Shown here: one piece after another, positions 1-32,000 of the stretch
How the letters are laid out: each line of letters begins with the position of its first letter
How positions within the stretch are numbered: position 1 is the stretch's first letter
Source: Candidatus Nitrospira inopinata
Lineage (GTDB): Bacteria > Nitrospirota > Nitrospiria > Nitrospirales > Nitrospiraceae
Direction of reading: 5' to 3'
Assembly: GCF_001458695.1 (NCBI RefSeq)
Contig: NZ_LN885086.1
Coordinates: forward strand, 3,090,001-3,122,000
DNA length: 32,000 nucleotides
Position numbers and translations under genes: made by a program
Notes under the pieces: model-generated
Told to the model about the DNA's origin: nothing
The model's database searches: none
The model's input: only the letters and a program-made list of their open reading frames with translations

Positions 1-11
1 CTTTTGCGACT

Positions 12-1031
12 GTGATGCGCCGCGCCGACGGATCTCGCACAACGATGAACCATGGGAACCTATTGTTAGCGAGCATGGCTTTGGATCGTCTGACCCTTGA
101 GCGCAGGCAGGTCTGGATTTACCTGCTCGCCATTCTTGCCGGCTTGTTGGTGGGAAGCGCGTGGAACGGCGTCGGACGACCCTTCGAAGCGCTCTTGTGG
201 CCGTCGCTGATGGTGCTGCTGTATACGACCTTTGTTCAGGTGCCGGTGCTGCATCTGCGCGACGCCTTTCGCGACCATCGGTTCGTGACGGCCATCCTGA
301 CCGGAAACTTCGTCGTCGTGCCCCTCGTGGTTTGGATGCTCGTGCAGTGGCTCCCGCCTGATCCGATGTTGCGACTGGGGGTGCTGCTCGTCCTGTTGGT
401 GCCCTGCACCGACTGGTTCATCACCTTCAGCCAACTGGGGGGCGGCAATGTGCCTCGCGCGATCGCGGTGACGCCCGTGAACCTGCTGTTGCAGTTGTTG
501 CTGCTGCCCCTCTATCTGTGGCTGATGCTCGGAGCCGACCTGTCGGAGGCCCTTCCACCCGCCGATATCTGGCCGGCGCTGGCCGTGGTTCTCCTTCCCC
601 TCGGCGTCGCGGCCGCGTCGGAACGGTGGATCGAAGCCCGCGCAGGGCGCACATGGCTGCGCGAGCGCCTGGCCTGGTGGCCGGTGCCGCTCTTGGCGTT
701 GGTCGTCTTCTTGATCGCGGGAGCGCAGGTCGGTGCGATACGGGACGCGCTGCCCCTCCTGCCGGCGGTCGTCCCGCTGTTCGTTGTGTTTTTGGCCCTG
801 GCCGCCTTGATCGCCAAAGGGTTGACGGAACTGCTGACGCTGCCGGCCGATCAAGGGAGAACCGTGGCCTTCAGCCTCGGCACGCGCAATTCCTTCGTGG
901 TGTTGCCCCTGGCCCTCTCACTGCCGGCCGACTGGCACGTCGCCGCCATCGTGATCGTCGTGCAATCGCTGGTCGAGCTCTTTGGAATGACGATCTACCT
1001 GTGGTGGGTCCCCCGCCACTTGTTCAGATAA
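12..1031 (+). CDS. Polytopic membrane permease, bile-acid:Na+ symporter / ACR3-like type (often annotated 'arsenic resistance protein')
   Basis: 339-aa ORF made almost entirely of L/V/P-rich hydrophobic segments (about 10 predicted TM helices). Segments LVPCTDWFITF and GTRNSFVVLPLALSL resemble SBF/ACR3-like carriers. There is no stop between the window edge and nt 12, so the start is uncertain; ATG at 75 is an alternative. Confidence 0.55.
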   Translation: MMRRADGSRTTMNHGNLLLASMALDRLTLERRQVWIYLLAILAGLLVGSAWNGVGRPFEALLWPSLMVLLYTTFVQVPVLHLRDAFRDHRFVTAILTGNFVVVPLVVWMLVQWLPPDPMLRLGVLLVLLVPCTDWFITFSQLGGGNVPRAIAVTPVNLLLQLLLLPLYLWLMLGADLSEALPPADIWPALAVVLLPLGVAAASERWIEARAGRTWLRERLAWWPVPLLALVVFLIAGAQVGAIRDALPLLPAVVPLFVVFLALAALIAKGLTELLTLPADQGRTVAFSLGTRNSFVVLPLALSLPADWHVAAIVIVVQSLVELFGMTIYLWWVPRHLFR

Positions 1032-1131
1032 GGACATCGCCTCCTCTCTTGCCCACCATTTCTTTCCCACCATTTGAGCCTCCAGTCTCGCGGAGAAAAG
1101 AATCATGCCGCCCAGTCCTTGACAAGCACCA

Positions 1132-1166
1132 GCTTCATGATGTAACCATTGGTTACATCATGAAGC
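1132..1166. promoter_or_regulatory. Perfect 35-bp palindrome (17+1+17) overlapping the start codon of the LexA-like gene; probable autoregulatory operator
   Basis: GCTTCATGATGTAACCA-T-TGGTTACATCATGAAGC, centred on nt 1149, with every arm position complementary. A consensus -35-like TTGACA lies at 1119-1124, 7 nt upstream. The ATG of the repressor gene (1160-1162) lies inside the right arm, and no Shine-Dalgarno is visible. Confidence 0.6.
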
Positions 1167-1714
1167 CAAGTGAACTCAAACGCCTTCGCGAGCAACTGGG
1201 CCTGACGCAGCAGCAGCTCGCCGAAGCGCTCAGGACAACCCGCGTCACTGTCGCCCGCTATGAAACCGGCATGAGACGGATTCCCGGAACCGTCTCCGTG
1301 GCCATCGAGCAGTTGCGGCAATCAGCCCCTCCTCTCACTATCCCGTTGGCGGGAACCGTTGCGGCCGGCTCCCCCATCGAGCCGATCGAGCAATCGGAAT
1401 CAGTCGAGATTCCTCCCGGCATGTTGAAGGGAGGAACGGTCTTCGCGTTGCGCGTCAAGGGAGACTCCATGAAAGACGAGGGGATTTTGCCCGGCGATCT
1501 GGTCATCGTTCGCAAGCAAGACACGGCCAGGAACGGCCAAACCGTCGTGGCGCTGGTCAATCGCGAGGCCACGATCAAAATCTATGTCAAAAAGGACACC
1601 CACATTGAACTACGCCCGGCCAACGTGACGATGGCGCCCATCATCGTGAAACCGTCGGATGAGTTTCGCATTGAAGGGGTCCTGGTCGGCGTGATTCGAC
1701 ATTGTGCAATCTAG
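1160..1714 (+). CDS. XRE-type HTH + peptidase S24 self-cleaving repressor (LexA/CI-like)
   Basis: N-terminus MKPSELKRLREQLGLTQQQLAEALRTTRVTVARYETG is a Cro/C1-type HTH. It has a LexA-like cleavage site (TVAAGSPIEP), the catalytic Ser in KGDSM and the Lys in EATIKIY, and an IELRPAN tail as in LexA. The long ORF from 518 is an Arg/Pro-rich read-through, so the start was chosen at the ATG at 1160. Confidence 0.85.
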   Translation: MKPSELKRLREQLGLTQQQLAEALRTTRVTVARYETGMRRIPGTVSVAIEQLRQSAPPLTIPLAGTVAAGSPIEPIEQSESVEIPPGMLKGGTVFALRVKGDSMKDEGILPGDLVIVRKQDTARNGQTVVALVNREATIKIYVKKDTHIELRPANVTMAPIIVKPSDEFRIEGVLVGVIRHCAI

Positions 1715-1728
1715 CAAGGAGGGATCTC

Positions 1729-1983
1729 ATGACCACGATGGAACAGCCTGCCACCCACAGCCGCTTGATGGACCTGGAACGGCTTGTCACGCTGTTGAAC
1801 GGACACCTACGGGCGTTGCAACGGGAACTGGATCAGATCGACGCTCGGTCTTCAGCACCTCGTCCTTGGCTGATCTGGCCCCACCAGCGGCGGAATCAGC
1901 TTTTGATGTCGGCGATCTGTAGCCGGCGCATCCGGCCCAATCTCAGAAGGCACGACCTCAACGTCTCCCCGACGCCACGTTGA
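1729..1983 (+). CDS. Hypothetical small protein (84 aa) immediately downstream of the repressor
   Basis: A strong SD (AAGGAGGG at 1717-1724, with GGAGG ending 6 nt before the ATG) precedes ATG 1729. The N-terminal half looks coiled-coil-like (LMDLERLVTLLNGHLRALQRELDQI). The C-terminal half is Arg-rich and non-descript, so the true length is uncertain. Confidence 0.3.
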   Translation: MTTMEQPATHSRLMDLERLVTLLNGHLRALQRELDQIDARSSAPRPWLIWPHQRRNQLLMSAICSRRIRPNLRRHDLNVSPTPR

Positions 1984-2208
1984 CAAAGGGATGGCACGGT
2001 CTCGAGCCACGAGGATCAAAACGGCTGTTATCGGCCATTCCCGCTGTTTTGCATCGGCCACGCGAAAAGGAAAATTTTTACATGCCGTCCATTTCATTGA
2101 AACGGAAGTCATGCTATGGTAGGCGGCGCTTCTTACGGAATAGCAAGAAAAACTCTTTTACGCCACCTGTCACCTCTGCCGTGAACGGAGAGAAAAAGGA
2201 GGAGACGC

Positions 2209-2889
2209 ATGAAAAGAAGTGTTAGCATGAAAAAAAGTGTTAGATTGCTCGCCTGCATCGGCCTGGCACTGACCCTGTCGGCACAGGCAGCCTACGCGGT
2301 GCCCCTGATTCCAGGCTCCTCCGTTATCCTCCCTGGCACCACCGTCGCTGCAGAGCCGCAGTTAGCCGGCGTGGTACTGGTGGATGACGTCGTGCCTTTT
2401 TCATTTGATGCTTATGGAGGCACCGTCTCCGGGACAGTTCAGGTTCGTGTGGTCCGTTCAGTTGTCGATAACACCCTTGATTTTTACTGGAGGGTCATGA
2501 ATGACGCGGCGTCGGCCGGTCCCATTGCCGATTTTCGCATCGGACAATTTACGGATACCTTCCAAAACGTGAACTTTCGCATTGATGGGCTGGGGGATGT
2601 CGATTCAATCAGCGCCTATCGCTTCAGCGGAGCTTTCGAAAGTTATGTTAACTTCAGTTTCGGCGATGCGCTTACTCCCGGGAGCTCCACCAAGTTCTTT
2701 TTTGTCGATACGGAGGCGCCCTCTTACCAAAGAACCGCTTTTTACGACCTCACCAACATCGGGCAGACACAGATTTCGCAGTCCTACCCCATGTATGCCC
2801 CCATCCCAGTGCCCGGTGCGCTCCTGTTGTTCGGCTCCGGCCTGATGGGTCTCGGCGCTGCTGTCTGGCGGTGGAAACGCAACGCATAG
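2209..2889 (+). CDS. Secreted protein with PEP-CTERM-like C-terminal sorting signal
   Basis: SD GGAGGAG lies upstream. The signal peptide is MKRSVSMKKSVRLLACIGLALTLSAQAAYA. The C-terminus PIPVPGALLLFGSGLMGLGAAVWRWKRNA has a Pro-rich motif, a Gly/Leu TM helix and a basic tail, which is the PEP-CTERM layout with VPG in place of PEP. Confidence 0.7.
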   Translation: MKRSVSMKKSVRLLACIGLALTLSAQAAYAVPLIPGSSVILPGTTVAAEPQLAGVVLVDDVVPFSFDAYGGTVSGTVQVRVVRSVVDNTLDFYWRVMNDAASAGPIADFRIGQFTDTFQNVNFRIDGLGDVDSISAYRFSGAFESYVNFSFGDALTPGSSTKFFFVDTEAPSYQRTAFYDLTNIGQTQISQSYPMYAPIPVPGALLLFGSGLMGLGAAVWRWKRNA

Positions 2890-2913
2890 CTACGATCTCT
2901 GTGACCGAGCATG

Positions 2914-2941
2914 ACCGGCGGCCCCGCACGGGGCCGCCGGT
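2914..2941 (+). terminator. GC-rich hairpin downstream of the PEP-CTERM gene (putative terminator)
   Basis: ACCGGCGGCCCC-GCAC-GGGGCCGCCGGT, a perfect 12-bp stem 25 nt after the stop. A second 9-bp hairpin follows at 2943-2964. There is no U-tract, so intrinsic termination is uncertain. Confidence 0.45.
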
Positions 2942-3108
2942 ACTTGCACAACGCCTTGTGCGAGGTCGTTGGTGGCTCACCAGGAGCCGACATCCAATCA
3001 ACAGCATGGCGGTTCCCTCCGTTAACCGCGCAGGTACCCATCGACCGTTGCTCCCACCACCGTGTCCGCCACTGTGATTAAAACACGATTCCTTTGAGCT
3101 TCTCCCAT

Positions 3109-3137
3109 TTGAGCTTCGTTCGCCGGCCTGATAGACT
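3109..3137 (+). promoter_or_regulatory. Candidate sigma-70 promoter for the Uma2 gene
   Basis: TTGAGC (3109-3114), a 17-bp spacer, then TAGACT (3132-3137). SD GGAGGA at 3155-3160 and ATG at 3165. The -35 element lies in the second copy of a 10-bp direct repeat TTTGAGCTTC (3093-3102 and 3108-3117). Confidence 0.3.
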
Positions 3138-3164
3138 AACTCCGCGCCCTTTACGGAGGATGGC

Positions 3165-3725
3165 ATGTCCACCGTTTCACGTTCGACCAAGCTCACCTAC
3201 GAAGACTATCTCCTGTTTCCCGATGACGGGAGGCGGCACGAGTTGATCCAGGGAGACCATTTCACGACTCCTGCGCCGAACACAAAGCATCAGCGGATCT
3301 TGGGACATCTGCACGTTGCCCTCTATGCGTATCTCCGGCAGCACAACATCGGTCAGGTCTATATTGCTCCCTATGACGTGGTGCTCTCCGACGAAGACGT
3401 GGTCCAACCGGACCTCTTATTCATCTCAACCGCGCAGCTTTCGATCGTCACCGACACCAACGTGCGGGGCACGCCCGATCTGATCGTCGAAATCCTCTCC
3501 GAGGCCACGCGCAAGAAGGACGAAGTCACCAAACGCAAACTGTACGAACGGTACAGGGTGCAGGAATACTGGCTCGTGGACCCGGCGCTGGAAACGGTCA
3601 AAATTCTCCGGCTGAGTGGAGCTCACTATGTGCGAGCCGCCGAACTCGCCAAAGAGGCCCAGGACGTCTTGACGACCCCATTGCTCCCCGGTTTGTCTCT
3701 GCCGCTCGCCGATCTCTTCGACTGA
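3165..3725 (+). CDS. Uma2 family (DUF820) PD-(D/E)xK-fold putative endonuclease, copy 1
   Basis: Typical family segments are present: TYEDYLLFPDDGRRHELIQG, VQPDLLFI, PDLIVEILSEATRKKDEVTKRKLYERYRVQEYWLVDP. Confidence 0.85.
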   Translation: MSTVSRSTKLTYEDYLLFPDDGRRHELIQGDHFTTPAPNTKHQRILGHLHVALYAYLRQHNIGQVYIAPYDVVLSDEDVVQPDLLFISTAQLSIVTDTNVRGTPDLIVEILSEATRKKDEVTKRKLYERYRVQEYWLVDPALETVKILRLSGAHYVRAAELAKEAQDVLTTPLLPGLSLPLADLFD

Positions 3726-3947
3726 CGCCGCGAGAGCGGTTCTGAGCCTTCGCATTGGTGATCGCCGCATTCTCCAACAGCAAAGACGGCATCCGCCATG
3801 GATTCGATCCTCCCCGATTGAGATCGGTATTGGCACGACCAAGCCAGAGCGCTCGGGCCGATCTTGACGTCTTGCTCACGCCTGCTAGGCTTTCAGAAGT
3901 GAAGCGCACAGTCCGTGCTCTGCATGGGTGGGAGACTTGCCAAGACC

Positions 3948-4319
3948 ATGGCCAGAGAGCGGGGCCACCGAGCAAAAGCCTGGGCTGCGATCGTAAGCGG
4001 CCTCCTGTTGCTGACGCTGTCAGGCTGCGCCATGAGTCACAAGCCGGATGGCGAGACCTACGAGATCCCGTCGCTCCGCGTCGTCTTTTTGGACCGGCCT
4101 CAGATTCAGGCGAAGTATGAGGAGATCACCGGGCAATCGGCTGTCATGATGACGCCGCGCCTGGCACTGGACACTCAGCGGCGGAAAGAAGCCGTCGTTG
4201 GATTTTATGATTATCGCACCCGCACGATCTATTGCCCCAAGATGGATTTCGAAATCTGCGGCCACGAATTGCACCATGCCGTCCTGGGCCGTTTCCATCT
4301 CGAAACCTCACGCGAGTGA
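3948..4319 (+). CDS. Small lipoprotein with HExxH motif (putative minimal metallopeptidase-like protein)
   Basis: Lipobox LLTLSGC follows the basic N-region MARERGHRAKAW. The C-terminal part carries CGHELHHAVLGRFH. The ORF opens at 3915, but ATG 3948 gives a canonical lipoprotein signal. Confidence 0.55.
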   Translation: MARERGHRAKAWAAIVSGLLLLTLSGCAMSHKPDGETYEIPSLRVVFLDRPQIQAKYEEITGQSAVMMTPRLALDTQRRKEAVVGFYDYRTRTIYCPKMDFEICGHELHHAVLGRFHLETSRE

Positions 4320-4331
4320 TTCATGATCGCG

Positions 4332-6260
4332 TCAGTTCAGCCGCACAATCCGCCCCTCAATCGAGGCGGAAAAAGGTTGAGAGAGAGTCTGGATAAAGGC
4401 GATCAGCGCGTCCAAATCCAACGGTCCTCCGATTTGATTCCTCCCTCCCAATAAAACAGTGAAATTGTCCCCGCCGGCTGCGAGAAAACTGTTGATCGTG
4501 ACGGTATAGGTCGCCAGCCGATCGATGGGGACGCCATCGCGCGACACTTCGACAATCCGGTCACCGATGGGCCGGTTGCCGTCCCAGACATAGGTCAAAC
4601 CCGACGTCTTGAGGATGCGGGGGAACGGTTGATTGACCCACTGTTGGTTGAGGAGGTCATAGATCTGCTGGCCGGTGAGTTCCATGCGAACCAAGCTGTT
4701 GCCGAATGGCTGAATCGTAAAGAGTTGCCCATAGGTGACCGGCCCGGCGGCCAAGTCGGCACGAATGCCTCCCGGATTCATGAACGCGAAGTCGGTTCCC
4801 AATGCCGCCCGCTGGGCATCGGCAATCAGATTGCCCAAGGCCGACTCGCCGCTCGGGCTTTCCGCCCGTACGAGATCCGTCGCCGCCGTGCCGATCACGC
4901 GGTTGACCAGCGGCGCCACTGTGGCCTGCGCCCGTTCAACTAATCGAGCCACTTGAGGATGAGGCGTGAGCCCCGGACCGGCATCGCGATAGGTCGTGAC
5001 GATCGATGCGCTTTTGGCGACCACGTCTCTGCTCTGCCGGTCGATCAGCAGATCGATGTCGCCATACGCAGTGCCCGCTGAAAAGGCCTGGGTGACAAGG
5101 ATCTCAGCGCCATTGCGGTTTTTGAGCAACGCGTTCGTAAAGGCGTGGGCATGGCCGGAGATGACGACATCGACGTCGTCATCCAAGCGAGAGACAATAT
5201 CCACCAACTCCCGGCCGTTGACGAGGCCGTTCGACTGCGTGGGGCCTTCGTACGTTGTCTGCCGTCCACCCTGATGCAGCAACACGATGAAGGTTCGAAG
5301 ACCATGGGTCTTGCGTAACCATCGCACGTAGCGGTTGATGCTGTCCGCCTCGTCCAAAAATTTGAGACCGGCCACGCCGGTGGGCGTCACGATCGTCGGG
5401 GTTTCCTTCAGCACCGCGCCGATAAACGCCAAGCGGACATTCTTCACTTGCTTGATAACGTAGGGAGGGAAAATGGGTTTCCCCGTCTTTTCATCGACCA
5501 CGTTGGCGGAGACGGTCGGAAACCGGGCGCCGCGGTAGGGAGTCTCCAGAAACGGACCGGACGGATGATTGCCGCCGTTCAGGAGCCGAAGCAGTTCGTC
5601 TTTCCCTTCGTCGAATTCATGATTGCCCGGCGTGCCCACGAGGTTGCACTTCGGATGAAGGCGACGATCGCGGCGTTCATCTTGCGCGTCATGCTCATCC
5701 CATCCCAACTCATCCCATCCCAGACGTCGCTCTTTGCGCTCGCGACGGTCATCGTGCCGGCAGTGCCGATTCGCCAAGAGATTCAAAAAACCGATCGACG
5801 GCTCATCCTGTAAAAGAGCCGATTCCGGTGGCGTCGCCCCGACGTGGTCGCCGGCATGGACAATGAAGGTCCGTTCCGATAGGTCCGGATCTCGTGGATC
5901 CTGTTGTGCCGCCTCCAGATAGGCGGCCAGCACCGCCGCGCCTCCCACCGGTCGATTCGCCACCCGGCGGCCTTCCGAGAGTTGCCCATGAAAATCGTTG
6001 ATCCCGAGCACTTGCACATGAAGAAGCGACTCGTTTTTTCTCCGGTGGAATTCAGGGCTTTTCCATTCCAGCTTTCGCTCCGCCTCTTTGCGACTCTCAA
6101 TCGTATCGTCTCGTCCGTCGTCGCGGTCCCAGTCGGGGGAATATCGCTCGACCGAACCGGCGGCGAAAACTGGTGACGTCACGCATGCTACGTCGAAACA
6201 CAGGAGACTCATAGCGATGAACCGAGCGATGAAAGAACAGCGGACTCCGTCGAGGCACAT
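4332..6260 (-). CDS. Bifunctional metallophosphoesterase / 5'-nucleotidase (UshA-like), secreted
   Basis: Calcineurin-like motifs INDFHG, HAGDHVG, GNHEFDEG, LHQGG and SGHAH are present. The 5'-nucleotidase C-terminal domain shows FMNPGGIRADL and IQPFGN. ATG 6260 is preceded by AAGGAG at 8-nt spacing and gives a signal-like N-terminus. The ORF track's 6302 start is a TTG without an SD. Confidence 0.85.
   Translation of the reverse strand: MCLDGVRCSFIARFIAMSLLCFDVACVTSPVFAAGSVERYSPDWDRDDGRDDTIESRKEAERKLEWKSPEFHRRKNESLLHVQVLGINDFHGQLSEGRRVANRPVGGAAVLAAYLEAAQQDPRDPDLSERTFIVHAGDHVGATPPESALLQDEPSIGFLNLLANRHCRHDDRRERKERRLGWDELGWDEHDAQDERRDRRLHPKCNLVGTPGNHEFDEGKDELLRLLNGGNHPSGPFLETPYRGARFPTVSANVVDEKTGKPIFPPYVIKQVKNVRLAFIGAVLKETPTIVTPTGVAGLKFLDEADSINRYVRWLRKTHGLRTFIVLLHQGGRQTTYEGPTQSNGLVNGRELVDIVSRLDDDVDVVISGHAHAFTNALLKNRNGAEILVTQAFSAGTAYGDIDLLIDRQSRDVVAKSASIVTTYRDAGPGLTPHPQVARLVERAQATVAPLVNRVIGTAATDLVRAESPSGESALGNLIADAQRAALGTDFAFMNPGGIRADLAAGPVTYGQLFTIQPFGNSLVRMELTGQQIYDLLNQQWVNQPFPRILKTSGLTYVWDGNRPIGDRIVEVSRDGVPIDRLATYTVTINSFLAAGGDNFTVLLGGRNQIGGPLDLDALIAFIQTLSQPFSASIEGRIVRLN
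5694..5723 (-). repeat. In-frame 15-bp tandem duplication inside the nucleotidase gene
   Basis: CTCATCCCATCCCAA / CTCATCCCATCCCAG (14/15 identical) encodes LGWDE-LGWDE within a highly charged insert. Confidence 0.9.
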
Positions 6261-6524
6261 GGGGAAACTCCTTTCGCGCGATGCGAGCCATCGGAACCTC
6301 AAGATCGGCTCGTGTGATCAACGGATCGCCGGCAACACCGGCCTACGAGTGAGCCATGCAGGAACCATACAGATGGAGGCGTTATCTGTTGATCGGAGAA
6401 TGGTCAACGGCGGGTAAACTTTTGTTTCAATCTCGCGTGAAAGCTAAACGGATCGCCGTCGCGTTGATGAGATGGCACGCGCCCCCTTCCAATTCCTCGT
6501 GGCGCTGCGCTACAGTGTCAGTGA

Positions 6525-6601
6525 GCCCCCGTAGCTCAGTCGGATAGAGCAGCGGTTTCCTAAACCGCGGGTCGCACGTTCAATTCGTGTCGGGGGCACC
6601 A
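6525..6601 (+). tRNA. tRNA-Arg (anticodon CCT), CCA encoded
   Basis: Folded by hand. Acceptor stem GCCCCCG/CGGGGGC, D stem GCTC/GAGC, anticodon stem GCGGT/ACCGC with loop TTCCTAA, T stem GCACG/CGTGT with loop TTCAATT, then discriminator A and CCA. A TACAGT -10-like hexamer lies at 6511-6516. Confidence 0.9.
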
Positions 6602-6628
6602 CACCTCTCCATCCTAATGAGACGGTCC

Positions 6629-6674
6629 CCATCCCTCTATTTGGGCTCTATCCATCCCTCTATTTGGGCTCTAT
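6629..6674. repeat. Perfect 23-bp tandem direct repeat (x2) in the tRNA trailer
   Basis: CCATCCCTCTATTTGGGCTCTAT occurs twice head-to-tail (6629-6651 and 6652-6674). It is followed by a second direct repeat, GATAGTTTTC, at 6679-6688 and 6692-6701. Confidence 0.9.
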
Positions 6675-6719
6675 CTGAGATAGTTTTCCGGGATAGTTTT
6701 CAAAGTTTCCTCTGACGAC

Positions 6720-6745
6720 GCAACGGGCGTACTCCGTTGCTTTTT
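6720..6745 (+). terminator. Rho-independent terminator, plus-strand oriented
   Basis: GCAACGG-GCGTACT-CCGTTGC followed by TTTTT. It lies 119 nt past the tRNA 3' end. The U-tract exists only for the plus strand. Confidence 0.55.
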
Positions 6746-6849
6746 GGAACCTTGAGGCATCGGCACCCGCAAAGAATATTCCGCGAGTCGCCCATGCCGG
6801 TGGGAGGAGGACTTGGGAGAGAACTTGCAAACCTTTGGGCAAAGACGAC

Positions 6850-8397
6850 TTACGATCCCCCGCTCGTCAACAGATCGAGCGTTCCCTCGGCCACCACTCG
6901 GACCTGGAGAGCGGCCTCGTCGGCAAACACGCCGATTCCCTGAAATGACGACAGCTTTCCCCGCATTACAAGATCCGGGCTCAATCGTTGATTCAGAACC
7001 GGAACGATGAGGTTTTGCATTTTTTTGGTGGCCTGCGTCACGCCGACGACGGCTTCCGTCGCAAGAAACCCGCGGAGCGAGGAATGAAACAACCACTTGG
7101 CGGATTTGCCTAGTTGTTGGGCGGTGGCCGCATCGTAACGAAGATTTTCAAAATAGAGGGTCTGGGTCAGCGGATTAAGGCGGGGCTTTCCCACCAAGTA
7201 CGCATGCCCCTCGGCATCCCCCCTGAAATCGATTCGCATCACCACCTGATTGCCGCCGTTGCTACGGACGGAGACCTCGGTGATGATAATGGAGCGGTCT
7301 TCATTGGACACACGCTCGCCTCTCAGCCGGTCGGTCAGCGCGTCGGAGAGTTTCTGATAGTCCATGCCCACGTCCGTAACCACGCGAAATCCGCGAGCCG
7401 TCGGTCGAGGGTCAAGCGGCGGAAGGGAGGCGGACGGGAGCGTCGGTTCGTCACCAAAGACGATCACGGGCTTCCCGATCATCTGAATCGTATCATGAAG
7501 ATGACGCCCCTCGCTGGCGAGTCCGCCGTGGGCGACGCGCTCCACATTGAACAGGAGCCACGCATCCGGGTTCAGTCGAACCGGTTTTCGCAGAAGCTTC
7601 CAGACCTGCTCGATCCGATCATTGAACGTCACCGTGTTCAGACGCTCGACCGCCTGTTGGAGCCCTCCCCGCACGCTGTCCGCGAGCGCTTTTTGGACCT
7701 CTTCCGCGACAACGTGTTCTTCGGCCCGGTCGCTCGCGCACGGATCGACTCCATGAACCGACACGTCGGCCACGGACGCGACCAAACGGAAATCCGGCGT
7801 CATATCGATCGCCACGCTTCCCGTCAACATCCCCTGTTTGGAACCTCCATCGCCGCCCCCGCACTGCGTGGGAACGCCGACCGAAGCCGTTTTCGGATGC
7901 ATTTCAATTTTGTACCGAAGAGGCGCGCTGACAAAGACGTTCGCCGACAGCTCCACGCCTTTCCACCAATCCCTGAGGGCGGCGCCGGCGTCCCGTCTCG
8001 CGTACAAGCCGGCGGCGGGAGCATTGATCGCAAAATCTTCGCGCTCGGCGTGGTACCTGTACATCGCGCCTTGAGCGCTTTTGCCGTCGGTTCCCCCCCG
8101 ATCAAACCGTTTGGGAATCACCTGTTCGTCATTGAGCACGTCGTTCAGCATTGATAGATCGGCGCGAATAGAAAAACTGATCGCGGAATCCGTTTCCGTC
8201 GCAGAAAGAGCCGGACGCTGCGCCGGGGGAAACGGTTCCGGAGCGGGAGGCTGAATGCGAGACGGCCCCAGCGAACAACCGGCAAAGAACAGCGCCACGG
8301 CCCACACGACACAAGAACGCCGCATCGCGATGATCGCGCATCGATGACAGCTCCACGGACGCCCGGCGATCCCTCTGCTCCTTCCGGCCGGCCTCAT
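6850..8397 (-). CDS. Hypothetical lipoprotein (about 490-515 aa), family not recognised (possibly DUF4403-like)
   Basis: The lipobox ALFFAGC in MRRSCVVWAVALFFAGCSLG implies an alternative start at 8325. The ATG at 8397 has a GGGAGGGAG SD. There are no catalytic motifs I recognise. Confidence 0.6.
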   Translation of the reverse strand: MRPAGRSRGIAGRPWSCHRCAIIAMRRSCVVWAVALFFAGCSLGPSRIQPPAPEPFPPAQRPALSATETDSAISFSIRADLSMLNDVLNDEQVIPKRFDRGGTDGKSAQGAMYRYHAEREDFAINAPAAGLYARRDAGAALRDWWKGVELSANVFVSAPLRYKIEMHPKTASVGVPTQCGGGDGGSKQGMLTGSVAIDMTPDFRLVASVADVSVHGVDPCASDRAEEHVVAEEVQKALADSVRGGLQQAVERLNTVTFNDRIEQVWKLLRKPVRLNPDAWLLFNVERVAHGGLASEGRHLHDTIQMIGKPVIVFGDEPTLPSASLPPLDPRPTARGFRVVTDVGMDYQKLSDALTDRLRGERVSNEDRSIIITEVSVRSNGGNQVVMRIDFRGDAEGHAYLVGKPRLNPLTQTLYFENLRYDAATAQQLGKSAKWLFHSSLRGFLATEAVVGVTQATKKMQNLIVPVLNQRLSPDLVMRGKLSSFQGIGVFADEAALQVRVVAEGTLDLLTSGGS

Positions 8398-8555
8398 GCT
8401 CCCTCCCGTCGCTTTTTTCTATCGATAGGGGGGCTAGCATACCAAAACCACGTAGAGCTTCGCAGCGAATATTTATGAGCGCATCTCGCTCCGGCCGGCG
8501 ATCGAACGGAGGGACACGCATCGATCCCGCGTTTCCGCAAAAATCCGGTGTTTTC

Positions 8556-8584
8556 TTGTCAGGGCGCAACCTCCCGGTTAGACT
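8556..8584 (+). promoter_or_regulatory. Candidate sigma-70 promoter for the 8597 gene
   Basis: TTGTCA (8556-8561), a 17-bp spacer, then TAGACT (8579-8584). The ATG at 8597 would leave only a very short leader. Confidence 0.3.
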
Positions 8585-8596
8585 TTTTTCACTCTC

Positions 8597-9832
8597 ATGA
8601 CACGCTCACGAAAAGCGGACGGCTCTCGGCTTCAGCCGCGAACCGGTACCACCGAAGCCATCGCCGATGTGACCGCCCGGCTTCAAGAGGTCCTCGCCTC
8701 CGTTCATGACCTGATCCGGGAAGGATTTCCCTATCGAGACGCCGCGAGGACCAAAGCCGAACTGCAACTTCGCGAGTGCATGAAACAGATTTTCGGCGAA
8801 CAGTCCCCCGAGTTTCAAACGTATCGTCACTACCGACTGCGGGTATCAAACCAGGCGGAAATCGCGCAGAGCATCGCGACCATTCAAAAGCTTCTCCGGA
8901 TCGTCCAAGACAAGGGATCGGGGCTTCAAACCCCTGTGCCGCCGCTTTCCTCCTCGACGCCGGCAACGGGCGTTCCCCTCGACACGGCGGAAATCCCCCC
9001 GCCCCCTCCTTCGCCAAAATCCGCGTCAAACCAGCCGGGCCGCCCGTCCGCGCCGCCGGAACTCACGGCAACGACAACGAATCCGCGGCTGCACGTCGCG
9101 CCGGTCGCTTCGCCATCTTCGCCGCCCGTCTCGACGAATGTTCCCACCGCGTCGCCGACGGCTCCGGAGAGTTCCGCCCCATCGCTACGGCCCGCGCACT
9201 CGCAACCGCTTTCTCCGGCCATGCCATCGAGTCCATCGCCTTCCTCAACGGGTGGAGACTCCACCCGACAACGGACATTCCCTCCCTCGACATCCTCGCT
9301 GGACACGTCTCCACCGAATACGGACGTCATCAGCCCGTCCTCCGGCTCCTCTTCGCTCAAGGCGGATTCCGAATGCGACTCGCTCCGGCTCGTCAGAAAA
9401 ATTTGCCTGCGGCTCCACGCGGTCGCTTGCCAACTGCGCCTCCGCAATGACTCTCGCCCGACGATCGAGATCCAGGACGACCTCGACGTGCAAGACCTGT
9501 TACGAGCCCTTCTGAAAATGGAATTCGACGACGTGGGGGTCGAAGAATGGACTCCATCTTACGCGGGAAACACGGCGCTCCCCGCGCTCTTGCTGAACGG
9601 CGAACACGTCACCGTCGTGGCGAAGAAAACTCGCCCCGGTTTGACGACGAAAGAACTTGCCGAACGGATTGCGGCGGACGCCGCCTTCCATGCCGCTCAC
9701 CGTCAACCCGGCACCTTGTTTTGCTTTGTCTATGACCCAGAGGGCCGCGTCGGCAGTCCCAAACAATTGGAAACCGAATTGGCCAACGCCGGGAACGGGT
9801 ACACCGTCGAAGTCCTTGTGGCGCCACGGTAA
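8597..9832 (+). CDS. Hypothetical protein: helical N-domain, ~160-aa Pro/Ser/Thr-rich linker, globular C-terminal domain
   Basis: 411-aa ORF. Residues ~115-275 are low-complexity P/S/T/A. The C-terminal ~130 aa (DLDVQDLLRALLKMEFDDVGVEEWTP...VTVVAKKTRP...LFCFVYDP) faintly resemble a restriction-endonuclease-like fold. Confidence 0.6.
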   Translation: MTRSRKADGSRLQPRTGTTEAIADVTARLQEVLASVHDLIREGFPYRDAARTKAELQLRECMKQIFGEQSPEFQTYRHYRLRVSNQAEIAQSIATIQKLLRIVQDKGSGLQTPVPPLSSSTPATGVPLDTAEIPPPPPSPKSASNQPGRPSAPPELTATTTNPRLHVAPVASPSSPPVSTNVPTASPTAPESSAPSLRPAHSQPLSPAMPSSPSPSSTGGDSTRQRTFPPSTSSLDTSPPNTDVISPSSGSSSLKADSECDSLRLVRKICLRLHAVACQLRLRNDSRPTIEIQDDLDVQDLLRALLKMEFDDVGVEEWTPSYAGNTALPALLLNGEHVTVVAKKTRPGLTTKELAERIAADAAFHAAHRQPGTLFCFVYDPEGRVGSPKQLETELANAGNGYTVEVLVAPR

Positions 9833-9902
9833 GATCATGCGCAAACCAAAATCCCAAAAGCCGGCTTCCGCTTCTCTTCCCGCTTCGCGGCCCAAACGGC
9901 TG

Positions 9903-9932
9903 TTGACAGCGGTCCAACCCCTTCGCTATAGT
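9903..9932 (+). promoter_or_regulatory. Near-consensus sigma-70 promoter
   Basis: TTGACA (9903-9908), an 18-bp spacer, then TATAGT (9927-9932), upstream of the Lrp-like ORF. Confidence 0.5.
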
Positions 9933-9998
9933 CCGCCCGACATGGAGTCGGCGACGATCCCCTACACGATCCACGCGCCCGAGACCGGAGCTCCTCTC

Positions 9999-10244
9999 AT
10001 GTCGGATCGCGCCTATATCCTGATCAACGTGATTCCCGGACAAACCTCGTCCGTGGTGCGAGCCCTCTCGCAAATCAAAGAAGTCAAGACCATCGACCCC
10101 TGTTGGGGAAAACCCGATATCATTGCGGTCGTGGAGGTCCAAGATCAGGAAGCCTTGACGCAATTGGTCCTCAAGCGACTTCATGGCATTGACGGCATCA
10201 CGCAGACCGATACCCATCTGGTTTACAAACTGGCGGAATCTTAA
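9999..10244 (+). CDS. Stand-alone Lrp/AsnC-type ligand-binding (RAM) domain protein, no HTH
   Basis: 81 aa: AYILINVIPGQTSSVVRALSQIKEVKTIDPCWGKPDIIAVVEVQDQEALTQLVLKRLHGIDGITQTDTHLV matches the AsnC_trans_reg beta-alpha-beta-beta-alpha-beta pattern. GGAG lies 8 nt before ATG 9999. The longer ORF from 9657 is an Arg/Pro-rich read-through. Confidence 0.7.
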   Translation: MSDRAYILINVIPGQTSSVVRALSQIKEVKTIDPCWGKPDIIAVVEVQDQEALTQLVLKRLHGIDGITQTDTHLVYKLAES

Positions 10245-10270
10245 CCGAGATGATCCCAGGGAGGTGCAAG

Positions 10271-10747
10271 ATGATGCGACGGACGCGATGGACCTTGGCA
10301 GCCCTATTATTGTTGACCGGAACGGGTGGAACCGCATTTGCTCTGGAGCCGGATGTCGTCGACGTAAAGCTTTCCGCTCCGGCTGACAAAGTGAAAAGCG
10401 CCGTCACCGAGGTCCTGACCGAAAGCGGCTACGACGTGAGGTGGAAGAACGACACGACCTTGGAGACGGACTACCGAGAAGAATCAGGAGGGCTGGACAG
10501 TCTCTATTACTGCTGTTGGGGGGTCGTCAAGAGCAGGGTCCAAGCAACCGTGACCCCCGGAGTAGACCAAACCACGCAACTCCGCCTCCAGGTCTTCGCC
10601 CAAGGCAAACGCACGATCTTCGAGAGCTTTGCTCCCATCGAGACCCCGGTTCCGGAAAGCGCGGACAACCAACTCCGGCTGATCAAAAACAAGCTGAAGA
10701 TCGTCAGCCATCCCTATACGACCGTGTCGTTCTTTGGGATGAAGTAA
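10271..10747 (+). CDS. Hypothetical secreted protein
   Basis: SD GGGAGG lies before ATG 10271. The signal peptide is MMRRTRWTLAALLLLTGTGGTAFA. The family is not recognised. It is probably co-transcribed with the Lrp-like gene (26-nt gap). Confidence 0.6.
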   Translation: MMRRTRWTLAALLLLTGTGGTAFALEPDVVDVKLSAPADKVKSAVTEVLTESGYDVRWKNDTTLETDYREESGGLDSLYYCCWGVVKSRVQATVTPGVDQTTQLRLQVFAQGKRTIFESFAPIETPVPESADNQLRLIKNKLKIVSHPYTTVSFFGMK

Positions 10748-10764
10748 CAGGTTCGGGGCTGGTC

Positions 10765-10799
10765 ATGCGCAGCCGTGGCAGTTCGCCACGGCTGCGCAT
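10765..10799. terminator. Hairpin between convergent genes (putative bidirectional terminator)
   Basis: ATGCGCAGCCGTGGC-AGTTC-GCCACGGCTGCGCAT, a perfect 15-bp stem located between the stops at 10747 (+) and 10828 (-). Confidence 0.6.
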
Positions 10800-10827
10800 C
10801 TTCCTCTACAGCCGCCTCTTCATTCGG

Positions 10828-12237
10828 TTAAACTTCTTCCTTCTCGATTTCTTCCTGGTCTCCTCCCAAATCCAGGCCGAAACGCTCCGCCATCCGATAC
10901 AGCGTCCGTCTGTCGATCCCCAAGATTTTCGCGGCCTTCACCTTGTTCCCTCTCGTCTCTTTCAATACCCGAATCAGATGCCGCTTTTCGACTTCCTCCA
11001 GCGTCAGATAGGCTTCATCGGTCTGATCGCATCGCGGTTGCTTGGAATCCGGCTCGGCTTCGGCTCCCAAACGAATCGCCGCCGGCAAATCTTCCGGCGT
11101 CAAGAGCGGCCCATGACTCAACGAGACGGCGCGCTCGATGACGTTTTCCAACTCCCGCACGTTGCCGGGCCACCGATAGCGCGTCAAAATCGCCATGGTC
11201 TCGGGCAAGAGGCCGTGCACCGTCTGATTTACTCCGCCTGAGAACTTTTGCAAAAAATGATGGACCAGCATCGGAATGTCTTCCCGGCGTTCCGCCAATG
11301 ACGGCAACACGATCGGAACCACTTTGAGGCGATAATAGAGATCGTCCCGAAATCGGCCTTCCTTGACCAACTGCTCAAGGTTCTGATTCGTGGCGGCGAT
11401 AATGCGGACGTCCACCTTGGTCGACGTCGTCGAGCCGACGCGCCGGACTTCGTGGTCCTGCATCACGCGAAGCAGCTTCACTTGCAGATCTTTCCCGAGA
11501 TCGCCGATCTCGTCGAGAAACAACGTTCCGCCGTTGGCGGACTCAAAAAGTCCGACCTTGTTGCCTATCGCTCCGGTGAACGCTCCTTTTTCGTACCCGA
11601 ACATTTCAGACTCGAGCAACGTGTCCGGCAGCGCGCCGCAGTTGACCGGAATAAACGGCTTGTCCCGACGAGGCCCGTGCGCGTGGATGGCTCGGGCGAT
11701 CAACTCCTTGCCGGTTCCGCTTTCACCCTGCAACAGCACGGTGCTCTTGCTCGCGGCGACGCGCGCGACCAGCTTGTACACCTCCATCATCGCCGGGCTG
11801 CTGCCGACCAAGGGAGACCACTCCCTACTTTTCAACTCCTGGCGAAATCTGGCGTTTTCTTGCAGCAGTCGGCGATGTTCCAATCCCCGCTTGACGACCA
11901 ATTTGATGTCTTCTTTCTTGAACGGTTTCGCCAGGTAGTCGTAAGCTCCCTGCTTGATCGCTTCAATCGCTCCTTCCAACGATCCAAACGCCGTCAACAC
12001 CACCACCACCGTATCCGGGCTCATTCGTTTAAACTCGCGAAGCACCGCGAGGCCGTCCACGGCGCCCATTCGAAGGTCGGTCAATACCAAATCCACGTTG
12101 CCCCTCCGCCCTCGAGCGATCGTCTCCTCTCCACTGGCATAGGCATCCACGGTATAGCCCTCCTTCCTCAGCGCCTCCGCCAGCAATTCACGCGCGACCG
12201 CGTCGTCATCCGCTACCAAAATAGTGGCCTGCTGCAT
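10828..12237 (-). CDS. Sigma-54-dependent response regulator (NtrC family: REC + AAA+ + Fis-type HTH)
   Basis: REC domain ILVADDD...DLVLTDLRMG. Walker A GESGTGKE. GAFTGA motif in EKGAFTGAIGNKVGLFE. ESEMFGY is present. The C-terminal HTH is NKVKAAKILGIDRRTLYRM. Confidence 0.92.
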   Translation of the reverse strand: MQQATILVADDDAVARELLAEALRKEGYTVDAYASGEETIARGRRGNVDLVLTDLRMGAVDGLAVLREFKRMSPDTVVVVLTAFGSLEGAIEAIKQGAYDYLAKPFKKEDIKLVVKRGLEHRRLLQENARFRQELKSREWSPLVGSSPAMMEVYKLVARVAASKSTVLLQGESGTGKELIARAIHAHGPRRDKPFIPVNCGALPDTLLESEMFGYEKGAFTGAIGNKVGLFESANGGTLFLDEIGDLGKDLQVKLLRVMQDHEVRRVGSTTSTKVDVRIIAATNQNLEQLVKEGRFRDDLYYRLKVVPIVLPSLAERREDIPMLVHHFLQKFSGGVNQTVHGLLPETMAILTRYRWPGNVRELENVIERAVSLSHGPLLTPEDLPAAIRLGAEAEPDSKQPRCDQTDEAYLTLEEVEKRHLIRVLKETRGNKVKAAKILGIDRRTLYRMAERFGLDLGGDQEEIEKEEV

Positions 12238-12249
12238 CGGTTTCCTTTC

Positions 12250-13413
12250 TTACGTCGATACCGCGGTCTCTCGACCGGCTTGCAATCCCGGCAACGTTAT
12301 CGTGACTGTGGTGCCGCGCCCCACCTCCGTCACCAGGGACAGATCTCCCCCGTGCGCCATCACGGTTTCCCGGCTTAAAAACAATCCCAACCCCGTTCCC
12401 TTGCCATCCGCCTTAGTCGTAAAAAACGGCTCGAACGCCCGTTGCGCGTCGGGAGCCGGCATCCCGCACCCCGTGTCATGCACCTTGATCATGACGACGA
12501 CCGGCGAGATGGCGTGAGTCGCGCGCCGCCATCGATCGGACTCGTCCTGCGTGGCCTCCCGGATTTCCGCCGACACCTTTACCGTTCCTCCGGGTGGCGT
12601 GGCGGCCAGCGCATTGTCCAGGACGTTGACCATTACCTGATGCATTTTTTCGTCATCGGCCCACAGCAGAGGCAGCGACTCCGGAATCTCGATCGCCAGC
12701 GAGACGCCCTTGGCGTGAAAGGCCGGTTCCATCAACACGGCGGCGGGCGTAATCACCTGCGCCACGGGCACCCACGTGGGTTCCGGCCGTCGAGGACGGG
12801 TGGAGGAGAGCAAATCCTGGATGATCCGCACGACTCGGGTCAACTGCTCGTCAATAACGGCCACCCGCTTTCTCATGTCCGGCGTCAAGGACGGGTCCTC
12901 CGCCAAGGCCTGCACGTGCCACGCGATCGAATGGAGCGGCGTCCCCACTTCATGGGCGACGGACGCCACCAATTGCCCCACCGCCGCCAATCGCTCGGAC
13001 CGGTTCAACCGATCCTTGGCCTCGATGAGCTGTTGATTGGCCTTGAGGAGATTCTCCGTTTCCCGCGCCAACGCGGCCCGCGCCTCCGCCTCGCGGGCCT
13101 TGCGCTCTTCCCAACTCATGCCGAGGTAGCCCACCAGCAGCAACACGCCGGCCACGACGCTTCGGTTGACGACCGCCGCTTGAAACCGTCCCGGCTTGGT
13201 CGGCCGCACCAACCCGGAATAGGTCGCAAGCACGCAGATCACGATGGCCGCCAGCATCAATCCCCGTTTCCGAAGCGTGGCGATCAGCAGGATGGGCAGC
13301 ACGTATCCGTACGCCCCCACGACGTGGGCGGGAGTAAATTCCTCGATGATGAAAATGACCAAGAAACAGGCCGCGGCCGCGGCCACGACCAAACGGTCAC
13401 GCTGCGTCGTCAT
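12250..13413 (-). CDS. Membrane sensor histidine kinase (HisKA + HATPase_c)
   Basis: About four N-terminal TM helices, then a coiled coil, then the H-box SVAHEVGTPLHSI. N, G1 and G2 boxes are present (NVLDNALAAT, DTGCGM, GTGLGL). The stop is 12 nt from the regulator's start. Confidence 0.9.
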   Translation of the reverse strand: MTTQRDRLVVAAAAACFLVIFIIEEFTPAHVVGAYGYVLPILLIATLRKRGLMLAAIVICVLATYSGLVRPTKPGRFQAAVVNRSVVAGVLLLVGYLGMSWEERKAREAEARAALARETENLLKANQQLIEAKDRLNRSERLAAVGQLVASVAHEVGTPLHSIAWHVQALAEDPSLTPDMRKRVAVIDEQLTRVVRIIQDLLSSTRPRRPEPTWVPVAQVITPAAVLMEPAFHAKGVSLAIEIPESLPLLWADDEKMHQVMVNVLDNALAATPPGGTVKVSAEIREATQDESDRWRRATHAISPVVVMIKVHDTGCGMPAPDAQRAFEPFFTTKADGKGTGLGLFLSRETVMAHGGDLSLVTEVGRGTTVTITLPGLQAGRETAVST

Positions 13414-13476
13414 GATGAGCCGTCAACGCCGTGGGATTCGACCAGCGATTTTTTCACGTGTTTCCTGTGTTTTTGC

Positions 13477-15723
13477 TCATTTTTGCTCAGAACCGCGCCA
13501 CGTTCGTAACTCCGACGCCAACCGCTCCAACCGGCGGTCATGCGTCAGGTCTTCGATGGTCAACGGCAATTTTCTTCGCCAGTTGGGATGACAATCAACC
13601 GTGCCGGGCAGATTGACCTGATCCCGCACGCCGATAGCATCTTCCATCGTCACCAACATCAGCCAAGCTGGCGTCCTCGCCAGATAGCGATGAACCGCTT
13701 CGACGATGTCCCACGTCATCCGCGGAATCAAGGCCGGATCATCGGGCGTCTCCGGCGGCAGGAGCCCCTCGGCCTTCAACGCGGCCAGAATGCGGGCCTT
13801 GTCTTGGCGTCGTTCGTCCAGCCACCTCCGTTCGGTTTCGCCGACGGCGCCGCCCAGTTGAACCCGCAGGGCGATATCGGCTTCTTCCCAGTAGCCGGTC
13901 AGCGTGGGCAGGTCGTGCGTCGTCACCACGGCCAGCGATTGAGCCGGATAGGCGCCCGGCGACTTCCAGTCTCCGGTCGCCGTCCGCTCGAAAAAAAAGA
14001 CCCGGTACGACAACACGCCCGCCTCATACAGCCGTTCCCGAATCCAATCGGGAACCGTCCCCAAATCCTCTCCGATGATCAGCGCCTTCCTCCTCGTGCT
14101 TTCCAGCGCCAGGATGGCCAGCAGATCTTCCCATGGGTACTGCACATAGGTGCCCATCGCCGCCGGCATGCCGCGCGGAATCCAGAACAGACGGAAGAGC
14201 GCCATGACGTGATCGATTCGAATCGCGCCGCCATGACGCAAATTATGGCGCAGCACGTCGATGAAAAACTTATAGCCGGTTTCACGCAAGCGAAGCGGAT
14301 CGACCGGCGAGAACCCCCAATTTTGCCCGTCCGGCGCGAACGCATCGGGCGGCGCCCCGCAATCGGCTTCAAGAACCAGCACATCCTGAAAACGCCAGCC
14401 GTCGGCCCCGTTTCGATCACTGCCCAGGGCCAGGTCATGGTAAAACCCCACCGGCATGCCGACATCGACGGACTTGTTGACGAGCGCGTTCATTTGTTCC
14501 ACCGCCAGCCATTGCATGTACAGAAAAAATCGGATCGTCCTCTTCTCCTGACGCTCGTATTCCCGCACCGCCTCGGAGGACGGGTGTCTGAATTCTTCCG
14601 GCCAATCCGTCCACCGCGCGACCCCGTAGGCTTGTAGCTCCTCATCCAGGGCTCGAAACACGGCATACCGCGCCAGTGAGTCGCCTTCCTGCCTCACGTA
14701 GGATTCGAACGTCGTACCCCGTTCGGTCGTCGGCTCAAGGTCCGGCTCATGGCCCGCAAAGTTGTCCCGCAGAAAGACTTCATAACAGGCTTCCAAGATC
14801 GTCCGCTTGGCCCGCGCCACTCCGTCGTAGTCGATCAACTCGCTTCGTCTCAATTCGTCCAGCCGGGCGCGGAAGGACGGATCGGCCAGCCGTTGTTGGA
14901 CCTCCAAAGCGGCACACTCGGAGACCTGTTCCACATCGATGTACAGTTCGTTGAGAAACAACCGGCTGTTCGGCGAATAGGGGCTGATGTGATAGGGCAT
15001 CGAATTTTTCAGCGCATGGAGAGGATTCAGACCGATCGCCGCCGCGCCCAGTTTCTCTCCGGCCCATTCCACCACGTCGGCCAGATCTCGAAAGTCCCCC
15101 ACTCCCCAGTTGCGGTCACTCCTCAGCGAATAGAGTTGGAGCGACAGTCCCCACAGACGCCCGCCGTTGAGGAACCGGTCCGGCAGGTAGCACCGTCCCG
15201 GCGCCACGATCAGCAGGAACGTGGCCTCTCGTTCGACCACCCCTCCCTGCGCGCGCACCACCCCATCGTAGTAGCCAGGGGGCAGACCCGGCGGGAAGGC
15301 GAAGGCCGAGCGGATATACCGCCGCCCATTGATGAAGCGTTCCTCGTGGACCGTCAGACCAGGCCCTTCGATTCGCTCATGGCACACCGTTCCCTGCTCG
15401 TCGCGGAGCGACCACTGCACCGCCACAGACGACTCAGCGGCCGGCTCGCAAGGGATCGAGACGGACCACGAGCCGGGAGCGCCCTCCGCCCGCACGACAT
15501 AGACCGGCTCACAGATTCTGAGCCACGAACGGTGGTCCCACCGTGTGAGTTCCGCGATCAGGTCATCGCGCGTATCGGCACGTAACCCCATTGCACGCAA
15601 AATCGCGCGGCGGGTGTCGTCGCTCGTCACATGGAGCGTCCCGGCGATGTCATAGTAATCGGCGGCGATACCCGCCCGATCGGCAAGCAGGCGAAGGAGT
15701 TCCGTCTCAGACCGGTCGTACAT
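13477..15723 (-). CDS. malQ: 4-alpha-glucanotransferase (amylomaltase, GH77), long form
   Basis: GH77 hallmarks are present: GLNPLH, FYHDLALG, IRIDHVMALFRLFWIP, IGEDLGTVPDW, TTHDLPTLTGYW. Confidence 0.9.
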   Translation of the reverse strand: MYDRSETELLRLLADRAGIAADYYDIAGTLHVTSDDTRRAILRAMGLRADTRDDLIAELTRWDHRSWLRICEPVYVVRAEGAPGSWSVSIPCEPAAESSVAVQWSLRDEQGTVCHERIEGPGLTVHEERFINGRRYIRSAFAFPPGLPPGYYDGVVRAQGGVVEREATFLLIVAPGRCYLPDRFLNGGRLWGLSLQLYSLRSDRNWGVGDFRDLADVVEWAGEKLGAAAIGLNPLHALKNSMPYHISPYSPNSRLFLNELYIDVEQVSECAALEVQQRLADPSFRARLDELRRSELIDYDGVARAKRTILEACYEVFLRDNFAGHEPDLEPTTERGTTFESYVRQEGDSLARYAVFRALDEELQAYGVARWTDWPEEFRHPSSEAVREYERQEKRTIRFFLYMQWLAVEQMNALVNKSVDVGMPVGFYHDLALGSDRNGADGWRFQDVLVLEADCGAPPDAFAPDGQNWGFSPVDPLRLRETGYKFFIDVLRHNLRHGGAIRIDHVMALFRLFWIPRGMPAAMGTYVQYPWEDLLAILALESTRRKALIIGEDLGTVPDWIRERLYEAGVLSYRVFFFERTATGDWKSPGAYPAQSLAVVTTHDLPTLTGYWEEADIALRVQLGGAVGETERRWLDERRQDKARILAALKAEGLLPPETPDDPALIPRMTWDIVEAVHRYLARTPAWLMLVTMEDAIGVRDQVNLPGTVDCHPNWRRKLPLTIEDLTHDRRLERLASELRTWRGSEQK

Positions 15724-15770
15724 GGCGGCGAGTGTGAGTCACGGGACCGGACAAGTCAAGCAAGGGGATT

Positions 15771-17171
15771 CTACCGTTCCCGAAGACTCTCGTTGACGGC
15801 CTTGAGGAGAGGACTCAGCAGGTATTCGACGACGCGACGCTGTCCCGTCTTGATCTCCACCGTCACCGCCATACCGGCCGACAGGCGCACGGGTTTGCCG
15901 TCGACATTGATGGTGTCGCGATCCAGACTCACCCTCGTCGGATACACCAGTCCCACCTGCTCCACCGGCACCGCGTCATCGGACACGACCAAAACCCGTC
16001 CCGGGACCGTTCCATAGAGCGTGAACGGAAAGGTCGCGACCTTGACTTCGACCGGCTGTCCCTCTTTCACGAAGCCCACATCCTTGTTCTCGACTTGGGC
16101 CTCGACTTCGAGGGCATGTTCCTGCGGGACGATCAGCAACAGTTGCTGAGCCGGCGTCACGACCCCGCCGACCGTGTGCACGGCCAACTGTTGGACGACC
16201 CCGTCGATGGGCGCCGAGAGCCGCTGCAACTCGGCTTTTTGACCCGCCTTGGTGGCCTCCTGCGCCAGCGAGACGATCTTCGTTTCGAGCGCAGCGAGTT
16301 CCGCCTGACGCGCCTGCTGAAATTCGGCCACCGTCGCTCGATAGTGTTTTTCGGCCTCTTCGAGCGCCGCGAGATCCTGTTGCAGTTTCTTCCGCTGAAC
16401 GGCCAGCTCCTGCGTCCGCTCGATCCGCTGAGCCTCGGCTTGCAGAAAATCCATTCTCGTCGCCGCCTCATGTTCCAGCAACCGCTTGAGGGTCTCGGCC
16501 CGCTCCTCTTCGATCGGCACCATCGCCTCCAAACGACGAATCTGCTCCCTGGTCTGTTCGACCGCGGCCCGGCGTTGCTGAATCTGTTGTCGAGCGACCT
16601 CCACCTTCGCCTGATACTCGTCCAATTGATCGCGCAGCAATCGCCGCTGGAGCTGCGCGAACCGTTCATCCGCATCCGTCGGCGCCTCGAAGAAATCCCG
16701 GCCGGCCACCAACGCCCGCAGCCGCGCCGCCTCGACCTTCGCCGCCCGAAGCTCGTTGAGCGCACGATCGCGGTCGGCGCGGTTGAGCGTGGGATCGAGC
16801 TCGATCAGCACGTCGCCCTTTCTCACGGTCTGCCCGTCCTGCACGTGGATCGCCGCGATCACGCCCGTTTCATAGGGTTGAATGACCTTGGAATACCCGC
16901 TGGGAATGATCTTGCCTTGCGCCGTCGCGACGATGTCGATCCAGCCGAGGGCGGCCCAGAGCGACCCGGCGGCGAAGAGCGCCAAAATGGTCCAGAGAAT
17001 GGCGCGGCCGATGGGCGGAGGCGGGGCCTGCTCGATTTCCAAGACCGCCGGCAAAAACTCCATCGCCCGGCGGTCCGGCGTCCGCGCGGAAGCGGCGTCT
17101 CCCGACGGGCCTTCCCTCTCGGCCCTCCACGCCTCTTTCCATATCGCCCAATGACGGCCCAGCGTCGTCAT
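15771..17171 (-). CDS. HlyD-family type I secretion periplasmic adaptor
   Basis: N-terminal FLPAVLEIEQAPPPPIGR followed by one TM helix, a lipoyl-like domain (GKIIPSGYSKVIQPYETGVI), a long coiled coil, and a C-terminal beta-barrel ending LLSPL. Confidence 0.92.
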   Translation of the reverse strand: MTTLGRHWAIWKEAWRAEREGPSGDAASARTPDRRAMEFLPAVLEIEQAPPPPIGRAILWTILALFAAGSLWAALGWIDIVATAQGKIIPSGYSKVIQPYETGVIAAIHVQDGQTVRKGDVLIELDPTLNRADRDRALNELRAAKVEAARLRALVAGRDFFEAPTDADERFAQLQRRLLRDQLDEYQAKVEVARQQIQQRRAAVEQTREQIRRLEAMVPIEEERAETLKRLLEHEAATRMDFLQAEAQRIERTQELAVQRKKLQQDLAALEEAEKHYRATVAEFQQARQAELAALETKIVSLAQEATKAGQKAELQRLSAPIDGVVQQLAVHTVGGVVTPAQQLLLIVPQEHALEVEAQVENKDVGFVKEGQPVEVKVATFPFTLYGTVPGRVLVVSDDAVPVEQVGLVYPTRVSLDRDTINVDGKPVRLSAGMAVTVEIKTGQRRVVEYLLSPLLKAVNESLRER

Positions 17172-17174
17172 GCG

Positions 17175-19358
17175 TCAACCTCCGTATCCTCCGGCCACCC
17201 TGGTTTGGTAGGCGTGGAGCCTGGCGTACAACCCGCCGGCCCGCAGCAATTCGTCATGAGAACCTTGCTCGATGATTTCTCCCCGCTCGACGACGTAGAT
17301 CCGGTGGGCTGGCCGCACCGTGCTCAACCGGTGGGCGATGATGATCACCGTTCGCCCCTTGGCGATCAGCGCCGTGTTGCGCTGGATGACGGCTTCGGAT
17401 TCATAGTCCAGGGCGCTGGTCGCTTCGTCGAAAATAAGGATGCGCGGATCCGCAATCAACGCCCGCGCGATCGCGATCCGCTGGCGCTGTCCGCCGGACA
17501 GCGAACAGCCCTGTTCGCCGATCACCGTGTCGTATCCCTCCGGCAACTCCAGAATGAATTCGTGCGCCCCGGCCAGCTTTGCGGCCTGAATCACCCGCTC
17601 CATGGACGAGCCGGGATCGGTCAGCGCGATATTGTCGCGCACCGATCGGTTGAAGAGAAAGTTCTCCTGCAACACCACGCCGACGTGCCGGCGCAACCAG
17701 GCCGGATCGACCTGCGCCAAGTCCACGCCGTCCACCAGCACGCGGCCCCGCTCCGGCACGTAGAGCCGTTGAATCAATTTCGCGATCGTGCTCTTCCCGG
17801 ACCCGGATCGCCCCACCAAGCCGACCACCTGCCCCGGCTCCACGACGAACGAAACTTTGCGCAGCACCTCCGGCCCGTCAGGCCGATAGCGGAACGTCAC
17901 ATCTTCGAACGAGACGCGTCCCGCCACGCGAGGCAACGTCGTCCGATTCGGATTGTAGGACGGCTCCGGCTGGGCGTTGAGCACGTCGCCCAACCGTTGC
18001 ACGGAAATCCCCACCTGCTGAAACTCCTGCCACAGGTTCACGAGCCGCAACAATGGTCCCGTCACTTGCGCCGCCAGCATGTTGAAGGCGATCAACTGCC
18101 CGATGCTGAGCTCGCCCCCGATGACCCGATAGGCGCCGACCCAGAGAATGGCCACCGTCGTGAGTTTTTGGACGGCGGTCGCCGCCTGTCCGGCGATCGT
18201 AATCAAGTTGGTCGCGCGGAAACTCGCCCGCACGTACCCGGCCAACTGCTCGTCCCACCGCCGCTGCAACGGAGGCTCGACGGCCATCGCCTTCACGGTC
18301 TGGATGCCGGTGACCGTTTCCACGAGAAACGCCTGGTTCTCCGCTCCCCGATTGAACTTCTCGTGCAACCGGGCTCGGATGGCCGGCGTGATGACGAGAG
18401 ACAGCCCGGCATAGAAAGGCAACGATGCAGCCACGACCAGCGTGAGCATCGGACTGTACAGCCACATCACGGCGAGAAAGACGGCCATGAAAAACAGGTC
18501 GAGCACCACCGTGACCGAGTTGCTCGTCAGAAACTGGCGGATGTGCTCCAGCTCGCGGACGCGGGCCACCGTGTCGCCGACCCGCCGCGCCTCGAAGTAG
18601 GCGAGCGGCAGCGCCAAGATGTGGCGGAACAGTTGCGCGCCGAGCCCCACGTCGATGCGGTTCGTCGTATGGGCGAAGAGGTAGGTGCGGAGGCCGCCGA
18701 GGACCGCCTCGAAGATCACGAGCGCGACCATGCCGATCGCGAGCACGTGGAGCGTCGTGAACCCCCTGTGCACCAGCACCTTGTCGATCACGACCTGCGT
18801 GAACAGCGGAGTCAGCAGACCGAACAGTTGAAGAACAAACGAAGCGACCAGCACCTCGCCGAGCAACTTTCGATATTTGACGATGGCGGGGATGAACCAA
18901 GCGAAGTCGAACTTCAGATCCTGCGGACGCAGATGGGCCCGTTTCGTAAAGAGCAGCACTTCGCCGCTCCAAAGCGCCTCGAACCGGTCGCGGGACAGGA
19001 CCAGCGGACGCGCCTCGACCGGGTCCTGCACCAACACCTTCTGTTCGTCGGCCTTGGCCAAGACCAGGTAACGGCCGTCGGCCCGCCGGACCATGGCGGG
19101 AAGCGGAAGAGTCGGCAACTTGTCCCACCTGACCGTTATGCGGCCCGCCTTGAGCCCCAAATGTTTCGCGGCGCGCACGAGATCCGTCGGAGACAGAGGC
19201 TCGTTCAACCGCGCGAACTGATGGCGCAGTTGCGACGCGTCGGCGGGCAGGTCGTAGAACCGAGCGAGAATCAGCAGACAGAGCAACCCGGTGTCCGCGA
19301 CCGCCGAAGACGGCTGGGATGAATCAGACGGAGAAGCGGCGTTGGCGTCATCCGGCAT
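17175..19358 (-). CDS. HlyB-family type I secretion ABC transporter (C39-like domain + TMD + NBD)
   Basis: Close by-eye match to E. coli HlyB (KFDFAWFIPAIVKYRK, VIDKVLVHRGFTTL, FEARRVGDTVARVRELE). Walker A GRSGSGKST, signature LSGGQRQR, Walker B ILIFDEATSALD. In the N-terminal C39-like domain, the residue aligning with the catalytic Cys is Thr (ADTGLL versus HlyB IDYGLY). Confidence 0.92.
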   Translation of the reverse strand: MPDDANAASPSDSSQPSSAVADTGLLCLLILARFYDLPADASQLRHQFARLNEPLSPTDLVRAAKHLGLKAGRITVRWDKLPTLPLPAMVRRADGRYLVLAKADEQKVLVQDPVEARPLVLSRDRFEALWSGEVLLFTKRAHLRPQDLKFDFAWFIPAIVKYRKLLGEVLVASFVLQLFGLLTPLFTQVVIDKVLVHRGFTTLHVLAIGMVALVIFEAVLGGLRTYLFAHTTNRIDVGLGAQLFRHILALPLAYFEARRVGDTVARVRELEHIRQFLTSNSVTVVLDLFFMAVFLAVMWLYSPMLTLVVAASLPFYAGLSLVITPAIRARLHEKFNRGAENQAFLVETVTGIQTVKAMAVEPPLQRRWDEQLAGYVRASFRATNLITIAGQAATAVQKLTTVAILWVGAYRVIGGELSIGQLIAFNMLAAQVTGPLLRLVNLWQEFQQVGISVQRLGDVLNAQPEPSYNPNRTTLPRVAGRVSFEDVTFRYRPDGPEVLRKVSFVVEPGQVVGLVGRSGSGKSTIAKLIQRLYVPERGRVLVDGVDLAQVDPAWLRRHVGVVLQENFLFNRSVRDNIALTDPGSSMERVIQAAKLAGAHEFILELPEGYDTVIGEQGCSLSGGQRQRIAIARALIADPRILIFDEATSALDYESEAVIQRNTALIAKGRTVIIIAHRLSTVRPAHRIYVVERGEIIEQGSHDELLRAGGLYARLHAYQTRVAGGYGG

Positions 19359-19415
19359 GGGTCCATCATAGCCTGAATTCCGTGAGAGAAAAACGGCTTC
19401 TCATTTTATGATTTT

Positions 19416-19925
19416 TTGCTCCTGCCGGACGATGGGAAGCGGCATGAGATCATCGAGGGAGATCTCTTCGTGACGCTCTCTCCTATAACCCGCCACCAAC
19501 TCATCATCGGACGGTTCCTTCATCGCCTGACGACGTATCGAGAAACCCATCCAGTCGGCATGGTCTTTACCGCTCCATACGATGTCGTGCTCAGTGAAAC
19601 CGATATCGTTCAACCCGATCTGCTCCTTGCGTTGCAGACAGGCCGTGCCGTCATGACCGAGAAGAACCTCCAGGGGCCGCCCGACTTGATCCTCGAAGTG
19701 CTGTCGCCAAGCACCGCGGCTCGTGACCGCGAATTGAAACGCAAACGATACGAACACTTCGGCGTGCGGAAGTATTGGCCGATCGACCCGGATGCCAACA
19801 GCCTTGATATGTTGGCATTGCAGGACGGGCACTATGCGCATGTCGGCCGGACAATACGCCCGGCCGAATGTGCGTCAATCCTCCGACCCGATCTCGTGTC
19901 AGACCTTGGCTCCCTCCTGCAGTAA
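19416..19925 (+). CDS. Uma2 family (DUF820) putative endonuclease, copy 2, with TTG start / clipped N-terminus
   Basis: LLPDDGKRHEIIEGD, VQPDLLL and PDLILEVLSPSTAARDRELKRKRYEHFGVRKYWPIDP parallel copy 1. Homology (FSFYDF) continues upstream of the only available start (TTG 19416), up to an in-frame TGA at 19383. Confidence 0.75.
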   Translation: MLLPDDGKRHEIIEGDLFVTLSPITRHQLIIGRFLHRLTTYRETHPVGMVFTAPYDVVLSETDIVQPDLLLALQTGRAVMTEKNLQGPPDLILEVLSPSTAARDRELKRKRYEHFGVRKYWPIDPDANSLDMLALQDGHYAHVGRTIRPAECASILRPDLVSDLGSLLQ

Positions 19926-20014
19926 CCGACTCCCCCTTCCCAACCGTTTACCTCTTACCTCGCTTTTCTTATTTTCTTTCTCATTCTTCTCTGTGCCGTT
20001 CACGTGTCATATCT

Positions 20015-23000
20015 TCATGCTTGCCAATGCGCGGCGAGGATCGCCTGAAACTGAGCCTGGTGCCCGCCGGTGCCGGCGCCGGTGGCCGCCGCCTCCCAGG
20101 CGAGGCCGGTGTCGGTCGTAAAGGTCGCCATGGCTTGGAGAAGCTGATGGACCTGCGCGGCGTGCAGCACCTGGCCCCCGGCTTCGAGGGTCTCGACCTG
20201 GTTATCCGGCCCGCGGAACCAGTCCCGGATCGTCACCGAATCCCGGCCGCCGGCCACGAGCACGCGCAGGTCGTCGGCCTGCCGACTCAGGATGAGGTCG
20301 GAGGGGCCACGGTCGCCTTCGAACACCAGCCGATCCGCCGTGCCCCCACGCTCGACGATCACGTCGCGGCCGTCGCCCGGCGCGACGCGATAGGTGTCGT
20401 TGCCCCGCCCGCCCACCAGATAGTCGTCCCCCCCGCGTCCGATCAACACATTGTCGCCGTCATTGCCCTGGAGCACGTTGCCCAACTCGTTGCCGACGCC
20501 GGTCAGGGTGTCCGTGCCCAGGAGGATCAGATCTTCCACGTGCGCGCCCAGGGTATAGTCGATCGTGGCTCGGACCGTCTCGAGTCCGCCGGCGTCGGTC
20601 TCGATGACCTGATCGTCGGGATGATCGACCACATAGGTATCGTGGCCCGGGCCGCCGGTCAGGGTGTCGGCCCCGGGACCGCCGTCCAGATAGTCATCGC
20701 CGGGGCCGCCCAGCAGGGTATCGGCGCCCGCGCCGCCCTCCAGCCGGTCATGGCCCCGGCCGCCGGTGAGCCGATCGTCGCCGGCCTGCCCGAGCAGGTG
20801 ATCAGGGCCCGCCCCGCCGGTGAGCCGATCGGGCCCCTCGGTGCCGACCCGCGGCGGCCGGAGCCTGGGAGAAGGGGCCAGGCCCGTGCCGTTCGCCCGT
20901 GCCGCGGCGCTCAGCCGCGCCGCCGCCGCCGGCACGGCGCCGGCCGCGATGGCGATCACTTCGATGTCGGTCGCGGCAATGGTTGGACGGGTGGTCAGCG
21001 TGGCAATCTGGACGGGGGCCGCGGCTCCGGTCCCGTCGGGATCGTAGAAGAGGTCCCCCGTGGTGGTGTTGTAGAGGATCCGCTGCGCGGCACTGTCCGC
21101 GCTGGTCACCCCGGCCCCGCTGCGCAAGGCTTGCACGGACACCGTGCCTAGCGGCAGGGCGCGAAAGATGGCCTGGCTCAAGACGATTCGGTCGGCGGCC
21201 GGTTGAAAATCGGTGATCTCCTCGATGTTGGTTGCGGCCGCAAGCGGCGCATACAAGACGAACTGATCGTTGCCCGCCCCGCCGGTGAGCCGATCATGCC
21301 CCGTGCCGCCCCAGAGTTGGTCGTCGCCCGTGCCCCCGTCGAGCACGTCGTGCCCCGCCCCGCCAAAGAGCCGGTCGTTGCCCGCCCCGCCCCGCACCAG
21401 ATCGCTCCCGCCTCTGCCGTCCAGCAGGTTGTGCCCGCTGTTGCCCTGGAGCAGGTTGCCACTGGCGTTGCCGACGCCGGTCAAATCCTGGTCTTCCCCA
21501 GGCGGCCGGTCGGTCAGGATGAGATCCTCAAGCGTAGGCCCCAGGGTGAACGAGAGACTGGCCAAGACGGTGTCGGTGCCCCCCACGCCGGTCTCGACGA
21601 TCTTGTCGCCCGCGTGATCCACGACATAGGTGTCGCTCCCGTTGCCGCCGGTCAGGGTGTCGGCCCCGGAGCCGCCGTCCAGATAGTCATCGCCGGGGCC
21701 GCCCAGCAGGGTATCGGCGCCCGCGCCGCCCACGAGAAGATCCGCCCCGGGCCCGCCGGTCAGCACGTCGTTGCCGCCCGCGCCATCCACCGTGAGGAAC
21801 GAATGGGCCCCCACAAAGAGCCGGTCGGGCCCCTCGGTGCCGGTCACGGTCAGCCCCACCGGCGCGCCGGTCGCATCATACCGCTGGGCATAGACGCCCC
21901 GGCCGGAGCCGTCCTGGCCATTCGACGTCCAGGCCACGACGAAGCCCCCATCCGCGAGAGCCGTGACGGTCGGCTGGGACTGACTATCGGCCGTGACGGT
22001 GTTGACCCGAAATTCCGCCCCCACTGGTTGGCCGCCGGCATTGTACCGCTGGGCATAGATGCCAGAGCCGGAGCCGTCCTGGCCAACGGATGTCCAGGCC
22101 ACGACGAAGCCCCCATCCGCCAGGGCCGTGATGGTGGGCTCGAACTGACTATTGGCCGTGACGGTGTTGACCTGAAATTCCGCCCCCACCGGTTGGCCGC
22201 CGGCATTGTACCGCTGGGCATAGATGCCACCAACGGAGCCGTCCTGGCCATTCGACGTCCAGGCCACGACGAAGCCCCCATCCGCGAGAGCCGTGACGGT
22301 CGGCTGGGACTGACTATCGGCCGTGACGGTGTTGACCCGAAATTCCGCCCCCACTGGTTGGCCGCCGGCATTGTACCGCTGGGCATAGATGCCAGAGCCG
22401 GAGCCGTCCTGGCCAACGGATGTCCAGGCCACGACGAAGCCCCCATCCGCCAGGGCCGTGATGGTGGGCTCGAACTGACTATTGGCCGTGACGGTGTTGA
22501 CCTGAAATTCCGCCCCCACCGGTTGGCCGCCGGCATTGTACCGCTGGGCATAGATGCCACCAACGGAGCCGTCCTGGCCATTCGACGTCCAGGCCACGAC
22601 GAAGCCCCCATCCGCGAGAGCCGTGACGGTCGGCTGGGACTGACTATCGGCCGTGACGGTGTTGACCCGAAATTCCGCCCCCACTGGTTGGCCGCCGGCA
22701 TTGTACCGCTGGGCATAGACGCCCAAGCTGCTGGGAGTGGAGCCGTCCTGGCCGAATGACGTCCAGGTCACGACGAAGCCCCCGTCGGCGAGAGCCGTGA
22801 CGGTGGGGTCGAACTGATCGTTGGCCGTGACGGTGTTGACCCGAAACTCCGCCCCCACCGGCCGGCCGCCGGCATTGTACCGCTGGGCATAGATGCCACC
22901 AACGGAGCCGTCCTGGCCGAATGACGACCAGGCCACGACGAAGCCCCCGTCCGCCAGGGCCGTGACGGTCGGCTGGTCCTGACCACTGGCCGTGACGGTG

Positions 23001-23293
23001 TTGACCCGAACTTCTCCGCCCGTGACGGTGAGCCGAGTATCGCCGAACCGCAGCTCCTCGATCCCGCGCAGTCGGTCCCGCCCCTCGTCGCCGTCGGCCC
23101 CGTTGCGATCCGTCACCGTGAGCCAGCCCCCCTCGGTGCCCAAGAGATAGCCCTCCGCCACGCCGCCGTAGAGCGCGAGGTCCCGTCCCTCCCCGCCCTC
23201 CAGCTCGTCGTCGCCGCCCCGCCCCGTCAAGACATCGTCTTCGCTCGTGCCCCGCACCCGATCAGAGCCGTTTGTGCCTACAATGATCGCCAT
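20015..23293 (-). CDS. Large RTX-type calcium-binding protein P1 (1092 aa): N-terminal RTX repeats, 7 x 55-aa repeats, two RTX blocks, HCBP-related-like C-terminal module
   Basis: Many GGxGxDxL nonapeptides. There is no signal peptide, and SD AGGAGGG lies before ATG 23293. It lies ~650 bp upstream of the T1SS genes on the same strand. Confidence 0.9.
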   Translation of the reverse strand: MAIIVGTNGSDRVRGTSEDDVLTGRGGDDELEGGEGRDLALYGGVAEGYLLGTEGGWLTVTDRNGADGDEGRDRLRGIEELRFGDTRLTVTGGEVRVNTVTASGQDQPTVTALADGGFVVAWSSFGQDGSVGGIYAQRYNAGGRPVGAEFRVNTVTANDQFDPTVTALADGGFVVTWTSFGQDGSTPSSLGVYAQRYNAGGQPVGAEFRVNTVTADSQSQPTVTALADGGFVVAWTSNGQDGSVGGIYAQRYNAGGQPVGAEFQVNTVTANSQFEPTITALADGGFVVAWTSVGQDGSGSGIYAQRYNAGGQPVGAEFRVNTVTADSQSQPTVTALADGGFVVAWTSNGQDGSVGGIYAQRYNAGGQPVGAEFQVNTVTANSQFEPTITALADGGFVVAWTSVGQDGSGSGIYAQRYNAGGQPVGAEFRVNTVTADSQSQPTVTALADGGFVVAWTSNGQDGSGRGVYAQRYDATGAPVGLTVTGTEGPDRLFVGAHSFLTVDGAGGNDVLTGGPGADLLVGGAGADTLLGGPGDDYLDGGSGADTLTGGNGSDTYVVDHAGDKIVETGVGGTDTVLASLSFTLGPTLEDLILTDRPPGEDQDLTGVGNASGNLLQGNSGHNLLDGRGGSDLVRGGAGNDRLFGGAGHDVLDGGTGDDQLWGGTGHDRLTGGAGNDQFVLYAPLAAATNIEEITDFQPAADRIVLSQAIFRALPLGTVSVQALRSGAGVTSADSAAQRILYNTTTGDLFYDPDGTGAAAPVQIATLTTRPTIAATDIEVIAIAAGAVPAAAARLSAAARANGTGLAPSPRLRPPRVGTEGPDRLTGGAGPDHLLGQAGDDRLTGGRGHDRLEGGAGADTLLGGPGDDYLDGGPGADTLTGGPGHDTYVVDHPDDQVIETDAGGLETVRATIDYTLGAHVEDLILLGTDTLTGVGNELGNVLQGNDGDNVLIGRGGDDYLVGGRGNDTYRVAPGDGRDVIVERGGTADRLVFEGDRGPSDLILSRQADDLRVLVAGGRDSVTIRDWFRGPDNQVETLEAGGQVLHAAQVHQLLQAMATFTTDTGLAWEAAATGAGTGGHQAQFQAILAAHWQA
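21853..23014 (-). repeat. Seven tandem 165-bp (55-aa) coding repeats in P1
   Basis: Consensus unit VNTVTAxSQxxPTVTALADGGFVVAWTSxGQDGSxxGIYAQRYNAGGQPVGAEFR. Seven VNTVTA units were counted, and one unit carries a 2-aa insertion. Confidence 0.85.
21905..22719 (-). repeat. 815 bp of perfectly periodic DNA (330-bp period, 2.47 copies) inside the P1 repeat array
   Basis: 21905-22389 is base-for-base identical to 22235-22719, checked line by line. The first mismatches are at 21904/22234 and 22390/22720. Confidence 0.9.
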
Positions 23294-23575
23294 GGGACCC
23301 TCCTGTGTGTGTGAGAAGAAGAGTGGTGGCTGCTGATTCAGTGTTCTGTCGGGAATGGCTGGTTTTTGTGCGGAACTATAGGGTGTTCACACGGCGATCC
23401 ACAACCCTACCAAAGGATAGTGGTCGCTCACGCCAGAGGGGAGTCGAACGAAGACAATCACAAAGACAATGCCGGATGGCCGGTCCGGGGACGACGAGAA
23501 GGGAGCATGCCCAGGGGTCGCTCCCCCGTCATCCCCCTGGGCCAGAGATGCGATGCACCGTGGTTTGCTGGATCG

Positions 23576-26167
23576 TCACGCCCCCTCACTGCCTGCGCCG
23601 GTCCAATGCGCGGCGAGGATCGCCTGAAACTGAGCCTGTTGCCCGCCGGTGCCGGCGCCGGCGGCCGCCGCCTCCCAGGAGAGGCCGGTGTCGGTCGTAA
23701 ATTGCACCATGGCCTGGATGAGCGACTCCACCTGCGTGTGGAGGAGGAGGTGCCTCGTGCCGGTCTCGATCGTCTCAACTTGATTGGCGGCGCCGACGTA
23801 CCAGTCCCGGATCGTCACCTGATCGGACGTTCTCCGCAAGGCCAACCGCAGGTCGTCGGCCTGTCGGCTGAGAATCACATCGACCGGAGCAGTCCCTCTG
23901 CCAAACAGCACCTTGTCGGCGGCCCCGTCGGTGTCTTGGATCACATCCTGTCCATCGCCGCGCCCGAACACATAGGTGTCGCTGCCCGCGCCGCCTATGA
24001 GTACATCGTTCCCCTGACCGCCGATCAAGACGTCATTGCCGACCCGGCCGTCGAGCCGGTCGTTGCCGGCCAACCCGATGAGGAGATTGTCGGCGCCATT
24101 GCCGATCAGTTCGTTGTCCAGAGCGTTCCCCGTCAGGTTCAGCTTCGTGTCCGCCGTGGAGCCGGCATCCAGTCGCTCCAGATTGGCTCCCAACGTGAGC
24201 GTCGTCGCCCTCATCAGATCGCTCACAATCCCTCGAAGGATGACCTGATCCGTTCCCTGATTCCGCCCCTCGGTGATCGTGTCTTCAAGCTTGACGGTGG
24301 CCGCCACCCCTTCACCTGCTCGGACAAGATCCACGAGGTAGGTGTCGTCCCCGGCCCCGCCGATCAGCCGATCCCTGCCGGCGCCGCCGTCCAAGGTATC
24401 ATCCCCCGCGCCGCCGCTCAGGGTGTCGGTGCCCGCGCCGCCCTCGAGCACATTGTTGCCGCTGTTGCCGATCAGGATATTATTCAGCTCATTGCCCGTC
24501 CCGGCGAGGTCGGCTGTCCCCGTCAAGGTGAGATGCTCCACGTTCGGCCCGAGCGTGAAGTCCACGGCGCTCAACACCAGATCGATCCCGCCCGCCGCCC
24601 CGGCCAGCGACTCCGTCACGGTATCGCCCAGACTGTCCACGATGTAGGTATCATTGCCGGCTCCCCCCTCCATCGCGTCATCGCCCACGCCGCCATCAAG
24701 CCGATCGTTCCCCCCGTTGCCGATGAGGGTATCGTTGCCCGCGCCGCCTTCGAGCACGTTGGCCGCGCCGTTGCCGATGATGACGTTGTTCAACTCGTTG
24801 CCCGTGCCATTGATGGGCTTAGTGCCGGTGAGGGTCAAATTCTCGAAATTCGGCCCCAAGGCATGGGTGATGGAAGATTCGACCAGGTCGGTGCCGGCGC
24901 CGGGCTCTTCCACGAGCACATCCGTCCCCTGGCCGATCACGTAGGTGTCGTCACCCGGCCCGCCGCTCAACGTGTCGTTCCCCGGCCCGCCGATCAGCCG
25001 ATCCCTGCCCGCGCCGCCGTTCAAGGTGTCATGGCCGGCATTGCCGACTAACACGTCGTCGAGATCCGTACCGGTGAGCACGTTGTCTCCTGCATTGCCG
25101 GTGATGGACAGCCCGTTGCTTACAGCGGACGCATCCACGTTCAGGGCGGTCTTCCCGGTCGTGACGCCCGCGGCGGTTCCAATCACGACACTTTCGATCT
25201 CCGTGACGCCCGAAGCCAAGACCAATGTCTGGCCCGGCACGACGCTCGCGAACCGGATCGTATCATCGCCGGCCCCACCCGCAATGACCTCCCCCGAACC
25301 GTGATCGGCGGCGTTTCTGATGACCACCGCGTCGTTTCCGTCTCCGCCCAGAATCGCGTCGTCGCCCGCTCCACCGTCAAGGACGTCGTCGCCGCTTCCC
25401 CCGCCCAGTGTGTCGCCATTGGGTCCGCCGATCGTGATGACGTCATTGCCAGGGCCGGAGAGAAAGCTCATGCCGGCGGCGCTGTTGTTCGTATAAATAA
25501 TGGTGTCGTTGCCGGTCATCTGAGCACCGACCACGGAAAACAGCTCACTCACCGTGGTGATCGTGCTCAAGGCACTATAGGGAATCGAGAGGCTTCTCAT
25601 CATGATCGTATCCGTGCCGGACATGATCGCAATCTGAGTGACGGTTCCACTGAGGTTGAAATCGACGTCCGCCACCAACGTACCCCTGATGGTGACGGTG
25701 GTGGAACCGAACGTTCCCCGTAATTCCGTAATCCGCCCCGACACGACGCCGCCGGCTTGGTTGACCACAATCTGGCCGAGCATCGTGAATTGAAAACTCG
25801 GCACTCCAATGGTGAAGCTCTTGACAACTTCGTTACCGACCCCGTCTAAGGTACCGGAAAATCTCAGCAACTCTCCCGTCGATGGATTGTTGAAGACAAA
25901 CGAATTGATGATCGGGTCGACATTGCGACCGAAGAACTGTGACCCCTTGGCGACGAGGGTCGCCCCGGCATTCGCCGATGGAGGAAGAAGTGTGATCGAA
26001 ACAGACGTCGAGGTAGCCGAGTTAACTATGAAATACCCCGCTGCAATGTCGGCTGAGATCTGTTCAAACCGACTAAAGAAGGTATTGAACTGCGTTTCGA
26101 CGTCGAAAAGAGCCCCTACATTCACCGTTGACCAATCGGTTGTCGTGGAACCAGTAATCAGCGCCAT
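23576..26167 (-). CDS. RTX-type calcium-binding protein P2 (863 aa): shared N-terminal module, RTX blocks, HCBP-related-like C-terminal module
   Basis: SD GGAGGTG lies before ATG 26167. The N-terminus MALITGSTTTDW has no signal peptide. It has numerous GGxGxD repeats and the C-terminal DKVLFGRG...VTIRDWY...[19 protein letters not shown]...FQAILAAHW. Confidence 0.9.
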   Translation of the reverse strand: MALITGSTTTDWSTVNVGALFDVETQFNTFFSRFEQISADIAAGYFIVNSATSTSVSITLLPPSANAGATLVAKGSQFFGRNVDPIINSFVFNNPSTGELLRFSGTLDGVGNEVVKSFTIGVPSFQFTMLGQIVVNQAGGVVSGRITELRGTFGSTTVTIRGTLVADVDFNLSGTVTQIAIMSGTDTIMMRSLSIPYSALSTITTVSELFSVVGAQMTGNDTIIYTNNSAAGMSFLSGPGNDVITIGGPNGDTLGGGSGDDVLDGGAGDDAILGGDGNDAVVIRNAADHGSGEVIAGGAGDDTIRFASVVPGQTLVLASGVTEIESVVIGTAAGVTTGKTALNVDASAVSNGLSITGNAGDNVLTGTDLDDVLVGNAGHDTLNGGAGRDRLIGGPGNDTLSGGPGDDTYVIGQGTDVLVEEPGAGTDLVESSITHALGPNFENLTLTGTKPINGTGNELNNVIIGNGAANVLEGGAGNDTLIGNGGNDRLDGGVGDDAMEGGAGNDTYIVDSLGDTVTESLAGAAGGIDLVLSAVDFTLGPNVEHLTLTGTADLAGTGNELNNILIGNSGNNVLEGGAGTDTLSGGAGDDTLDGGAGRDRLIGGAGDDTYLVDLVRAGEGVAATVKLEDTITEGRNQGTDQVILRGIVSDLMRATTLTLGANLERLDAGSTADTKLNLTGNALDNELIGNGADNLLIGLAGNDRLDGRVGNDVLIGGQGNDVLIGGAGSDTYVFGRGDGQDVIQDTDGAADKVLFGRGTAPVDVILSRQADDLRLALRRTSDQVTIRDWYVGAANQVETIETGTRHLLLHTQVESLIQAMVQFTTDTGLSWEAAAAGAGTGGQQAQFQAILAAHWTGAGSEGA
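24399..24998 (-). repeat. 600-bp block shared with P3 (partner 26884-27483)
   Basis: At a constant offset of 2485 nt, 24399-24745 equals 26884-27230 (347 bp, 100%) and 24794-24998 equals 27279-27483 (205 bp, 100%). The two runs are separated by a 48-bp diverged patch. Confidence 0.9.
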
Positions 26168-26447
26168 CTTGCACCTCCGTTCAACTCATCGCCCGCCCGA
26201 AGGGGGAAGAGATAACACACAGAAGGGCAGCCGAGCAATTCGGGTGCTGTGCGCCGCACAAGGGCAATCGATCGGTCGTGATGGATTTACGACTCTTCTC
26301 GTCGAATGGGCTTACCGGCGGGAACGATCAGAGTGGCATGAAGCGCCAGACACCGGCAGATTGACTGGCGCAAGAAGCGACAATTGCGATTGAAGTCTGC
26401 GAAGTCTGGAGCACCGTACTCCGGGCTTTTCTCGCGACATCCCATCG

Positions 26448-28988
26448 TTACTGCCAATTCGCAGCGAGAATATTTTGGAAGTCCGTCTGTTGTTGAGCGG
26501 TCCCGGCGCCGCCTGCCAGCGCTTCCCAGGAGAGGCCGGTCTGTCTGGTGAAGGTCGCCATGGCCTGGAGAAGCTGATTGACCTGGGTACTGAGCAAAAC
26601 CTGGCCGCCGCCCGCCTCGATCGTTTCGATGCGGTTGTTGGCGCTCGCGTACCAATTTCGAATCGTGACGTGATCCGATGTACCCTGGACCATGATCCGC
26701 AGGTCGTTGACACGCCGGCTGAGCACCAGATCGAACGGATCGATTCCACTGTCGAAAACAAGCCGGTCGGTCGTCCCGCCGCCGTCTTGAATCACATCTT
26801 GGCCGTCGCCGAGCCCGAACAGATAGGTGTCGTTCCCGCTGCCGCCGTTGAGCGTATCGTTGCCCGTGCCACCAGCAAGGATGTCATCCCCCGCGCCGCC
26901 GCTCAGGGTGTCGGTGCCCGCGCCGCCCTCGAGCACATTGTTGCCGCTGTTGCCGATCAGGATATTATTCAGCTCATTGCCCGTCCCGGCGAGGTCGGCT
27001 GTCCCCGTCAAGGTGAGATGCTCCACGTTCGGCCCGAGCGTGAAGTCCACGGCGCTCAACACCAGATCGATCCCGCCCGCCGCCCCGGCCAGCGACTCCG
27101 TCACGGTATCGCCCAGACTGTCCACGATGTAGGTATCATTGCCGGCTCCCCCCTCCATCGCGTCATCGCCCACGCCGCCATCAAGCCGATCGTTCCCCCC
27201 GTTGCCGATGAGGGTATCGTTGCCCGCGCCCCCGATCAGGATATTCGCCGCATTGTTCCCGATCAGCACGTTATCCAGCTCGTTGCCCGTGCCATTGATG
27301 GGCTTAGTGCCGGTGAGGGTCAAATTCTCGAAATTCGGCCCCAAGGCATGGGTGATGGAAGATTCGACCAGGTCGGTGCCGGCGCCGGGCTCTTCCACGA
27401 GCACATCCGTCCCCTGGCCGATCACGTAGGTGTCGTCACCCGGCCCGCCGCTCAACGTGTCGTTCCCCGGCCCGCCGATCAGCACGTCGTCCCCCGCGCC
27501 GCCGATGAGAACGTCGTGGCCGCGGGAACCGATGAGGACATTGTCCCCGGCGCCGCCAGTCGCCTCGACCACGCCGCCGAGCTTGGAGGCATCGAGGTTC
27601 TCAAAATTGCTCTGGACCGGCACGTCGAGCAGTCCCCCGATCGAGACCACTTGGTCCACCTGCGAGAGATCCACCAATACTCGTCGGTTGCCTGGCACGG
27701 CACCGACCAAGATCAGGGTATCGACACCAGTCCCCGCGTCGATCGTATCGACGTCGCCCGCCGTCACGAGCATTGTAATCCGGTCATGCCCCGCCCCGCC
27801 CAAGACGGCATCCTGCCCGCGACCTCCGTCCAACACGTCGTCGCCGTCGCCGCCATCGAGGGTATCGTTCCCTCGGGAGCCGATGAGGACATTGTCCCCG
27901 GCGCCGCCGGTCGCCGAGACAAACCCGACGATCCGAGAGGCATCGAGATGTTCCACATTGATTTGCGTCGGCCCATCCACCGCCCCGCCGATCGACACGA
28001 CTTGATCGGTCGTCGAGGATAGATTCACCACCACTTCCCGATCGCCGGGCACGGTGCCGGTCAAGACCAGTGTATCGATACCGGGCCCGGCGTTGATCGT
28101 GTCTGTGTTGCCTGGCGTCACGAGCATTATGATGCGATCGTTCCCTCCGCCGCCGATGATGGTATCCAGTCCTAATCCCCCGTCGAGCACATCGTCCCCG
28201 TCACCGCCGACCAATGTGTCGCCATGGGGGCCGAGAATCGTGATGCTGTCGTTCCCCGCGCCGCCGACGAACGTCATGCCGGCCCCGGAACGATTCGTAT
28301 AGGTGATGGCGTCGTTGCCGGGCATGTGGTTGCCGACGAATGCCAAGAGGTCTTCCACCGTCGCCAACGTATCGGCGGCCAACGCCGCTTCAATCCCATC
28401 CCATGAAAGAGAAAGGCCCGTCATGGTGATCGCGCCGCCGCCGGACACCACGGTGATGCCGGTGACCGTGCCGGCCATGCTCGCGCCGCTCAGATTACCC
28501 GAAAGACCGAAGGTCCCCCTGAAGGTGACCGTGGCGGAGCCCACCCTCGCAACCAACGACGTCAGGTTGCCGACATAGGCGCCACTGGTGAGAAAATTGT
28601 CGGGGATTTGGATAATGCCATTGACCGTTTCAAAAAAGCCGGATGAGCCGATTGTGGCCGAGGTCAGGATTTCCGTTCCTCCGTTGACGGTACCGGTCGC
28701 CCGAAGCACCTCGCCGCTGCCGTTGGCGGGGTTCTTAAAATCGATCGTTCTGATCACAGGAGCCGGGCCATCCAATCCGGAGCCGCTCAAGCTCAGCCGC
28801 CCTCCGAAACGCATATCGAGAACCAGGAGGGTCGAGCCGGGCGAGACGATGTCATAGTTGCCGCTGTAAAAAGCGGCCAGAAGCTGACGGACTCGCGACG
28901 CGAACGTATGGAAATGGCCGACAAAATCGACCCGACCGAGCGAAACGCCCGACCAATTGATCGTCGTGGACCCGGTGATGCGGGCCAT
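26448..28988 (-). CDS. RTX-type calcium-binding protein P3 (846 aa), paralogue of P2/P4
   Basis: N-terminus MARITGSTTINW. It has the same N-module, two ~95-aa internal modules (NDRIxMLVTxGxxDTIxAGxGxDTLxLxGxVPG...QVVSIGG...LDAS), RTX blocks, and the C-terminal DRLVFDSG...VTIRNWY...LQAMATFTRQTGLSWEA...ILAANWQ. Confidence 0.9.
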   Translation of the reverse strand: MARITGSTTINWSGVSLGRVDFVGHFHTFASRVRQLLAAFYSGNYDIVSPGSTLLVLDMRFGGRLSLSGSGLDGPAPVIRTIDFKNPANGSGEVLRATGTVNGGTEILTSATIGSSGFFETVNGIIQIPDNFLTSGAYVGNLTSLVARVGSATVTFRGTFGLSGNLSGASMAGTVTGITVVSGGGAITMTGLSLSWDGIEAALAADTLATVEDLLAFVGNHMPGNDAITYTNRSGAGMTFVGGAGNDSITILGPHGDTLVGGDGDDVLDGGLGLDTIIGGGGNDRIIMLVTPGNTDTINAGPGIDTLVLTGTVPGDREVVVNLSSTTDQVVSIGGAVDGPTQINVEHLDASRIVGFVSATGGAGDNVLIGSRGNDTLDGGDGDDVLDGGRGQDAVLGGAGHDRITMLVTAGDVDTIDAGTGVDTLILVGAVPGNRRVLVDLSQVDQVVSIGGLLDVPVQSNFENLDASKLGGVVEATGGAGDNVLIGSRGHDVLIGGAGDDVLIGGPGNDTLSGGPGDDTYVIGQGTDVLVEEPGAGTDLVESSITHALGPNFENLTLTGTKPINGTGNELDNVLIGNNAANILIGGAGNDTLIGNGGNDRLDGGVGDDAMEGGAGNDTYIVDSLGDTVTESLAGAAGGIDLVLSAVDFTLGPNVEHLTLTGTADLAGTGNELNNILIGNSGNNVLEGGAGTDTLSGGAGDDILAGGTGNDTLNGGSGNDTYLFGLGDGQDVIQDGGGTTDRLVFDSGIDPFDLVLSRRVNDLRIMVQGTSDHVTIRNWYASANNRIETIEAGGGQVLLSTQVNQLLQAMATFTRQTGLSWEALAGGAGTAQQQTDFQNILAANWQ
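26884..27483 (-). repeat. 600-bp block shared with P2 (partner 24399-24998)
   Basis: See the partner entry. The identity is exact apart from the patch at 27231-27278. Confidence 0.9.
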
Positions 28989-29127
28989 GGCAAATGGTCT
29001 CCTCTGGCAATCAGGCTGCGTCGAGACTCCGGCTCAGGCTGGTCTTGCTGACCTTGGCAGGCGAGAAACGCTCCGCTTCATCGAGCATTCCGGCTCAGAC
29101 CGTCTGGGCACGGTTCGCGATCCTCCC

Positions 29128-32000
29128 CTACACTCCCGCCGATTGCCAATTCGCGGCGAGGATGCCTTGGAACTGCGCCTGCTGTTGGGTCGTGCCACTC
29201 CCCCCCGCCGCCGCCTCCCAACTCAACCCCGTGTCGGTGGTGAACTGGGCCATGGCGTTGATGAGTTGTTGGACCTGTCCGCTCAGCAACACTTGCCCGT
29301 TGCCCGCTTGAAGAATGTCCACCCGATTGGAGGCGCTTCTATACCAGTGTTGAACCGTCACGTGGTCGGAGGTCCCGCGAATCGCCACGCGCAGGTCGTC
29401 GGCCTGCCGGCTGAGAATGAGATCCAGCGGATTGACCCCGCTGTTGAATTGCAATCGATCGGCGGTCCCGCTGCTGTCCTGAATCACATCTTGCCCGTCG
29501 CCGCGCCCGAACAGATAGATGTCGTTGCCCGCCCCGCTGATCAAAAGATCGTTGCCGCTTCCTCCTCCAAGAATGTCGTTGCCCGCGCCGCCGATCAACG
29601 TGTCGTTGCCGGCCCCGCCCATGAGCCGGTCATGCCCGTTCGATCCGATGATGTGATTGTCCCCCCCGCTGCCCGTCACCGTCACATAGCCGGTGATGCT
29701 TGAGGCGTCGAGATTTTCAAAACCGATCTGGACCAGAGTCTCCGCCACACCGCCGATCGATACGACGTGATCGCTCGTCGAAGAGAGGTTGACCACGACC
29801 TCCCCGTTGCCCGCCACGGCGCCGGTGAGGATCAACGTGTCGATGCCCGGGCCGGCATTGATGGTATCGACATTGCCAGCCGTCACGAGCATGGTGATCC
29901 GGTCATTGCCTCCTCCGCCGTTGACGATATCCTGCCCCGGTCCCCCGTCGAGCACGTCGTCGCCGTCGCCGCCATGAAGCGTGTCGTTCCCGGCGAGCCC
30001 CAGAAGCACGTTGTTGCCGCTGTTGCCGGTGAGGATATTGTCCAACCCATTGCCCGTGCCGTTGATGTTCGCCGTGCCCGTCAAGGTGAGATGCTCCACG
30101 TTCGGCCCCAGGGTAAAACTCACGGAACTCACGACCAGATCCACGCCTCCCGCCGATCCCGCCACCGTTTCGATCACCCTGTCCCCCACGTGGTCCACAA
30201 TGTAGGTATCGTCACCGGCTCCCCCCTCCATCCGGTCCGCTCCCGACCCGCCGTTGAGAGTGTTGTTTCCGCTGTTGCCGATCAACACGTTGTTCAACTC
30301 GTTGCCCGTGCCGTTGAGATTCGCCGTACCTATCAAGGTGAGATGCTCCACGTTCGGCCCCAGGGTAAAGCTCACGGAACTCACGACCAGATCCACGCCT
30401 CCCGCCGATCCCGCCACCGTTTCGATCACCTGGTCGCTCGCACTATCCACGATGTAGGTGTCGTTGCCCGCGCCGCCTTCCATCCGATCGGCTCCCAGCC
30501 CGCCGTCGAGCCGGTCGTTCCCCCCGTTGCCGATGAGGGTATCGTTGCCCGCGCCGCCTTCGAGCACGTTGGCCGCGCCGTTGCCGATGACGACGTTGTT
30601 CAGCTCGTTGCCTCGGCCGTTGATGGGCTTGGTGCCGGTGAGGGTCAAATTCTCGAAATTCGGCCCCAAGGCATGGGTGATCGAGGACTGCACCAAGTCG
30701 ATCCCTTCGCCGGATTGTTCTATGAGCTCGTCGGTTCCCTCGCCGATCACGTAGGTGTCGTTGCCGGAGCCGCCGACCAATGTGTCATTGCCGGGGCCGC
30801 CGATCAGCGTGTCATTCCCGGCGCCGCCGACCAACGTATCGTTCCCAGGCCCCCCGATCAACGTGTCATCGCCCGCGCCGCCATTGAGCGTGTCATTGCC
30901 GGCCATGCCATAAAGGGTGTTGGGACCGCCGTTACCGGTGATGACGTTGTTGAGTTCGTTGCCCCTGCCGATCAAGGCGCCGCCCGTCAATTCAAGATTT
31001 TCGAGATTGGCGCCCAGCGTATAATCGATCGGCGAAAATACCTTGTCGATCCCCGCATTCCGCCCTTCTCGGACGATGTCGCCGGGACTGTCCACTCGGT
31101 AAGTATCGTCGCCCAGTCCGCCGATCATGGTGTCGTTCCCGGTGCCGCCGTTGAGCACGTCGTTGCCGGGCGAGCCGATGAGGGTATTGTCCAGACTGTT
31201 GCCGGTCACGTTGACCGAGCCGACGACTCTCGAAGCGTCGAGATGTTCAAAATTGGCCTGCACCAGTCCGTCCGCCGCCCCGCCGATCGACACGACTTGA
31301 TCGGAGAGCGACAGGTTCACCACCACTTCCCCATTGCCGGGGACGGTGCCGGCCAAGATCAACGTATCGAAGCCCGGGCCGGCGTTGATCGTGTCCGTAT
31401 CACCGGGCGTGATCAGCATGGTGATGCGATCGTTGCCGTCCCCGCCGACGATCGTATCCTGCCCAGGCCCGCCGTCCAGCACGTCGTCGCCGTCGCCGCC
31501 GTTCAACGTGTCGCCGTGTGGGCCGCCGATGATGATCGTATCGTTGCCCGGCCCTCCATGGAAACTCATGCCGGCGCCGCTGTTGTTCGTATAAATAATG
31601 GCGTCGTTGCCGGTCATCCGATTGCCGATGTAGGTGAAGAGATCGTGGACCGTCGTCAGGGTGTCGTTGGCCAACGCGGCTTCAACGTCATCCCACGGCA
31701 GAGAAAGACCCGTCATGGTGATGGCGCTGCCGCCGTTGACCACGGCAATGGCGGTCACGGTGCCGGTGATGTCGGCGGCGCTCATGTTCCCCGAGAGACG
31801 GAACCTCCCGTTGAAGGTCACCGTCGTGGACCCGATCCTCGCCGCGAGCGACGTCAGAGTGCCCGTGTAGTTGCCGCTCGCGGCAATGAGCTGGATGGTG
31901 CCGTTCATCGTTTCAGAGAAGCCGGGGGAGCCGAGGGTGACGGCCGTGAGGGTTTCGATCCCGCCGTTAAAGGTGCCGACCGCGCGGATCACTTCGCCGC
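29128..32000 (-). CDS. RTX-type calcium-binding protein P4, 5'-truncated by the window edge
   Basis: More than 954 aa in the window. Residues at the window edge ([16 protein letters not shown]) align with P3 residues ~94-109, so about 90 aa of the N-terminus should lie beyond nt 32000. The C-terminal module is DRLQFNSG...VTVQHWY...[19 protein letters not shown]...[11 protein letters not shown]. Confidence 0.9.
30010..30500 (-). repeat. Internal ~252-bp (84-aa) tandem duplication in P4
   Basis: The core 30082-30178 versus 30334-30430 is 96/97 identical. It encodes [17 protein letters not shown]...[43 protein letters not shown] twice. Confidence 0.85.

Follow-up and report, generated by a model that had tools for sequence, protein, structure and literature searches.

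A chromosomal locus of Candidatus Nitrospira inopinata, a complete ammonia oxidiser and the only one known in pure culture, places four RTX genes next to a HlyB/HlyD-type transporter pair. This raises the question whether the four proteins are exported by that pair and what role they play outside the cell. Nitrospira play a key part in nitrification in soils, waters and treatment plants. They grow as tight aggregates, whose protein matrix is, to our knowledge, essentially uncharacterised. Literature searches returned no paper on these RTX and transporter genes, and public annotations describe the RTX proteins as “calcium-binding protein” or “Ca2+-binding RTX toxin-like protein.” We argue here that the locus is probably a type I secretion locus with non-toxin surface or matrix cargo, the four RTX proteins being its substrates.

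Within the window, i.e., the whole stretch of 32,000 nt that was analysed, hlyD, hlyB and the four RTX genes (P1 to P4) all lie on the minus strand, and their coordinates agree with the gene order and strand proposed in an initial annotation of this DNA. The hlyD-like gene (15771..17171, 466 aa) encodes a membrane-fusion (periplasmic adaptor) protein and starts 3 nt past the stop codon of the hlyB-like ABC transporter gene (17175..19358, 727 aa). Upstream follow P1 (20015..23293, 1092 aa, CUQ68180.1), P2 (23576..26167, 863 aa, CUQ68181.1) and P3 (26448..28988, 846 aa, CUQ68182.1), all assigned from their ORFs and Pfam matches, and the ORF of P4 (29128..32000), which runs off the window at its 5′ end. 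The complete P4 gene, as seen in L007, encodes 1047 aa and has the same N-terminal domain as P2 and P3. The array ends at four RTX genes and is bounded upstream by a PilZ gene; the gaps between the paralogues measure 139–282 nt and are not conserved. A putative endonuclease gene of the Uma2 family (19416..19925, plus strand; Pfam Uma2, E 3.3e-25) lies antisense in the 656-nt gap between P1 and hlyB. Since it parts the cargo genes from hlyB, co-transcription is not assured. Uma2 is missing at the matching position of the related loci (L011–L016), where a cargo gene leads directly to hlyB.

The transporter proved to be a HlyB type, as had been claimed. HlyB reached 1037.2 bits against TIGR01846 (cutoff 725.55) and aligned with E. 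coli HlyB (7sgr) across aa 21–718 (E 4e-260). Pfam placed a Peptidase_C39 domain at aa 21–141 (18936..19298, minus strand; E 1.7e-19), ABC_membrane at 169–436 and ABC_tran at 499–648. We read the active-site positions of the C39-like domain from alignments to the HlyB CLD (3zua) and PCAT1. The Cys position is taken by Thr23, already noticed in the initial annotation; its counterparts are Tyr9 in HlyB and, in PCAT1, the mutated catalytic Cys. The catalytic His is gone as well: Tyr97 stands opposite His83 of HlyB and the His of PCAT1. Judged from these alignments, the domain lacks both Cys and His and is catalytically inactive. The ATPase motifs are intact, with Walker A (GRSGSGKS, 516), LSGGQ (620), Walker B (ILIFDE, 640) and the H-loop (AHR, 675). 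HlyD scored 396.7 bits against TIGR01843 (cutoff 208.65), matched Pfam HlyD_3 and Biotin_lipoyl_2, and has a single N-terminal transmembrane segment (aa 57–75). The machinery is thus a classical, ordinary type I secretion system. Pfam gave no TolC/OEP match for any of the 17 largest ORFs in the window, nor did a scan of neighbouring genes at the related loci L011 and L016 detect TolC; the channel is therefore incomplete as seen here. The same scan of the window detected no HlyC, LapG/LapD, protease or lipase, which agrees with the earlier remark that the usual RTX accessory genes are absent.

The four RTX proteins have clear cargo features in common. Each holds 16–22 exact GGxGxD motifs and 8–12 stretches matching HemolysinCabind (PF00353, E 2e-47 to 4e-81), and the genes contain 27-nt tandem arrays. 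All four proteins are acidic (pI 4.05–4.21), lack Cys entirely and have just 1–7 Lys each. Neither a signal peptide nor an N-terminal hydrophobic segment was found in P1 to P4 (12-residue hydropathy maximum ≤1.0 within the first 46 aa), so that the description of the cargo as GGxGxD-rich and free of signal peptides is borne out. A hydrophobic pore-forming segment was likewise absent from all four (19-residue hydropathy maximum 1.4–1.7).

Furthermore, P1 to P4 end in a common C-terminal module of 127–134 aa including the last beta-roll turn, of which about 105–112 aa follow that turn. It lies on the minus strand at 20018..20398 in P1, where it comprises the last turn, PF06594 and a conserved tail ending in AAHWQA, and was delimited by alignment and PF06594 in P2 (23579..23980), P3 (26451..26831) and P4 (29131..29523). 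Pairwise identity among the four copies is 55–65%. The previously claimed module of about 106 aa is therefore real in all four proteins; it contains the known Pfam domain PF06594 (HCBP_related) and is not a new module. PF06594 scored 23.5–36.7 bits in the four tails, compared with a gathering score of 21.4, and spans just about 30 residues of the roughly 110-aa shared module. No model covered the tail that follows it (42 protein letters, not shown) or the passenger domains, and the RTX_C match of the tail remained below threshold. In other genomes the module is 49–64% identical and directly abuts hlyB.

The initial annotation had counted four differently decorated cargoes. The cargoes are less diverse in this respect than stated: there are two passenger types and not four, since P2, P3 and P4 share one N-terminal domain of about 235 aa (identity 42–66%). 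In P2 this domain covers aa 1–232 (25472..26167, minus strand; alignment and family search) and in P3 aa 1–235 (28284..28988, minus strand). Its family has 59 representatives among 1.84 billion proteins and begins at residue 1 in every case, on RTX proteins with any of three tail types. The domain is rare and centred on Nitrospirota; the copies known to date come mostly from relatives of Nitrospira. An AF2 model of the P3 domain, built from a 24-sequence alignment, reached a pLDDT of 89.6 and a pTM of 0.87 and predicts an all-beta hairpin sheet with three helices, in which no catalytic signature was seen. Foldseek searches with this model against PDB and BFVD gave no match at E ≤1e-3, and sequence searches of Pfam and PDB returned neither a described family nor a solved structure. 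Passengers that belong to well-characterised families would have spoken against the original proposal; no described family was matched.

It is conceivable, if rather doubtful, that the 235-aa domain is a new fold and a lineage-specific surface-retention or self-assembly module, which would tether the proteins to the outer membrane or polymerise as a microcolony scaffold without LapG/LapD. Dense microcolonies are typical of nitrifiers. The domain leaves the exporter last of all. No di-alanine cleavage motif conserved across P2 to P4 could be established: P3 and P4 have an EAALAAD stretch that P2 lacks.

P1 is built differently. A short N-terminal RTX part is followed by seven 55-aa repeats, an RTX block, a relic C-terminal module, an Ala-rich linker, a second RTX block and the PF06594 tail. 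The repeats (aa 97–484; 21842..23005, minus strand) were delimited by TRF, which reported a period of 165 nt in 6.8 copies and of 330 nt in 3.4 copies, and by the repeat register; their number varies between assemblies (7 vs. 5). More than 5000 homologues were retrieved, with a consensus of seven repeats, and in thousands of proteins the module is fused to T9SS sorting domains, SLH, Ig, cadherin, FG-GAP or fn3. Sequence searches of Pfam and PDB gave no match, with propeller hints below threshold only. The repeat module is propeller-like, widespread and undescribed. The internal relic (aa 651–779; 20957..21343, minus strand) is of the “DFxV” type of type I secretion C-terminal modules; it aligns end to end with the last 130 residues of the RTX protein P0149 (41% identity, E 8e-28) and weakly matches Peptidase_M10_C. 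By its sequence, P1 is a chimera that retains, inside the protein, what remains of a second secretion tail.

Comparison with relatives places the array in a wider context. Five Nitrospiraceae/Nitrospirota MAG loci (L011, L012, L013, L014, and L016) have cargo directly upstream of a hlyB/hlyD pair that is 81–83% (hlyB) and 71–74% (hlyD) identical to that of N. inopinata. Their cargo genes carry the same N-terminal domain, the same C-terminal module, or both, and some loci encode He_PIG giants of 2000–2600 aa with Ig repeats and the same tail. Cargo number and kind differ among the five loci, and the C-terminal module adjoins hlyB/hlyD in the relatives without exception; the comparison suggested earlier, of co-occurrence and copy number in relatives, hence came out positive. 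Independent assemblies also contain the four-gene array, with intact ORFs and conserved lengths except for the P1 repeat number. Since they carry the array and the order of cargo, hlyB and hlyD recurs in the five MAG loci, the array is not an assembly artefact, a concern voiced at the outset. Within the array, a 347-nt block is identical in P2 (24399..24745, minus strand) and P3 (26884–27230), the product of gene conversion. Duplication, module shuffling, gene conversion and the swapping of tails seem to drive the evolution of the array, and P1 appears to have added the locus-type tail to an older secretion tail that it already had.

The identity of the transporter, the cargo features, the conserved synteny and passengers without any match are established directly, and from them we infer the following path. 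Export would run through a channel made up of HlyB with its inactive C39-like domain, the HlyD adaptor and a TolC-like outer-membrane component encoded elsewhere. Its substrates are most likely the four RTX proteins encoded upstream in the same orientation, an assignment that held up on cargo features and synteny. They would be recognised through their C-terminal region, consisting of the RTX beta-roll, the PF06594 domain and a conserved helical tail of about 45 aa, threaded out unfolded with the C-terminus first and without a signal peptide, and folded outside once the GGxGxD repeats bind calcium. The cargo would be non-catalytic, beta-rich binding or structural proteins, with P1 displaying its seven-repeat propeller-like module, common in extracellular proteins, and P2 to P4 the rare 235-aa domain. 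A role as surface or matrix components that aid Nitrospira aggregates and biofilms is most likely, as suggested by the absence of catalytic and toxin domains and by the domain company of the P1 repeats.

Toxins are the best-known substrates of HlyB-type exporters such as the one that adjoins the array, and P1 to P4 might be exported as antagonists of bacteria or eukaryotes, their N-terminal domains being new toxic or membrane-active modules. Diversifying paralogues with gene conversion are also found in polymorphic toxin loci, and a domain without known fold neighbour might possess an activity. We nevertheless regard such a function as quite improbable. The proteins lack a hydrophobic pore-forming segment and are very poor in Lys, the window has no HlyC acyltransferase, the gaps between the paralogues contain no small immunity-like gene, neither Pfam nor NCBIfam revealed a toxin domain, and the predicted all-beta fold is devoid of a catalytic signature. 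Pore-forming RTX toxins (HlyA/CyaA/LktA) were rejected as a class, as NF033943 (cutoff 1000) yielded 165–209 bits and covered only model positions ~688–895 of 930, its C-terminal part. Serralysins, lipases and glycanases were dismissed as well: the NCBIfam models for serralysin, ZapA, PueAB and EglC stayed below their cutoffs and matched on the repeats only, and no catalytic Pfam domain was present. A LapA-type retained adhesin did not fit either, given that the window has no LapG/LapD, BIg repeats or retention module with a di-Ala site.

Calcium-dependent S-layers built from RTX proteins are exemplified by RsaA of Caulobacter and the RTX S-layer protein of Synechocystis, and P1 to P4 could form an S-layer-like coat rather than act as adhesins or matrix proteins. 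Acidic, Cys-free RTX proteins of 850–1090 aa with a dedicated type I exporter would suit this function, as would several abundant paralogues in one locus and a strictly terminal N-terminal domain, as expected of an anchoring domain. Four co-resident paralogues and the He_PIG giants of sister genomes, however, differ from the usual single dominant gene, neither Pfam nor PDB showed a resemblance in sequence to known S-layer proteins, and literature searches with other aims returned no report of a Nitrospira S-layer, nor do we know of one. A coat of this kind thus appears improbable to us. Finally, the adjacent pair might not export the products of the RTX genes, or some of these genes might be decaying pseudo-paralogues, in which case the adjacency would be historical and uncoupled by the Uma2 insertion. 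The antisense gene with its 656-nt gap and the differing P1 repeat number point in this direction. Against it stand the four intact ORFs with lengths kept between assemblies apart from the P1 repeats, and the C-terminal module, which is kept across paralogues and abuts hlyB in other genomes. Moreover, the apparent secondary gain of the locus-type tail by P1 suggests that the tail was selected to fit the transporter. We consider an uncoupled array very improbable, and retain the export of all four proteins, as non-toxin surface or matrix cargo, as the most likely reading.

With this locus, the complete ammonia oxidiser available in pure culture gains a defined and conserved set of proteins that are candidates for secreted surface or matrix components, and a confident structural model now exists for a rare domain without known relative. 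The general understanding of type I secretion is unchanged by it. It does provide what looks like a clear example of type I cargo that stays matched to one transporter even as it diversifies through shuffled modules, gene conversion and exchanged tails.

Among known systems, E. coli HlyCABD-TolC resembles the locus in transporter architecture (C39-like, transmembrane and nucleotide-binding domains with a HlyD-type adaptor), in the order of cargo, B and D, and in a GGxGxD substrate without signal peptide. TolC of E. coli is not encoded at the haemolysin locus, and the Nitrospira locus has no TolC gene either. In contrast to the E. coli system, it lacks hlyC and has four cargo genes instead of one, the cargo has no hydrophobic pore-forming region and almost no Lys, Tyr97 stands where HlyB keeps His83, and the tail carries PF06594 with a sub-threshold RTX_C match. 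LapA-type giant type I adhesins have an N-terminal retention module under LapG/LapD control. Like them, the Nitrospira proteins are type I RTX proteins with a folded functional domain at the N-terminus, last to leave the cell, and their sister-genome relatives include Ig-repeat (He_PIG) giants with the same tail. P1 to P4 are, however, much smaller and without BIg repeats, no LapG/LapD homologue is encoded in the window, and no solved structure is detectably similar to the N-terminal domain of P2 to P4. With the RTX “calcium-binding proteins” of unknown function that define PF06594 (HCBP_related) they share a tail that passes the gathering score in all four cases. In Rhizobium leguminosarum, PrsDE is one type I transporter with many substrates (Rap adhesins, Ply glycanases). 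PrsD, unlike the Nitrospira transporter, is of the class that has no N-terminal C39-like domain; the Nitrospira substrates are clustered with the transporter genes, unlike those of PrsDE, and their passengers match neither NCBIfam EglC (115–237 bits vs. 700, on repeats only) nor the Pfam cadherin families. As in PrsDE, a single ABC/adaptor pair probably exports a number of calcium-binding extracellular proteins that are not toxins and are involved in surface or biofilm biology.

The RTX genes and their putative transporter lie on the minus strand in the 5' to 3' order P4, P3, P2, P1, hlyB and hlyD. P4 starts the array and is cut by the window (29128 to window end; 1047 aa in L007, a locus from an N. 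inopinata assembly). It is followed by P3 (26448-28988, 846 aa), P2 (23576-26167, 863 aa), P1 (20015-23293, 1092 aa), hlyB (17175-19358, 727 aa) and hlyD (15771-17171, 466 aa), which starts 3 nt after hlyB. HlyB, P1, P2 and P3 exactly match CUQ68178, CUQ68180, CUQ68181 and CUQ68182 from the 3,295,117-bp Ca. Nitrospira inopinata genome. Draft or metagenome contigs of this organism match the window at 99.6-99.7% identity, and two others match it at 100%.

P2, P3 and P4 share a domain of about 235 aa that begins at Met1 (42-66% identity), and P1 carries a different passenger. Thus, where the initial annotation saw four differently decorated cargoes, there are only two kinds of passenger. The P2-P4 domain had no sequence match in Pfam, NCBIfam or PDB. 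A word-indexed protein search with the P3 domain returned 0 matches, P3 itself included. We took this as candidate saturation and not as absence, because HMMER, run exhaustively against 1.84 billion representative proteins, then recovered 59 members, and only these. In every member of full length, the domain occupies the N-terminus from residue 1, with RTX blocks after it. Three tail types occur among them, namely PF06594/AANWQ as found here, 'DFxV' and ...LLIDTD.... A scan by sequence patterns, which covered one genome per species, was built on a 5-sequence alignment and could therefore miss distant members, found nine loci with the domain, all in Nitrospirota or Nitrospiraceae MAGs. Single-sequence AF2 modeling was useless (pLDDT 39), and we used a run on a 24-sequence alignment instead (pLDDT 89.6, pTM 0.87). 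The predicted fold comprises an N-terminal strand, a long helix, around eleven long antiparallel strands arranged in hairpins and two short helices. Foldseek searches with this model gave no match at E<=1e-3 in PDB or a viral model library, the best TM-scores being around 0.2.

The passenger of P1 consists of seven tandem 55-aa repeats (aa 97-484, window 21842-23005), for which TRF reported a period of 165 nt and a super-period of 330 nt. The repeats had no real Pfam or PDB match and gave only sub-threshold hints of a beta-propeller. Matches to CopC were artefacts of summed repeat scores, with no single stretch passing, and were dismissed. Homologues of the module number in the thousands and are spread across phyla; many are stand-alone proteins of about 415 aa, and the consensus of the homologues also contains seven repeats. 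In other proteins the module is joined to RTX repeats, T9SS sorting domains, SLH, Ig, cadherin, FG-GAP and fn3 domains, and hence it is extracellular.

Downstream of the repeats, P1 aa 651-779 (window 20957-21343) match, over their whole length, the very C-terminus of a 'DFxV'-tailed RTX protein (41% identity, E 8e-28). An Ala-rich linker follows, and then about 300 aa of RTX repeats and PF06594 tail of the type common to this locus; the last ~215 nt of this tail are 81% identical to P2. Judged from these alignments, P1 is a chimera with two predicted secretion tails in tandem, an internal 'DFxV'-type end and the locus-type end. On the simplest reading, a complete RTX propeller protein would have acquired a tail matching this transporter.

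The repeat number of P1 differs between assemblies. The closed genome encodes seven repeats (1092 aa), while four draft or metagenome assemblies (L001-L004) encode five (982 aa), a difference of 330 nt. Alternate repeats are 96% identical at the DNA level, and the contig of GCA_041694755.1 stops inside P1, at window 20868. The five-repeat form is likely a short-read collapse, and true variation in repeat number is a less probable but still admissible explanation.

Beyond their passengers, the four proteins have much in common. As the initial annotation had stated, they are rich in GGxGxD, with 16-22 exact motifs each and strong PF00353 matches, and they lack signal peptides, since none has an N-terminal hydrophobic stretch. 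Internal hydrophobic domains were likewise not found in P1-P4. Their pI is 4.05-4.2, and they contain zero Cys and 1-7 Lys each. This scarcity of Lys is extreme (1, 7, 3 and 2 residues in proteins of 846-1092 aa), and Arg takes its place (K+R = 27-58). Against NCBIfam models for RTX haemolysins, serralysins, esterases and glycanases all four stayed far below the cutoffs and matched in the repeats or post-repeat region only. The common C-terminal end noticed earlier was recovered in all of them as a module of 127-134 aa that includes the last beta-roll turn (55-65% pairwise identity). PF06594 was above threshold in 4/4 cargoes and is followed by a conserved tail (39 residues, not shown). A word-indexed search with this module returned only 12 short fragments, which says little on its distribution.

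With 1037 bits, HlyB exceeded the TIGR01846 cutoff of 726, and the whole protein could be aligned with E. coli HlyB (7sgr, E 4e-260); HlyD, at 397 bits, exceeded the TIGR01843 cutoff of 209. Walker A, signature motif, Walker B and H-loop of HlyB are all intact. Thr23 of its C39-like domain aligns with Tyr9 of E. coli HlyB and the catalytic Cys of the PCAT1 peptidase, and Tyr97 with the catalytic His position (His83 in E. coli HlyB). Therefore, the Thr previously assigned to the Cys position is confirmed, and degeneration has gone further in this domain than in that of E. coli HlyB. A scan of the window's 17 largest ORFs found no member of the TolC, HlyC, LapG/LapD, protease or lipase families, and the earlier reading holds for these ORFs.

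An array of similar genes might be an assembly artefact. This was rejected, because outside one block the paralogues share no more than 72-81% DNA identity, and the same four genes recur in the same order in independent assemblies. The exceptional block spans 684 nt of 94% identity between P2 and P3 and contains a 347-nt identical stretch (24399-24745 in P2, 26884-27230 in P3). Since P2 and P3 are much more diverged outside this block, their sequences indicate a recent gene conversion. P4 contains a tandem duplication (30010-30510) of 252 nt (84 aa) with 85% identity; the duplicated unit is a module of the RTX blocks and is found again in P2 and P3.

Related loci connect the cargo with the transporter. 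In five Nitrospiraceae/Nitrospirota MAG loci (L011, L012, L013, L014 and L016) the gene immediately preceding the hlyB/hlyD homologues (81-83% and 71-74% identity, respectively) encodes the N-terminal domain and/or the same tail. Co-occurrence of cargo and hlyBD and copy-number variation among relatives, which the initial annotation had put forward as a test, were thus both observed: cargo sets vary between genomes, and a further locus, L010, comprises four or more tandem genes. L011 (1508-9250) and L016 (3059-9208) encode RTX giants of 2000-2600 aa beside the same hlyB/hlyD; these carry He_PIG Ig domains and three copies of PF06594 and end in the C-terminal tail seen in P1-P4. None of the five loci has a Uma2 gene between cargo and hlyB. 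In the gap at 19359-20014, such a gene (19416-19925, plus strand, Pfam E 3e-25) separates P1 and hlyB in N. inopinata only. It overlaps a minus-strand ORF (19401-19841, 146 aa) that is called as a gene in some drafts and is probably spurious. A second Uma2 gene lies at 3165-3725.

The cargo array ends at four genes. Upstream of P4 are a PilZ-domain gene, a cytochrome c gene and queC; downstream of hlyD are malQ, a histidine kinase and a sigma-54 response regulator. A link of the array to this two-component pair is unsupported, since sigma-54 promoter consensus matches were at chance level (35 found, 30 expected) and the pair is not conserved beside related loci. A conserved element was not found in the upstream regions of P1, P2 and P3. 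The PilZ-domain gene (114 aa, L007 5895-6239, just past the window end) has the same orientation as P4, about 480 nt upstream of it, and possibly encodes a c-di-GMP receptor; the L011 gene at the equivalent position (521-1495) has no Pfam match. Elsewhere in the window, an ORF with a DpnII/MboI-type restriction endonuclease domain (8597-9832, 411 aa) is intact, where drafts call only fragments of 104-114 aa. Positions 1-1000 show an unusual AT skew (-0.32) and long overlapping ORFs on both strands, upstream of or within a LexA-like HTH/S24 peptidase gene (518-1714).

Sequence evidence establishes an exporter of the HlyB class whose C39-like domain is inactive, the adaptor of this exporter, four RTX proteins with the full set of type I substrate hallmarks, and a conserved synteny. 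By analogy with the HlyA system, unfolded chains would leave C-terminus first through HlyB/HlyD and an unlinked TolC, and calcium would drive folding outside the cell. The cargoes are free of toxin or enzyme features, the P1 repeats keep extracellular company, the P2-P4 domain is strictly N-terminal and Nitrospira has an aggregate lifestyle. These points weakly suggest a surface or matrix role for P1-P4; roles as toxins or S-layer, or genes uncoupled from the transporter, are less well supported. Literature searches returned nothing relevant on these genes, Nitrospira RTX proteins or Nitrospira type I secretion. Loci of RTX paralogues with unassigned function are common in environmental bacteria, and the secretion machinery described here is classical. 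New are the rare domain at the N-terminus of P2-P4, which to date centres on Nitrospirota and is confidently modelled with no structural neighbour, the chimeric P1 with its two predicted secretion tails, and the link to a model comammox organism.

Follow-up and report, generated by a model that had tools for sequence, protein, structure and literature searches.

Sharp-edged identity tracts among four tandem RTX genes of Candidatus Nitrospira inopinata are consistent with gene conversion and unequal crossing-over

The RTX array beside a type I secretion system

The window analyzed here is a 32,000-nucleotide stretch of the closed genome of Candidatus Nitrospira inopinata, a complete-ammonia-oxidising (comammox) Nitrospira (contig NZ_LN885086.1, positions 3,090,001 to 3,122,000). 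It carries four tandem genes for RTX proteins (secreted, calcium-binding), P1 to P4, all on the minus strand and located upstream of an ABC/MFP gene pair of type I secretion:

15771–17171, minus strand: type I secretion membrane-fusion protein (MFP) of the HlyD family (Pfam HlyD_3 and related)
17175–19358, minus strand: type I secretion ABC transporter with an N-terminal C39-like domain (Pfam ABC_membrane, ABC_tran, Peptidase_C39)
20015–23293, minus strand: P1, RTX protein of 1092 aa (open reading frame; Pfam HemolysinCabind, 3.9e-60)
23576–26167, minus strand: P2, RTX protein of 863 aa (open reading frame, Pfam)
26448–28988, minus strand: P3, RTX protein of 846 aa (open reading frame, Pfam)
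29128–32000 in the window, minus strand: P4, RTX protein of 1047 aa (open reading frame, Pfam); the gene extends to 32271, 271 nt past the window

All four genes are intact (846–1092 aa), each with a start codon, an N-terminal domain and the family C-terminus, and in all of them GGxGxD nonapeptide repeats occur in tandem (Pfam PF00353, E 4e-60 to 4e-81, 8–12 stretches per protein). Besides its RTX blocks and the C-terminus typical of the family, P1 has seven 55-aa repeats. Across P1–P4, protein-level conservation is found in the modules and in the C-terminal region, and the uncleaved secretion signal assigned to the C-terminal module common to the four proteins is a putative one. Judged by this gene content, P1–P4 would form a tandem family of predicted substrates of the adjoining secretion system. 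The arrangement of RTX genes, ABC transporter and HlyD-type adaptor was also found in the genomes G014 and L068 and in a sister lineage described below, and the number of RTX genes at the locus is three, four or six in related genomes. No copy of the array sequences is present elsewhere in the genome, outside the array.

Identity tracts among the paralogues

Inside genes that are otherwise 40–75% identical, the paralogues share sharp-edged tracts in which they are identical or nearly so. The tracts and their counterparts are:

24399–24745, minus strand: R2 in P2, 347 bp, equal to P3 26884–27230 (347/347)
26884–27230, minus strand: R2 copy in P3, 347/347 to P2
24746–24793, minus strand: island type A in P2 (P4-like), 46/48 to P4 30556–30603 and 29/48 to P3
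27231–27278, minus strand: island type B in P3, probably native unconverted P3 sequence, 2/48 different from gene H of the sister lineage
24794–24998, minus strand: R1 in P2, 205 bp, equal to P3 27279–27483 (205/205)
27279–27483, minus strand: R1 copy in P3, the presumed converted recipient, 205/205 to P2
24690–24871, minus strand: older tract in P2, presumably P4-derived, 172/182 to P4 30500–30681; spans the island
30500–30681, minus strand: P4 counterpart (presumed donor) of the 182-bp tract, 172/182 to P2
23603–23701, minus strand: 3'-terminal tract of P2, the last 33 codons before the tail, presumably from P1; 96/99 to P1
20024–20122, minus strand: P1 counterpart (presumed donor) of the 3' tract, 96/99 to P2 23603–23701
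25467–25520, minus strand: short P2/P4 tract in P2, 52/54 to P4 31565–31618, 13/13 identical codons
31565–31618, minus strand: P4 counterpart of the 54-bp tract, 52/54 to P2
20121–20155, minus strand: micro-tract in P1, 33/35 to P3 26551–26585

The largest of these features is a 600-bp block shared by P2 (24399–24998) and P3 at a constant offset of 2485, in which 581 of 600 positions are identical. The original prediction had described this block with its two exact runs of 347 and 205 bp and a 48-bp patch between them where P2 departs from P3 and follows P4, and our alignments gave the same picture. Within this island P2 and P3 differ at 19 of 48 sites (40%), which makes it the locally most divergent stretch between the two genes. 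Type A is as close to P4r, the sister-lineage counterpart of P4, as it is to P4 (2/48 differences). For type B no donor was found elsewhere in the genome, the best other match being 35/48.

The predicted similarity of the P1 and P2 3' ends and the match of a P2 tract at about 25469 to P4 at about 31567 were likewise recovered, the latter with the boundaries listed above. Two further statements needed correction. The next P1 segment had been said to resemble P3, which is true for 35 nt; over 20123–20260 as a whole the codon test gave background identity, and we dropped the longer stretch. In the 35-nt micro-tract P1 matches its own orthologue P1r at only 17 of 30 positions. The estimate of about 70% identity for the surroundings was too generous, as P2 and P3 are 68% identical over all aligned columns with the block included and 40–66% identical in the 5' half. 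The informative sites among P3, H, P4 and P4r in this 5' half revealed no clean additional tract.

The patchy, non-uniform divergence that had been predicted was confirmed by permutation and contiguity tests, with tract identity above that of every permutation. Column permutation gave longest identical runs of at most 22–39 nt, compared with observed runs of 341–347, 205, 76, 50 and 36 nt. Of 118 informative sites, the 17 that unite P2 with P4 all lie in one uninterrupted series (triplet pattern a...b...a, P = 7e-19). Because the protein sequences of the modules and C-terminal region are conserved in P1–P4, the tracts could in principle owe their likeness to purifying selection acting on a critical stretch of the protein. 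However, wherever the same amino acid is encoded, the same codon is used in 180 of 180 cases in the P2/P3 tracts and in 28 of 28 in the P1/P2 tract, whereas outside the tracts the fraction is 0.44–0.53, so that the same conserved residues elsewhere share their codon only about half of the time. In the 3' tract, P3 and P4 encode similar residues and yet differ from P2 at 29 of 99 nt. The identity therefore extends to synonymous sites and protein constraint does not explain the tracts; we consider the chance that selection alone produced them to be practically negligible.

Sister lineage, fusion gene and proposed history

To compare the array with its orthologues we made use of a sister lineage, which was reached via an MFP cluster representative. 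It shares about 95% nucleotide identity with the window, was present in at least 10 samples and has the array P4r-H-P1r-ABC-MFP. Other routes led less far: exact-match searches with PilZ and DksA, which are conserved neighbours, returned the same strain only, scans of genomes and metagenome contigs with P2, from which near records were left out, returned relatives of at most 55% identity, and the species representatives of the genus were no closer than about 72% nucleotide identity. H is a single gene that sits where the window has P3 and P2 and consists of a P3-type 5' half and a P2-type 3' half; it is identical in six loci from different samples. The orthologous background divergence is about 4.5–6.5%, with identities of 95.5% for the ABC transporter gene, 95.2% for P4/P4r and 93.5% for P3/H upstream of the tracts. 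In a further six-gene array from a metagenome-assembled genome (G014), few high-identity tracts are present, namely 244 bp at 95% between Q1 and Q3 and intragenic repeats.

Within several tracts the paralogues of the window are nearer to each other than to their own orthologues in the sister lineage. The R1 segment shows this most clearly, as P3 has 0/205 differences from P2 and 27/205 from H, which exceeds the upstream orthologous background of 98/1505 (Fisher P = 0.0014). On both sides of R1, P3 and H are close (3/62 differences in the upstream flank, 2/48 in the island), and P2 and H differ at 1/59 sites in the downstream flank. The tracts of the presumed donors match their own orthologues at background level (P4–P4r 7/182, P1–P1r 6/99). 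The comparison with an orthologous array, in which H appears as a reshuffled product of a P3 5' part and a P2 3' part, thus agrees with what had been predicted.

The island in H also bears on the origin of type B. We had considered a third donor, but H differs from island B at two of 48 sites only, which indicates that B is the native P3 sequence, and the idea was therefore dropped. The reverse order of events, in which P3 was copied into P2 and a P4 patch was placed into P2 afterwards, was rejected as well, because P2 and P4 are equally diverged in the island (2/48) and on either side of it (8/134), which means that P2 holds one contiguous older tract. The contiguity of this P4-like tract in P2 and the native state of island B together point to P2 as the probable donor to P3. 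For R2 this direction is less secure than for R1, as the R2 of H may be of P2 descent (along most of its length it is 3–6% away from the window). P3 would then be the recipient of both the 205-bp and the 347-bp tract, and P2 a recipient from P4 and P1 as well as a donor to P3.

It might be argued that the two-module block, or the whole segment from the P3 3' part to the P2 5' part, was not converted but inserted by duplication or Campbell-type integration of foreign DNA into an ancestral three-gene array. The sister lineage does have one gene in place of the window's two, and direct repeats on either side are what one crossover with a circular molecule would produce. However, collinearity through M1-M2 holds for P2, P3, P4, H and also for Q5, which is more distant; the block thus took the place of homologous sequence and was not added to it, and H has an R1 of its own, 13% different, at the same place. 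A simple duplication would also leave the island inside the block unexplained. Moreover, P2-type N-termini and genes of about 870 aa occur in other Nitrospira species; the P2-type N-terminal domain there is 56% identical in an 872-aa frame, which indicates that the full P2 is old and the fusion H derived. Insertion is therefore highly improbable in our view. H looks like the crossover or deletion product of the same repeats, and a deletion from four to three genes would be favoured over an insertion from three to four by parsimony.

Taken together, the array very probably evolves by gene conversion through ectopic homologous recombination and by unequal crossing-over. The recombination sites would be the common RTX/beta-roll modules of about 300 nt and the common C-terminal region. 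In the history that we propose, P2 first acquired a 182-bp stretch from P4, no later than the split of the sister lineage, a date suggested by the similar number of differences to both P4 (10/182) and P4r (11/182). The last approximately 100 nt of P1 would have been copied into P2 more than once, as H differs from P1 by 10% and the P2 of the window by 3%; in detail, this 3' tract of P2 has 3/99 differences from P1, 5/99 from P1r and 10/99 from H, so that H is the most distant of the three. Very recently P2 would then have been copied into P3 on both sides of the island. The 552 bp involved show 0 differences, which places this event within the last approximately 12% of the time since the split. 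The P4-derived tract in P2 would in this way have been handed on to P3 with the exception of the island. As the island is native and locally most divergent, either two separate events may have stopped there and skipped P3's own sequence, or a single long heteroduplex may have undergone patchy mismatch repair that brought the island back. In the sister lineage, reciprocal recombination of the same repeats would have deleted the 2.5 kb between them to give the fusion of the P3 5' and P2 3' parts. For the 54-bp tract either direction is compatible, with two differing sites in each of the comparisons P2–P4, P2–P4r and P4–P4r. We assume that the machinery is the general RecA-dependent recombination of the cell and that no dedicated element is involved.

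The prediction of non-reciprocal recombination that both homogenizes and reshuffles modules is well borne out by the synonymous identity, the sharp edges, the orthologue comparison and the fusion gene. Its description as ongoing is less well supported, being an extrapolation from the 0 substitutions in 552 bp of the most recent event.

Assembly variation, switching and known systems

The island differs between assemblies of the same strain. Five others carry either A/A (L045, L046, L050) or B/B (L048, L053), so at this spot at least some assemblies seem to be wrong or the strain would have to be polymorphic. The homogeneous islands are probably due to short-read collapse. That R1 and R2 are exactly identical, and how A and B are phased, was read from assemblies, and it has to be considered whether the 600-bp identity itself arose in the reference because two similar but distinct repeats were collapsed or mis-joined. 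Short-read assemblies of the strain indeed mishandle this spot, with A/A or B/B islands and contigs broken inside the block, and the count of the 330-nt unit in P1 also varies between assemblies, which would make P1 either 982 or 1092 aa long. On the other hand, apart from the island and the P1 repeat number, all other assemblies agree with the window over 12–15 kb; if P2 and P3 really differed at further sites in R1 or R2, this should have come out between assemblies, as the island did. The draft GCA_001458755.1 has the same A/B phasing as the reference, and this phasing is in line with the orthologue H, where, in single copy, a B-like island is joined to a 5' flank of P3 type. Furthermore, the Logan contigs (k=31) of separate runs stop exactly where the shared exact runs start; for two runs the end lies at 30652, where a contig would be expected to stop on entering the exact repeat 30632–30681. 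There is thus only a slim chance that the identity is an artefact.

The original prediction had also drawn a parallel to contingency and antigenic-variation loci. In favor of a programmed high-frequency switching of the island and the tracts within a clone, assemblies of an otherwise identical strain (12–15 kb, several samples) have A/B, A/A or B/B, the youngest tract lacks any substitution, and P1 contains a perfect 816-bp repeat of period 330 with an assembly-dependent copy number. Against this, A/B is seen in none of the short-read assemblies; each is either homogeneous or broken, as is typical when bubbles collapse in a tandem loop (R-X-R). Silent or truncated cassettes are absent and P1–P4 are all complete, orthologous divergence of about 5% is accompanied by only about five visible tracts, and H is unchanged across six loci from different samples. 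The 19 A/B differences include all base classes and are largely of third-position or synonymous type; they are not adenine-specific, and a diversity-generating-retroelement pattern was not seen. We saw no sign of a programmed contingency mechanism in the array and regard such switching as very unlikely; with four full-length genes, no silent cassettes and a handful of events over about 5% divergence, the proposed kinship was not supported. We would grant a little more, although still not much, to the possibility that the differences in the island (A/B, A/A, B/B) and in the P1 330-nt copy number are real and that the array is a fast-switching locus. If true, conversion and slippage would be frequent enough to show among cultures and samples of a single comammox strain, and the locus would vary secreted RTX proteins in a free-living nitrifier.

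Gene conversion between loci and concerted evolution are known from bacterial multigene families such as tufA/tufB of Salmonella and the rRNA operons. The tracts described here share with these systems the non-reciprocal copying, paralogues that are more alike than orthologues, synonymous identity, sharp ends and recurrence. In contrast, the RTX array is modular, tandem and encodes secreted proteins, its tracts are short (35–350 bp), patchy and not gene-wide, and one event left a 48-bp unconverted island. In the RTX genes of Xylella, C-termini are also orthologous while other parts are exchanged, and the mosaics were ascribed to recombination among RTX loci; there, however, the swaps involve entire N-terminal regions, and mobile elements were proposed in the form of small duplicated N-terminal modules, whereas the exchanges in Nitrospira are homologous, in register and confined to RTX modules and the C-terminus, and small cassette genes are absent. 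The leukotoxin gene lktA of Mannheimia has mosaic alleles formed by intragenic recombination between strains. It resembles our case in being an RTX gene with recombinational mosaics, but its allelic exchange proceeds between strains and species by horizontal transfer, while in Nitrospira paralogues recombine within the genome of a non-pathogenic nitrifier. Cassette-based antigenic variation, as in Neisseria pilE/pilS and Borrelia vlsE, likewise copies short segments in one direction only, from one related sequence for an exported protein to another; unlike these loci, the array has neither silent cassettes nor an expression-site asymmetry, and no specialized cis element was seen in it. In yeast, chimeric surface-protein genes of the FLO family are described as products of ectopic recombination between tandem or subtelomeric paralogues (PMC3512402). 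As far as that account goes, repeat-rich paralogues for exported proteins yield chimeras there too, and H would be such a gene, although the FLO genes encode eukaryotic adhesins and the H chimera is known from sequence.

Our analysis reveals no new mechanism, but clear and ordinary recombination between repeated genes. Its value is that of a well-resolved natural case in which donors, recipients and relative ages can be assigned for a family of secreted repeat proteins, arranged in tandem, that is partly homogenized and reshuffled. The unconverted island and the fusion gene in the sister lineage would both be outcomes of ordinary recombination in such an array. The array also marks a place where short-read assemblies of this Nitrospira strain are unreliable. 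For Nitrospira, the locus is syntenic except for the RTX array beside the secretion system, which appears to change faster than any other part of it.

The RTX array and its shared tracts

The window (bases 3,090,001-3,122,000) lies within a single 3,295,117-bp contig and contains four RTX genes, P1 to P4, which are arranged head to tail on the minus strand and followed downstream by genes for a type I secretion ABC transporter, a HlyD-type adaptor (MFP) and by malQ:

15771-17171, HlyD-type adaptor (MFP), downstream of the RTX genes
17175-19358, type I secretion ABC transporter with C39-like domain, downstream of the RTX genes
20015-23293, minus strand, P1, RTX gene, 1092 aa
23576-26167, minus strand, P2, RTX gene, 863 aa
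26448-28988, minus strand, P3, RTX gene, 846 aa
29128-32271, minus strand, P4, RTX gene, 1047 aa, first 271 nt outside the window

A genome search revealed no array-like sequence elsewhere in this genome, which also encodes an AmoA-family protein (G000:C1:1789061-1789768, 329.8 bits) and therefore belongs to a comammox Nitrospira, a complete ammonia oxidiser.

All main figures of the original prediction could be reproduced. Both genes share a 600-bp block at an offset of 2485 nt, which consists of exact runs of 347 bp (24399-24745, R2) and 205 bp (24794-24998, R1) separated by a 48-bp island (24746-24793), where P2 agrees with P3 at 29/48 and with P4 (30556-30603) at 46/48 positions. An ungapped-diagonal scan of all gene pairs placed the island within a longer P2/P4 tract (24690-24871 versus 30500-30681, 172/182), and the same scan confirmed the predicted match of the P1 and P2 3' ends (20024-20122 versus 23603-23701, 96/99) as well as that of P2 to P4 near 25469 (25467-25520 versus 31565-31618, 52/54). 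Outside the tracts, P2 and P3 agreed in a codon-based alignment at 40-66% of positions within the 5' half and at 61-83% within the 3' part. Two segments of P2 that straddle the ends of the block (24342-24402 and 24972-25032) are direct repeats with 92% identity and a GGAGRDRLIGG motif. As the block-end sequences are thus mutually repeated in P2, the block edge is part of one repeated unit together with the P2-specific flank.

The tracts are not explained by chance. After permutation of alignment columns, the longest identical run reached no more than 22-39 nt in any gene pair, compared to observed runs of 341-347, 205, 76, 50 and 36 nt. Before the island, 64 informative sites support P2=P3 (61 in 24453-24689 and 3 in 24690-24745), the island itself holds 17 P2=P4 sites and two others, and 37 P2=P3 sites follow up to 24998; the contiguity of the 17 sites among 118 (17 P2=P4 and 101 P2=P3) has a P-value of 7e-19. 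Selection at the protein level cannot account for the identity either, because residues shared within tracts use the same codon in 180/180 (P2/P3), 28/28 (P1/P2) and 52/58 (P2/P4) cases, compared to 44-53% elsewhere.

The block in assemblies of the same strain

GCA_001458755.1, GCA_041694755.1 and the JGI metagenomes 3300044940, 3300044961, 3300045912 and 3300045922 also contain exact copies of P2 or P3, and all of them evidently represent the same strain. Over 12-15 kb they differ from the window only in the number of 330-nt units in P1 and in the island. GCA_001458755.1 has the P4-like island (type A) in P2 and the other version (type B) in P3, as in the window, and this arrangement was found in none of the short-read assemblies. 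Two loci carry type A in both genes (L045, L046), one carries type B in both (L048), and partial contigs show type A in P3 (L050) or type B in P2 (L053). We read the A/A and B/B states as assembly collapse: the block, 1.9 kb of sequence and the second block form a tandem loop, which a de Bruijn assembler could traverse twice with one popped bubble, and assembly contigs do break within the block. Real P2/P3 differences in R1 or R2 should vary among assemblies in the same way, but none do, which supports true identity of both runs. Logan contigs (k=31) provide a small confirmation of shared exact runs that is derived from reads: in two sequencing runs they stop at 30652, which is exactly 30 nt inside the 50-nt exact run 30632-30681, and another one stops at 31275, where a 30-nt run common to P3 finishes.

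P1 contains a perfect repeat with a period of 330 nt (21904-22719, 816 bp, 2.47 units) inside a 55-aa repeat array. Every other same-strain assembly has exactly one unit less (982 versus 1092 aa), which reflects either genuine variation in copy number or collapse during short-read assembly. The P1 orthologue of a sister lineage (P1r) is 1090 aa long in one sample, compared to 870 aa in a second one.

A probable fusion gene in a sister lineage

The 90% cluster of P3 includes a 975-aa protein, termed H, in which the first 716 residues resemble P3 and the part from residue 477 onwards resembles P2. Its DNA was located via the cluster representative of the adaptor protein. The locus is present in at least 10 samples (NCBI MAGs, JGI metagenomes and Logan contigs) in the order QueC, cytochrome c, PilZ, P4r (the P4 orthologue, 1047 aa), H (975 aa), P1r (1090 or 870 aa), ABC, MFP and MalQ, with three RTX genes versus four in the window. 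In L084-L093 the RTX genes are located at 2718-5861, 6001-8928 and from 9207 onwards, with ~95% nucleotide identity to the window; H is identical across six loci. Identity to the window is 95.5% for the ABC orthologues, 95.2% for P4 and P4r and 93.5% for P3 and H upstream of the block.

Nucleotide differences between the window genes and their sister-lineage counterparts
Upstream of block: H to P3, 3/62; H to P2, 25/62
Downstream of block: H to P2, 1/59; H to P3, 20/59
Island: P3 to H, 2/48; P2 to H, 19/48; P2 to P4, 2/48; P2 to P4r, 2/48
R1 (205 bp): window sequence (P2 = P3) to H, 27/205

The flanks identify H as the orthologue of P3 on the 5' side and of P2 on the 3' side, and the switch lies between the island and 24398, i.e., within R2. 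H has the structure expected from a crossover between the two direct repeats, in which a single block joins the 5' part of P3 to the 3' part of P2 and 2485 bp are lost. In a reverse history, three genes would be ancestral, and the P3 3' end together with the P2 5' half would have been inserted in the lineage of the window. This is less parsimonious, as N-terminal domains of the P2 type are present in other species of Nitrospira (for one of them, identity is 56% in an 872-aa frame, compared to 42-44% for P3 or P4) and all family members are collinear through both modules.

Further differences to the sister lineage were observed outside the block. P1 and the ABC gene are separated by 656 nt (19359-20014) that contain a plus-strand Uma2-like ORF (19416-19925), whereas the gap next to P1r is only 147 nt long and lacks it, which indicates a lineage-specific insertion or loss. 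P3 28584-28673, in the N-terminal domain, is only 68% identical to H over ~90 nt in surroundings of 93-99%, and informative sites identified no clean donor among P4 and P4r. Of the more distant relatives, a MAG has six RTX genes of 1050-2843 aa (G014:C3:141241-184736) and an extra 450-aa ORF between the MFP and MalQ genes, and L068 has three (1957, 1003 and 939 aa). Across Nitrospira, synteny is retained for the locus between PilZ/cytochrome c and ABC-MFP-MalQ, but its RTX content varies.

Direction, age and mechanism of copying

The close match of the P3 island to H identifies type B as native P3 sequence, which is why no donor for it is found elsewhere in the genome. R1 differs from H by 13%, significantly more than the upstream orthologous level (98/1505, Fisher P = 0.0014), so that R1 of P3 must have been overwritten. 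Over the 182-bp tract there are 10 differences between P2 and P4, 11 between P2 and P4r and 7 between P4 and P4r, which points to P4 as donor to P2 at about the split of the lineages or before. Since P2-P4 divergence is alike in the island (2/48) and the tract flanks (8/134), the P2 tract is one contiguous old piece, and P3 took the flanks without the island from P2. The direction is less certain for R2, as H differs from the window by only 3-6% in most of this run, where it may itself descend from P2. At 24480-24539, H shows a 60-nt cluster of differences from the window (14/60 compared to 3-6% in the flanks), partly towards P4-type bases, which may reflect a further small local exchange in one of the lineages. 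The P2 to P3 tracts show 0 differences in 552 bp, compared to ~25 expected for tracts dating from the split, and are therefore younger than ~12% of its age.

At the 3' end, the presumed secretion-signal region, P2 differs from P1 at 3/99 positions, from P1r at 5 and from its orthologue H at 10, and H is 10-11/99 from P1 and P1r versus 29/99 for P3 or P4. Hence, the ends of P1 and P2 were homogenised more than once, most recently from P1 to P2 in the lineage of the window. In the 54-bp P2/P4 tract, P2 has two differences each to P4 and P4r, which also differ from each other by two, so the counts give no direction. P1 20121-20155 matches P3 at 33/35 positions, a match that P1r lacks, and is a possible P3 to P1 micro-tract.

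The evidence best supports general homologous recombination between repeats that have diverged, in which conversion would generate the non-reciprocal tracts and an occasional crossover would cause deletion and fusion. The island is the maximum of divergence between native P3 and P2 (19/48 versus 13% in R1). It could have been skipped by two separate events that each halted there or, alternatively, one long heteroduplex could have been repaired back to the recipient in this mismatch-dense stretch. Nothing suggests a dedicated system, as the array genes include no silent cassettes, the A/B differences cover all base classes and the visible tracts number no more than a handful.

It has long been established that bacterial paralogues undergo gene conversion and concerted evolution, and mosaics of an RTX gene, in this case allelic, occur in Mannheimia lktA. 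Mosaic RTX genes are also known from Xylella fastidiosa (PMC5935956). Our literature search returned no paper on RTX proteins in connection with Nitrospira inopinata, nor any relevant one that joins gene conversion and RTX paralogues. The value of the case is modest and lies chiefly in how cleanly its history resolves.
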